From Escherichia coli (GTDB taxonomy: Bacteria; Pseudomonadota; Gammaproteobacteria; Enterobacterales; Enterobacteriaceae), in assembly GCF_009931435.1 (NCBI RefSeq), contig NZ_CP043414.1: a stretch of 64,000 bases of DNA. The stretch is one strand, 5' to 3'. A program made the translations under genes and the position numbers. The notes below the pieces were generated by a model. The model saw only the letters and a list, made by a program, of their open reading frames with translations. It ran no database searches and was not told the DNA's origin. Positions within the stretch are counted from its first letter, which is position 1. Each line of letters begins with the position of its first letter. Below are positions 1 through 64,000 of this stretch, one piece after another.

Positions 1-681
1 CCATTCATCGCCAGAATAGGTCGCATGGAAACGCTGGGCGAGATTCACCTGATAGCAATCACCGCTGTGCAGATATTCCTGTACCTGGCGAAATTTTTCG
101 CCGTACAGCTCGCGGGTCATATTGGATTGCCAGTCGGAAGTGAGCGTGAAATCTTCCTGCGGCGAGAATTGCTGGCTTTCCAGCCAGGCCCGACGGGCAT
201 TGACATCATTATGACTCAGCAAAGAAACTGTTTGACGCTGGTGGTCGACAATGAGCGCCCAGTCGTAGATACCCACAGCCATATCCGGCAGAACGATATC
301 TTGCTGCGCAATTTCTGGCAGTGACTCAAAACGGCGGCCCAGATCGTAGCCAAACAACCCCAGCGCGCCGCCCTGAAATGGCAAATCTTCGTTATGCGCT
401 GGGCGAATGTCTGCGCGATCCAGCACCTGCTGGAGCACCTGTAGCGGGTCATCAGTGGTCGTTGTGCGTTTTTCGCTTTCACTAACAACGGTTTCTTTAG
501 CGAAAGTAGTCAAAGTACAAATCGGCTCGGCGACCACAATATCAAAGCGGCTATATGGATGATCGGCATAGCCGGAGTGTAAAAGCATCGCCCACGGCAG
601 GTGGCTTAAGCGGGAGAAATAAAATTCAGCGGCGTCCTGACGCCAGGGTAAAGTAATCACAGCGGGAGATAACGTCTTCAT
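1..681 (-). CDS. pabB: Aminodeoxychorismate synthase component I, N-terminal part (gene runs off the window start)
   Basis: Hand translation of the minus strand from ATG at 679..681 gives MKTLSPAVITLPWRQDAAEFYFSRLSHLPWAMLLHSGYADHPYSRFDIVVAEP..., open to position 1; not in ORF track because no stop lies in the window. Confidence 0.85.
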   Translation of the reverse strand, partial: MKTLSPAVITLPWRQDAAEFYFSRLSHLPWAMLLHSGYADHPYSRFDIVVAEPICTLTTFAKETVVSESEKRTTTTDDPLQVLQQVLDRADIRPAHNEDLPFQGGALGLFGYDLGRRFESLPEIAQQDIVLPDMAVGIYDWALIVDHQRQTVSLLSHNDVNARRAWLESQQFSPQEDFTLTSDWQSNMTRELYGEKFRQVQEYLHSGDCYQVNLAQRFHATYSGDEW

Positions 682-754
682 CAGTCCTGACTCTACTGGC
701 TAAGTGCCGGGTAGCATGAAATAATTAGCGCCAACAATTTAGCAGGAGTTAACA

Positions 755-934
755 ATGTTTGCAGGTTTACCTTCACTCACCCATGAACAGCAGCAAAAAG
801 CCGTCGAGCGGATCCAGGAACTGATGGCACAAGGGATGAGCAGCGGCCAGGCAATCGCGTTGGTGGCCGAAGAGCTGCGTGCCAACCACTCTGGCGAACG
901 AATTGTGGCGCGTTTTGAGGATGAAGACGAGTAA
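755..934 (+). CDS. yoaH: UPF0181 small protein YoaH (59 aa)
   Basis: Hand translation: [59 protein letters not shown]; SD-like AGGAG 7 bp upstream; below ORF-track size cutoff. Confidence 0.8.
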
Positions 935-1053
935 GACTCTAATCCGTATTGATTTCGTTATAGAAGCCGATGATTATTTGATTGTGAGAAAAAGGACGCT
1001 TTTTATATGTGGTTAAAAGCGTCCTGCCCCATTTATGCTGATGTAAATTTAAC

Positions 1054-1353
1054 TCAGACCAGTGCTTTTAGTTCTTCCTGCATATATGTTGAAAAGTATT
1101 CAGGATTTTTAATCACAGAGCGTTCACCAGACTCCATTTTTTTTGCCCATCCAACCATTTTTTCCGTGAACCCAGGGTTCCAGCCTTCCTGGTCAGCTCG
1201 CGCCGTAATATCAGCGGCACTCGCGGGTACTCCCAGTTCTTTCAAATATTTAAAGATTCCCTTCGCCGTGCTTTCATTCATCGAACTTGGTGTTGGCGCT
1301 GATACATCCATGGCACCAATGAAATCCAGGGCTTTATCTATTACAGCAGGCAT
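1054..1353 (-). CDS. yoaC: DUF1889 family protein YoaC
   Basis: ORF 1054..1413; start set at internal Met (MPAVIDKALDF...) to give 99 aa as in K-12. Confidence 0.75.
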   Translation of the reverse strand: MPAVIDKALDFIGAMDVSAPTPSSMNESTAKGIFKYLKELGVPASAADITARADQEGWNPGFTEKMVGWAKKMESGERSVIKNPEYFSTYMQEELKALV

Positions 1354-1773
1354 ATTCTTATCCTTAAAATTAACCATGTTATCGATAAGGCTATATATGA
1401 CCTTAATTTGCATCTAATATCAAAGGGATTATAACGATATGGCACGAGTTAACCTGTTGACATTCAGGTGTTTTAAAGGTAGCAGCTCATGGTGTGTTAT
1501 CCAGTAAGAGGGAGAAAATTAACGGTCAGTTCTCACGCTATAACCAGATGTTCAGCTAAGAAAGAAAACCAGAGATGCTAATCGAAGGGCGAACACAACG
1601 GCATTGTTATGTTTATTTATATAGTTAGTTTTATAGCTAAAATTGAAATTATAAAAATAAATAATGAATTAGCAGGAGCATCAACAGTAATATCTTAATC
1701 TCTGGTCGATTTATGTAAAACCGACCAGTATTATCGATAAATTATCGTCTGACTTATTTTGCTTCGATAAAGC

Positions 1774-2118
1774 TTACACCGCAGCCACAATCTTAATTTC
1801 AACTTTATACTTCGGGTTCATCAAACCCGCTTGTACCGTGCAGCGCACCGGCGCATGACCCGCGACAACCCAGGCATCCCACGCTTTATTCATCGCCGCG
1901 AAGTCGTTTTTATCAGCCAGGAAAATGGTGGCATCCAGAATGCTCGATTTATTGCTGCCCTGTTTTTCCAGCACGGCGTCAATCTGCGCCAGCGTGTTGG
2001 CGGTTTGCTCAAAGGCATTGGCGTCGAGGTTTTCCGGTACACCAGTGTAGTAGAGCGTGTTGTTGTGGATTACTACATCAGACCAGCGGGCTTCAGCATC
2101 GATACGAACGATAGTCAT
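1774..2118 (-). CDS. yoaB: RidA/YjgF-family protein YoaB
   Basis: ORF 1774..2166; start set at MTIVRIDAEARW (114 aa). Confidence 0.8.
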   Translation of the reverse strand: MTIVRIDAEARWSDVVIHNNTLYYTGVPENLDANAFEQTANTLAQIDAVLEKQGSNKSSILDATIFLADKNDFAAMNKAWDAWVVAGHAPVRCTVQAGLMNPKYKVEIKIVAAV

Positions 2119-2249
2119 CATTTTGTCCTCATTATCCTTCCATTTTCGTGCTGCAAAGACTGCCACAATGTGAGGTCGCCGTCACCACTTCAACTGGCGA
2201 AAGCGCCCTCATCCTGACATAATCCCTGTTCAAATCAACAGGGGGTAGT

Positions 2250-4160
2250 GTGACGGACGATTTTGCACCAGACGGTCAGCTGGCGAAAGCGATACCAGGC
2301 TTTAAGCCGCGAGAACCACAGCGTCAGATGGCGGTAGCCGTCGCCGGGGCGATAGATAAAAGCCAGCCGCTGGTGGTGGAGGCCGGAACCGGTACGGGCA
2401 AAACCTACGCTTACCTGGCCCCTGCGCTGCGGGCGAAAAAGAAAGTCATTATCTCGACCGGTTCAAAAGCGTTGCAGGATCAGCTCTACAGCCGCGATTT
2501 GCCAACGGTTTCAAAGGCGTTGAAATATACGGGCAACGTGGCGTTGCTGAAAGGGCGCTCTAACTACCTCTGCCTCGAACGTCTCGAACAGCAGGCGCTG
2601 GCGGGTGGCGATCTACCGGTACAGATTTTAAGCGATGTGATCCTGCTGCGCTCCTGGTCTAATCAAACAGTCGATGGTGATATCAGCACCTGCGTCAGCG
2701 TGGCGGAAGATTCACAGGCGTGGCCGCTGGTCACCAGCACCAACGACAACTGCCTTGGCAGCGACTGCCCGATGTATAAAGATTGCTTTGTGGTCAAAGC
2801 ACGCAAAAAAGCGATGGACGCCGATGTGGTGGTGGTAAACCATCATCTCTTTCTGGCGGATATGGTGGTGAAAGAGAGTGGATTTGGCGAACTGATCCCG
2901 GAAGCTGACGTGATGATCTTCGACGAAGCCCACCAACTGCCTGACATTGCCAGCCAGTATTTTGGTCAGTCACTCTCCAGTCGACAACTGCTCGACCTGG
3001 CAAAAGACATCACCATCGCCTACCGCACCGAATTAAAAGACACCCAGCAGTTACAAAAGTGCGCCGACCGCCTTGCCCAGAGCGCGCAGGATTTTCGCCT
3101 GCAATTAGGTGAGCCAGGTTATCGTGGCAACCTGCGCGAACTGTTAGCTAATCCGCAAATTCAGCGAGCATTTTTACTGCTCGATGACACCCTGGAACTT
3201 TGTTATGACGTGGCGAAACTGTCGCTGGGGCGTTCCGTCTTGCTGGATGCGGCATTTGAGCGCGCCACGTTGTATCGTACGCGGCTGAAACGGCTAAAAG
3301 AGATCAATCAGCCGGGCTACAGCTACTGGTACGAATGCACTTCGCGCCATTTTACTCTGGCACTCACGCCGCTTAGCGTGGCGGATAAATTCAAAGAATT
3401 AATGGCGCAAAAACCAGGTAGCTGGATCTTTACCTCAGCAACGCTGTCGGTGAATGACGATCTGCATCATTTTACCTCGCGGCTTGGCATTGAACAGGCA
3501 GAGTCGTTGCTGTTACCCAGCCCGTTTGATTACAGCCGCCAGGCGTTACTCTGTGTGCCGCGCAACCTGCCGCAAACCAATCAACCGGGCTCCGCACGGC
3601 AACTGGCGGCAATGTTGCGACCGATCATCGAAGCTAACAACGGTCGTTGTTTTATGCTTTGTACCTCGCACGCCATGATGCGCGATCTGGCCGAGCAGTT
3701 CCGCGCTACCATGACGCTTCCCGTGTTGTTGCAGGGGGAAACCAGCAAAGGCCAACTGCTACAGCAGTTTGTCAGCGCCGGTAACGCGCTGCTTGTGGCG
3801 ACCAGCAGTTTCTGGGAGGGGGTGGACGTGCGTGGCGATACATTGTCACTGGTGATTATCGACAAGTTGCCGTTTACCTCCCCGGATGACCCGTTGTTAA
3901 AAGCGCGCATGGAAGATTGCCGTTTGCGCGGTGGTGACCCGTTCGATGAAGTACAACTGCCGGATGCGGTCATTACTCTCAAGCAGGGAGTAGGGCGACT
4001 GATTCGCGACGCCGACGATCGAGGGGTTTTGGTGATTTGCGACAATCGGCTGGTGATGCGCCCTTACGGCGCGACGTTTCTCGCCAGTCTGCCGCCAGCG
4101 CCGCGCACCCGTGACATTGCCCGTGCGGTTCGTTTCCTTGCGATACCATCCTCCAGGTAA
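2250..4160 (+). CDS. yoaA: DinG-family ATP-dependent DNA helicase YoaA
   Basis: 636-aa ORF, GTG start; Walker A AGTGTGKT, DEAH-like box (MIFDEAHQL) and four-Cys Fe-S cluster region. Confidence 0.9.
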   Translation: MTDDFAPDGQLAKAIPGFKPREPQRQMAVAVAGAIDKSQPLVVEAGTGTGKTYAYLAPALRAKKKVIISTGSKALQDQLYSRDLPTVSKALKYTGNVALLKGRSNYLCLERLEQQALAGGDLPVQILSDVILLRSWSNQTVDGDISTCVSVAEDSQAWPLVTSTNDNCLGSDCPMYKDCFVVKARKKAMDADVVVVNHHLFLADMVVKESGFGELIPEADVMIFDEAHQLPDIASQYFGQSLSSRQLLDLAKDITIAYRTELKDTQQLQKCADRLAQSAQDFRLQLGEPGYRGNLRELLANPQIQRAFLLLDDTLELCYDVAKLSLGRSVLLDAAFERATLYRTRLKRLKEINQPGYSYWYECTSRHFTLALTPLSVADKFKELMAQKPGSWIFTSATLSVNDDLHHFTSRLGIEQAESLLLPSPFDYSRQALLCVPRNLPQTNQPGSARQLAAMLRPIIEANNGRCFMLCTSHAMMRDLAEQFRATMTLPVLLQGETSKGQLLQQFVSAGNALLVATSSFWEGVDVRGDTLSLVIIDKLPFTSPDDPLLKARMEDCRLRGGDPFDEVQLPDAVITLKQGVGRLIRDADDRGVLVICDNRLVMRPYGATFLASLPPAPRTRDIARAVRFLAIPSSR

Positions 4161-4217
4161 TTTGTGATGGAGTATGGTATGATGCGCGCCTTTTTATTGA
4201 TCTAAGCACGAAGACCC

Positions 4218-4913
4218 ATGCGAATTCTGGCTATCGATACCGCGACAGAGGCCTGCTCTGTCGCCCTGTGGAACGACGGCACTGTCAACGCTCATTTTGA
4301 GCTTTGCCCTCGTGAACATACTCAACGAATCTTACCGATGGTGCAGGATATCCTGACCACCAGCGGAACTTCCCTGACGGACATAAATGCTCTGGCTTAC
4401 GGGCGCGGCCCCGGTAGCTTTACCGGCGTGCGCATTGGTATTGGCATTGCGCAAGGGCTGGCGCTTGGCGCGGAATTACCGATGATTGGCGTCTCCACGC
4501 TAATGACGATGGCGCAAGGGGCGTGGCGCAAAAACGGCGCAACCCGCGTGCTGGCAGCCATTGACGCGCGAATGGGCGAAGTTTACTGGGCCGAATATCA
4601 GCGTGATGAAAATGGTATCTGGCACGGTGAAGAAACCGAAGCCGTACTCAAACCTGAACTCGTTCATGAACGGATGCAACAGCTTTCCGGCGAATGGGTG
4701 ACGGTAGGGACGGGCTGGCAAGCCTGGCCGGATCTCGGTAAAGAGAGCGGTTTGGCCCTGCGCGATGGCGAAGTGTTACTGCCCGCTGCAGAAGATATGC
4801 TGCCGATTGCTTGTCAGATGTTTGCCGAGGGTAAAACGGTGGCGGTGGAACATGCCGAACCGGTTTATTTACGTAACAACGTCGCATGGAAGAAACTTCC
4901 GGGCAAAGAATGA
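4218..4913 (+). CDS. tsaB: tRNA t6A37 threonylcarbamoyladenosine biosynthesis protein TsaB (YeaZ)
   Basis: 231-aa [21 protein letters not shown]... Confidence 0.9.
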
Positions 4914-4952
4914 ATCTTAAGAGTATGCCCTGAGAAAAAAAGGAGTCGCATC

Positions 4953-5534
4953 ATGGCGGTTCAAAAGAATGTTATCAAAGGCATACTGGCAGGTACGTTT
5001 GCGCTAATGCTCAGCGGTTGTGTCACTGTGCCGGACGCCATTAAAGGCAACAGTCCCACGCCGCAACAAGATTTAGTTCGGGTAATGAGTGCGCCGCAGC
5101 TGTACGTTGGTCAGGAGGCACGCTTTGGCGGCAAAGTGGTTGCGGTACAAAACCAGCAAGGGAAAACCCGCCTGGAAATTGCCACCGTACCGCTGGACAG
5201 TGGAGCCAGACCGACGCTGGGAGAACCTTCTCGCGGTCGCATTTATGCCGATGTGAACGGTTTTCTGGATCCGCTAGATTTTCGTGGACAATTGGTCACG
5301 GTAGTTGGACCAATCACCGGTGCGGTTGACGGCAAAATCGGCAACACGCCCTATAAATTTATGGTGATGCAGGTAACGGGTTACAAACGTTGGCATTTAA
5401 CCCAGCAGGTGATTATGCCGCCTCAGCCGATTGATCCATGGTTTTATGGCGGTCGTGGCTGGCCCTATGGCTACGGTGGATGGGGCTGGTATAATCCCGG
5501 CCCCGCGAGAGTACAAACTGTTGTAACTGAATAA
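4953..5534 (+). CDS. yeaY: Slp-family outer-membrane lipoprotein YeaY
   Basis: 193-aa ORF with lipobox LSGC signal peptide. Confidence 0.85.
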
Positions 5535-5555
5535 TTGCTTGTTTTTAAAGAAAAA

Positions 5556-5590
5556 GAAACAGCGGCTGGTCCGCTGTTTCTGCATTCTTA
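5556..5590 (+). terminator. Rho-independent terminator downstream of yeaY
   Basis: Hairpin gaaacagcgg-ctggt-ccgctgtttc followed by a T-rich tract; overlaps a FadR-like motif. Confidence 0.5.
5563..5579 (+). promoter_or_regulatory. Putative distal FadR operator of fadD
   Basis: GGCTGGTCCGCTGTTTC resembles FadR consensus (CTGGTC-GA-TGTT); about 87 bp upstream of the second site, matching the two-operator architecture known for fadD. Confidence 0.4.
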
Positions 5591-5649
5591 CGGTAAAGAT
5601 AAAAATAAATAGTGACGCGCTTCGCAACCTTTTCGTTGGGTAATTATCA

Positions 5650-5666
5650 AGCTGGTATGATGAGTT
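5650..5666 (+). promoter_or_regulatory. Putative proximal FadR operator of fadD
   Basis: AGCTGGTATGATGAGTT, FadR-like half-sites, 73 bp upstream of the fadD TTG start. Confidence 0.45.
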
Positions 5667-5738
5667 AATATTATGTTAACAGCATGTATATCATTTGGGG
5701 TTGCGATGACGACGAACACGCATTTTAGAGGTGAAGAA

Positions 5739-7424
5739 TTGAAGAAGGTTTGGCTTAACCGTTATCCCGCGGACGTTCCGACGGAGATCAACCCTGACCG
5801 TTATCAATCTCTGGTAGATATGTTTGAGCAGTCGGTCGCGCGCTACGCCGATCAACCCGCGTTTGTGAATATGGGGGAGGTGATGACCTTCCGCAAACTG
5901 GAAGAACGCAGTCGCGCGTTTGCCGCTTATTTGCAACAAGGGTTGGGACTGAAGAAAGGCGATCGCGTTGCGTTGATGATGCCTAATTTATTGCAATATC
6001 CGGTGGCGCTGTTTGGCATTTTGCGTGCCGGGATGATCGTTGTAAACGTTAACCCGTTGTATACCCCGCGTGAGCTGGAGCATCAGCTTAACGATAGCGG
6101 CGCATCAGCGATTGTTATCGTGTCTAATTTTGCCCACACTCTGGAAAAAGTGGTTGATAAAACCGCCGTTCAGCACGTTATTCTGACCCGTATGGGCGAT
6201 CAGCTATCCACGGCAAAAGGCACGGTAGTCAACTTCGTTGTTAAATACATCAAGCGTCTGGTGCCGAAATACCATCTGCCAGATGCCATCTCATTTCGCA
6301 GCGCACTGCATAACGGCTACCGGATGCAGTACGTCAAACCCGAACTGGTGCCAGAAGATTTAGCTTTCCTGCAATATACCGGCGGTACCACTGGTGTGGC
6401 GAAGGGCGCGATGCTGACTCACCGCAATATGCTGGCGAATCTGGAACAAGTTAACGCGACTTATGGGCCGCTGTTGCATCCGGGCAAAGAGCTGGTGGTG
6501 ACGGCACTGCCGCTGTATCACATTTTTGCTCTGACCATTAACTGCCTGCTGTTTATTGAACTGGGTGGGCAGAACCTGCTTATCACTAACCCGCGCGATA
6601 TTCCGGGGTTGGTAAAAGAGTTAGCGAAATATCCGTTTACCGCGATAACCGGCGTTAACACCTTGTTCAATGCGTTGCTGAACAATAAAGAGTTCCAGCA
6701 GCTGGATTTCTCCAGTCTGCATCTTTCTGCAGGCGGTGGTATGCCTGTTCAACAAGTGGTGGCTGAACGTTGGGTGAAACTGACCGGACAGTATCTGCTG
6801 GAAGGTTATGGCCTGACCGAGTGTGCGCCGCTGGTCAGCGTTAACCCGTATGATATTGATTATCATAGTGGTAGCATCGGTTTGCCGGTGCCGTCGACGG
6901 AAGCCAAACTGGTGGATGATGATGATAATGAAGTACCACCGGGTCAACCGGGTGAGCTTTGTGTCAAAGGACCGCAGGTGATGCTGGGTTACTGGCAGCG
7001 TCCGGATGCTACCGATGAAATCATCAAAAATGGCTGGTTACACACCGGCGATATCGCGGTGATGGATGAAGAAGGATTCCTGCGCATTGTCGATCGTAAA
7101 AAAGACATGATTCTGGTTTCCGGTTTTAATGTCTATCCCAACGAAATTGAAGATGTCGTCATGCAGCATCCTGGCGTACAGGAAGTCGCAGCTGTTGGCG
7201 TACCTTCCGGCTCCAGTGGTGAAGCGGTGAAAATCTTCGTAGTGAAAAAAGATCCATCGCTTACCGAAGAGTCACTGGTGACCTTTTGCCGCCGTCAGCT
7301 CACGGGCTACAAAGTACCGAAGCTGGTGGAGTTTCGTGATGAGTTACCGAAATCTAACGTCGGAAAAATTTTGCGACGAGAATTACGTGACGAAGCGCGC
7401 GGCAAAGTGGACAATAAAGCCTGA
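5739..7424 (+). CDS. fadD: Long-chain fatty acid--CoA ligase
   Basis: ORF 5673..7424; start set at in-frame TTG ([13 protein letters not shown]...) for 561 aa; AMP-binding motif [12 protein letters not shown]. Confidence 0.85.
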
Positions 7425-7443
7425 GCGTTAAGTCAGTCGTCAG

Positions 7444-7469
7444 ACGCCGGTTAATCCGGCGTTTTTTTT
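7444..7469 (+). terminator. Rho-independent terminator of fadD
   Basis: acgccgg-ttaat-ccggcgt stem followed by T8. Confidence 0.6.
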
Positions 7470-7493
7470 GACGCCCACTAAAGAGAATACAAT

Positions 7494-8621
7494 TTGAATT
7501 ACCAAATGATTACCACGGACGATGCGCTGGCTTCTTTGTGTGAAGCCGTCCGTGCCTTTCCGGCGATAGCCCTGGATACTGAATTTGTTCGTACGCGCAC
7601 CTATTACCCGCAACTGGGTCTAATTCAACTTTTTGATGGTGAGCATCTGGCGCTAATTGATCCTCTCGGGATCTCCGACTGGTCACCGCTGAAAGCGATA
7701 CTGCGCGATCAGTCCATCACAAAATTTCTCCATGCGGGCAGTGAAGATCTGGAAGTGTTCCTCAATGTCTTTGGCGAATTACCACAACCCCTGATTGACA
7801 CGCAAATCCTTGCTGCCTTCTGCGGACGCCCGATGTCATGGGGTTTTGCTTCCATGGTGGAAGAGTATTCCGGCGTTACGCTGGACAAGAGTGAATCGCG
7901 CACCGACTGGCTGGCCAGACCGCTGACTGAACGTCAGTGTGAATACGCAGCGGCGGATGTCTGGTATCTGTTACCGATCACCGCAAAGCTTATGGTAGAA
8001 ACGGAGGCCTCCGGCTGGCTACCTGCGGCGCTGGATGAATGCCGCCTGATGCAAATGCGTCGTCAGGAAGTCGTTGCACCGGAAGATGCCTGGCGTGATA
8101 TCACCAATGCCTGGCAGTTACGCACACGCCAGCTAGCCTGTTTGCAACTGTTAGCCGACTGGCGACTGCGCAAGGCGCGGGAGCGCGATTTGGCAGTGAA
8201 CTTTGTTGTGCGTGAAGAGCATTTGTGGTCGGTAGCACGTTATATGCCGGGAAGTCTTGGCGAACTGGATAGCCTGGGCTTATCCGGTAGCGAAATCCGC
8301 TTTCACGGTAAAACGCTGCTGGCGCTGGTGGAAAAAGCGCAGACATTGCCGGAAGAGGCCTTACCGCAGCCGATGCTTAACCTGATGGACATGCCGGGTT
8401 ATCGTAAAGCGTTTAAAGCGATTAAGTCGCTGATTACTGACGTGAGCGAAACACACAAGATCAGCGCCGAATTGCTGGCATCGCGTCGGCAAATCAACCA
8501 GCTGCTGAACTGGCACTGGAAACTGAAACCGCAGAACAATTTGCCGGAGCTGATTTCCGGCTGGCGTGGTGAGCTGATGGCGGAAGCATTACACAATTTA
8601 TTGCAGGAATATCCACAGTAA
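7494..8621 (+). CDS. rnd: Ribonuclease D
   Basis: 375-aa ORF MNYQMITTDDALASLCEAV...; DEDD 3-5 exonuclease plus HRDC architecture. Confidence 0.9.
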   Translation: MNYQMITTDDALASLCEAVRAFPAIALDTEFVRTRTYYPQLGLIQLFDGEHLALIDPLGISDWSPLKAILRDQSITKFLHAGSEDLEVFLNVFGELPQPLIDTQILAAFCGRPMSWGFASMVEEYSGVTLDKSESRTDWLARPLTERQCEYAAADVWYLLPITAKLMVETEASGWLPAALDECRLMQMRRQEVVAPEDAWRDITNAWQLRTRQLACLQLLADWRLRKARERDLAVNFVVREEHLWSVARYMPGSLGELDSLGLSGSEIRFHGKTLLALVEKAQTLPEEALPQPMLNLMDMPGYRKAFKAIKSLITDVSETHKISAELLASRRQINQLLNWHWKLKPQNNLPELISGWRGELMAEALHNLLQEYPQ

Positions 8622-8627
8622 AATCTT

Positions 8628-8670
8628 CCGAAGCCGGACTGGGCGCGCTCAGCGCCACATCCGGCTTCGG
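8628..8670. terminator. Stem-loop between convergent rnd and yeaX (possible bidirectional terminator)
   Basis: ccgaagccgg ... ccggcttcgg long inverted repeat; no clean U-tract on either strand. Confidence 0.35.
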
Positions 8671-8674
8671 CAAA

Positions 8675-9640
8675 CTACAAATCCAACACCAGGCGTTTAC
8701 CCTTCGCGCGTGAACAACAGATCAACATACTTTGCTGGCTGGCACGCTCTTCATCGCTAAAATACTGATCCCGATGGTCAGCTTCACCTTCCAGTATTGC
8801 CGTTTCGCAGGTTCCGCATACCCCTTCACGACATAAACATTCCACTTTCGCTGCTTTACTATTTTCAATAACCTGCAAAATAGTCATCTCTTCCGGCACC
8901 ACAAACTCTTTTCCGGAACGGGCAAGCACCAGCGTAAATGCATCGCCGGTTTTGTCTTCGATAGCAAATTGCTCAAAGTGCAGCGTATCGGTGGCGATGT
9001 CCAGACGCGCAGCTTCACTTCTTACCGCCTCATTTAGCGCCTCGGGGCCACAGGTATAAACATGTGTGCCAGGTTCGATATCCGCCAATAATCGCGCTAA
9101 TTCCAGTCGTGTTCCGGTTGATGAATGATGCAAATGGACTTTCTCGGCCTGCGGATGCTGGACTAGCTCATCACGAAATGCGCAACTTTCTGGATTTCGC
9201 GAGCAGTAATGTAACTGCCAGTCGACGTCGCTGTATTGCAACTCTGCCATGTGCGACAGGAAAGGGGTGATACCAATACCGCCCGCGATAAATAGATGCT
9301 TTCTGGCCGAGGGAATTAGCGCAAACAGATTATTAGGCGTCGAAATGGTCAACCGATCGCCTGCTTTCACCTGCTGATGCAAAAAGCGCGAACCACCGCG
9401 CGAGTTTTCTTCCAGCCGAACGGCAATCTGATAACGAGACGTATCGAGTGGCGAACTCAGCAGTGAGTACGCATTGCTGTACTGGTTATCACCATCGCTC
9501 ATCTGCACAATGATGTGACTTCCTCCAGTAAACGCAGGTAATGGTTTGCCATCGGTTGCCACCAGCGTGAAGCGTTTCACCTGTTCGGTAAGGGGGTCAA
9601 CCTGACTCACCTGTACTTCAAACATTTGATAGTCTGACAT
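8675..9640 (-). CDS. yeaX: Carnitine monooxygenase reductase subunit (FMN/2Fe-2S ferredoxin reductase, CntB-like)
   Basis: 321-aa ORF; C-terminal plant-type ferredoxin cysteine motif CREGVCGTCE. Confidence 0.85.
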   Translation of the reverse strand: MSDYQMFEVQVSQVDPLTEQVKRFTLVATDGKPLPAFTGGSHIIVQMSDGDNQYSNAYSLLSSPLDTSRYQIAVRLEENSRGGSRFLHQQVKAGDRLTISTPNNLFALIPSARKHLFIAGGIGITPFLSHMAELQYSDVDWQLHYCSRNPESCAFRDELVQHPQAEKVHLHHSSTGTRLELARLLADIEPGTHVYTCGPEALNEAVRSEAARLDIATDTLHFEQFAIEDKTGDAFTLVLARSGKEFVVPEEMTILQVIENSKAAKVECLCREGVCGTCETAILEGEADHRDQYFSDEERASQQSMLICCSRAKGKRLVLDL

Positions 9641-9695
9641 TGCTGTACTCCATCAAAAATCAGCCCAGCGGCGGAAAATACCGCCGCCGATGTCA

Positions 9696-10820
9696 TTAGT
9701 CCTTAAACACCTGCGCCAGCAGATTATGGAAATGGGCGATACCATGTTCGGAAATGCCACTACCGCTACTGTCGGCCATGATGCGCCCCTGACCACGGTA
9801 GCCACGCGATTTCAGCCCTTTCTGTACGCTTTCAACCAGACGTAAATCTTCCGGGCGGAACACATCGCGATACCACTCAATCAACGATTTTTGCTCGTCA
9901 GTTAACTCTTTATTGGTGAAGTAAATATCGTAGTTTTGCAGGGTGGTTTCAGAATCTACAGGGAATTCATAAATGACCGTCATCATCCCTTTGATCGGTG
10001 TGACGTTCAGCATGGTGCACGGCCACAGCCAGAAACCGTGGAATGCCGCATCCGTACCTTCTTCAAATTTAAAAGATTGTTCGGATGGTTTGGCAAAGCC
10101 GTATTGCAGCGTCCAGTTGCCGTGCATGGTGTGCCAGTAACGGTCAACCTGAACGGAGTCAGAAAAGCCTGGATGTGCCGGACCACAGTGATAGCACTCA
10201 AGATAGTTATCGACAATGTTCTTCCAGTTGGCAGGCGTGCGGGTGGTAAAGCGGGCCGCTAGTTTCAGATCGTGGACTTCCGGGCAGGCTTCCAGCACTT
10301 TTGCCCCCAGACCAGGTAACTGATCTTCCACGCTGGTGGCGTTAGGGTCCATGTTGATGAAGACGAATCCGGCATACTCTTCCAGACGCACCGGGACCAG
10401 TTGCGCTTTGTCGCTGTCGAAATTAGCGACGTTTTCGCAGTTACGCGCATGGGCCAGGTTGCCATCGAGTTTGAATGCCCAGGCGTGATACGGGCAGGTA
10501 ATCACATTTTTCGCTTTCCCTTCGCCGCTCAATAACTGATGACCACGGTGCGGGCAAACGTTATAGAACGCGCGCAAAACCTTATCACGACCGCGTACCA
10601 GAACAATGCTTTCGCCAATGATCTCACGCGTCACGTAATCATTGGCATTCACCAGTTCGCTATTGTGAGCGACGCAAATCCAGCTTTTGGCGAAGACGTT
10701 CTCTTTTTCATGTTCAAAGGCGTTCTGATCGGTATAGAAACGGGCCGGAATAGTCCATGCTTCTTGCGGGTTGGCGCAAAAATTTTCAGGTAGTACTAAG
10801 TCAGGGCTCAGATTGCTCAT
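9696..10820 (-). CDS. yeaW: Carnitine monooxygenase oxygenase subunit (Rieske non-heme iron oxygenase, CntA-like)
   Basis: 374-aa ORF; Rieske motif CPHRGHQ...CPYHAW. Confidence 0.9.
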   Translation of the reverse strand: MSNLSPDLVLPENFCANPQEAWTIPARFYTDQNAFEHEKENVFAKSWICVAHNSELVNANDYVTREIIGESIVLVRGRDKVLRAFYNVCPHRGHQLLSGEGKAKNVITCPYHAWAFKLDGNLAHARNCENVANFDSDKAQLVPVRLEEYAGFVFINMDPNATSVEDQLPGLGAKVLEACPEVHDLKLAARFTTRTPANWKNIVDNYLECYHCGPAHPGFSDSVQVDRYWHTMHGNWTLQYGFAKPSEQSFKFEEGTDAAFHGFWLWPCTMLNVTPIKGMMTVIYEFPVDSETTLQNYDIYFTNKELTDEQKSLIEWYRDVFRPEDLRLVESVQKGLKSRGYRGQGRIMADSSGSGISEHGIAHFHNLLAQVFKD

Positions 10821-10851
10821 AGGGATACCTTTATCGTTAGGATGATGGCGT

Positions 10852-12462
10852 TCAGTTGTCGCCTTTGAATACCGTTCCTGCCGGGATCAGCGGATTTTTT
10901 TCCGATGCTTCTACCGGTGTCTGCGGGAGATAATCTTCAACTTGATGAGCCGGGATATCGGCGTAATCCTGCTTCAGCCAGCGAATAAATCCACCGACTT
11001 TCACCAGTAAAATAACGAGGAAGGGCAGGGCTGTTAGTACCACAGTGGTTTTCATGGTTTCCAGCGATGCGCCAGTAAATAAGATAGACAGTGGGATCAG
11101 GGTGATCACCACGCACCAGAATAGGCGAAGACCACGGTCAGGGTCGTCACCTTCCTGAAGATTTCGCGTACTGGTCGCCGCCATAGTGTAGGCCACCGCA
11201 TCCATATGCGAGGCAAGGAAAATAATCATCACGCCCAGGTATGCGGCGAGGAATAATTTACCGGCTGGCAATGACATCAGAACTTGTTGAACGGCAGTTT
11301 CACCGCCCAACGTTTCCAGCACTTGCGGGACGTTGATCACGCCATTGATAAACTGATGAATAGCATAGCTTTCCATTACGCCGAAGAAGAACCAGCAGCC
11401 GACGGTGCTTCCGAGGATCAAGCCCCAAATAACTTCTTTGATCTTACGACCACGCGATACGCGAGTGACAAACATTGCTACGCCGGGCGTGTAAGAGATC
11501 CACCAGAGCCAGTAGAAAACGGTCCAGTTGCGGGTAAATAAACCATCGCCAAGTGGATCGGTAAATAAACTCATTTGCAGGAAGTTTTGGGTGGTCAGGC
11601 CGATGGCATTGATGATGCTGTTGGTAATAAATTCGGTTGGGCCGACAATCAGGACCAGCAATGGCAGAAGGAACGCCCCCCAGCCGACCATTTTGCTCAG
11701 ACGTTGCAAACCGTTGTTGATACCAATCCACGAGCTTAGGCAAAAAATGCCGCCGGAAAGCAGGATAACAAAAGCCTGAACGGTGAAGTTATCTGGTAAA
11801 CCGGTCAGTGCGGAAAGTCCACGAGTAAAGGTTGCGGCGGTGACGACCAGGGAAATAGTCAGCGCACCGACAGTGGCGATCAGGAACATCAAATCAACCA
11901 GTTTTCCCCACGGGCCTTGCGGACGAACGCCGGTAATAGCAGCAATAATGCCGGAAAGGCTCAGCCCTTTATTTTTCCGCACATGAAAGTGATAAGCCAT
12001 GATTAATGAGGCCAGCGTATAAGTTGCCCAGGCGCTGATGCCCCAGTGGAAGAAGGAGTAGGGAACGCTAAATTCGAGTGCCTGTTGTGAACGCGGTGCG
12101 ATATTTAATCCAGGCGTTTGATAATAATAGGCCCATTCAGCAACCCCCCAATAAAGCGTAGAAGAACCTAAACCTGCACAAATAAACATAAACAGCCAGG
12201 AGAGCGTGCTGTATTCCGGTTTTCCTTCGCCAAGACGAATATTGCCGTATTTACTGGTGGCTAAATAAATCACCAGTCCCATTGCCAGCAAAACCAATAC
12301 CTGTACGGCGGAACCTAACGTACGCGTGACAAAAGTGTATATAGCGTTGGCCGCGTCGGCCGATTGTTGTGGGAAAAGGCTTAATGCAGCTGCGATGAAA
12401 AGAATGGCCACCAGGCTGATGCTTATCAACGGCACATCTTTTTTCTTAACATTGCTCATCAT
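10852..12462 (-). CDS. yeaV: BCCT-family betaine/carnitine/choline transporter
   Basis: 536-aa ORF, multiple TM segments; true start may be an internal Met. Confidence 0.8.
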
Positions 12463-12663
12463 GAGTCATCTCCTGGGCATAAAAGCCCGTCTCTGGCTTT
12501 TGCCAGTTGTAATTATTTGCAGGGTATGAGTTGTATGTTGTGTTTAACAAATTGATTATTTACATGTTACATAAATTAAACAATTAAGAATACGGAAAGC
12601 CATAAAACACGAAACGGAAACAATAAAAGGTGAAATGACGCAGGTTATTTACTGCAAAGAACG

Positions 12664-12691
12664 AATAAAAAAACCGCGTCAGTGACGCGGT
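12664..12691 (-). terminator. Rho-independent terminator of dmlA
   Basis: On minus strand: accgcgtcactgacgcggt hairpin followed by T7. Confidence 0.65.
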
Positions 12692-12711
12692 TCAAATAAA
12701 CTGGTTTGACC

Positions 12712-13797
12712 TTAACGCAAAATAATTTTGCAAATCGCGTCGGCAACCTGTGGCGTGGTGGCATTGCCTTTCATATCAGGTGTTTTCGGACCGTGAGCAA
12801 TCACTTCTTCAATCGCGGCCAGAATACCGTTGTGTGCTTGCCGGAAACGCTCATCGCCATTGCCGAGGAAATCAAGCATCATTGCACCGGCCCAAATCGT
12901 GGCGATAGGGTTAGCAATATTTTTCCCGTAGATATCCGGCGCGGAACCGTGGACTGGCTCGAAGAGCGACGGGAAAGTGCGTTCCGGATTCAGGTTGGCG
13001 GATGGGGCAATGCCGATGGTGCCGGTGCAGGCCGGGCCAAGATCGGAAAGAATATCGCCAAACAAATTAGACGCCACCACCACATCGAAGCGTTCCGGCT
13101 GCATCACAAAACGTGCGCAGAGAATATCAATATGCTGCTTGTCCCAGCGGATCTCCGGGTAATTCTCAGCCATTGCTTCCACTCGCTCATCCCAGTACGG
13201 CATGCTGATGGCTAAACCGTTCGATTTAGTGGCAGAAGTTAGCGTCTTACGTGGGCGGCTTTGCGCAAGTTCAAAGGCATAGCGCAAAATACGATCGACA
13301 CCACGACGAGTAAATACCGATTCCTGAATGACGACTTCATGCTCTGTACCTTCATTCACTCTACCGCCGAGCGAGGAATATTCGCCTTCGGTGTTTTCCC
13401 TGACCACGTAAAAATCGATGTCGCCAGGCTGTTTTCCCGCCAGCGGGCAGGGAACGCCAGGAAAGAGACGAACCGGGCGCAGGTTGACGTACTGGTCGAA
13501 CTCACGACGAAATTTCAGCAGCGAACCCCACAACGAAATATGGTCCGGAACGGTATCCGGCCAGCCGACGGCACCAAAATAGATGGCGTCGAAACGGCTA
13601 AGTTGCTCATGCCAGTCGTCCGGCATCATTTTACCGTGATGGCTGTAATACTCGCAGCTCGCCCACTCCATTTGCTCAAAACTCAAGGCGAAGCCCCAGC
13701 GCTCAGCGGCAGCCTGTAACACGCGAATCCCTTCAGGAAGGACTTCTTTGCCAATCCCGTCTCCCGGGATCGCAGCAATACGCATCGTTTTCATCAT
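12712..13797 (-). CDS. dmlA: D-malate dehydrogenase (decarboxylating), isocitrate/isopropylmalate dehydrogenase family
   Basis: 361-aa ORF MMKTMRIAAIPGDGIGKEV... Confidence 0.9.
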   Translation of the reverse strand: MMKTMRIAAIPGDGIGKEVLPEGIRVLQAAAERWGFALSFEQMEWASCEYYSHHGKMMPDDWHEQLSRFDAIYFGAVGWPDTVPDHISLWGSLLKFRREFDQYVNLRPVRLFPGVPCPLAGKQPGDIDFYVVRENTEGEYSSLGGRVNEGTEHEVVIQESVFTRRGVDRILRYAFELAQSRPRKTLTSATKSNGLAISMPYWDERVEAMAENYPEIRWDKQHIDILCARFVMQPERFDVVVASNLFGDILSDLGPACTGTIGIAPSANLNPERTFPSLFEPVHGSAPDIYGKNIANPIATIWAGAMMLDFLGNGDERFRQAHNGILAAIEEVIAHGPKTPDMKGNATTPQVADAICKIILR

Positions 13798-13899
13798 TGG
13801 GTTCTCACTTCCTGACCATCAAAATTGACAATACCCTCATCCTATAATTGACTGAAAAGGAATTAATCCCCGTAACTGGTGAAACATAAAACACGAATC

Positions 13900-14823
13900 A
13901 TGAATAATTTACCGCTGCTGAACGATTTGCGCGTCTTTATGCTGGTGGCTCGCCGGGCTGGTTTTGCCTCCGTGGCAGAAGAATTGGGTGTTTCACCGGC
14001 TTTTGTCAGCAAACGCATTGCCTTGCTGGAACAAACGCTAAATGTGGTGTTGTTACACCGTACCACCCGCCGCGTCACTATTACCGAAGAAGGAGAGCGG
14101 ATTTATGAATGGGCGCAGCGGATTTTGCAGGATGTCGGCCAGATGATGGACGAGCTTTCTGACGTGCGTCAGGTGCCGCAGGGGATGTTGCGTATTATCA
14201 GCAGCTTTGGTTTTGGACGGCAGGTGGTGGCTCCGGCGTTATCGGCGTTGGCGAAGGCGTATCCGCAACTGGAGTTACGTTTTGATGTGGAAGACCGACT
14301 GGTCGATTTGGTCAATGAAGGTGTTGATCTCGATATTCGTATTGGTGATGACATTGCACCTAACTTAATCGCCCGCAAACTGGCGACCAATTACCGTATT
14401 CTCTGCGCATCGCCGGAATTTATTGCGCAATATGGCACGCCGAAACATTTAACCGACCTTTCTGCATTGCCGTGCCTGGTCATTAAAGAGCGCGATCATC
14501 CTTTTGGTATCTGGCAATTACGCAATAAAGAAGGCCACCATGCGATTAAAGTCACCGGCCCGCTGTCGTCTAATCATGGAGAAATTGTTCATCAGTGGTG
14601 TCTTGATGGTCAGGGGATTGCGCTACGCTCCTGGTGGGATGTCAGCGAAAATATTGCCAGTGGTCATTTAGTGCAAGTGCTACCGGAGTATTACCAGCCA
14701 GCAAATGTCTGGGCCGTTTATGTTTCAAGGCTGGCGACGTCAGCGAAAGTGCGGATAACGGTAGAATTTTTACGCCAGTATTTTGCCGAGCACTACCCGA
14801 ATTTTTCACTGGACCACGCCTGA
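13900..14823 (+). CDS. dmlR: LysR-family transcriptional regulator of dmlA
   Basis: ORF 13879..14823; start set at MNNLPLLNDLRVF; divergent from dmlA. Confidence 0.85.
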   Translation: MNNLPLLNDLRVFMLVARRAGFASVAEELGVSPAFVSKRIALLEQTLNVVLLHRTTRRVTITEEGERIYEWAQRILQDVGQMMDELSDVRQVPQGMLRIISSFGFGRQVVAPALSALAKAYPQLELRFDVEDRLVDLVNEGVDLDIRIGDDIAPNLIARKLATNYRILCASPEFIAQYGTPKHLTDLSALPCLVIKERDHPFGIWQLRNKEGHHAIKVTGPLSSNHGEIVHQWCLDGQGIALRSWWDVSENIASGHLVQVLPEYYQPANVWAVYVSRLATSAKVRITVEFLRQYFAEHYPNFSLDHA

Positions 14824-14931
14824 TTAATGATTCAATTATCGTGTTGATATCAGGTTAAACCCTGATTTTCTCCTTTCTAAGCCGCTAGAGATTGGTTAGC
14901 ATATTCACCTTTAATCGCGCATGATCGATAG

Positions 14932-15588
<657 letters not shown>

Positions 15589-15760
15589 TGCATTCAGCCC
15601 GCGTTGTCGCGGGCTTCCAACCTGTAATCCTCCCTGATTCTTCTCTGATACGGTGCTAAATAGTAACCAATAAATGGTATTTAAAATGCAAATTATCAGG
15701 CGTACCCTGAAACGGCTGAAATAAACCGTTTTCAGCGCATTCACCGAAGGAGGGAAAAGG

Positions 15761-16120
15761 ATGCTGCAAATCCCACAGAATTATATTCATACGCGCTCAA
15801 CGCCTTTCTGGAATAAACAAACTGCGCCTGCCGGAATATTCGAACGTCATCTTGATAAAGGAACGCGCCCAGGGGTATACCCACGCCTTTCCGTTATGCA
15901 TGGGGCGGTCAAATATCTCGGCTACGCTGATGAACACAGTACAGAGCCTGATCAAGTGATCCTTATCGAAGCGGGGCAGTTTGCGGTGTTCCCTCCAGAA
16001 AAGTGGCACAACATTGAAGCCATGACTGACGACACTTATTTCAACATTGACTTCTTCGTTGCTCCTGAAGTCCTGATGGAAGGCGCGCAACAACGAAAAG
16101 TCATTCATAACGGGAAATGA
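15761..16120 (+). CDS. yeaR: DUF1971 protein YeaR
   Basis: 119-aa ORF; forms a pair with yoaG 3 bp downstream. Confidence 0.85.
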   Translation: MLQIPQNYIHTRSTPFWNKQTAPAGIFERHLDKGTRPGVYPRLSVMHGAVKYLGYADEHSTEPDQVILIEAGQFAVFPPEKWHNIEAMTDDTYFNIDFFVAPEVLMEGAQQRKVIHNGK

Positions 16121-16123
16121 ATC

Positions 16124-16306
16124 ATGGGCAAAGCAACGTATACCGTGACCGTCACCAATAACAGTAATGGCGTTTCTGTCGATTATGAAACAGAGACGCC
16201 GATGACTTTGCTGGTGCCAGAAGTGGCGGCTGAAGTGATAAAAGATCTGGTGAATACCGTGCGTTCTTATGACACGGAAAACGAACATGATGTTTGTGGT
16301 TGGTAA
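16124..16306 (+). CDS. yoaG: DUF1869 protein YoaG
   Basis: 60-aa ORF MGKATYTVTVTNNSNGVSVDYETE... Confidence 0.8.
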   Translation: MGKATYTVTVTNNSNGVSVDYETETPMTLLVPEVAAEVIKDLVNTVRSYDTENEHDVCGW

Positions 16307-16453
16307 TTATCACTGATCGTAGATGGCGCAATTTCTGCGCCATCGCAAAAAAATCCTCCGTGATGCTTGTCACAAATCTTGCCCTCCTGATGTTGTGCTA
16401 TGCTTTTTATCAGCGACTAACCCGCTAATGCAAAACAGATAAGTGAGGAAACA

Positions 16454-16702
16454 ATGGGCATTCTGTCATGGATTATTTTTGGGCTTATTGCCGGTATTCT
16501 GGCGAAGTGGATCATGCCAGGTAAAGATGGTGGTGGATTCTTTATGACTATCCTGCTGGGGATAGTCGGTGCCGTAGTCGGCGGATGGATCAGCACGCTG
16601 TTTGGCTTTGGTAAAGTCGATGGCTTCAATTTTGGCAGCTTCGTGGTTGCCGTTATTGGTGCGATTGTCGTGCTGTTTATCTACAGAAAGATCAAAAGTT
16701 AA
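16454..16702 (+). CDS. yeaQ: GlsB/YeaQ/YmgE-family small membrane protein
   Basis: 82-aa ORF, glycine-rich TM helices. Confidence 0.85.
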   Translation: MGILSWIIFGLIAGILAKWIMPGKDGGGFFMTILLGIVGAVVGGWISTLFGFGKVDGFNFGSFVVAVIGAIVVLFIYRKIKS

Positions 16703-16760
16703 CGCGTAAATTGCACAAAGGCTGCACACAGGCAGCCTTTGCTATTTTTTAGATGTGACG

Positions 16761-16835
16761 TTACCACCATCCCAACTCAGTGCCGAGAACGACAATAATC
16801 GCTACGCCCATCATAATAATCGTTGTTTTTTTCAT
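16761..16835 (-). CDS. yoaJ: Small membrane protein YoaJ (24 aa)
   Basis: Hand translation of minus strand: MKKTTIIMMGVAIIVVLGTELGWW; not in ORF track. Confidence 0.75.
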   Translation of the reverse strand: MKKTTIIMMGVAIIVVLGTELGWW

Positions 16836-16837
16836 CT

Positions 16838-16936
16838 TTATGCTCCCGGGGCAGCATAGCCGCCAATAAAAAACCATGCTAAAAATACGACCGCTGTAAT
16901 AAAGATTACAACCGGAAAAATAATACCGATTCGCAT
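16838..16936 (-). CDS. yoaK: Small membrane protein YoaK (32 aa)
   Basis: Hand translation of minus strand: MRIGIIFPVVIFITAVVFLAWFFIGGYAAPGA; stop lies 2 bp upstream of the yoaJ start. Confidence 0.75.
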   Translation of the reverse strand: MRIGIIFPVVIFITAVVFLAWFFIGGYAAPGA

Positions 16937-16968
16937 GTTATCACCAATCAAAAGGATGTGAATACGCC

Positions 16969-17994
16969 TCAGGAATGTAGCGCTGAATGCGCGACAAAAG
17001 GTGTTTTCTGTTTGTGTTTTTTCTCCTGATACATCGCGATATCGGCAGCATGCAGGGCGCTGTCTGCATCGGTCGTTTCAGGATCGACTTCTACTATGCC
17101 AAGACTGGCACCAGGATAATACAAATCAACATCACCTAAGTGATATTCTCCGCGTATTTGCTGTTGAATACGTTCTCGCAGCGATGGAATATCCGCATTC
17201 TCATTGTTCAGTGAAACAACCAAAAACTCATCACCGCCGAGACGACCAATAACTTCGCCATTTTGCTGGAGCGTATTAAGGCGCTCGCCAACCTGAATAA
17301 GAAACAGATCGCCACTATTATGACCAAAACGATCATTGATTAATTTGAAGTTATCCAGATCGATAAATGCGATCATTATCTTATGGTTAAGATGCCTCGC
17401 AAGAGAAAACAGCGTCGTCAGGTTTTCAAAAATCGCCCGCCGATTCGGTAGCCCGGTTAACGAGTCGGTATACGATTGCGCAATCAGTGCGGCATTGGCT
17501 TCGCGCAGCTGTTCAACCAGCGCCTCTTTTTGAATATATTGTGCAATCAGTCCGGCGAATAACTGCAAAACCTGTTCCGCGCGTTCACTCCACTGGCGCT
17601 TCTCACTGCTGGCGGCGCAAAGCGTGCCATAGAATGATCCATCCGGTAAGTGAATTGGCGTGCTCAGAAATGTGGTGATGCCAAGATTGCGTGCCGCAAT
17701 ACAGTCGCCCCAACGGTCGGGGACTTCATCGCTGAAAAAGCAGTTTTCATCAATGGCGCGTTTGCATAACGAGTAATCCCACGAGACGGTAAAATTCTCC
17801 GGGATGTGCATTTTCTGGCTGTTACGGGCAAACATTATATGCTGCAGGCGCGCTTCGACATCCACTTTGGTCAGGTAGGTTGATTCCATATCAGTGACCA
17901 TTTCCAGCATCTCCAGAAGCTGTCGGACCAGGCTTTCCAGTGACTGTTCTTTGGCAAGGGATTGCGAGACGCGGGCGATAATCTGATCTGACAC
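16969..17994 (-). CDS. dgcP: Diguanylate cyclase, GAF-GGDEF
   Basis: ORF 16969..18123; start set at in-frame GTG (VSDQIIARV) for 341 aa; intact RLGGDEF motif. Confidence 0.85.
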   Translation of the reverse strand: MSDQIIARVSQSLAKEQSLESLVRQLLEMLEMVTDMESTYLTKVDVEARLQHIMFARNSQKMHIPENFTVSWDYSLCKRAIDENCFFSDEVPDRWGDCIAARNLGITTFLSTPIHLPDGSFYGTLCAASSEKRQWSERAEQVLQLFAGLIAQYIQKEALVEQLREANAALIAQSYTDSLTGLPNRRAIFENLTTLFSLARHLNHKIMIAFIDLDNFKLINDRFGHNSGDLFLIQVGERLNTLQQNGEVIGRLGGDEFLVVSLNNENADIPSLRERIQQQIRGEYHLGDVDLYYPGASLGIVEVDPETTDADSALHAADIAMYQEKKHKQKTPFVAHSALHS

Positions 17995-18176
17995 GAAACA
18001 ACTCCAGGATACGGCGGGTAAATGCTGATTATTTAATCTTTGCAGGCATGATAAAACATCAACAACAAAGATGAAACAAGGCGTAATATGATTTGAGTGA
18101 ATGTAATAAAAATAGTGCTGCAAAACAAAACGATACCGCGATACTCTAAGCCTGGATAAATATGTGAGATCAATAA

Positions 18177-18431
18177 ATGAAAATTATCAGTTTTGTTCTG
18201 CCTTGCTTGCTGGTCCTGGCTGGTTGTTCAACCCCTTCTCAGCCAGAAGCACCTAAACCGCCGCAGATTGGTATGGCAAATCCGGCGTCGGTCTATTGCC
18301 AGCAGAAGGGCGGGACGCTCATTCCTGTGCAGACAGCGCAAGGGGTCAGCAACAATTGCAAATTACCGGGCGGTGAAACGATTGATGAATGGGCATTGTG
18401 GCGACGGGACCATCCGGCTGGTGAAAAATAA
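18177..18431 (+). CDS. yoaF: DUF333 lipoprotein YoaF
   Basis: 84-aa ORF with LAGC lipobox. Confidence 0.8.
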   Translation: MKIISFVLPCLLVLAGCSTPSQPEAPKPPQIGMANPASVYCQQKGGTLIPVQTAQGVSNNCKLPGGETIDEWALWRRDHPAGEK

Positions 18432-18452
18432 CCGCCGGATGCTGCACTAAAA

Positions 18453-18800
18453 TCACAAGCTACGTAGCCAGTCTGCCAGCACCAGCGCATGGTTCTGCGT
18501 GGTGTTTTTTGCTGAGTAGAGCAGGGTTAGCGGCTGTTTTTTGGCGATGTCTGCCAGCCGCTTTCCTTCTTGCTCGTGTTGCGCCAGTTCTGCAAGATAT
18601 TGCTCGCGAAAGGTTGCAAAATCGACGACTTCGCCGTGAAAGGCTTTGCGCAGTTCCGTTGACGGCGTGATTTCTTTATCCCACTCATCAAGGGCTAAAT
18701 CGGTTTTTTTGATACCACGCGGCCAGAGGCGGTCGACCAGTACGCGATAACCATCGCTCTGTTCAGCCGGATCATAAACGCGTTTGCACTGAATATTCAT
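18453..18800 (-). CDS. yeaO: DUF488 protein YeaO
   Basis: ORF 18453..18821; start set at MNIQCKRVYDP (115 aa). Confidence 0.8.
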   Translation of the reverse strand: MNIQCKRVYDPAEQSDGYRVLVDRLWPRGIKKTDLALDEWDKEITPSTELRKAFHGEVVDFATFREQYLAELAQHEQEGKRLADIAKKQPLTLLYSAKNTTQNHALVLADWLRSL

Positions 18801-18854
18801 CGTATTTGTTCTCCTTTTCACGCATGATTTGTCACGTCACTATAGCACCGGATA

Positions 18855-20036
18855 TTAGCGAATTTCTTTGTCTCTTCCGGCGCAAAGTCCGAAAATCGCC
18901 ATCAGTAGTGAAAGTATTGCAACTCCCATCAGTGGTACGGACCAGTCACCGTTAGCATCGTGTATTTTGCCCATCAGCGGCGGCCCACAGGCTGCCAGCA
19001 AATACCCGACGGATTGTGCCATCCCCGAGAGTGCCGCCGCCTGATGCGCCGAACTTGCCCTCAGACCAATGAACGTCAACCCCAGTATCATTGTTGCGCC
19101 GGAACCAAAACCGAAAAGCAGAGTCCAGGTGATCGCGTGTGCTGGCATAAAGCAGAGCCCAACCGCGCCCACTGCGCACATCAAGGCAACGAACGCTGCA
19201 ATACCACGCTGATCTTTCACATGATGTAAGAAAAGTGGGATCAGCAAACCGGGAGCTGCTGTGGCTAGTTGCAGCAAACCATGCAGTGAACCCGCCTGTG
19301 CTTCGCTATAGCCGTGACTGATGAGGATCGCCGGAAGCCAGCCAATAATCACGTAATAGACGAGTGAGTTGATCCCAAGAAACAATGTTACCTGCCAGGC
19401 AAGCGGCGAACGCCAGATACCCCGAGTATGTAAGGCGCGTGAGGTACTCAAATTTGCATGTTGTTGACTTCGCCACTGTGGCAGCCATAAAAAAAGAGCC
19501 AGCAGAGGAAAACACATCAGCATGAGCAACGCGCCTTGCCAGCCAAAACCGTTCAAAGCCAGCGGCACGACCATAGCCGATCCCAGTGCCGCCGCAGCTC
19601 CCATTGTCAGGGAATATGCGCCGGTAAGTCTGGCGACGGAATGAGGGAAATCGCGTTTAATTAATCCTGGCAGTAAGACATTGCCTAATGCAATCCCACC
19701 GCCAATGACCGCTGTACCGCCAAATAATAAGTAAGGCGAAGGGAGAGAGCGAATTGCAATACCAGCACAGATCAAAAGTAACGCGGCAAACAGGCTACGT
19801 TCCATACCAAAACGTCGCGCCACCGGGGCGGCCAGCGGTGAGATTAGCGCAAAGGCTAATAATGGCAGGGTGGTCAATAAGCCGGTTTGCGCCGTCGTTA
19901 GCGAGTAAGCGGAACGAATCGTATCCAGTAACGGTGCTGCGCCGGTAAAGGTGACGCGTAATGTTGTGGCAATCATCAGAATGCCAGCGATAAGGACAAT
20001 CCTGTTTTTACCGCTTAATGAAGTTGAACAGGTCAT
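18855..20036 (-). CDS. nimT: MFS transporter (2-nitroimidazole exporter NimT)
   Basis: 393-aa ORF, 12-TM MFS-like. Confidence 0.85.
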   Translation of the reverse strand: MTCSTSLSGKNRIVLIAGILMIATTLRVTFTGAAPLLDTIRSAYSLTTAQTGLLTTLPLLAFALISPLAAPVARRFGMERSLFAALLLICAGIAIRSLPSPYLLFGGTAVIGGGIALGNVLLPGLIKRDFPHSVARLTGAYSLTMGAAAALGSAMVVPLALNGFGWQGALLMLMCFPLLALFLWLPQWRSQQHANLSTSRALHTRGIWRSPLAWQVTLFLGINSLVYYVIIGWLPAILISHGYSEAQAGSLHGLLQLATAAPGLLIPLFLHHVKDQRGIAAFVALMCAVGAVGLCFMPAHAITWTLLFGFGSGATMILGLTFIGLRASSAHQAAALSGMAQSVGYLLAACGPPLMGKIHDANGDWSVPLMGVAILSLLMAIFGLCAGRDKEIR

Positions 20037-20132
20037 ATGCTTCTCATTGTTACAAACGAGGCTGTACCTTACCGTTTTTATTGTTATGTTGAATCAAGCT
20101 AAAATGACAAAATATCGCTAAATTCGGACAAA

Positions 20133-20954
20133 ATGATGCACAGGTTGAATCTCAATGGCTATGAACCCGACCGACACCATGAAGCCGCGGTCGCATTTTG
20201 TATTCACGCCGGAACGGATGAGTTAACCAGTTCTGTACATAAGCACCGCAAAGGGCAGTTGATACTGGCACTACATGGTGCAATTACCTGTACGGTGGAA
20301 AATGCTTTGTGGATGGTGCCGCCACAATATGCGGTTTGGATACCGGGCGGGGTGAAACATAGCAATCAAGTGACAGCTAACGCTGAACTCTGTTTTCTGT
20401 TTATCGAACCCAGCGCAGTGACAATGCCGACAACATGTTGCACATTGAAAATATCGCCCTTATGCCGGGAATTAATTTTAACCCTGGCAAACAGGACGAC
20501 GACTCAGCGTGCTGAGCCGATGACCCGCAGATTAATTCAGGTCCTGTTTGATGAACTCCCTCAGCAGCCACAACAACAGCTGCACCTGCCCGTTTCTTCT
20601 CATCCTAAAATCCGCACGATGGTGGAGATGATGGCGAAAGAGCCCGTCGAGTGGGGCTCATTGGGGCAATGGGCTGGCTTTTTTGCGATGAGTGAACGCA
20701 ATCTTGCCCGGCTGATAGTGAAAGAGACGGGGTTGAGTTTTCGCCAGTGGCGTCAGCAGTTACAGCTGATTATGGCGCTTCAGGGATTAGTAAAAGGCGA
20801 TACAGTACAGAAAGTTGCACATACGCTGGGGTATGATTCAACAACGGCCTTTATTACTATGTTTAAGAAAGGCCTGGGGCAAACGCCAGGCCGATATATT
20901 GCGGGATTAACTACTGTTTCCCCACAATCAGCGAAACCAGACCCGCGGCAATAA
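20133..20954 (+). CDS. nimR: AraC-family transcriptional regulator NimR
   Basis: 273-aa ORF with cupin N-domain and AraC HTH C-domain; divergent from nimT. Confidence 0.85.
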
Positions 20955-21357
20955 GCGGGCCAACCGGTACGCCGCGAAACAGCGCCACGCCCAAAACAGT
21001 GCCCACCAGCAGCCCGGCGACCAGTTGCGGCTGGCTGCCCATTAACGTCACGCCGCGCCCACCTAGCCAGGAGACAATAACGCCTACTGCAATTGCCACC
21101 AGCGATTTCCAGTTCAGAAATGAGTGAATCAGGGTTGAGGGCGGTAGCGTCCCGCTGGCGATGGGGGCCATAACGCCAATCGTCAGAATGATTATCCCGA
21201 TACTTAGCCCCTGTTTTTCAATCCACGGGAAAAAGGTGCTTAACGGTGTGACGCGGACAATGATTAACACCAGAATTGAAACGGCGACAGTGGTGTTATG
21301 ACTGATAAAGCCCAGCGCAGCTAACCCGAGCAGGATCAGCAAAGTGACATCAAACAT
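20911..21357 (-). CDS. yeaL: UPF0756 membrane protein YeaL
   Basis: 148-aa ORF; 3-prime end overlaps nimR by 44 bp (convergent). Confidence 0.8.
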
Positions 21358-21525
21358 CGTGGTTTCCTTGCCAAAAAATAATAAGCCTGCTTACTTTACG
21401 CTTGCTGCAGGAAGGAAGTAGAAAATCTTTACGTTTTTTGCATAAAAAATCAGGCGAACTGTCATCAAACTGCCATTTGTACACGCTATCAATAACGTGA
21501 AAACAGTTATCTCCCGGGGCATACC

Positions 21526-21630
21526 ATGAACGATCAAATGTTCGTTGAGACACTGATTATCACGTCATCGTTTTTTGTTATTGCTGTTGTGCTAGTTTTG
21601 TCCGTTCTGCTTATTGAACGGACAGGCTAG
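21526..21630 (+). CDS. yoaI: Small membrane protein YoaI (34 aa)
   Basis: Hand translation: [34 protein letters not shown]; not in ORF track; stop abuts the yeaK stop. Confidence 0.7.
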
Positions 21631-22134
21631 TTACGCAGTGCGGCGGAAATTCACCAGTTCTGGTTTCGCAATGCGCAGATAATCCGCAGTTTTCAAAATA
21701 ACGGATTTATTCAGCATGCCTGCATTAAAGGCGATTTCATCGAATCGCTCGAAGAGCAATGGGTCGGCGACCAGTTTGAGTTTTGGATGGAAGCTGAAAG
21801 GGGGGATCGCGCCAAAGACACAGCCTGTGAGTTCATCGACTTCCGCCGGGCTGGCCAACGAAGCGCGTAATCCGCCTATATGGATGGCAAGTTGGCTCAG
21901 ATCGGCCTGTTGATCGGCAGCGAGGATCGCCAGAACATGTTGATTTACGCCATTGCCTTTGACTTTACATACCAGTGCCTTAGCCCCCTGGCCTAAAGCG
22001 GTGCCACGAATTTCTGACACCGCTTCGCATTTACCTACCGCCTCATGGGTAACGACGCGGAAGTCAGCTCCTTCTTGTGATAATAAAGCGATTAACCGCT
22101 GATGCGTCACGCTTCCTTTAGCCATTTCAGTCAT
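21631..22134 (-). CDS. yeaK: YbaK/ProX-type aminoacyl-tRNA deacylase YeaK
   Basis: 167-aa ORF. Confidence 0.8.
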   Translation of the reverse strand: MTEMAKGSVTHQRLIALLSQEGADFRVVTHEAVGKCEAVSEIRGTALGQGAKALVCKVKGNGVNQHVLAILAADQQADLSQLAIHIGGLRASLASPAEVDELTGCVFGAIPPFSFHPKLKLVADPLLFERFDEIAFNAGMLNKSVILKTADYLRIAKPELVNFRRTA

Positions 22135-22176
22135 TTCATGCTCCTGAGATTACAAGCAAACAACCACAGAAGATTA

Positions 22177-23667
22177 TCATGAACGGCTGTTTTTGTTCTG
22201 CTTATTGACATATAAACGCTCATCGGAAGCTTTATACGCATCATGTAACGTATCGTTTTCTTTCATCGCATAAATACCGGAAGAGAAGCCGATCTCTTTC
22301 TGCGGCGCGATATGTTGCAGACGTTTTTCGATACGTTCAGGCAGTTGTGCTGCAATTTGCGGCGTCGAATCGACAAGAATGATGCAGAATTCATCGCCAC
22401 CGAGTCGGATGGCATAATCACTTTTACGAATCGACTGTTTAATCGCCTGAGCTAATAACGTAATCGCTAAATCTCCTTCCTGATGACCGAGCGTGTCATT
22501 TATTTGCTTTAACTTGTCCATGTCAATTGCAATAAACATCACCGAAGAACCAGATTGCACCAGTTTTTGCAACCGCTGCTCCAGTTCAGGGGTTAATATT
22601 TTGCGATTATACAGTCCGGTCATCGCATCACTAATATTTTCTCGCGACACATTTTGGTATAAACGGAAGTGCATCCGCACCATATTCAGCAAAATTAACG
22701 CCGTCAAAATCCAGAACAGAACGCTTTTCCACGAAGATGTGATAAAGTAAAGAATATCAATGGATAACGATACACGAATGCCGCCCGGTAAGTCATGGAC
22801 GTAACTGACATACTGGAACAGATTATCTTCGCTCTGGTTGATGATAATGTCGCGCCCAGAATCTGTATCGGTTAGCGTGACATTGAGAAAACGCCAGAGG
22901 AGAGGGCGGTCATGCGTGTAAAAGATATTCCGCAGATTGTTTTTATTAATATCCAGCAGCACAATTCCTTTTAGCTGCCCTGCAACATACACTGGCGTCA
23001 GCAAACTCATCACGTTCTGTTTAGTACGCTGATCCTGGTAAATGCTCGATAATACGGTGCGACCGGTAAAAACTTTTTCAATATCTTTGCGATCGATGCC
23101 AATGCTTCCTGACTGCAGGAAGGACCAGTTATTCATCGCAAAGTACTCAACATTAACCGGCTCATAAAAATAGACATAGAGGTCATTGAGATCGAGATAA
23201 TAGTGAAATTTCTCTTCGGCCATTCCAAGACCTGAACCATAATCATCCTGGTGGCGGTTGCCTTCCACTGCCTGATCAAAAGCGGGTAATAGTGCCGCAG
23301 CTTCCACAATTGTGTCGCAGTCAGTGGATGCGGTTTGTAGTGTACCGTGTAAGCCCGTGTACTTATGGGCAGTCAGGTTTAAACCATGGGTATTATTGGC
23401 AGACTCAAAAGCCTCGCAGATGGCGCGCCGCTGTTCTGGCGACACTTCCGACTGCTCAGCAGCGAGAGCGCGCATCACATGCGCGGCAATGCTCTGATTC
23501 TGATACTTATCATAAAGAAAGGAGGAGTCTGCTCTCTGCACGATATAGCGCAGATAGGCACTCATTGCTCTGTCGCTGGCGACAAGTTCAAAAATAAGGA
23601 AGGAAGATGTCAGCACAATGACACTTGCGGCGATAAAATGCCGGAGCATTCTATGGTGCAATTTCAT
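22177..23667 (-). CDS. dgcJ: Membrane-anchored diguanylate cyclase
   Basis: ORF 22177..23847; start set at MKLHHRMLRHF (496 aa); intact RLGGDEF. Confidence 0.85.
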   Translation of the reverse strand: MKLHHRMLRHFIAASVIVLTSSFLIFELVASDRAMSAYLRYIVQRADSSFLYDKYQNQSIAAHVMRALAAEQSEVSPEQRRAICEAFESANNTHGLNLTAHKYTGLHGTLQTASTDCDTIVEAAALLPAFDQAVEGNRHQDDYGSGLGMAEEKFHYYLDLNDLYVYFYEPVNVEYFAMNNWSFLQSGSIGIDRKDIEKVFTGRTVLSSIYQDQRTKQNVMSLLTPVYVAGQLKGIVLLDINKNNLRNIFYTHDRPLLWRFLNVTLTDTDSGRDIIINQSEDNLFQYVSYVHDLPGGIRVSLSIDILYFITSSWKSVLFWILTALILLNMVRMHFRLYQNVSRENISDAMTGLYNRKILTPELEQRLQKLVQSGSSVMFIAIDMDKLKQINDTLGHQEGDLAITLLAQAIKQSIRKSDYAIRLGGDEFCIILVDSTPQIAAQLPERIEKRLQHIAPQKEIGFSSGIYAMKENDTLHDAYKASDERLYVNKQNKNSRS

Positions 23668-23847
23668 GATAAATGGCACTCCTTCGGTTAGTGAAACGAG
23701 AAAACCAGATAAAGTTCGATTGCGGCCTGGCACAGGGGCGCTAATTATACTCATCTCTGCGCCGCTGGGGAGGGGAAATTTAGGGGTAATAGTAATAAAT
23801 TGTATGCAAAAGCCACGCAAAAAGCATGGCTCTGAATATTTTTGCAC

Positions 23848-25323
23848 TTAAATATGATGAATAATCACTTTGTTGCCCCCCTCGCTTTTCGCTTCGCGTA
23901 AGGCTTTATCTGCTTCCGTCATGACAAGCGAGATATTACGCGTGTCACCCGTTGAAAAAACCGTGCCAATACTGATGGTCATTTGTTCAGGAACATCATA
24001 TCTGTTACTAAAACCGGTCAGGAGTTCGACATTTTTACGCATACGTTCCGCAATGATTTTTGCCTGGGCACTATTGAGTTCGGTAAATAGCAAGCCAAAC
24101 ACCTCACCCTCCAGTCGCGCTAAAATATCATCGGGGCGGATGCTTTGCTGGATAATATCGACAATTGAAACCAGCACTTTATCACCCACACGATGTCCCC
24201 ATTGGGCATTGATGCGCTTGAACTGATTAATATCAACCAGCATGACACAAAAGTCCTTAACAACAGGTCGCGACAATAATGACTCTACGCTGTTGAAAAA
24301 GTAGCGCCGATTATAAATATTGGTCAGTACATCATGAACTGCCAGTTTGCTGGAGAGTTGCAGTTCCTGAAAAATGTTATAAATCAGAAAAGACACAACA
24401 AACAGTTTACTGGAAACTTCAATCCCGCGACTGATATACCAGATGGTGTAATTATACTCATCCAGAGTCAGTAGAAGTAAGTTGCAGCATAGCGATGCCA
24501 GACATAATAATGCTATTAACGGCCATAGTTCGCTGGCTAATCGTGTACGCATGATAATAAAGAACAGTAAAAATGCCCACAAACAAACCAATATTTTTGT
24601 ATAGTTGATTCCCCAGGTCGCAGTATGGTTGTCCGGACAGTAATCGACGACATACAAAGAATAGTCAGCGTTATAACTGCTCAGATTGTGTGCCAGAAGG
24701 GGAAAAACTAAAAAAGGAATCAGCGCCAGCAACAGAATGCCAGTTTTTTTCTTATTGTTGTCAAGGATGTTGTCTTTCCCATAACAAAAGAGCGCCAGCG
24801 AGGTTAAACAAATGAAACTGAGTTGGCGGAAAATATAGAAAATAGAAACATCATTCGACTTTGTCTGGATCAGTGTACTGCCGTTGATTGGTTTATGGAT
24901 AATTACAATGGTTTCAACTAAATAGATAAGGCCACTTAAAAATGCAAGGCTTAAAATGAGTGTTGGTAAAATTTGTTTGTTAGTGAAATACTTCATTAAC
25001 ATGAAAAGAAAAATGACGGCGTTAAGGAAAAACAAAGCCACAACAACCATCAGGTAATTCATCTGTGGGATGAGTTTTACATTGGTGTTTTCGTTATATA
25101 AGGTAGTAATGCAAAATAAAATTAACGTCAGCAATAAGCTGAAAATAAAAAAGCCTTGAGCTTTTAATTTTTGTGTACCCATAGAAGCCATAAAAAGGAG
25201 AGCAATGTGAGTGCTGGATTTTATTGATGGCAGAGATATATGGTTTTGACCAAGATCAATTTTCGTTGACGATAAAAAATAATTAAAGAATAACCCCAGG
25301 GAAATACGTGTTGACCGAATCAT
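23848..25323 (-). CDS. cdgI: Membrane GGDEF-domain protein with degenerate active site (c-di-GMP binding, CdgI/YeaI)
   Basis: 491-aa ORF; GGDEF position reads ARLEGEVFGLLF (EGEVF), so likely catalytically inactive. Confidence 0.85.
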   Translation of the reverse strand: MIRSTRISLGLFFNYFLSSTKIDLGQNHISLPSIKSSTHIALLFMASMGTQKLKAQGFFIFSLLLTLILFCITTLYNENTNVKLIPQMNYLMVVVALFFLNAVIFLFMLMKYFTNKQILPTLILSLAFLSGLIYLVETIVIIHKPINGSTLIQTKSNDVSIFYIFRQLSFICLTSLALFCYGKDNILDNNKKKTGILLLALIPFLVFPLLAHNLSSYNADYSLYVVDYCPDNHTATWGINYTKILVCLWAFLLFFIIMRTRLASELWPLIALLCLASLCCNLLLLTLDEYNYTIWYISRGIEVSSKLFVVSFLIYNIFQELQLSSKLAVHDVLTNIYNRRYFFNSVESLLSRPVVKDFCVMLVDINQFKRINAQWGHRVGDKVLVSIVDIIQQSIRPDDILARLEGEVFGLLFTELNSAQAKIIAERMRKNVELLTGFSNRYDVPEQMTISIGTVFSTGDTRNISLVMTEADKALREAKSEGGNKVIIHHI

Positions 25324-25469
25324 TTTTCCGAATGATTGTTTTCTGAAACTAAATTGTGTAAAGGTTATGCTGTCATATTTAAAGCGATTGTAAGCTAATG
25401 TATGTAATAAATGAGATAATTTACAGTGAGCTAAAAATCAGCCAGGCGATAATGACCCGGCTGACAGTT

Positions 25470-26765
<1,296 letters not shown>

Positions 26766-26865
26766 CTACATTTGCCAACTGTTTGCTACGCCTGTGTTGC
26801 CGCTTCTCTGGCCCACGGTTCGCTGTCGTTGTAGGCCCGGTAGCATGCGTACCGGGCCATGGTTG

Positions 26866-28800
26866 TTAAGACGATTTACGTACGCGCAAATACCATTCGC
26901 ACAGTAAACGCACCTGTTTACGGGTGTAGCCTTTTTCCATCATACGGTCGACAAAATCGTCGTGTTTCTTCTGCTCGTCGGTTGACGTTTTGGCGTTAAA
27001 CGAAATAACCGGCAACAGCTCCTCGGTATTAGAGAACATTTTCTTCTCAATAACCGTGCGCAGTTTTTCATAGCTGGTCCAGTTCGGATTGCGTCCGCTG
27101 TTATTCGCTCTGGCGCGCAGTACGAAGTTGACAATCTCGTTGCGGAAATCTTTTGGATTACTGATCCCCGCCGGTTTCTCAATTTTCTCCAGCTCAGCGT
27201 TGAGAGATTCGCGGTCAAATAGCTGCCCGGTATCCGGGTCGCGATACTCCTGATCCTGAATCCAGAAATCTGCATACGTGACATAACGGTCAAAAATGTT
27301 TTGTCCATATTCAGAATAGGATTCAAGATACGCAGTCTGAATCTCTTTACCGATAAACTCAGCATATTTCGGAATCAAGTAACCTTTCAGGAACTCGAGA
27401 TAACGCTCAGCCTGCTCCTGAGGGAACTGCTCGCGCTCGATCTGCTGTTCCAGGACGTAGAACAGATGAACAGGGTTTGCTGCCACTTCCACGTGGTCGA
27501 AGTTGAACACGCGAGAGAGGATCTTAAACGCAAAACGCGTGGACAGACCGTTCATCCCTTCATCAACGCCTGCGTAGTCACGATATTCCTGATACGACTT
27601 GGCTTTCGGATCGGTGTCTTTCAGACTTTCGCCATCATAAACCCGCATCTTCGAATAAATGCTGGAGTTTTCCGGCTCTTTCAGACGCGAAAGAATGGAA
27701 AAACGAGACAGCGTTTCCAGCGTGCCAGGTGCGCATGGGGCGTGAGTCAGTTCACTGTGATTAAGCAATTTCTCGTAGATTTTGATCTCTTCGGAAATAC
27801 GCAAGCAATATGGCACCTTCACGATATAAACACGATCGAGGAAGGCTTCGTTGTTCTTGTTATTACGGAAAGTGACCCATTCGGATTCGTTCGAATGGGC
27901 GAGAATAATCCCGTTAAACGGCAGGGCGGAGATACCTTCCGTCCCGTTGTAGTTACCTTCCTGAGTGGCGGTTAACAGGGGATGCAGCACTTTAATCGGT
28001 GCTTTAAACATCTCGACAAACTCCATGATCCCCTGGTTGGCGCGGCATAGTGCACCGGAATATCCGTAGGCGTCCGGATCGTTCTGCGCGTAGTGTTCGA
28101 GTTTACGGATATCGACTTTCCCTACCAGCGCTGAGATGTCCTGGTTGTTCTCATCGCCAGGTTCCGTTTTGGCGATAGCAATTTGTTGCAGAATTGACGG
28201 CCAGACCTTTACCACCCGGAACTTAGTAATATCGCCACCAAATTCATGCAGGCGTTTTGCTGCCCACGGCGACATGATGGTGCCAAGATAGCGTCGAGGA
28301 ATGCCATACTCTTTTTCCAGAATCTGCGCATCTTCTTGCGGATTGAAAAGACAGAACGGATGATCGTTGACCGGGCTCCGCTCACCGTTAGCGCTTAATA
28401 CATAGATCGGCACGAGCTGCATTAATGATTTCAGTCGCTCAGCAAGCGATGATTTACCCCCACCCACAGGCCCCAGCAGATACAGGATTTGTTTCTTCTC
28501 CTCCAGCCCCTGAGCCGCGTGTTTCAGATAAGAGACAATCTGTTCAATCGCGTCTTCCATGCCGTAAAACTCTTCAAAGGCCGGGTAACGTGCAATGACC
28601 CGGTTAGAAAAGAGTCGAGAAAGTCTGGGTTCCTGGGCTGTATCGACCATGACAGGCTCACCGATAGCCATCAATAGCCGCTCAGCCGCGTTGGCATAAG
28701 CACTGCGATCTTGCCGACAAGTGGTAAGAAACTCCTGCAGTGTGAACTCTTCGTCCTTGGCAGCTTCATATCGCTGGCGATAGTGATCGAATATATTCAT
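26866..28800 (-). CDS. yeaG: PrkA-family serine protein kinase YeaG
   Basis: 644-aa ORF; Walker A LLGPVGGGKSSL. Confidence 0.9.
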   Translation of the reverse strand: MNIFDHYRQRYEAAKDEEFTLQEFLTTCRQDRSAYANAAERLLMAIGEPVMVDTAQEPRLSRLFSNRVIARYPAFEEFYGMEDAIEQIVSYLKHAAQGLEEKKQILYLLGPVGGGKSSLAERLKSLMQLVPIYVLSANGERSPVNDHPFCLFNPQEDAQILEKEYGIPRRYLGTIMSPWAAKRLHEFGGDITKFRVVKVWPSILQQIAIAKTEPGDENNQDISALVGKVDIRKLEHYAQNDPDAYGYSGALCRANQGIMEFVEMFKAPIKVLHPLLTATQEGNYNGTEGISALPFNGIILAHSNESEWVTFRNNKNNEAFLDRVYIVKVPYCLRISEEIKIYEKLLNHSELTHAPCAPGTLETLSRFSILSRLKEPENSSIYSKMRVYDGESLKDTDPKAKSYQEYRDYAGVDEGMNGLSTRFAFKILSRVFNFDHVEVAANPVHLFYVLEQQIEREQFPQEQAERYLEFLKGYLIPKYAEFIGKEIQTAYLESYSEYGQNIFDRYVTYADFWIQDQEYRDPDTGQLFDRESLNAELEKIEKPAGISNPKDFRNEIVNFVLRARANNSGRNPNWTSYEKLRTVIEKKMFSNTEELLPVISFNAKTSTDEQKKHDDFVDRMMEKGYTRKQVRLLCEWYLRVRKSS

Positions 28801-29235
28801 GGTATGCCGTCCTTTCGTTTTTTAGCACAGGTTAAGAGCCGTTCATATGAATAGTAGAGGCTCCCGGAAGAGGTAAACTGAACGACGTCTCTTGCTAAAA
28901 CACAGCAACTCTCATGCCATTTTATCGACGATGAGAACAACGTGCCCGGTGATACACCTTCAAAATTAAGCGTAGATGGCAAATGGAAAACTTGCCTGCA
29001 CGGCTTTCTTAATTTCAATGGCATATCAACAACTCATCCATAAAATTTGCATAATTAATGTAAAGACCAGGGTCGCCAGTAACGCGTAATTCATTTGGCT
29101 GTAAGCGTGGTGTCATCTGCGTCAGGAAAATTAAACAGTTACTTTAAAAAATGAAAACGTAAAAAGGTTGGGTTTCGATGTATTGACGGGTAAACTTTGT
29201 CGCCCGCTAAACATTTGTTTAAGGAATGATTAATT

Positions 29236-29982
29236 GTGACCAAACTCAAACTTCTGGCACTTGGAGTGCTTATCGCAACGTCTGCAGGCGTAGCGCACGC
29301 TGAAGGTAAATTTTCCCTGGGCGCAGGCGTAGGTGTCGTTGAACACCCATATAAAGATTACGATACCGATGTTTACCCAGTACCGGTAATCAACTATGAA
29401 GGCGATAACTTCTGGTTCCGTGGCTTAGGTGGTGGTTACTACCTGTGGAATGACGCAACGGATAAACTTTCAATTACCGCTTACTGGTCGCCGCTTTACT
29501 TCAAAGCTAAAGACAGTGGCGATCACCAAATGCGTCACCTGGATGACCGTAAGAGCACCATGATGGCTGGTCTGTCTTATGCTCACTTTACCCAGTACGG
29601 TTACCTGCGTACCACCCTGGCTGGCGATACCCTGGATAACAGCAACGGCATCGTCTGGGATATGGCCTGGTTGTATCGTTACACCAACGGTGGCCTGACC
29701 GTGACTCCGGGTATTGGTGTGCAGTGGAACAGCGAAAACCAGAACGAATACTATTATGGCGTATCGCGCAAAGAGTCTGCGCGCAGCGGTCTGCGTGGCT
29801 ATAACCCGAATGACAGCTGGAACCCTTACCTGGAGCTAAGTGCCAGCTACAACTTCCTCGGCGACTGGAGTGTTTACGGCACCGCACGCTACACTCGTCT
29901 GTCTGATGAAGTTACTGACAGCCCGATGGTAGATAAATCCTGGACTGGCCTGATTTCTACCGGGATCACCTACAAATTCTGA
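29236..29982 (+). CDS. mipA: MltA-interacting outer-membrane protein MipA
   Basis: 248-aa ORF, GTG start, signal peptide, ends in aromatic (F) typical of beta-barrel OMPs. Confidence 0.85.
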   Translation: MTKLKLLALGVLIATSAGVAHAEGKFSLGAGVGVVEHPYKDYDTDVYPVPVINYEGDNFWFRGLGGGYYLWNDATDKLSITAYWSPLYFKAKDSGDHQMRHLDDRKSTMMAGLSYAHFTQYGYLRTTLAGDTLDNSNGIVWDMAWLYRYTNGGLTVTPGIGVQWNSENQNEYYYGVSRKESARSGLRGYNPNDSWNPYLELSASYNFLGDWSVYGTARYTRLSDEVTDSPMVDKSWTGLISTGITYKF

Positions 29983-30071
29983 TAATGCATCTTTCCAGGG
30001 CATTTTGTGCATAAAAACAGGGCGTAACGCCCTGTTTTGCATTACGGTGGTGCTATACCTGGGAGGAAACA

Positions 30072-30926
30072 ATGCAACAAAAAATGATTCAATTTAGTGG
30101 CGATGTCTCACTGCCAGCCATAGGGCAGGGAACATGGTATATGGGCGAAGATGCCAGTCAGCGTAAAACAGAAGTTGCTGCACTACGCGCGGGCATTGAA
30201 CTCGGTTTAACCCTCATTGATACCGCCGAAATGTATGCCGATGGCGGTGCCGAAAAAGTGGTTGGGGAAGCATTAATCGGTCTGCGTGAGAACGTCTTTC
30301 TCGTCTCTAAAGTCTATCCGTGGAATGCTGGCGGGCAAAAAGCGATAAATGCATGCGAAGCCAGTTTACGCCGTCTCAATACTGATTATCTCGATCTCTA
30401 CTTATTACACTGGTCTGGCAGTTTCGCTCTCGAAGAGACTGTCGCAGCGATGGAAAAATTGATCGCCCAGGGAAAAATCCGCCGCTGGGGCGTTTCTAAC
30501 CTTGATTATGCCGATATGCAGGAACTCTGGCAGCTGCCGGGGGGAAATCAGTGTGCCACTAATCAGGTGCTTTACCATCTCGGTTCACGAGGGATTGAGT
30601 ACGATCTACTGCCCTGGTGCCAGAAACAGCAGATGCCGGTGATGGCTTACAGTCCATTAGCCCAGGCCGGCCGGTTGCGCAATGGACTGTTAAAAAATGC
30701 GGTAGTCAACGAAATTGCACATGCTCACAATATCAGTGCGGCACAAGTATTGTTGGCGTGGGTAATCAGCCATCAGGGTGTGATGGCGATTCCAAAAGCG
30801 GCAACTGTCGCACATGTCCAACAAAATGCGGATGTGCTTGAGGTTGAACTTTCGTCAGCGGAATTAGTTATGCTGGATAAAGCGTATCCGGCACCAAAAG
30901 GAAAAACTGCGTTGGATATGGTGTGA
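30072..30926 (+). CDS. yeaE: Aldo-keto reductase YeaE
   Basis: 284-aa ORF. Confidence 0.85.
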   Translation: MQQKMIQFSGDVSLPAIGQGTWYMGEDASQRKTEVAALRAGIELGLTLIDTAEMYADGGAEKVVGEALIGLRENVFLVSKVYPWNAGGQKAINACEASLRRLNTDYLDLYLLHWSGSFALEETVAAMEKLIAQGKIRRWGVSNLDYADMQELWQLPGGNQCATNQVLYHLGSRGIEYDLLPWCQKQQMPVMAYSPLAQAGRLRNGLLKNAVVNEIAHAHNISAAQVLLAWVISHQGVMAIPKAATVAHVQQNADVLEVELSSAELVMLDKAYPAPKGKTALDMV

Positions 30927-30976
30927 TGTTGATACGTGCCGGATGCATCGCACCCGGCACACAATATTAACGCAAA

Positions 30977-31861
30977 TTAACGTTTCGCAACGCGAATGGA
31001 TTGCGCCAGATGTGCAGGTTTCTCTTTGGTGACTTTTTGCGTTTCTGAAGCGTATGCCGTTTCTACACAAACAAAGGTCTTGTAGCCATCATCCGGCATA
31101 TCGCCCATGCTAACTGAAAGCGCCGGTCCTGGGTTCCAGCCTACAACGTTCAGATGATGCTGGTGGCCTACGGCGATAATACGATTCAGCGCTTCGTCAT
31201 TAATTACGCTGCAATCTTGCGGATTCAGATACACGCGATCGGTACGGTCAGGGAAGGTCTGAATACCGTCGGTCAGTACATCTTCTTTCGCGTCATTTAC
31301 TTTATCAATGAAGCGATCGCCTAGTCCACTGACGCTTACCTTAGCGATATCACCCACGTTAAAGTAGGTATGCAGAGCAGAGGTAGTTTCAAATTCGCCG
31401 TGTGCTTCAAGATCGATTTCACAGGTTTTACCCACGTGGAAATGCGCTAACAGCGTAAAGTCGTGCGGCCAGAATTTTTTCGTCTCTTCGCTTTGTGTCA
31501 ATTCAAAAGTCAGCGCTACACCATCAGCATCTTCACGATGTGATTTCAGCGTCCACGGCAGGTTGCGGGCAAAACCGTGCGCAGGCAGACCTTGTTGTGC
31601 AGCCGGACCAAACCACGGCCAGCAAACCGGTATGCCACCGCGAATGGCGACGCCATTTTTGAACGGTGTGTTGTTACTCAACCACAGAACTTCTTCTGCA
31701 CCCGCAGGTTTCCACGAGAGAAGGTGTGCGCCCTGTAATGCAAAAGAGGCTTTTACCTGGGGATGATCGACCACAATGAGGTCCAGTTCATCCAGTTTAC
31801 GACGGGAGAGGACAGGGGAGATTTGTTCGATGACCGGAAGGGCAAAAATTTTCTTAATCAT
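30977..31861 (-). CDS. yeaD: Glucose-6-phosphate 1-epimerase-like (aldose 1-epimerase family) YeaD
   Basis: ORF 30977..31882; start set at MIKKIFALPV (294 aa). Confidence 0.85.
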   Translation of the reverse strand: MIKKIFALPVIEQISPVLSRRKLDELDLIVVDHPQVKASFALQGAHLLSWKPAGAEEVLWLSNNTPFKNGVAIRGGIPVCWPWFGPAAQQGLPAHGFARNLPWTLKSHREDADGVALTFELTQSEETKKFWPHDFTLLAHFHVGKTCEIDLEAHGEFETTSALHTYFNVGDIAKVSVSGLGDRFIDKVNDAKEDVLTDGIQTFPDRTDRVYLNPQDCSVINDEALNRIIAVGHQHHLNVVGWNPGPALSVSMGDMPDDGYKTFVCVETAYASETQKVTKEKPAHLAQSIRVAKR

Positions 31862-31944
31862 GACGCAGTCCTTTAACTTCATTTTATCAGGTAAAAAAAA
31901 GAGCGACCGAAGTCGCTCTTTTTAGATCACAGAGTCATCTCAAC

Positions 31945-32952
<1,008 letters not shown>

Positions 32953-33281
32953 CTATTTGTTAGTGAATAAAAGGTTGCCTGTAAAATTACAAAAACCTTA
33001 CGCAGCGTCAAGCGGAATCGTGTCAATCATTGCGACAAATCAATCCTGTGCCTAAGCATTATGCGACTGACTCGCCTCACTCTTCCTTTGGGCTTGAGAC
33101 CACATGGGGTCGGCGCCCCGAATTTTAAAGGGCAATTACGATAAAAATGTGATTTTCATCACGATTTAGGTGCAGCCATTTCGTCGAGATCAAGTTTAGG
33201 ACAAAATTTTGCCAGTTGGTGTTAATGTTTTGTTAGAATCAGTCACGTAATGTGAGCACGATTAAAGTGAGATGTGAGCAA

Positions 33282-33695
33282 ATGGCTAATAAACCTTCGG
33301 CAGAAGAACTGAAAAAAAATTTGTCCGAGATGCAGTTCTACGTGACGCAGAATCATGGGACAGAGCCGCCATTTACGGGTCGTTTACTGCATAACAAGCG
33401 TGACGGCGTATATCACTGTTTGATCTGCGATGCCCCGCTGTTTCATTCCCAAACCAAGTATGATTCCGGCTGTGGCTGGCCCAGTTTCTACGAACCGGTG
33501 AGTGAAGAATCCATTCGTTATATCAAAGACTTGTCACATGGAATGCAGCGCATAGAAATTCGTTGCGGTAACTGTGATGCCCATCTGGGGCATGTCTTCC
33601 CCGACGGGCCACAGCCAACGGGTGAACGTTATTGTGTTAACTCAGCCTCTTTACGCTTTACCGATGGCGAAAACGGCGAAGAAATCAACGGTTGA
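33282..33695 (+). CDS. msrB: Peptide methionine (R)-S-oxide reductase MsrB
   Basis: ORF 33252..33695; start set at [10 protein letters not shown] (137 aa); two CxxC zinc motifs and catalytic RYCVNSASL. Confidence 0.9.
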
Positions 33696-33736
33696 AAAAA
33701 CGATTCAGCAACTTATTCCACAGGAGCGGAAAATTT

Positions 33737-34009
33737 ATGAATCTTGATGACATTATCAACAGCATGACGCCTGAGGTATACCAGCGTTTGTCGACAGCCG
33801 TTGAACTGGGTAAGTGGCCAGATGGCGTTGCGCTGACCGAGGAACAAAAAGAGAACTGCCTACAGCTGGTGATGCTGTGGCAAGCCCGCCATAATACCGA
33901 AGCACAGCATATGACAATTGACACACATGGTCAGATGGTTATGAAGAGCAAACAACAGTTAAAAGAAGATTTTGGTATCTCAGCAAAGCCTATTGCCATG
34001 TTTAAATGA
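33737..34009 (+). CDS. yeaC: DUF1315 protein YeaC
   Basis: ORF 33692..34009; start set at MNLDDIINSM (90 aa). Confidence 0.8.
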   Translation: MNLDDIINSMTPEVYQRLSTAVELGKWPDGVALTEEQKENCLQLVMLWQARHNTEAQHMTIDTHGQMVMKSKQQLKEDFGISAKPIAMFK

Positions 34010-34177
34010 TTGAATTATTCAGCTTTTTGAGTCTGTTATTAAGTGCGAACAAAAATACTTGTTTGACGTCTTGATTGTTCGATTTAGCGGTTGATAGGTT
34101 AAATGCAACACTGACGAGTATAACCTGGCCTACGATGTCAATGAGGAAATGTAGGCCAGAGATGTATTCAACTAATA

Positions 34178-34819
34178 TTACTCCTGCGTCTCTTCCCAGT
34201 CTGCCAGCGTATATAGCGTTGCCCCAGCTGCTGACATCTCCATAAACGCGTGCGCACTGTCCTGTGGCTGGATATTCACGCCACGACAACCATCGGTAAT
34301 CACATTAACCTTATAACCTAACTGTAACGCGTCCAGCACGGTAAACTTCACGCAATAGTCAGTAGCCAGGCCCATAATGATCAATTCATCGATTTCATGA
34401 TCGCGTAACCAGTCATCGAGCGTGGTTTTCTGCCGACGGCCGTTATCAAAAAAGGCACTGTAACTGTCAACTAAAGGATTTTCGCCTTTATGGAACACCG
34501 CTGCGATCGCTTTTTGGTTCAGTAACGGATGTAATTGTGCGCCTTCACTGTTCTGCACACAGTGATCTGGCCAGAAGGTTTGTGGCAAACCGTCGAGTTG
34601 GCCTGGCGTATAAGGCTCTACACCGTGCTGACTGGCAAAACTGCCGTGATTCGCCGGGTGCCAGTCTTGACTGGCGATAACCGCTTCACCGCGCGACTGG
34701 CACCAGTCAATCAGGCGGTTAGCGACATCCACCGTACTGTCACCTTCCGGCACGGCGAGCGCGCCACCAGCACAGAAATCATTTTGTAAATCGACCAGTA
34801 ACAGGGCGCGAGGGGGCAT
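34178..34819 (-). CDS. pncA: Nicotinamidase / pyrazinamidase
   Basis: ORF 34178..34837; start set at MPPRALLLVDLQNDF (213 aa). Confidence 0.9.
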   Translation of the reverse strand: MPPRALLLVDLQNDFCAGGALAVPEGDSTVDVANRLIDWCQSRGEAVIASQDWHPANHGSFASQHGVEPYTPGQLDGLPQTFWPDHCVQNSEGAQLHPLLNQKAIAAVFHKGENPLVDSYSAFFDNGRRQKTTLDDWLRDHEIDELIIMGLATDYCVKFTVLDALQLGYKVNVITDGCRGVNIQPQDSAHAFMEMSAAGATLYTLADWEETQE

Positions 34820-34829
34820 TGCAGTCTCC

Positions 34830-35846
34830 TTAATCATCCGGCGTCAGTTCGCCGCGCAGGTTTTGGCTCATGGCCTTGCGAATGGTTTCAGTATCCAGTT
34901 CCTGGCTAAGCAGGTAATGCAGTTTGGTTAGCGTGGCTTCTACAGTCATATCTGCACCGCCAATAACGCCGGCATGGGCGAGGGCGTTACCAGTGGCATA
35001 ACCCCCCATGTTCACTTTGCCGGACATACATTGTGTCAGGTTGACTACCACAATTCCGCGATCGCTGGCTTCTTGTAATTCTTGCAGGAAGGCTTTGTTT
35101 TGTGGCGCATTACCCACGCCATATGAGCGCAGAATCAATGCCTTCACCGGTTGGCGCAGAAAATTGCGCACGACGTCAGCAGAAATCCCTGGATAAATCG
35201 TCACTACGCCAATCGGTTGTGGGGTGATTGGATGAACGATCAATTCCCCTTCACCGTGCGGGGCGGGTGGCGTATTCAAACGACGAATATGGATACCTGC
35301 TTCCAGTAACGGAGGAAGGTTTGGAGAGGCAAACGCATCAAAACCATCGGCATGGGCTTTGGTGGTACGGTTGCCACGATAAAGTCGATTATTAAAAAAG
35401 AGAGTTACTTCGTTGATAGGATAATTCGCCGCAACGTACAACGCATTCAGCAGATTAATTTGTCCGTCAGAGCGTAACTCAGCCAGCGGGATTTGTGACC
35501 CTGTCACAATGACCGGTTTACCGAGATTCTCGAGCATGAACGACAGCGCAGAGGCGGTATACGCCATCGTGTCGGTGCCGTGCAGAATGACAAAACCATC
35601 ATAGTCGTCATAATGCGCTTTAATATCTTCAGCAATATGCTGCCAGTCTTCTGGCGTCATATCTGAAGAGTCCATCAGCGGCGTATATTCATGAATGGTG
35701 AAATCTGGCATCTCCGGGCGATGGAATTCCGGCATCAGCGCCAGTTGGCGTTGTAGATGACCTGACACCGGAATATAACCCTGCTCGGAACGCTGCATCC
35801 CGATGGTCCCGCCCGTGTAGGCGACGTAAATTGATTTCTTTTGCAT
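34830..35846 (-). CDS. ansA: Cytoplasmic L-asparaginase I
   Basis: 338-aa ORF MQKKSIYVAYTGGTIGMQRS... Confidence 0.9.
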   Translation of the reverse strand: MQKKSIYVAYTGGTIGMQRSEQGYIPVSGHLQRQLALMPEFHRPEMPDFTIHEYTPLMDSSDMTPEDWQHIAEDIKAHYDDYDGFVILHGTDTMAYTASALSFMLENLGKPVIVTGSQIPLAELRSDGQINLLNALYVAANYPINEVTLFFNNRLYRGNRTTKAHADGFDAFASPNLPPLLEAGIHIRRLNTPPAPHGEGELIVHPITPQPIGVVTIYPGISADVVRNFLRQPVKALILRSYGVGNAPQNKAFLQELQEASDRGIVVVNLTQCMSGKVNMGGYATGNALAHAGVIGGADMTVEATLTKLHYLLSQELDTETIRKAMSQNLRGELTPDD

Positions 35847-35977
35847 GATATTGATATGAATGATATCGAAAGAGCAAAAGTATATACGTGAGGGGCAGCG
35901 AGCGCACCTGGATACTCTGTGGATATGAGAAAAGTCCGGCAGAACGGAGGGATTAGTGTCCCGCCGGAGAAAAGTGG

Positions 35978-36700
35978 TTAATCCTGCAACGCATAGGTTA
36001 CGGTGGTTACTACGCGTACCGTTTTATTAATCGCCGTAGGATCATCTTCATCACTGCCACTGGCGAAGATCTGGAACACGCCTTGTGAGGCATCGCTAAT
36101 TGACCCCACCTGGCTACCTGAGTCCGTTGCAAATTGTAATGCTGCGTTGCGTGCATCTTTGGTGGCGGCGGCAATCATCTCAGCGCGCAGTGCGCCAATA
36201 CCATTAAAGCGATAGGCGACTTTGCTCTCAGCGATAGCGCCCTCCGTAGCGACTTGCAGTTCGTTTAATTTCGCGACGACTTTTTCGACAGCAGCAACAT
36301 TATGGGTTTTTATCGTCACTGACCCGTCTGCGTTATAGCGTGGCATTGTGGGATCATCTTTCAGATAAAAGGAATCTGTTCGCTTGCTTGTCCATTGGCC
36401 CAGGGTTATCTCTTTCTCGTTAATCCCCTGAGCATTGAGTTCGGCAACAATTTTTTTCTGCGCGTCTTCCAGTTTCGGGAACAGTTCGCCGGGAATATTA
36501 CCCTTAAAGTTAATCGCAATTGTTAATTCTGCCGTATCTGCGCGAACTTCTTTTTCAGAAAGCCCACGCACATTTACATAACGGTTATTGGTTTTTAAAT
36601 GTTTAACACCATCGCCAACAAAATAACCACAGGCGCTAATCCCCAGTCCGAGGACGATAGCGGCAATTAAAGAGGGGGCCTTATTCACTGATGACTCCAT
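35978..36700 (-). CDS. SIMPL/DUF541-like (YggE/BP26-like) exported or membrane-anchored protein; not expected between ansA and sppA in K-12
   Basis: ORF 35978..36790; probable start at Met31 (MESSVNKAPSLIAAIVLGLGISACGYF, hydrophobic signal/anchor) or at in-frame GTG 36688, which has GGAG 6 nt upstream. Confidence 0.6.
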   Translation of the reverse strand: MESSVNKAPSLIAAIVLGLGISACGYFVGDGVKHLKTNNRYVNVRGLSEKEVRADTAELTIAINFKGNIPGELFPKLEDAQKKIVAELNAQGINEKEITLGQWTSKRTDSFYLKDDPTMPRYNADGSVTIKTHNVAAVEKVVAKLNELQVATEGAIAESKVAYRFNGIGALRAEMIAAATKDARNAALQFATDSGSQVGSISDASQGVFQIFASGSDEDDPTAINKTVRVVTTVTYALQD

Positions 36701-36803
36701 ATCAGATGCTAAATGAGCAAGGGAATGTAGTGGAGAGAGGGAGTGAAAGACAGTCCGATTCAGGAGTGTGGCCGACAGCATATCGGCCACATTTTTGCAG
36801 GAT

Positions 36804-38660
36804 TTAACGCACGTTGGCGCAGGTCAGGCAAAACGCATAACGGTTTTGTGGGTCGTTAAACGCTGCCAGCTTGTCGCTTTCACTTTTAACGGTAGAGGCT
36901 ACCGAGGCCAGCGGTGCAGGTAACATGGCCTGGAACGCATCTGGCAACATTGCCCGGACAGAACCAGACATATTGTCCATCACTTTGTCGAAGAAGGTCG
37001 GTTCATCAACGTAGTATTCCAGATGCCACTGTTTCACTTTTGCCAGCTCTGCTGCTTTGGCAACCGCATCATCGAAATCTCCGAGACTATCGACCAGCCC
37101 GTTAGCTTTTGCATCCTGACCGGTCCAGACGTGGCCCTGGGCGATTTTATCAATCTGCTCCGGCGTCGAATGACGCGCATCAGCAACCAGCGTGATAAAG
37201 CGTTTATAGCCATTCTCAATGCTTAACTGCATCATCTGCTGCGCTTCCGGCGGCAGTGCCTTGGTGATAGAAACATCCGCCAGCGGTGAAGTTGAGACGC
37301 CATCGGTATGAACACCAATCGAATCCAAACTATTTTCTACGGTAGTGATCACGCCGAAGATACCGATAGAACCGGTCAGGGTGCTGGGGTTAGCCACAAT
37401 GTAATTAGCTGGCGTGGAAATCCAGTAACCACCAGATGCCGCCATGCCGCCCATCGATACAACCACAGGCTTACCCGCTGCCCTGGCGGCTGCCAGTTCA
37501 GCGCGAATCACTTCAGAGGCGGTAACGCTGCCGCCAGGGCTATTAACACGCAGAACAATCGCTTTCACTTTCGGGTCAAGGCGAGCGTCGCGGATTTGTG
37601 CCGCAGTGGTATCACCGCCAACATTCCCCTGAGTTTCCTCGCCATCCATAATTGCGCCATTCGCGAAGACGACACCGATGCTGTCACCGGTATCTGCCGG
37701 CGTTTTCAATGCGTAATCGTAATAACTGATGGCGCGATAATTTTTATCAGTCTTACTCCAGCCGAACTCTTTGGTCAGAGCTTTTTCGATTTCGGCACTT
37801 GATGCCAGTGCATCGACCAGCTTGTTTTCCAGCGCATATTTCGCGGTATCGCCACCTGTTTTGGTTAAACCCTCAAGCAACCCTTGCGCACCAGGGAATA
37901 CCTGCTGAGCAGGGATCTGCCGGTTAGCGGCAACAGTATTCAGATAGTTTTGCCACAGCTCACCGATCCAGCGGCTGTCAGCTTCGCGGGCTGCCGGTGA
38001 CATATCATCACGAATAAACGGTTCAACGGCAGATTTATACGTACCCACGCGGAACACATGGGTGGAGACTTTCAGCTTATCCAGTAACGATTTGTAGTAC
38101 AGACCGTTGGTAGCAAAACCGTGCAGATCCACCACGCCTTGTGGAGATAGCCAAATTTTGTTGGCGAAACTGGCGAGATAATATTGCCCCTGGCTGTAGT
38201 TCTCGCCTATGGCATAAACTGGCTTCCCGCTGTCACGAAACTCTTTCAGGGCTTTGCCGATGTACTGCATAGACGGCTGGTCGCCGCCTGCGAAGTTTTT
38301 CAGATCCATCACGATACCGGTGATATTGCGGTCGTCCTTCGCCTGGCGAATGGTGTTGACGATATCAAACAGTGAGTTTTCCTGCAGACGGTCGGAACTG
38401 GCACCAAGGAGCTGGCGGCTTAGCTTACTAAACCGCTGAGAACTGTCGGGTTTATCGACGATTACACCAGATATGTCCAGCAGCAGCGCGCCACGACTGG
38501 CCGTTTCTTTCGAATCACCACCTCTGACCTGCATCCAGATCCCCACACCAACCAGTACGAGAAAAATAAAGAACAGGTTAAGTACCATTTCACGGACGAA
38601 ATTCAGCAGACGCCACGTCCATTTAAAAAATCCGGCAATAAATCGCCAAAGGGTTCGCAT
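36804..38660 (-). CDS. sppA: Signal peptide peptidase A (protease IV)
   Basis: ORF 36804..38804; start set at [14 protein letters not shown] (618 aa). Confidence 0.9.
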
Positions 38661-38820
38661 GTATTCTCCCAACTTAAGGTCACACCTGTCACAGGCGCAA
38701 TAGATGTGGTTATCGTAATGACCCAACCGGCACTTGTCAGCAGGAATTGCGGACTGTGCTGTAACAAAATCCACTCTCGTGTTAATTTTGTGAATAAATA
38801 TCATGACAGGAGTTAATCAA

Positions 38821-39372
38821 ATGGATGCACTCGAACTATTGATCAATCGCCGTAGCGCCTCCCGCCTGGCTGAACCTGCGCCAACGGGTGAACAACTGCA
38901 AAACATCCTGCGTGCGGGTATGCGTGCCCCGGACCATAAGTCCATGCAACCGTGGCATTTTTTTGTGATTGAAGGGGAAGGACGCGAGCGTTTCAGCGCA
39001 TTATTGGAACAGGGGGCGATTGCTGCCGGTAGTGATGACAAAGCTATCGACAAAGCGCGTAATGCGCCGTTCCGCGCACCGCTCATCATAACGGTGGTGG
39101 CAAAATGCGAAGAAAATCATAAAGTCCCGCGCTGGGAACAGGAAATGTCTGCGGGATGTGCGGTCATGGCGATGCAAATGGCAGCAGTTGCCCAGGGGTT
39201 TGGCGGTATCTGGCGCAGTGGCGCATTAACTGAAAGTCCGGTAGTGCGTGAAGCATTCGGTTGCCGTGAGCAGGATAAAATTGTCGGTTTTCTCTACCTT
39301 GGTACGCCGCAGTTGAAAGCATCTACGTCGATAAACGTCCCGGACCCGACGCCGTTTGTGACTTATTTCTGA
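38821..39372 (+). CDS. ydjA: NAD(P)H nitroreductase YdjA
   Basis: ORF 38803..39372; start set at [13 protein letters not shown] (183 aa). Confidence 0.85.
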
Positions 39373-39488
39373 TAATTGTCGCGAAACTGTCTGGATTGTG
39401 AGCAAAGGCGCAGGAATTCAGACACTCTCACTTATCACTTCATGGAATGAGGGTTACCATACCCGGATTGCATTGACAGGAGATGTCC

Positions 39489-40532
39489 ATGAGCGAGAAC
39501 TCGATTCGTTTGACCCAATACAGCCACGGTGCAGGTTGCGGCTGTAAAATTTCCCCAAAAGTGTTGGAGACCATCCTGCACAGTGAGCAGGCGAAGTTTG
39601 TTGATCCGAATTTGCTTGTGGGTAATGAAACCCGCGACGATGCGGCGGTGTACGATCTGGGCAATGGCACCAGCGTTATCAGTACCACCGACTTCTTTAT
39701 GCCGATCGTTGATAATCCTTTCGATTTTGGCCGCATTGCGGCGACTAACGCCATCAGCGATATCTTCGCGATGGGTGGCAAACCGATTATGGCGATTGCG
39801 ATCCTCGGCTGGCCTATTAACAAACTTTCCCCTGAAATTGCCCGCGAAGTAACCGAAGGTGGACGCTATGCATGCCGTCAGGCGGGTATTGCGCTGGCTG
39901 GCGGTCACTCCATCGATGCGCCGGAGCCGATTTTTGGTCTGGCGGTAACGGGGATCGTACCGACCGAGCGGGTGAAGAAAAACAGTACTGCACAAGCCGG
40001 ATGCAAACTGTTCCTGACGAAACCGCTGGGAATTGGCGTTCTTACTACGGCTGAGAAAAAATCACTGCTGAAACCAGAACATCAGGGACTAGCGACGGAA
40101 GTGATGTGCCGGATGAATATTGCAGGCGCGTCCTTTGCCAACATCGAAGGCGTAAAAGCGATGACTGACGTGACTGGTTTTGGTCTGCTGGGGCATTTGA
40201 GCGAAATGTGTCAGGGTGCTGGTGTGCAGGCGCGAGTCGACTATGACGCGATCCCGAAACTGCCGGGGGTTGAAGAGTACATTAAGTTGGGCGCAGTGCC
40301 TGGCGGCACCGAACGTAACTTTGCCAGCTATGGGCATCTGATGGGTGAAATGCCGCGTGAAGTGCGCGATCTGCTGTGCGATCCGCAAACTTCTGGCGGT
40401 CTGCTGCTGGCGGTCATGCCGGAAGCAGAAAATGAGGTCAAAGCTACAGCCGCCGAGTTTGGCATTGAACTGACGGCGATTGGCGAACTGGTGCCAGCGC
40501 GCGGCGGTCGTGCCATGGTTGAGATCCGTTAA
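39489..40532 (+). CDS. selD: Selenide, water dikinase (selenophosphate synthetase)
   Basis: ORF 39483..40532; start set at [10 protein letters not shown] (347 aa); N-terminal [11 protein letters not shown] with Cys at the Sec/Cys position. Confidence 0.9.
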
Positions 40533-40536
40533 TTCA

Positions 40537-42492
40537 ATGCGGTTGTTTATTGCCGAAAAACCGAGTCTGGCGCGCGCCATTGCTGATGTCCTGCCCAAAC
40601 CGCACCGGAAAGGCGATGGCTTTATCGAGTGCGGTAATGGCCAGGTGGTGACCTGGTGTATCGGTCACCTGCTTGAGCAGGCGCAGCCAGACGCCTACGA
40701 CAGTCGCTATGCGCGCTGGAACCTGGCCGATCTCCCCATTGTCCCGGAAAAGTGGCAATTACAGCCACGACCCTCCGTGACCAAACAACTTAATGTGATC
40801 AAACGCTTCCTGCATGAAGCCAGCGAAATCGTTCACGCCGGGGACCCGGATCGCGAAGGACAATTGCTGGTGGATGAAGTGCTGGACTACCTGCAACTGG
40901 CACCGGAAAAGCGCCAGCAGGTACAGCGTTGTTTGATAAACGACCTGAACCCGCAGGCGGTTGAGCGGGCGATCGATCGTCTTCGCTCCAATAGCGAGTT
41001 TGTACCACTGTGCGTTTCTGCGCTGGCGCGAGCACGAGCCGACTGGTTATACGGCATCAATATGACCCGCGCGTACACCATTCTCGGTCGTAATGCGGGT
41101 TATCAGGGCGTGCTTTCCGTGGGACGCGTGCAGACGCCCGTGCTCGGGCTGGTGGTGCGCCGCGATGAAGAAATTGAAAACTTCGTGGCTAAAGACTTCT
41201 TTGAAGTCAAAGCGCATATCGTGACACCTGCCGATGAGCGGTTTACCGCTATCTGGCAACCGAGCGAAGCGTGTGAACCGTACCAGGATGAAGAAGGGCG
41301 CTTGTTACATCGTCCGCTGGCGGAGCATGTAGTTAACCGCATTAGTGGTCAACCGGCTATTGTCACCAGCTATAACGATAAACGGGAATCAGAATCCGCG
41401 CCGCTGCCGTTTTCGCTTTCGGCGTTGCAGATTGAAGCGGCAAAACGCTTTGGTCTGAGCGCGCAGAATGTGCTTGATATTTGCCAGAAGCTGTACGAAA
41501 CGCACAAGCTAATCACTTATCCGCGTTCCGATTGTCGCTATTTGCCAGAAGAACATTTTGCCGGACGCCACGCGGTGATGAATGCTATCGGCGTCCATGC
41601 GCCGGATCTGTTGCCGCAACCAGTGGTAGATCCAGATATACGCAACCGCTGTTGGGATGACAAAAAGGTCGATGCGCACCACGCCATCATCCCGACCGCG
41701 AGGAGTTCTGCCATCAACCTGACGGAAAACGAGGCGAAGGTCTATAACCTGATTGCTCGTCAGTATTTGATGCAGTTCTGTCCGGACGCGGTGTTCCGCA
41801 AGTGTGTTATCGAACTGGAAATAGCCAAAGGCAAATTTGTCGCTAAAGCCCGTTTTCTAGCTGAAGCAGGCTGGCGCACGCTGTTAGGCAGCAAAGAGCG
41901 CGATGAAGAAAACGACGGCACGCCACTGCCTGTGGTGGCGAAAGGCGATGAGTTGCTGTGTGAAAAAGGTGAAGTGGTAGAGCGGCAAACCCAGCCGCCG
42001 CGCCATTTTACCGATGCAACACTGCTTTCGGCGATGACCGGGATCGCGCGCTTTGTGCAGGACAAAGATCTGAAAAAGATCCTTCGTGCCACCGATGGTC
42101 TGGGGACAGAAGCGACTCGCGCCGGGATTATTGAACTGCTGTTCAAGCGAGGCTTCCTGACCAAAAAAGGGCGCTATATCCACTCCACCGACGCCGGAAA
42201 AGCATTATTCCATTCGCTGCCAGAGATGGCGACGCGACCGGACATGACCGCGCACTGGGAATCGGTGCTGACGCAAATCAGCGAAAAGCAGTGTCGCTAT
42301 CAGGACTTTATGCAACCGTTGGTGGGGACGCTGTATCAGTTGATTGATCAGGCCAAACGTACGCCGGTGCGGCAGTTTCGCGGCATAGTGGCTCCAGATG
42401 GCGGAGAAGGAAATAAAAAGACTTCATCACGTAAGCGAGCAGCGAAAAAAAGCCCGCCATCAGCAGAGGCGGGCAGTGGAGTGATAATGTAA
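40537..42492 (+). CDS. topB: DNA topoisomerase III
   Basis: ORF 40480..42492; start set at [14 protein letters not shown], 4 bp after the selD stop; basic C-terminal tail. Confidence 0.9.
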
Positions 42493-42515
42493 TGCTCTGA
42501 TGCAGTCAGTTTTCG

Positions 42516-42560
42516 TAGGCCAGATAAGGCGTTCACGCCGCATCTGGCATAAACGCCTGA
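42516..42560. repeat. REP (repetitive extragenic palindromic) element between convergent topB and gdhA
   Basis: gtaggccagataaggcgttcacgccgcatctggca, classic REP consensus. Confidence 0.55.
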
Positions 42561-42575
42561 AACGGCGCTAATGAC

Positions 42576-43919
42576 TTAAATCACCCCCTGCGCCAGCATC
42601 GCATCGGCAACCTTCACAAAACCGGCAATGTTCGCGCCCTGCACGTAGTTGGTTTGCTCACCTTCACCACCATGCTCAACACAGGCATGGTGGATATCCA
42701 GCATGATGTGATGCAAACGTGCGTCAACTTTCTCGGCTTTCCAGCCCAGGCGCGCAGCGTTTTGCGCCATTTCCAGGCCGGATGTAGCTACGCCACCAGC
42801 ATTAGCCGCTTTACCCGGTGCAAACAGTACGCCTGCCTGCTGGAACAGTTCAGTCGCTTCGATGGTGGTCGGCATATTTGCCCCTTCGGCGACGGCTTTA
42901 ACGCCATTGGCGATAAGCTGATGCGCGGCGTCTACATCCAGTTCGTTCTGGGTGGCGCAAGGCAGGGCGATATCAACCGGTACAGACCACGGCTGTTGGC
43001 CTTCGAGATAGACCAGGCCAAATTCTTTGGCGTAATCTGCCACTCGACCATCGCGGCTGGCTTTGATTTCGATAAGACGTGCCAGTTTCTCTTTAGTGAA
43101 TCCGCTTTCATCAACGACAGTGCCACTGGAATCTGACGCAGTAATCACACGGGCACCAAATTCCATCGCTTTTTCGATAGCGTACTGAGCGACGTTGCCG
43201 GAGCCAGAAACGGAAACGCGCATCCCTTCAAAACCCATACCGTGGCGTTTTAGCATTGCTTCTGTGAAATAAACCAGACCGTAGCCGGTTGCTTCCGGGC
43301 GAATAAGACTGCCGCCAAAAGAAAGCCCCTTACCGGTGAAGACGCAGGCGGTATTGTTGGAGAGCTTTTTCATCATCCCCGCCATAAAGCCGACTTCACG
43401 ACCACCAACGCCGATATCACCTGCCGGAACGTCGGTATCCGCGCCCAGGTGGCGATACAGTTCAGTCATCAGGGCCTGGCAAAAACGCATCACTTCACCT
43501 TCGCTTTTTCCTTTCGGATCGAAATCGCTGCCACCTTTACCACCGCCCATCGGCAGGGTAGTCAGGGCATTTTTGAAGGTTTGCTCGAAGCCGAGAAATT
43601 TGAGAATGGAGAGGTTAACTGACGGATGGAAACGCATACCGCCTTTGTACGGGCCGATGGCGGAGCTGAACTGCACGCGCCATGCACGGTTGACCTGTAC
43701 CTGGTTGCGATCGTCAACCCATACCACGCGAAACTGGATCACGCGCTCCGGTTCAACCAGACGCTCCAGTAATGACATTTGGCGATATTTTGGATTTTGT
43801 TCAAGAAAAGGCCAGAGTGTGGTCATTACTTCACGAACGGCTTGCGCGAACTCGGTTTGATTCGGGTCGCGCTTTTGGACATGGTTGAGGAATGACTCCA
43901 GAGAATATGTCTGATCCAT
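42576..43919 (-). CDS. gdhA: NADP-specific glutamate dehydrogenase
   Basis: 447-aa ORF MDQTYSLESFLNHVQKRDPNQ... Confidence 0.95.
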   Translation of the reverse strand: MDQTYSLESFLNHVQKRDPNQTEFAQAVREVMTTLWPFLEQNPKYRQMSLLERLVEPERVIQFRVVWVDDRNQVQVNRAWRVQFSSAIGPYKGGMRFHPSVNLSILKFLGFEQTFKNALTTLPMGGGKGGSDFDPKGKSEGEVMRFCQALMTELYRHLGADTDVPAGDIGVGGREVGFMAGMMKKLSNNTACVFTGKGLSFGGSLIRPEATGYGLVYFTEAMLKRHGMGFEGMRVSVSGSGNVAQYAIEKAMEFGARVITASDSSGTVVDESGFTKEKLARLIEIKASRDGRVADYAKEFGLVYLEGQQPWSVPVDIALPCATQNELDVDAAHQLIANGVKAVAEGANMPTTIEATELFQQAGVLFAPGKAANAGGVATSGLEMAQNAARLGWKAEKVDARLHHIMLDIHHACVEHGGEGEQTNYVQGANIAGFVKVADAMLAQGVI

Positions 43920-44154
43920 AGATATAAAACCCTTATATATTAATACGATTATGCTTATGTTGTTTATGTCATGTGCTTTTGCAGTTTTCGACTATACCAT
44001 CAAGAATGTGACGGTAAGCAAGAAAAAAATGACTCACGAAAGCAAATTAATAACGGGAGAAATCTCATAACCAAAAGCGATAACTCAGACGCTAAAGTTT
44101 TGCCGCCAGGCTACCGTTATCAGTAACAGAGACAAAAACGTTAAGGAGTTCCCT

Positions 44155-44427
44155 GTGAGTCGAGCATTGTTCGCCCTAGCATTGGCATTTCCATTCATTG
44201 CACTGGCTAACCCGCATTATCGTCCGGACGTGGAGGTAAACGTACCGCCTGAAGTATTCAGTTCAGGCGGGCAGTCAGCGCAGCCCTGTAATCAGTGCTG
44301 CGTCTATCAGGATCAAAACTATTCTGAAGGGGCGGTAATTAAAGCCGAAGGAATACTGCTGCAATGCCAGCGGGATGACAAAACTCTTGGCACTAATCCG
44401 CTGGTCTGGCGGCGCGTAAAGCCATAA
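44155..44427 (+). CDS. ynjH: DUF1496 exported protein YnjH
   Basis: 90-aa ORF with signal peptide; 3-prime end overlaps nudG by 35 bp. Confidence 0.8.
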   Translation: MSRALFALALAFPFIALANPHYRPDVEVNVPPEVFSSGGQSAQPCNQCCVYQDQNYSEGAVIKAEGILLQCQRDDKTLGTNPLVWRRVKP

Positions 44428-44800
44428 ACGCCTTTAATAGTGGAATGTCAGCAGGGGCCAGCGGATATTGCAGCGCCTCTTCAGGTGAGCACCAGACCAG
44501 CGCCTGATGTTCATGTGCCTGTAACGTCCCGTGGAAGTGGGGTATGTGCCAGGCATGAAGATGGATAATCCGCCCCGAAACTTCTCGCTGATGGCTGGCA
44601 ACATACTCACCCACAGTTGCTTCGATGCCCAATTCTTCGCGTAACTCACGCACCAGCGCCTGCCGCTGGCTTTCATCCGGTTCGACTTTACCACCAGCAA
44701 ATTCCCATAATCCCGCTTGATCGCTATGCGTAGGGCGTTGCGCGATTAAAATTTTGTCATCCTGTTCGATGATGGCGGCAACAACATCAATCATTTTCAT
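44393..44800 (-). CDS. nudG: CTP pyrophosphohydrolase (Nudix)
   Basis: 135-aa ORF; Nudix box GGKVEPDESQRQALVRELREELGIE. Confidence 0.85.
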   Translation of the reverse strand: MKMIDVVAAIIEQDDKILIAQRPTHSDQAGLWEFAGGKVEPDESQRQALVRELREELGIEATVGEYVASHQREVSGRIIHLHAWHIPHFHGTLQAHEHQALVWCSPEEALQYPLAPADIPLLKAFMALRAARPAD

Positions 44801-44886
44801 AAATTACACACGGTCGAATACAGGAAAAATGCCATAATATCCGCAGTGTTGCTCAATCAGAAAGGCTTTATATTTAAGGAGTGCCT

Positions 44887-45507
44887 GTGTTAGACCGCCA
44901 TCTTCATCCCCGAATTAAACCTTTGTTGCATCAGTGTGTGAAGGTGCTGGATAAACCCGGCATTACGCCAGATGGTTTAACATTAGTGGGATTTGCCATC
45001 GGCGTGCTGGCACTGCCGTTTCTGGCGCTGGGCTGGTATCTGGCGGCGCTAATCGTCATTTTGTTGAACAGGCTGCTTGATGGTCTGGACGGCGCGTTGG
45101 CGCGGCGAAGAGGACTTACCGACGCGGGTGGCTTTCTCGATATTTCTCTCGATTTTCTTTTTTACGCACTGGTGCCTTTTGGGTTTATCCTCGCCGCACC
45201 GGAGCAAAACGCGCTGGCAGGCGGCTGGCTGCTGTTTGCGTTTATCGGCACGGGCAGCAGTTTTCTCGCTTTTGCTGCGCTGGCGGCGAAACATCAGATT
45301 GATAATCCCGGTTATGCGCATAAATCGTTTTATTATCTGGGCGGGTTAACCGAAGGCAGCGAGACGATTTTGCTGTTTGTTCTGAGTTGCCTCTTGCCAG
45401 CTTATTTTCCGTGGTTTGCGTGGGTATTTGGTGCGTTGTGCTGGATGACGACCTTTACGCGGGTGTGGAGTGGGTATCTGACGCTGAAGTCGCTCCAGCG
45501 CCAGTAA
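44887..45507 (+). CDS. ynjF: CDP-alcohol phosphatidyltransferase family membrane protein YnjF
   Basis: ORF 44881..45507; start set at second GTG (MLDRHLHP, 206 aa); motif DGLDGALAR. Confidence 0.8.
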   Translation: MLDRHLHPRIKPLLHQCVKVLDKPGITPDGLTLVGFAIGVLALPFLALGWYLAALIVILLNRLLDGLDGALARRRGLTDAGGFLDISLDFLFYALVPFGFILAAPEQNALAGGWLLFAFIGTGSSFLAFAALAAKHQIDNPGYAHKSFYYLGGLTEGSETILLFVLSCLLPAYFPWFAWVFGALCWMTTFTRVWSGYLTLKSLQRQ

Positions 45508-45515
45508 TTGCAATG

Positions 45516-46823
45516 TTATTTGCTGCTGTCCGGGCCGCGCTCACCGGTTGCTACGGGATTTTTCGGATCGCTGCTCCATTCGTACCAGCCGCCGTCGTAA
45601 ACGGAGACGTTATTCCAGCCCATTGCTCGTGCGTACATAAAGGTTTCGGACGCGCGCCAGCCGGTGCCGCAGTAGAATGAAACTTGCTGATCTGGTTTGA
45701 TATTCCATGCTTTCCACATAGCGGCAATATCATCGGCGCTACGCATGGTGCCATCCGGGTTATGGAAATCCTCCATATGCGTCGAGTCGCTACCAGCGTG
45801 TCCCCAACGGGCTCCGGCTATTTCACCTTTTGGCTTAATATAGCTGTAACCACTGGTCGTACCGATAAATTCTGGCCACGAACGAATGCTCACCAGCGAT
45901 GCATCCTGGCGATGCAGCAGCCCACGGGCCTGTTCCATATCAAGCATCAACTGCGGTTGCGCCGGGATCTTCACGCCGAAATCCGGTTCAGCTTTCACTT
46001 TCGGTGGCGTTCCGCGCTCAACAGGCAGTCCCGCGTCGGACCAGGTTTGCCAGCCGCCGTCCAGCAGGCGCACATCTTTCACCCCTGCATAGAGCATAAT
46101 CTGTGCTACACGCGCTGCTGCGTATACATCACGACCATATAGAATCACCGTGGTGTCATGACGAATGCCATGCTTTGCCAGCATCGCTTTCAGTTGTTCA
46201 TCAGAGACTTTATTCCACAGCGGTTCGCTTTCCACTTCATTGGTATCGATGTAATCCGCGCCGGGAATATGGCTGATAAGGTAAAGCTTAGGAGCGCCCC
46301 AGGCCGCTTCAATGACTTTCCAGTCACCGGCAGGTTTCGCCGTAACCTCTTTACCCTGTTGCAGGTCATGCAGCCATTGCGGATAAACCAGCTGCTCAAA
46401 GTGCGGCAGTTTTTGCAGACGGGAAGGTTCGCTTAGCGCGTCACTCAGGATGGAGATATGCGTAAAACCTGCTTTTTGCAGTCGCGTTTTGACGGCGTCG
46501 ACATCTTTGTCATTACCGTACAGCGCCACCGGAGCGTCGGTTTTCAGGTTATGTTGCTTGATCCACGCGTTGAGCTGTTCGGTGCTCATTTTGTCGAGCC
46601 AGCTAGCAGAGAGGTTTAAGGCGGCAGGTTCATGACCGGAAGGGCCATTTAAGGTTTGTGGCCAGCCGTTATAAAACGCGCTGGGGCGAGTATCTATCGC
46701 TTTGCCATTTTGTTGTTGAAGCTGGTCAAGAGTAAGAGGCTTCGCCAGTTCAGCGGCCCACGAAGAAGCGCAAGCCAGCCCTAAAGCCATTGCCAGCGCG
46801 GTCATTTGAGAAACACGTTTCAT
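45516..46823 (-). CDS. ynjE: Periplasmic thiosulfate sulfurtransferase (triple rhodanese)
   Basis: ORF 45516..46871; start set at MKRVSQMTALAM (435 aa); rhodanese active-site loop FYCGTGWRASE. Confidence 0.85.
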   Translation of the reverse strand: MKRVSQMTALAMALGLACASSWAAELAKPLTLDQLQQQNGKAIDTRPSAFYNGWPQTLNGPSGHEPAALNLSASWLDKMSTEQLNAWIKQHNLKTDAPVALYGNDKDVDAVKTRLQKAGFTHISILSDALSEPSRLQKLPHFEQLVYPQWLHDLQQGKEVTAKPAGDWKVIEAAWGAPKLYLISHIPGADYIDTNEVESEPLWNKVSDEQLKAMLAKHGIRHDTTVILYGRDVYAAARVAQIMLYAGVKDVRLLDGGWQTWSDAGLPVERGTPPKVKAEPDFGVKIPAQPQLMLDMEQARGLLHRQDASLVSIRSWPEFIGTTSGYSYIKPKGEIAGARWGHAGSDSTHMEDFHNPDGTMRSADDIAAMWKAWNIKPDQQVSFYCGTGWRASETFMYARAMGWNNVSVYDGGWYEWSSDPKNPVATGERGPDSSK

Positions 46824-46889
46824 CGAAAATCCCGACATTGTAGTTTTGAGTGCGCCATTCTGAACTGACACATTGGGAAAAACTTTGCG

Positions 46890-47543
46890 TTATCGCAGTT
46901 TGTTGTAATTTTCTGACCACTGCGCCATATCCAGAACAGAACTATCAGCAGGAACATCCTGGAGATCGTGCGTTACCTGAACGACGGGGATCGCCAGTTC
47001 GCGAACTTCGCTGAACACCCACTGGCGAAAATTATCGCGCAGAGCCACATCAAGACGGCTGAACGGCTCATCCAGGAGTAACGCTTTTGGCTGGGCGAGA
47101 AGGGCGCGTAGCAGAGCAACGCGCGCTCGCTGACCGCCAGACAAAGTGGCAGGATCCTGATGGAAAGCTCCGTCAAGGCCTGAACGCTCAAGTGCATCAT
47201 TCACGGCATTACGTCGGGCATTCCCCTTAAGTGTCTCCGGTAGCGCCAGCAGTAAATTTTGCCCGACGCTGAACTGGTCAAATAACAGTGCATCCTGGAA
47301 AAGAATGCCAATCTGACGCTGTGCGGTGGGTAGCATGTCAATCCGTTGCTCATTGAGCCATAGCTCACCTGCACAAGAAAACTGTCCGGCCAGCGCACCA
47401 ATCATCCATGAAAACAGTGTAGATTTTCCACAGCCAGACGGCCCCATTAACGTGACAATGTCACCTTTATCCACCGTAAAGTTAACGTTTGTCAGCAAGC
47501 GGCTTTCTGGTAAACGTAGCGAAACATTTTTCACGCAGAGCAT
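46890..47543 (-). CDS. ynjD: ABC transporter ATP-binding protein YnjD
   Basis: ORF 46890..47630; start set at MLCVKNVSLRL (217 aa); Walker A GPSGCGKST, signature LSGGQRARV. Confidence 0.8.
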   Translation of the reverse strand: MLCVKNVSLRLPESRLLTNVNFTVDKGDIVTLMGPSGCGKSTLFSWMIGALAGQFSCAGELWLNEQRIDMLPTAQRQIGILFQDALLFDQFSVGQNLLLALPETLKGNARRNAVNDALERSGLDGAFHQDPATLSGGQRARVALLRALLAQPKALLLDEPFSRLDVALRDNFRQWVFSEVRELAIPVVQVTHDLQDVPADSSVLDMAQWSENYNKLR

Positions 47544-49078
47544 TAGCGGAGTCCTTGTCTGACATAACCTACCCATTTTGCGACTAACGCGGTCAGGGCA
47601 AAAATAATAAGCGGCAACAGTAGTTGCCATAAAGCCTGGGCGGCGAGAATGCCGTTGCTGCCGCCGCTGCTTAATGCCACCGCTTCAGTGGTGAGTGTCG
47701 GAAAACGCCCCGCGCCCAGCCACAGCGTCGGCATATACTGCGCAATACTGACTGAAAATCCCACCGCGAAGGTAATCAGCGCAGGGCGCAACATGAGTGG
47801 GCATTTCACGTAAAAGAAGATTTTGGCCCGCGACCAGCCCAGTGTTTGCGCAATCAAAATTAACCGTGAATCAATGCGCTGCCAGGCGGGTTGCAGGATA
47901 AACAGCATCCACGGCATTACCCACAGCAGATGCCCCCAGACCACCGCTGTCCAGTTCCCATCTATGTTCAGCCATAGCGCCAGCATGTACTGGCCCGCCA
48001 CCAGCGGCAGAGCGGGTAATAAAATGGGCAACCAGAGCCACAACTGGCGACGCTTTGCCCCCCATTCCAGCCACAGCAGTAACAGGACCAAAGCGATAAA
48101 CGTCGCCACCAGCCCCATTGTCAGGCTGTTGATGAGCGCTTCACTATTGATCGTCGACTGATCCGCGAGGATCGCCAGCAGAGCCACACAGAGCACACCG
48201 GTTAAGGGTAAAAAAATCGCCAGTGTATTACCGGGTAATAAAGGAGTGGCGTGCTTACGAACGCCATCTTCCTGGGGGATCGTGCGTCGCCAGGCGCGCC
48301 ATAACAGATAACCAAGCAAAACGTAGGCGGCGAGTAACAGCATCAGCAGCAGACTGGCAAGCGCGCCTTTTGTCTGTTGGTCAATGCCACCCTGGGTTAG
48401 CCACTGCCAGCTAATTACCGCCAGCGTCGGTGGATTACCCGGCCCGAGAATAATTGCCACATCCACGACCGACAACGACCATGCCACAATAGCCAGCATC
48501 GCCATTGCCAGTGCAGGCGCGACGGAGGGCAACAACAACCAGTTCAGACATTGCCAGCGGCTGTAGCCCAGCGAATCCAGTACAATAACCTGCTGCAACA
48601 GCCGTTTCTCGCTCAATACTGCCGCTAAGATCCACAGCAGAAATGCGCTTTCTTTCACCGCCAGGGTAAGGCCCAGCCCAATACCCAATTTATCCATCGG
48701 CGGAGTGAGAAAAGGAAAAACCTGATAAACCAGGCCACCTTCAGCAAACAGCAACAGGGCGCTGGTGGCAAAAGCCACATGGGGAATGGCGAGCAGCCAC
48801 GGCAGACGGGCGCACATACGCTGCCATTTCGGCCCAGGCCACAGCGCCATAACTACCAGCAGGGCAATCGTCAATGCGCCGAGCGCCGCGATGGTTGTTG
48901 ACACCAGCGTCGCCAGTAATGCCTGCGGTAGCTGCGGATCGGCAAATAACGCCTGCCAGTGTGCCAACGACAAAGCAGGCGATATCAGCGTGAACGCCGC
49001 CGGGATCAGCGGTGCATAAATCACCGCCACCATCGCCCACAGCAACAAGATTAATGCGTACCGTAACGGTGTAGCCAT
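47543..49078 (-). CDS. ynjC: ABC transporter permease YnjC
   Basis: ORF 47543..49102; start tentatively at MATPLRYALILL; stop shares 1 nt with the ynjD start. Confidence 0.75.
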   Translation of the reverse strand: MATPLRYALILLLWAMVAVIYAPLIPAAFTLISPALSLAHWQALFADPQLPQALLATLVSTTIAALGALTIALLVVMALWPGPKWQRMCARLPWLLAIPHVAFATSALLLFAEGGLVYQVFPFLTPPMDKLGIGLGLTLAVKESAFLLWILAAVLSEKRLLQQVIVLDSLGYSRWQCLNWLLLPSVAPALAMAMLAIVAWSLSVVDVAIILGPGNPPTLAVISWQWLTQGGIDQQTKGALASLLLMLLLAAYVLLGYLLWRAWRRTIPQEDGVRKHATPLLPGNTLAIFLPLTGVLCVALLAILADQSTINSEALINSLTMGLVATFIALVLLLLWLEWGAKRRQLWLWLPILLPALPLVAGQYMLALWLNIDGNWTAVVWGHLLWVMPWMLFILQPAWQRIDSRLILIAQTLGWSRAKIFFYVKCPLMLRPALITFAVGFSVSIAQYMPTLWLGAGRFPTLTTEAVALSSGGSNGILAAQALWQLLLPLIIFALTALVAKWVGYVRQGLR

Positions 49079-50220
49079 TCTTGTTCCAGCGCATTTACCC
49101 AACCTGCGTGCGGTTCAGCCAGTACCGGCGGCAGATCCTGCGGCATTCTTGATTGCAATATTTCGCGCTGCCCGTCAGGCAGTTTTTGTGGATCGAGAAC
49201 CGATGGATCGCCCCAGACAGCAGGGTCTGCTTTACGTAGCTGTGCATCAGGTGAGAGCAGGAAATTGGCAACCACCTTCGCCGCAGCACTGGCATTCGCG
49301 TTGGCAGGAACGGTGACGAAATGCACGTTGCCAATCATCCCCTCGCGAAAGCCAAAACTGTAACTGCTTGCCGGCAAATCGCCACTGGCGATTTTTTGCT
49401 GGGCATGTGCAGGATTAAAGGTCAGCGACAGGCGCAATGTGCCAGTTTTCAGCAGAGCATCCATCCGCGCGGGCGAAGGTGGGAAATCCTTTCCTTCGCG
49501 CCATAGATACGGATGCAGCGCATCAAGATATTGCCACAAGGGCGCAGTGATACGGGCGAAAGTCGCATCGTTCGGCGCTTCTTTTAATGCTGCGGGATCT
49601 GGCGTCAGCATAATCAGTAACTGTTCAAGAAATGCGGTGCCAGTAAAGTCTGGCGGGCGCGGATAGGTAACCGTGCCAGGATTGGCTTTAGCGAATTCCA
49701 GTAAGGCTTGCGGTGTTTGTGGTGGCAGTGGCGTAACATCGCGGCGGGCGATAAACGTCAGTTGTGCGCCGCCCCACGGCGATTCTGCGCCTTCGACAGG
49801 TACAGAAAAATCTTCCCGTACCGGCAGTTGTGTATCGACATAACGCCAGTTTGGCAGAGTCTCAGCCCAGCCGGTTTGCAGTAAATTGGCCTCTTTTAAG
49901 GTGCGGAAGTTTTCGCCGTTCACCCAGAGCAGATCCACCGAACCGCCTGTCTCGCGCCCGGCTGCGGCTTCGGTCTGAATGCGCTTCACCGCGTCTGCGG
50001 CATCCGCCAGGCGGACAATCTTCAGGTTTATATCATAATGGGTTTTCATCTCGCCGCTAACCCAGTCGAGATAGCGGTTAATTGCGGTATCGCCGCCCCA
50101 GGCGTTAAACCAGACGGTTTGCCCTTTGGCCTCATTTTTAACTTCCTGCCAGTCACTGGCATGTGTTGCCAGAGAAAACAGCGATAACAATCCCAGCAAC
50201 CACCCACAATGGCGCATCAT
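49051..50220 (-). CDS. ynjB: ABC transporter periplasmic substrate-binding protein YnjB
   Basis: 389-aa ORF with signal peptide; start may be second Met. Confidence 0.8.
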   Translation of the reverse strand: MMRHCGWLLGLLSLFSLATHASDWQEVKNEAKGQTVWFNAWGGDTAINRYLDWVSGEMKTHYDINLKIVRLADAADAVKRIQTEAAAGRETGGSVDLLWVNGENFRTLKEANLLQTGWAETLPNWRYVDTQLPVREDFSVPVEGAESPWGGAQLTFIARRDVTPLPPQTPQALLEFAKANPGTVTYPRPPDFTGTAFLEQLLIMLTPDPAALKEAPNDATFARITAPLWQYLDALHPYLWREGKDFPPSPARMDALLKTGTLRLSLTFNPAHAQQKIASGDLPASSYSFGFREGMIGNVHFVTVPANANASAAAKVVANFLLSPDAQLRKADPAVWGDPSVLDPQKLPDGQREILQSRMPQDLPPVLAEPHAGWVNALEQEWLHRYGTH

Positions 50221-50226
50221 CTCTCC

Positions 50227-50775
50227 TTAAGAACGTTTTTCAGGAATACGGCACAGCCCCTGAGCGGGAATGTCCATGGCAGAATTAAAACGGGCTGACA
50301 GATTTTGCAGGCCGATCAATGCCGTCAGTTCGGTGAGCGCCTGGGCGTCAAAATGCGTAGCCAGTCGGGTACGCAGGGCTGCATCGACTGTTGGCGGCGT
50401 TACGCTTGCGGCTTCGGCGTACTCCAGCGCCAGCCGTTCTTCATCGCTAAAGAGCGGGCTTTGCCGCCAGTCAGCCACTGCCAGCAGTTTATCGGTGCTG
50501 CCAGTGCGCTCGGCGACTTTCATACTGGTGATATCCACGCAAAACTCACACAGGCACATTTGCGCAATGCGCGCGCTGACAAGCGATCGCACTACCGGAT
50601 CGAGCGGTGAGCGTTTACGCTCCAGCCAACCGACAAACATCGACACCAGATAAAAGATAAACGGGATCCGTCCCCACCAGCGAATTGGACTTAGCACCTC
50701 GCCGTAATGGCGACGATGCAGCCACGCCTGCGGACGTAAACTTAAAGGAATTTTGCTAAGCGGTGGTAAACCCAT
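50227..50775 (-). CDS. ynjA: AhpD-like / carboxymuconolactone decarboxylase family protein YnjA
   Basis: 182-aa ORF; cysteine motif CLCEFC. Confidence 0.8.
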   Translation of the reverse strand: MGLPPLSKIPLSLRPQAWLHRRHYGEVLSPIRWWGRIPFIFYLVSMFVGWLERKRSPLDPVVRSLVSARIAQMCLCEFCVDITSMKVAERTGSTDKLLAVADWRQSPLFSDEERLALEYAEAASVTPPTVDAALRTRLATHFDAQALTELTALIGLQNLSARFNSAMDIPAQGLCRIPEKRS

Positions 50776-51482
50776 CAGGCATTCCTCTTCTGGCGTTCAA
50801 GCCATATTTTTTTCGCCATAAAAATCACCACGGTCAGGGCAAACAGAATAAACAGTCCGGTGACAAACCAGAAGGTACCGCCCGTTAACATACTGCCCGC
50901 CCAGGAATAAACAATAGTCGCCGGTAACTGACCAAGCCCGGTGGCGATAAAAAACGAGCGAAAACGTATTGACGTCAAACCGGCAGCATAGCTGATTGGA
51001 TCGAAAGGGACAAAAGGCAATAACCGGCATACCAGGATAGTGTGTTTGCCGTAGCGAGTGAAAAAGCCGTCCATACTGTCAAGCACGGTTTTACCGGTTA
51101 ATTTTTCCACCACTTCGCGGCCCATCACTCTGGCAATAAAAAAGCATAGCGCCGCGCCCGCCATAGAACTGGTCCACGACAGCAAGCCACCCCAGAACGC
51201 ACCGAACAGCGAGGCATTGGCAAAGGTGATCAAAAATGCAGGCAGCGGTGCAGCAATGGCCTGTAAAATCATCAACATGAACGAGACAACTGCTGCCAGT
51301 GCGCCGTAAGACTGAATAAAGCGTTCTATACCCTGTTGGTCCACGGCGGCAAACGCCGCAACGCTGCGATTGATAAACTGATGGACGCCGGGAAGCAGTG
51401 CCCATGCCAGCAGCATAGCGAACAACAGGATGATGAGGGTTATACGGTAGTACCAGATTTTACGCGATTGCATCTTCATCAT
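50775..51482 (-). CDS. ydjZ: TVP38/TMEM64 (DedA-like) family membrane protein YdjZ
   Basis: 235-aa ORF; stop shares 1 nt with the ynjA start. Confidence 0.8.
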   Translation of the reverse strand: MMKMQSRKIWYYRITLIILLFAMLLAWALLPGVHQFINRSVAAFAAVDQQGIERFIQSYGALAAVVSFMLMILQAIAAPLPAFLITFANASLFGAFWGGLLSWTSSMAGAALCFFIARVMGREVVEKLTGKTVLDSMDGFFTRYGKHTILVCRLLPFVPFDPISYAAGLTSIRFRSFFIATGLGQLPATIVYSWAGSMLTGGTFWFVTGLFILFALTVVIFMAKKIWLERQKRNA

Positions 51483-51496
51483 CCTTTATCGTGGCT

Positions 51497-52174
51497 TTAT
51501 TCGGTGATTTTAAAGGTAACCGTAGCCAGCGTGTTATCTGCCGGGAGAACCGAGGCATTGCCTTTGAATTGCACTTCACCACGTTTTTCCACCGCACCAT
51601 AAGTGTATGTTGCATTGCTGACGATGCCGACCGGGCAGCTATCCAGACATACCAGGCAGCCCGTTTTCTTCTCTTCTGCGGCGGCTAAATTACCGCCAAA
51701 GCGCATGTCCAGTTTTTTACCGTTATTGTCGACAATCACCTCATCGAATGAATACGCTTTTGCTGCCCCTTGCCAGTTGACCGAAATATCCAGTTTGCTG
51801 CCCGCTACATGAGTCGTTTCTTTATTCTCCATGGTCATGTTTTCGCCCGGGATACCACCGGCTTGTTTCAGTGCTTCATAAAATGCTTTCGGGGTCGCAT
51901 AACCCATAAACAGCGATTTATGTCCGTTGGAGCCATCTTTAAACACTATGCCGTGTCGAGTGTCGTCTGTCAGGAAACGGCCATTAATTTGTACCAGCAT
52001 GGTGACCGTATGGTTATTGTTATCGACACGCAGTGGTTGGCTGTCTGAAAGCCCGTCGTATTCCACTTTTGCTGCCGCATTCTCTTTTTGATCGCAGCCA
52101 CTAAGCCCGGCAACGGCCAGTAAACACAGTGCAGCCAGTCCTTTTTTCCATGACGCTGAATAATGTTGCAACAT
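51497..52174 (-). CDS. ydjY: Lipoprotein YdjY
   Basis: ORF 51497..52336; start set at MLQHYSASWKKG (225 aa); lipobox LSGC; C-terminal CLVCLDSCP cysteine cluster. Confidence 0.75.
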   Translation of the reverse strand: MLQHYSASWKKGLAALCLLAVAGLSGCDQKENAAAKVEYDGLSDSQPLRVDNNNHTVTMLVQINGRFLTDDTRHGIVFKDGSNGHKSLFMGYATPKAFYEALKQAGGIPGENMTMENKETTHVAGSKLDISVNWQGAAKAYSFDEVIVDNNGKKLDMRFGGNLAAAEEKKTGCLVCLDSCPVGIVSNATYTYGAVEKRGEVQFKGNASVLPADNTLATVTFKITE

Positions 52175-52178
52175 CGTT

Positions 52179-52889
52179 CTATCCTTCATTTTTGGGGTGA
52201 GTAAGTGGGCTGCGGCGCGAAGCAGACAGATCCACGTGTTTGTGTCGGGCGTAGAGTTTGGCAAGCTGGACGAGAATAAACAGTGCCAGGCCCGCCAGAC
52301 AGAGTTGTAAAATAAAGCGCAGCGTAATGCCTTCACTGGCGAGATCGCTGGCCATCACGGTATAAATAACGATACCGGGCAGGGTAGTGAGTGCCGAAAT
52401 AAAGGTATAAGGCCAGAAGGCGATAGTGGTTAATCCGTAGGCGTAATTTTGAATATTGTAAGGAAACAGCGGGATTAAGCGGGTAAGAATTAAAAAATCG
52501 ATACCGTTATGTGCAATGCCTTTTTCAATGGCCTGGAAGGTATGGCTGTGACCAACGTATTTCAGCAATAAATCGCGCCCCAAAAAGCGTGCCAACAGGA
52601 ATGAACTCGAGGAGGCCAGCGTGGCGGCAATTAATGATAGTAGTGTCCCTAAGATCGGGCCAAAAACTATGCCTCCAGCGATCACCAGTATGCTTCCTGG
52701 TAACAGAAAGAGGGTGGCAATGATGAATAACACAATATAAAGGCAATAACCGAACAATCCGCTCTGGCGAATGAGAGTTTGTAAGTGGGGTAAATCGGTG
52801 AGCAGATCGAATAAACCGCAAGCGTGGATAGCGTAAATGACCAGCGCAAAAATAAAACAGGCAAAAAGAAATTTACGCTCAGCGTTCAT
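52179..52889 (-). CDS. ydjX: TVP38/TMEM64 (DedA-like) family membrane protein YdjX
   Basis: ORF 52179..52937; start set at MNAERKFLFA (236 aa). Confidence 0.8.
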   Translation of the reverse strand: MNAERKFLFACFIFALVIYAIHACGLFDLLTDLPHLQTLIRQSGLFGYCLYIVLFIIATLFLLPGSILVIAGGIVFGPILGTLLSLIAATLASSSSFLLARFLGRDLLLKYVGHSHTFQAIEKGIAHNGIDFLILTRLIPLFPYNIQNYAYGLTTIAFWPYTFISALTTLPGIVIYTVMASDLASEGITLRFILQLCLAGLALFILVQLAKLYARHKHVDLSASRRSPLTHPKNEG

Positions 52890-53055
52890 TGTGGAGTTTC
52901 CTATATCAAACTTGATAATAGAGAAGTGGTCAGACAACTAAAAACGCAGTGACGGTATAACAAAGGACGGCAGGCAACAAATCATTACTGACAGTTTGTT
53001 GATTTTTCTCAAGGTTAATTCTCCTGACTCCGTTTGAGTCAGGAGAGCAGCTAAA

Positions 53056-53862
53056 TTAGCGGCGGAAGGTCGCCCAGACGGGGGCGTGATCGGACGGTTT
53101 TTCCATGCTGCGAATTTCATAGTCGATGCCGGTTTCTACGCAACATTCTGCCAGCGGTTGGCTGGCGAGAAGCAGGTCGATGCGCAGACCACGGTTATCG
53201 TCAAAACCTTTTGAGCGGTAATCAAACCATGAGAAACGATCTGCTGTTTGCGGATTCGCATGGCGGAAGGTATCGACCAACCCCCAGCTCATCAGTCTCT
53301 CCATCCATTCGCGTTCCTCCGGAAGGAAAGAACATTTTCCGGTACGCAGCCAGCGCTTACGGTTCTCTTCGCCAATGCCAATATCCAGGTCGGTAGGACT
53401 GATATTCATATCGCCCATAATCAGCACCGGATTTTCACGCTTGAGTTCGGTTTCCAAATAATTTTGCAGATTCTGATAAAACTGCGCCTTCGCCGGGAAT
53501 TTTATCGGATGGTCGCGGCTTTCACCCTGCGGGAAGTAACCGTTGATCACGGTGACATTGCCCAGCGGCGAGGGGATTTCCGCCATAATAATTCGCCGTT
53601 GTGCCTCTTCGCCGTCGTCAGGGAAGCCGCGACGCACAGCAATCGGCGTCTCTTTGGTCAACAATGCCACGCCGTAATGGCCTTTCTGCCCGTGATAAAA
53701 CACGTTGTAGCCGAGCTTTGCCACCTCTTCGAGCGGAAACATATCGTCATGAACTTTTGTCTCCTGCAGGCCAATCACATCCGGCTGGTGCTTTTCGACA
53801 ATGGCTTCAAGCTGGTGAGGTCTGGCGCGCAGGCCGTTGATATTAAAAGAGACAAATTTCAT
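53056..53862 (-). CDS. xthA: Exodeoxyribonuclease III
   Basis: ORF 53056..53874; start set at [14 protein letters not shown] (268 aa). Confidence 0.9.
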
Positions 53863-54219
53863 AGTCGCTGCCATTTATTCAGATAAAGAGTGCGTGGATG
53901 GTAGCAGAATTTCGCTTTGCTTACCGCCTGTTGTTAAGTGATTTGATCGATGGTTGTTAATGATGTCAACGATGGCGCAAAAATTGCCCGCTTTTGGTGC
54001 GCGCTGCGTCAGAATGGCGCAGTAATTTCCAGTAAATTTCGTCAATGATCACAATTCCAGAATTATATTTTACTTTTGCATAATATTGCGTTTTTTATTC
54101 TTTCTATTCACCATCATCGCAAACATATTCACTTTTTATGCACTTTAAATGCATAGCGTACAGTTATAACTCCTTGATTATCAGTTAATCGCCCCCTTTT
54201 ATGCACTTTTATCACTGGC

Positions 54220-54235
54220 TGGCACGAACCCTGCA
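54220..54235 (+). promoter_or_regulatory. Sigma-54 (-24/-12) promoter of astCADBE
   Basis: TGGCAC-gaacc-CTGCA matches TGGCAC-N5-TTGCA, about 73 bp upstream of the astC ATG; ArgR-box-like TATTCAC repeats lie further upstream. Confidence 0.5.
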
Positions 54236-54271
54236 ATCTACATTTACAGCGCAAACATTACTTATTATTAA

Positions 54272-60335
<6,064 letters not shown>

Positions 60336-60664
60336 TACTTACCCGCAGAAATCATTCTGCGGGTATTAAGTTACTTTCTTATAAATTAATACAGATTAAT
60401 CCTGGTTATTTGCTTTATTTATCACCAGTCATCCGGTATAGTTCTTCATAATCTCTGCAAAATCATCATGTTGTAATATTCTCTCATCACTCTCCATCAA
60501 ATTTTCTTTTTTTCTCCATAATTGGCGCAAAAGTGTTTTTTACACTTTCATTGTTTTACCGTTGCTCTGATTAATTGACGCTAAAATCAGTAAAGTTAAT
60601 CTCGTCAACACGGCACGCTACTTAAGAAAGCCGTAATAAATAACTGAAAGGAAGGATATAGAAT

Positions 60665-61150
60665 ATGCGTAAATTAACTGCACTGTTTGTTGCCTCTACC
60701 CTGGCTCTTGGCGCGGCTAACCTGGCCCATGCCGCAGACACCACTACCGCAGCACCGGCTGACGCGAAGCCGATGATGCACCACAAAGGCAAGTTCGGTC
60801 CGCATCAAGACATGATGTTCAAAGACCTTAACCTGACCGACGCGCAGAAACAGCAGATCCGCGAAATCATGAAAGGCCAGCGTGACCAGATGAAACGTCC
60901 GCCGCTGGAAGAACGCCGCGCAATGCATGACATCATTGCCAGCGATACCTTCGATAAAGCAAAAGCTGAAGCGCAGATCGCAAAAATGGAAGAACAGCGC
61001 AAAGCTAACATGCTGGCGCACATGGAAACCCAGAACAAGATTTACAACATCCTGACGCCGGAACAGAAAAAGCAATTTAATGCTAATTTTGAGAAGCGTC
61101 TGACAGAACGTCCAGCGGCAAAAGGTAAAATGCCTGCAACTGCTGAATAA
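60665..61150 (+). CDS. spy: Periplasmic ATP-independent chaperone Spy
   Basis: 161-aa ORF MRKLTALFVASTLALGAANLAHA... Confidence 0.9.
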   Translation: MRKLTALFVASTLALGAANLAHAADTTTAAPADAKPMMHHKGKFGPHQDMMFKDLNLTDAQKQQIREIMKGQRDQMKRPPLEERRAMHDIIASDTFDKAKAEAQIAKMEEQRKANMLAHMETQNKIYNILTPEQKKQFNANFEKRLTERPAAKGKMPATAE

Positions 61151-61173
61151 TCTTTCAGCCAAAAAACTTAAGA

Positions 61174-61236
61174 CCGCCGGTCTTGTCCACTACCTTGCAG
61201 TAATGCGGTGGACAGGATCGGCGGTTTTCTTTTTTG
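61174..61236 (+). terminator. Rho-independent terminator of spy
   Basis: ccgccggtcttgtccac ... gtggacaggatcggcgg long stem followed by TTTTCTTTTTTG. Confidence 0.7.
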
Positions 61237-61274
61237 TTCTCAAACAGATGCAAAAAAAGCCTGATCGCCACTAA

Positions 61275-62775
<1,501 letters not shown>

Positions 62776-62934
62776 TGTTGACTCCGAGTGCTGGTTATCT
62801 ATCCAGTGTAACAGGCGGGGAGCGATTAAAAAAGAGGCGGGTCGATGACAAAGGTTACACCATGAGACGTGCTACGCCTGTCAGGCCTATTCGACTCCTG
62901 CAATGTATTGAATTTGCATAGTTTTGTAGGTTGA

Positions 62935-62966
62935 ATAAGGCGTTCACGCCGCATCCGGCGTGAACA
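62935..62966. repeat. REP-like palindrome between nadE and cho
   Basis: ataaggcgttcacgccgcatccggcgtgaaca; perfect 10-bp stem gttcacgccg / cggcgtgaac. Confidence 0.5.
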
Positions 62967-63003
62967 AAGTACTCTTTTTCGCACAAACCAAATGTGCAAA
63001 TTA

Positions 63004-63831
63004 TTACTTTTTCCAGAAATCATCGAAAACGGTAATTGGCGGACGGCGTTTATGTTCGGTTTTCAGATACCAGTTCTCTATTGTTCTGGCGACCTGTTCA
63101 GGTAGGTTTTTCCCTTCCAGATAGTCGTCGATATTGTCATAGGTCACGCCGAGTGCCACTTCATCTGGCAGAGAAGGGCGATCATCTTCCAGATCGGCCG
63201 TTGGGGCTTTCTTATAAAGATGTTCCGGACAACCTAATGCCGCCAGTAACTGTTTACCCTGACGTTTGTTGAGGCGATACAGCGGATTAATGTCCGTACC
63301 GCCGTCACCATATTTAGTGAAGAATCCGGTAATGGCTTCTGCTGCATGATCGGTGCCCACCACGACACCGCTGGTCATACCCGCAATGCTATATTGTGCT
63401 TTCATCCGCTCACGCGCTTTTTCATTGCCACGGACAAAATCACTTAATTCAACACCCGCTTCGCGCAGCGCCTGTTCGCTGGCCAATACCGCGCCCTTGA
63501 TATTAACGGTTAATACGCGATCCGGTTGAATAAAGGCAATGGCATCCTGACAATCTTGTTCGTCGGCCTGAACACCATAGGGCAGGCGTACGGCAATAAA
63601 TTGCAGCGATTCGTTGCCGGTTTCCTGGCGCAGCTCATTAATCGCCATCTGGCACAGCTTACCGGCAAGCGTGGAGTCCTGACCGCCGCTGATCCCGAGC
63701 ACCAGTGATTTAATGAACGGATAAGTTTGCAGGTAGCTTTTCAGAAAATCGACACTACGACGAATTTCCTCTTCAGCATTAATCTGCGGTTTTGCGCCCA
63801 GCGCCTTTATTATTTGTTGTTGCAATGTCAT
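63004..63831 (-). CDS. nadE: NH3-dependent NAD+ synthetase
   Basis: 275-aa ORF; PP-loop motif LGISGGQDS. Confidence 0.9.
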
Positions 63832-64000
63832 TGAACCCCTCCAGACAGAAAAGACAAAACGTCCTTAAAGCTAACCCGTTGCTACTGAAACGACAAGCGA
63901 CAGCGGGCTGAATGGTGGTTAAAACGTCATACAGGAATCCTCTGAAAGCGGAGCCGTTTCGTTCACGGGCTTGAAAAAGCGCCCAATGTATTCCAGGCTT

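Follow-up and report, generated by a model that had tools for sequence, protein, structure and literature searches.

The cluster ydjXYZ-ynjABCD with ynjE is known from Escherichia coli K-12 (b1750-b1757), and its transcription has been described: ydjXYZ-ynjABCD forms one FNR-activated operon, on which FNR acts directly from a site at -60.5, and ynjE is a separate FNR-activated unit with its site at -41.5 (Myers 2013). A published table shows ynjE and ydjY changing in step with hyc, hyb, dmsA, and frdA. In E. coli, the COG0398 (TMEM41/Tvp38-like) branch of the DedA proteins is represented by YdjX and YdjZ, which have a VTT domain and predicted re-entrant loops. A published analysis considers it unlikely that COG0398 proteins flip undecaprenyl phosphate and finds them fused most often to pyridine-nucleotide disulfide oxidoreductases. 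YnjBCD has the architecture (binding protein, permease, ATPase) common to the ThiBPQ, PotABCD, PhnSTUV, FbpABC, and MalE-type importers, and the closest characterized relative of YnjE outside Escherichia is EanB, the anaerobic ergothioneine synthase of Chlorobium limicola (PDB 6KTV, 6H98). Two systems resemble the cluster in proposed role or in company: YedE/YedF, a candidate selenium transport/carrier pair, and selD-centred clusters share the role proposed below, that of feeding selenium to SelD; and the 'arsenosugar biosynthesis' set ArsS/TIGR04282/TIGR04283, formerly termed rSAM/selenodomain-associated, accompanies ydjY in several bacteria.

The stretch analysed here (the window) comprises 64,000 nt of an E. 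coli contig, NZ_CP043414.1, and is closest (98.7%) to a minority of the genomes labelled E. coli. Gene content (eight genes), gene order, and junctions of the cluster all agree with K-12, as do the flanks (xthA upstream; ynjF, nudG, ynjH, and gdhA downstream); sequence divergence (94.3% DNA identity over 8.3 kb) is the only difference. The eight co-directional genes fill positions 45516-52889 of the minus strand exactly, from ydjX to ynjE; an earlier, sequence-only reading of this DNA had located the cluster correctly but had counted nine genes. The first gene, ydjX (52179-52889), encodes a 236-aa inner-membrane protein of the VTT/DedA superfamily (COG0398, TMEM41-like; Pfam VTT_dom, 1.2e-25). 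It is followed after 4 nt by ydjY (51497-52174), encoding a 225-aa lipoprotein, and after another 14 nt by ydjZ (50775-51482), encoding a second VTT/DedA-superfamily membrane protein of 235 aa (VTT_dom, 1.6e-24). As read from the sequence, like those two gaps, the ydjZ stop overlaps the start of ynjA (50227-50775; CMD/AhpD-like, Pfam CMD 3.7e-09) by 1 nt, as TGATG. A gap of 9 nt, or 6 nt if counted from the first ATG, leads to ynjB (49051-50217), encoding a periplasmic substrate-binding protein of 388 aa with a signal peptide; ynjB overlaps ynjC (47543-49078; fused double ABC permease, 511 aa, Pfam BPD_transp_1) by 28 nt, and the ynjC stop again overlaps the start of ynjD (46890-47543; ABC ATPase, 217 aa, lacking a C-terminal regulatory domain, Pfam ABC_tran 1.3e-29) by 1 nt, as TAATG in the sequence. 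The last gene, ynjE (45516-46823), lies 66 nt further on and encodes a 435-aa periplasmic sulfurtransferase with three rhodanese domains (Pfam). All the protein families named in the sequence-only reading hold. So does its tight spacing as regards the short gaps and 1-nt overlaps; the ynjB/ynjC overlap had gone unmentioned, and ynjE stands apart. From ydjX to ynjD the genes are translationally coupled and form a single transcription unit; ynjE has its own promoter, though it is co-regulated by FNR (Myers 2013).

Candidate control elements were found upstream of ydjX and of ynjE. An FNR-like site, TTGAGAAAAATCAA (52999-53012, no strand assigned), with one mismatch to TTGAT-N4-ATCAA, lies about 116 nt upstream of the ydjX ATG; it is unchanged in five other Escherichia loci and carries one substitution in Citrobacter. 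Directly after the xthA stop, a perfect 10-bp hairpin, CTCCTGACTC-AAACG-GAGTCAGGAG (53021-53045, minus strand), has arms that covary in other Escherichia species and is not followed by a T-run; the ydjX transcription unit is bounded upstream by this hairpin, which may act as a terminator. An inverted repeat, TATCAAGTTTGATA (52904-52917, minus strand), adjoins the ribosome-binding site in the ydjX leader and is invariant in Escherichia, with one insertion in Citrobacter. The candidate ynjE promoter region covers the end of ynjD and the ynjD-ynjE spacer (46837-46898, minus strand) and holds promoter-like hexamers, TTCAGA-16-TACAAT (46864-46837), and, across the ynjD stop, a conserved palindrome, CTGCGATAACGCAA (46885-46898); no match to the FNR consensus with two or fewer mismatches was found within it.

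The cluster is core Escherichia DNA. Among 5426 complete E. coli genomes, 5383 contained the block at a coverage of at least 80%, its synteny is kept in other Escherichia species and in Citrobacter, and its parts recur together in distant phyla; the genes thus co-occur more than chance would allow. Neighbourhoods of ydjY were surveyed in 80 genome loci from five phyla and confirmed by independent gene calls and Pfam. A gene for a VTT protein adjoins ydjY in 74 of 77 loci, and the evolutionary core of the system is this pair, a Cys3-His lipoprotein and a YdjZ-like VTT/DedA protein, rather than the importer or the rhodanese. The YdjZ orthogroup shows the tightest cross-phylum linkage to YdjY; Z-like proteins of Firmicutes and Campylobacterota score 225-280 bits, an X-like partner accompanies the Z-like protein in 18 loci, and Gemella and Finegoldia have minimal modules of two genes. 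The COG0398 branch has been published as linked to aerobic metabolism; the YdjX/YdjZ orthogroup, in contrast, is FNR-activated, occurs nearly always in anaerobes or facultative anaerobes, and is always found with YdjY. YdjY itself is 47-60% identical across the five phyla, with R73, H74, C173, C176, and C180 invariant, the three cysteines forming a C-terminal C173-x2-C176-x3-C180 cluster. Its lipobox, LSGC, is followed by Asp at +2, a residue which suggests retention in the inner membrane.

Around this core, the partners vary. Importers like YnjB/C/D were found near ydjY in 11 loci, and in two more (L029, L035) on a wider reading of the maps; the counterpart of ynjC is two separate genes in Firmicutes. 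Rhodanese-domain genes occur in 21 of the 80 loci, including a three-domain YnjE-like gene in a Campylobacter operon with ydjY (E 7e-80). Thiol- or selenol-redox partners appear interchangeably between loci. YnjA is one of them; it has a C-x-C-x-x-C motif (CLCEFC) and no signal peptide, its best NCBIfam match is a YciW-related (seleno)protein model, under its cut-off, and its PDB relatives are PA0269-type and Bmp8 proteins. Others are CCG/HdrD-like proteins, free or fused to VTT (18 loci, with three more having a CCG-only protein), CcdA with TlpA, C_GCAxxG_C_C proteins, and a PrdB-like protein in which an in-frame TGA yields U-x-x-C. Recurrence of the same families near ydjY in Firmicutes, Campylobacterota, and Desulfobacterota backs the earlier grouping of ynjE and the importer with ydjXYZ, and single operons of unrelated phyla contain ydjY, VTT, YnjBCD-like importer, and rhodanese genes together. 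ArsS-type radical-SAM genes are repeated neighbours: members of the ArsS/TIGR04282/TIGR04283 set occur in one operon with ydjY, VTT, YnjBCD-like, and rhodanese genes in Campylobacter, Catonella, Facklamia, Bacillus benzoevorans, Thermincola, and others. The set is absent from the Escherichia cluster, which looks like a reduced version keeping only the envelope, transport, and redox parts.

Selenium genes are also among the companions of ydjY. Seven of the 80 loci have selD within 10 kb of ydjY, where about 0.4-0.6 would be expected, and selD, yedF, selAB, or tRNA-Sec are partners in at least four independent lineages. Two co-directional arrangements with gaps of 58-79 nt were observed, VTT-HdrD, YdjY, SelD and SelD, YedF, small ORF, YdjY. 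In several Desulfobacterota, YdjY-VTT modules have YedF, DUF3343, a cysteine-desulfurase-like gene, and SelD as neighbours, and in Facklamia the module is accompanied by SelD, SelA, SelB, and tRNA-Sec; NCBIfam confirmed YedF at 202 bits and the three Facklamia Sel proteins. In Facklamia lactis, ydjY is followed by a rhodanese gene and, 49 nt on, by tRNA-Sec, which is also near ydjY at another locus (L068). YdjX, YdjY, and YdjZ have no sequence relationship to YedE/YedF; the link is one of neighbourhood only. In Facklamia and some other loci, locally encoded selenoproteins could explain the nearby sel genes without selenium as cargo, and most ydjY loci (as in Gemella, Finegoldia, and Peptostreptococcus) have no selenium gene within 10 kb. 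In the window, selD (39483-40532, plus strand; NCBIfam SelD, 618.8 bits) ends 4984 bp from the ynjE stop; this proximity may be due to chance, since unrelated genes such as topB and gdhA intervene (along with ynjH, nudG, and ynjF).

Our preferred, though tentative, interpretation is that ydjXYZ-ynjABCD and ynjE form an envelope system that works under anaerobiosis and handles a thiol-reactive chalcogen, of which selenium is the likeliest, with sulfane sulfur or a metalloid as alternative substrates; the substrate is assigned through guilt by association. From the established gene structure, protein families, published FNR control, and cross-phylum linkage, we infer a route by which the chalcogen would be caught on the periplasmic side of the inner membrane and brought into the cell. 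In the periplasm, the active-site cysteine of YnjE would hold the element in an adduct of persulfide or perselenide type, and YdjY, anchored in the inner membrane, would take it at the invariant Cys3/His site. YdjZ and YdjX, probably paired, would move it across the membrane, where cytoplasmic YnjA would receive or reduce it, ultimately for SelD; YnjBCD would bring in an organic co-substrate or conjugate.

The sequence-only reading had suggested a sulfur or thiosulfate module; in such a module, YnjBCD would import a sulfur compound, YnjE would mobilize sulfane sulfur, and YnjA would be its reductant. The theme of thiol or chalcogen chemistry is reasonable. In favour of the module, YnjE, a triple rhodanese, keeps an intact CGTGWR loop (FYCGTGWRASE), YnjA is AhpD-like with a C-x-x-C, rhodanese and CCG/HdrD proteins recur near ydjY, the Sulfurospirillum version of the ydjY module adjoins a Psr/Phs-type molybdopterin oxidoreductase, and weak sub-threshold matches link YnjC to CysT and YnjD to sulfate-transporter ATPases. 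Thiosulfate or sulfate as the substrate is weakly supported. With purified YnjE, thiosulfate:GSH activity was not apparent, and the same source calls the physiological substrate unclear (PMC10215317). YnjB, an SBP_bac_8/PRK11622 protein, matched no sulfate/thiosulfate binder in a profile search, and no anion-site signature was seen among its invariant residues, all of them aromatic, acidic, or amide. E. coli already has CysPUWA for sulfate/thiosulfate uptake, and a sulfur module would leave the most conserved parts, YdjY and YdjZ, without a role; we consider it unlikely. The fold of YnjB is equally near to sugar, phosphonate, glycerophosphodiester, polyamine, iron, and thiamine binders and does not indicate the ligand; this counts against selenium, as do the reported molybdenum-cofactor role of YnjE and the lipid-related neighbours of ydjY. 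These neighbours, together with the closeness of the YnjB fold to sugar and glycerophosphodiester binders, could suggest a pathway for a membrane lipid or lipid-linked sugar: YdjX/YdjZ would scramble or flip a lipid produced by YnjF or a GT2 enzyme, YdjY would act on the flipped head group, and YnjBCD would import or recycle a head-group precursor. Eukaryotic VTT/DedA relatives are phospholipid scramblases, which COG0398 proteins resemble (published analysis), and the neighbours include CDP-alcohol phosphatidyltransferases (four loci), a flippase-like LPG_synthase_TM protein (five), a GT2 glycosyltransferase with a DUF2064 nucleotidyltransferase-like protein (about 15), an APH-type kinase (11), and a nucleoside hydrolase (seven). 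YnjF, encoded convergently with ynjE (44887-45507, plus strand; 8 nt between stop codons), belongs to the CDP-alcohol phosphatidyltransferase family and matches the transferases inside the ydjY operons of the four loci, all non-enteric (E 1e-10 to 1e-14), making ynjF a possible ninth associate of the system outside the operon. A lipid pathway is nevertheless improbable: the radical-SAM, kinase, nucleotidyltransferase, and GT2 genes are missing from Escherichia, no gene of lipid synthesis lies near the two-gene modules of Gemella and Finegoldia, and the Cys3/His site, rhodanese, and redox partners would go unexplained.

That the parts serve separate functions under an anaerobic promoter shared by happenstance, YnjE in molybdenum-cofactor sulfuration and YnjBCD in the import of an ordinary nutrient such as thiamine, a polyamine, or a phosphonate, is also rather improbable. 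Most ydjY loci lack an importer and most lack a rhodanese, and YnjE (PDB 3IPO/2WLR, E about 1e-288), expressed so as to lack its signal peptide, reportedly takes part in molybdenum-cofactor sulfuration, a role echoed in its product name, molybdopterin synthase sulfurtransferase. With its signal peptide, however, the periplasmic protein is a poor fit to a cytoplasmic cofactor role. EanB matches YnjE over its full length (E about 1e-88), and its catalytic Tyr353, Cys412, and Arg417 align with identical residues; unlike EanB, YnjE is exported, and no EanA-type methyltransferase gene adjoins ynjE. The nearest profile matches and folds of YnjBCD fall in the thiamine/polyamine/phosphonate/iron and MalE-type sugar groups, the nearest models being PhnT2, ThiQ, and PotA for YnjD (Walker A GPSGCGKST, signature LSGGQ, Walker B LLLDEP) and PhnU2 for YnjC, but all score far under the family (equivalog) cut-offs, and YnjBCD differs from those type I importers in its fused double-domain permease and its ATPase without a regulatory domain. 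A thiamine-only role, which the sequence-only reading had set against its own proposal, is not borne out: YnjD scores under the ThiQ cut-off, and a TPP riboswitch looked for at the cluster was absent. Separate functions would also make the YdjY/VTT/importer/rhodanese operons of unrelated phyla hard to explain. Very unlikely, finally, is an arsenic or other metalloid cargo, with As(III) or Sb(III) bound at the C-x2-C-x3-C of YdjY and the C-x-C-x2-C of YnjA and a wider system for the synthesis or export of arsenosugars or other organoarsenicals. As(III) is typically bound by three-cysteine sites (ArsR, ArsD, ArsM), and ydjY operons hold equivalog matches above the NCBIfam cut-offs to ArsS (432.8 bits) and the TIGR04282/TIGR04283 transferases; these neighbours, and one locus abutting LMWPc-ArsD-ArsA, count for such a cargo and against selenium. 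Yet neither ArsA nor ArsD was found in any of the 80 genome loci, the Escherichia cluster has no ArsS-type genes, and the family names stem from cyanobacterial work, many members in anaerobes being selenoproteins (the models are named '(seleno)protein').

The locus was already known and well annotated; what is new is the lead on its function. Set beside its counterparts in other bacteria, the system seems more likely to handle selenium, or a related thiol-reactive element, than to take up thiosulfate.

Eight genes on the minus strand fill positions 45516-52889: ydjX (52179-52889), ydjY (51497-52174), ydjZ (50775-51482), ynjA (50227-50775), ynjB (49051-50217), ynjC (47543-49078), ynjD (46890-47543), and ynjE (45516-46823). 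The same set came from an ORF listing, from the complete E. coli genomes used for comparison, and from the minus strand when read directly; the sequence-only reading had announced nine genes, but the names that it listed also sum to eight. Its junctions mostly stood when read directly, with gaps of 4 nt (ydjX/ydjY), 14 nt (ydjY/ydjZ), 9 nt (ynjA/ynjB), and 66 nt (ynjD/ynjE) and 1-nt overlaps at ydjZ/ynjA (TGATG) and ynjC/ynjD (TAATG); missing from its account was a 28-nt overlap of ynjB and ynjC. The block was matched in 5424 of 5426 complete E. coli genomes, with at least 80% of the query covered in 5383, and is core Escherichia DNA; K-12 has the same genes (b1750-b1757). Identity over 44800-53100 was 94.3% to K-12, 90-95% to almost all complete E. 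coli genomes, and 98.7% to strain 2020CK-00188 of a minority lineage; the window therefore belongs to an Escherichia lineage that is divergent. Locus, operon structure, and regulator had all been described before, and as a sequence feature the cluster is ordinary.

Some peculiarities of the surrounding DNA were also recorded. The genes ynjF (+) and ynjE (-) converge at 45507-45516 with stop codons 8 nt apart, which leaves no space for terminators, so that each transcript must enter the other gene. Nearby, ynjH (+, 44155-44427) and nudG (-, 44393-44800) are likewise convergent and share 35 nt at their 3' ends, as they are annotated in K-12. One 574-aa database protein, P0122, with 96% identity to the window, joins the CMD domain of YnjA to the SBP domain of YnjB; it is probably a product of read-through or an assembly artefact, not a real fusion.

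Previous ChIP and RNA-seq work described ydjXYZ-ynjABCD as a single operon that FNR activates directly (site at -60.5), and the same study described ynjE as a separate FNR-activated unit with a site at -41.5 (Myers et al. 2013). In the window, an FNR-like box, TTGAGAAAAATCAA, was found at 52999-53012, directly after a 10-bp hairpin 3' of the xthA stop; it has one mismatch to the FNR consensus and is kept in other Escherichia species and Citrobacter. The operon fits the class of directly FNR-activated operons. Upstream of ynjE, a consensus search returned no FNR match at two or fewer mismatches, and FNR control of this gene is therefore taken solely from Myers et al. (2013). A conserved palindrome across the ynjD stop (46885-46898) is only a candidate element for ynjE, and a promoter-like TTCAGA-16-TACAAT was observed upstream of the gene. 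The promoter scan gave four matches, fewer than shuffled sequence (6.4), and terminator-like matches, all within coding sequence, were not used. An inverted repeat, TATCAAGTTTGATA, at 52904-52917 in the ydjX leader, lies beside the ribosome-binding site and is conserved across Escherichia species and Citrobacter; it may serve as an operator or form a small RNA hairpin. Overproduction of BaeR causes a mild, probably indirect, rise of ynjA and ynjB, and in a published expression table ynjE and ydjY drop alongside hyc, hyb, dmsA, and frdA. Separate and unrelated regulation, which would have spoken against a common module, was not what emerged: the genes form one FNR operon and an FNR-activated ynjE.

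The protein families named in the sequence-only reading were all upheld by Pfam, NCBIfam, and motif reading. YdjX and YdjZ carry the VTT/DedA membrane-protein domain (PF09335; 90.8 and 87.2 bits, cut-off 33.9) and have been assigned in the literature to the COG0398/TMEM41 branch of the DedA superfamily, where their domain content would also place them. As UptA-type (COG0586) undecaprenyl-phosphate flippases they were rejected: the cut-off of the model is 250 bits, and they reached 25.1 and 38.2. COG0398 is reported to lack the acidic and basic residues that such flippases have at the tips of their re-entrant loops. YdjY has a lipobox (LSGC, then Asp) and a C173-x2-C176-x3-C180 cluster. Its sole NCBIfam match was the 'ydjY_domain' model, and a sequence search of the PDB returned merely chance-level matches to ferredoxin motifs (E about 0.6). 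YnjA is a CMD/AhpD-like protein (Pfam CMD domain) with the motif CLCEFC, and its best profile match, below threshold, was 'YciW-related (seleno)protein'. The peroxidase motif of AhpD, as in M. tuberculosis, is C-x-x-C-x-x-x-H, with the His serving as proton relay. YnjA has Thr four positions past the second Cys (CEFCVDIT) and lacks this His, and it scored 22 and 19.7 bits against peroxidase-related models, far under the cut-offs; it was not accepted as an AhpD-type alkylhydroperoxidase. Literature searches turned up no study that directly addressed the function of ydjXYZ-ynjABCD or ynjF.

YnjE contains three rhodanese stretches (Pfam), a signal peptide, and the loop FYCGTGWRASE; its domains and catalytic Cys loop (C-x-x-G-x-R) are those expected of the rhodanese class. 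It matched the structures of K-12 YnjE (3IPO, 2WLR) at E about 1e-288 with few substitutions. Purified signal-less YnjE had no apparent thiosulfate:glutathione sulfurtransferase activity, and YnjE produced hardly any rise in the cell's sulfane sulfur from thiosulfate; its physiological substrate was called unclear (PMC10215317). The closest characterized relative (E about 1e-88) was EanB, a rhodanese-like enzyme that forms the C-S bond of ergothioneine from persulfide and in which Tyr353, Cys412, and Arg417 have catalytic roles (PMC10903977). These three residues align to identical residues in YnjE, which therefore may do more than shuttle sulfur. An EanB-type enzyme would be expected in the cytoplasm and encoded beside the histidine methyltransferase EanA, whereas YnjE is periplasmic, as judged by its signal peptide, and no methyltransferase gene was present in 44000-54500; for these reasons we did not file YnjE as an ergothioneine synthase.

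YnjB, YnjC, and YnjD matched Pfam SBP_bac_8, BPD_transp_1, and ABC_tran, respectively. YnjB has a signal peptide, YnjC is a fused double permease, and YnjD, a short ATPase, has intact GPSGCGKST, LSGGQ, and LLLDEP motifs; together they are predicted to form a type I ABC importer. Similarities of YnjC and YnjD to Cys, Thi, Pot, and Phn components were all far below the family cut-offs. A sulfate/thiosulfate importer (CysPUWA, Sbp) was rejected on scores of 23.9 bits for YnjC against CysT (cut-off 246) and 112.8 bits for YnjD against CysA (cut-off 502), and a thiamine transporter (ThiBPQ) on the below-cut-off Thi similarities and the lack of a TPP riboswitch, since no Rfam family matched the cluster region. 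The only NCBIfam match of YnjB was its own subfamily, PRK11622, and it is not like the sulfate/thiosulfate binders. From Escherichia through to Clostridia, the unchanged residues of YnjB comprise Trp, Tyr, Phe, Asp, Glu, and Asn; no Cys is conserved. A sequence search of the PDB with YnjB gave no match, and a wider homologue search returned close enteric relatives only, with no further context. The uptake of thiosulfate or sulfur proposed in the sequence-only reading thus has thin support, given the poor or absent thiosulfate activity of YnjE and the unlikeness of YnjB to the known binders, and thiosulfate in particular is not supported.

The distribution of YdjY extends far beyond the enteric bacteria. 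At 47-60% identity it was found in Finegoldia, Peptostreptococcus, Gemella, Facklamia, Clostridium, Sulfurospirillum, Campylobacter, Syntrophus, Desulfarculus, and one spirochaete, with Arg73, His74, Cys173, Cys176, and Cys180 invariant, a conservation that is unusual for an exported protein. We compared 80 genome loci, in 77 of which YdjY was placed by a simple ORF caller. The other three, which had appeared to lack YdjY, were all intact with Cys, an artefact of the ORF picker and not selenocysteine variants. Gene calling in the fetched loci was a crude longest-ORF procedure that lost some genes (e.g. ydjX in four Escherichia loci); independent gene calls and precomputed Pfam assignments gave the same picture of the neighbourhoods. 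A VTT-domain gene adjoins ydjY in 74 of the 77 loci, mostly directly downstream. The constant partner is a YdjZ-like orthogroup (225-280 bits across phyla), accompanied by YdjX-like genes in 18 loci. A further small membrane protein, with four helices and a WLEMRVH motif, occurs outside Escherichia in 62 loci, either free or as an N-terminal fusion on the YdjZ-like protein.

Further genes recur near ydjY. YnjB/C/D-like importers, with the permease as two genes, were found in 11 loci plus two others (L029 and L035), and rhodanese-domain genes in 21, many within 1 kb; one of these, in a Campylobacter operon, encodes a YnjE-like protein of 485 aa. CCG/HdrD-like iron-sulfur proteins occur in 18 loci (plus 3 CCG-only) and are fused to VTT in Desulfobacterota. 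Also recorded were an FtsX-type ABC transporter (15 loci), TIGR04282/TIGR04283 transferases (about 15), an APH-type kinase (11), an ArsS-type radical-SAM protein (8), a nucleoside hydrolase (7), a PrdB-like protein (6), CcdA with TlpA (5), a flippase-like LPG_synthase_TM protein (5), a CDP-alcohol phosphatidyltransferase (4), and a C_GCAxxG_C_C protein (3). The phosphatidyltransferase family is that of ynjF, which lies tail-to-tail with ynjE in Escherichia. Given these accessory genes, the Escherichia cluster looks reduced relative to a larger, horizontally mobile system of anaerobes, and the earlier grouping of ynjE and ynjBCD with ydjXYZ is justified by the recurrent neighbourhoods. Individual loci were also informative. 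In an uncultured Campylobacter (2673-11401 of its locus), nearly the entire extended system forms one tight operon in the order YdjY, 4-TM protein, kinase, YdjZ, YdjX, GT2, HdrD-like, ArsS-like, and the 485-aa rhodanese. In two Sulfurospirillum loci (L087, 2433-9803, and L023), the YdjY module neighbours, in divergent orientation, a two-component system and a molybdopterin oxidoreductase of Psr/Phs type that includes NrfD and iron-sulfur subunits. In Bacillus benzoevorans, the PrdB/GrdB-like gene within the YdjY-YnjBCD operon (13115-13876 of its locus) has an in-frame TGA after which the frame continues (NPG-U-YIC), probably encoding a selenoprotein with a U-x-x-C motif.

The Cys3/His site of YdjY, which is extracytoplasmic, the rhodanese partner, and dithiol or selenol redox partners that swap between lineages point to a thiol-reactive chalcogen or metalloid as cargo. 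Taken more broadly, a coherent module for handling chalcogens is supported, and the case sharpens towards selenium, which appears to be the cargo with the most recurrent support. Of the 80 loci, 7, from at least four lineages, have the selenophosphate synthetase gene selD no more than 10 kb from ydjY, against a chance expectation of roughly 0.4-0.6 in 1.27 Mb of sequence (Poisson P about 1e-6 when all seven loci are counted, and about 1e-3 to 4e-3 when only four lineages are taken as independent). Two operon-like orders with gaps of 58-79 nt were seen: VTT-HdrD, YdjY, SelD; and SelD, YedF, a small ORF, YdjY. YedF-like genes occur in 8 of the 80 loci, DUF3343 in 3, and tRNA-Sec in 3; most loci have no selD, yedF, selAB, or tRNA-Sec neighbours. 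In Facklamia, SelD, SelB, and SelA are encoded downstream of the YdjY cluster. The tRNA-Sec gene of Facklamia lactis (L065, 11659-11755) sits 49 nt past the rhodanese gene that succeeds ydjY, and that of a second locus (L068, 11714-11810) is at the matching position; SelD, a YedF-like gene, SelB, and SelA follow a few kb beyond. In the window, selD (39483-40532, +) is 5 kb beyond the ynjE stop with unrelated genes between; it is preceded by ydjA (38803-39372) and followed by topB (about 40531-42492).

Arsenic is the main competitor as cargo. NCBIfam calls the ArsS/TIGR04282/TIGR04283 set 'arsenosugar biosynthesis', and a single metagenomic YdjY locus abuts arsD-arsA; however, none of the 80 genome loci yielded ArsA or ArsD, and ars genes were not recurrent neighbours there. 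About 20 non-enteric YdjY loci have the ArsS-type set (TIGR04167/TIGR04282/TIGR04283), whereas the Escherichia cluster lacks all three genes and was not accepted as an ArsS-type (arsenosugar/rSAM-selenodomain) system. A lipid-centred role is also possible, as the VTT proteins have scramblase relatives, ynjF and the flippase-like and GT2 genes are of lipid type, and the fold of YnjB is sugar-binder-like.

With the gene structure, protein families, regulation, and linkage of the cluster established, we infer, with low-to-moderate confidence in both cargo and transfer steps, an FNR-controlled envelope pathway for a thiol-reactive element. FNR would turn the pathway on; YnjE and YdjY, the latter anchored in the inner membrane, would take up the element on their cysteines at the periplasmic face; YdjZ and YdjX would carry it inward; YnjA would deal with it in the cytoplasm; and YnjBCD would bring in an organic partner or conjugate. 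A more specific version is conceivable, if rather doubtful: that the Cys3-His lipoprotein YdjY with YdjZ/YdjX constitutes an unrecognized, cross-phylum route of trace-selenium uptake, extended in Escherichia by the EanB-like periplasmic rhodanese YnjE, the redox partner YnjA with its C-x-C-x-x-C motif, and the ABC importer and switched on by FNR to feed SelD for anaerobic selenoenzymes.

The interest lies in the job of the seven or eight co-regulated envelope proteins. Even if selenium is wrong, the cross-phylum linkage marks a coherent system (YdjY, VTT protein, four-helix membrane protein, redox partner, rhodanese, importer, and ArsS-type set) that is genetically approachable in E. coli. If the selenium route is real, the dedicated system by which enteric bacteria acquire selenium, long sought, would be identified; a missing step from trace selenium to SelD under anaerobiosis would be named, and the YdjY family, for which there is neither a structural nor a functional precedent, would receive a role. 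The bacterial TMEM41-like branch of DedA proteins would then gain a non-lipid function, and bacterial relatives of human TMEM41B/VMP1 would be seen to pair with thiol-redox partners, instead of or besides scrambling lipids.
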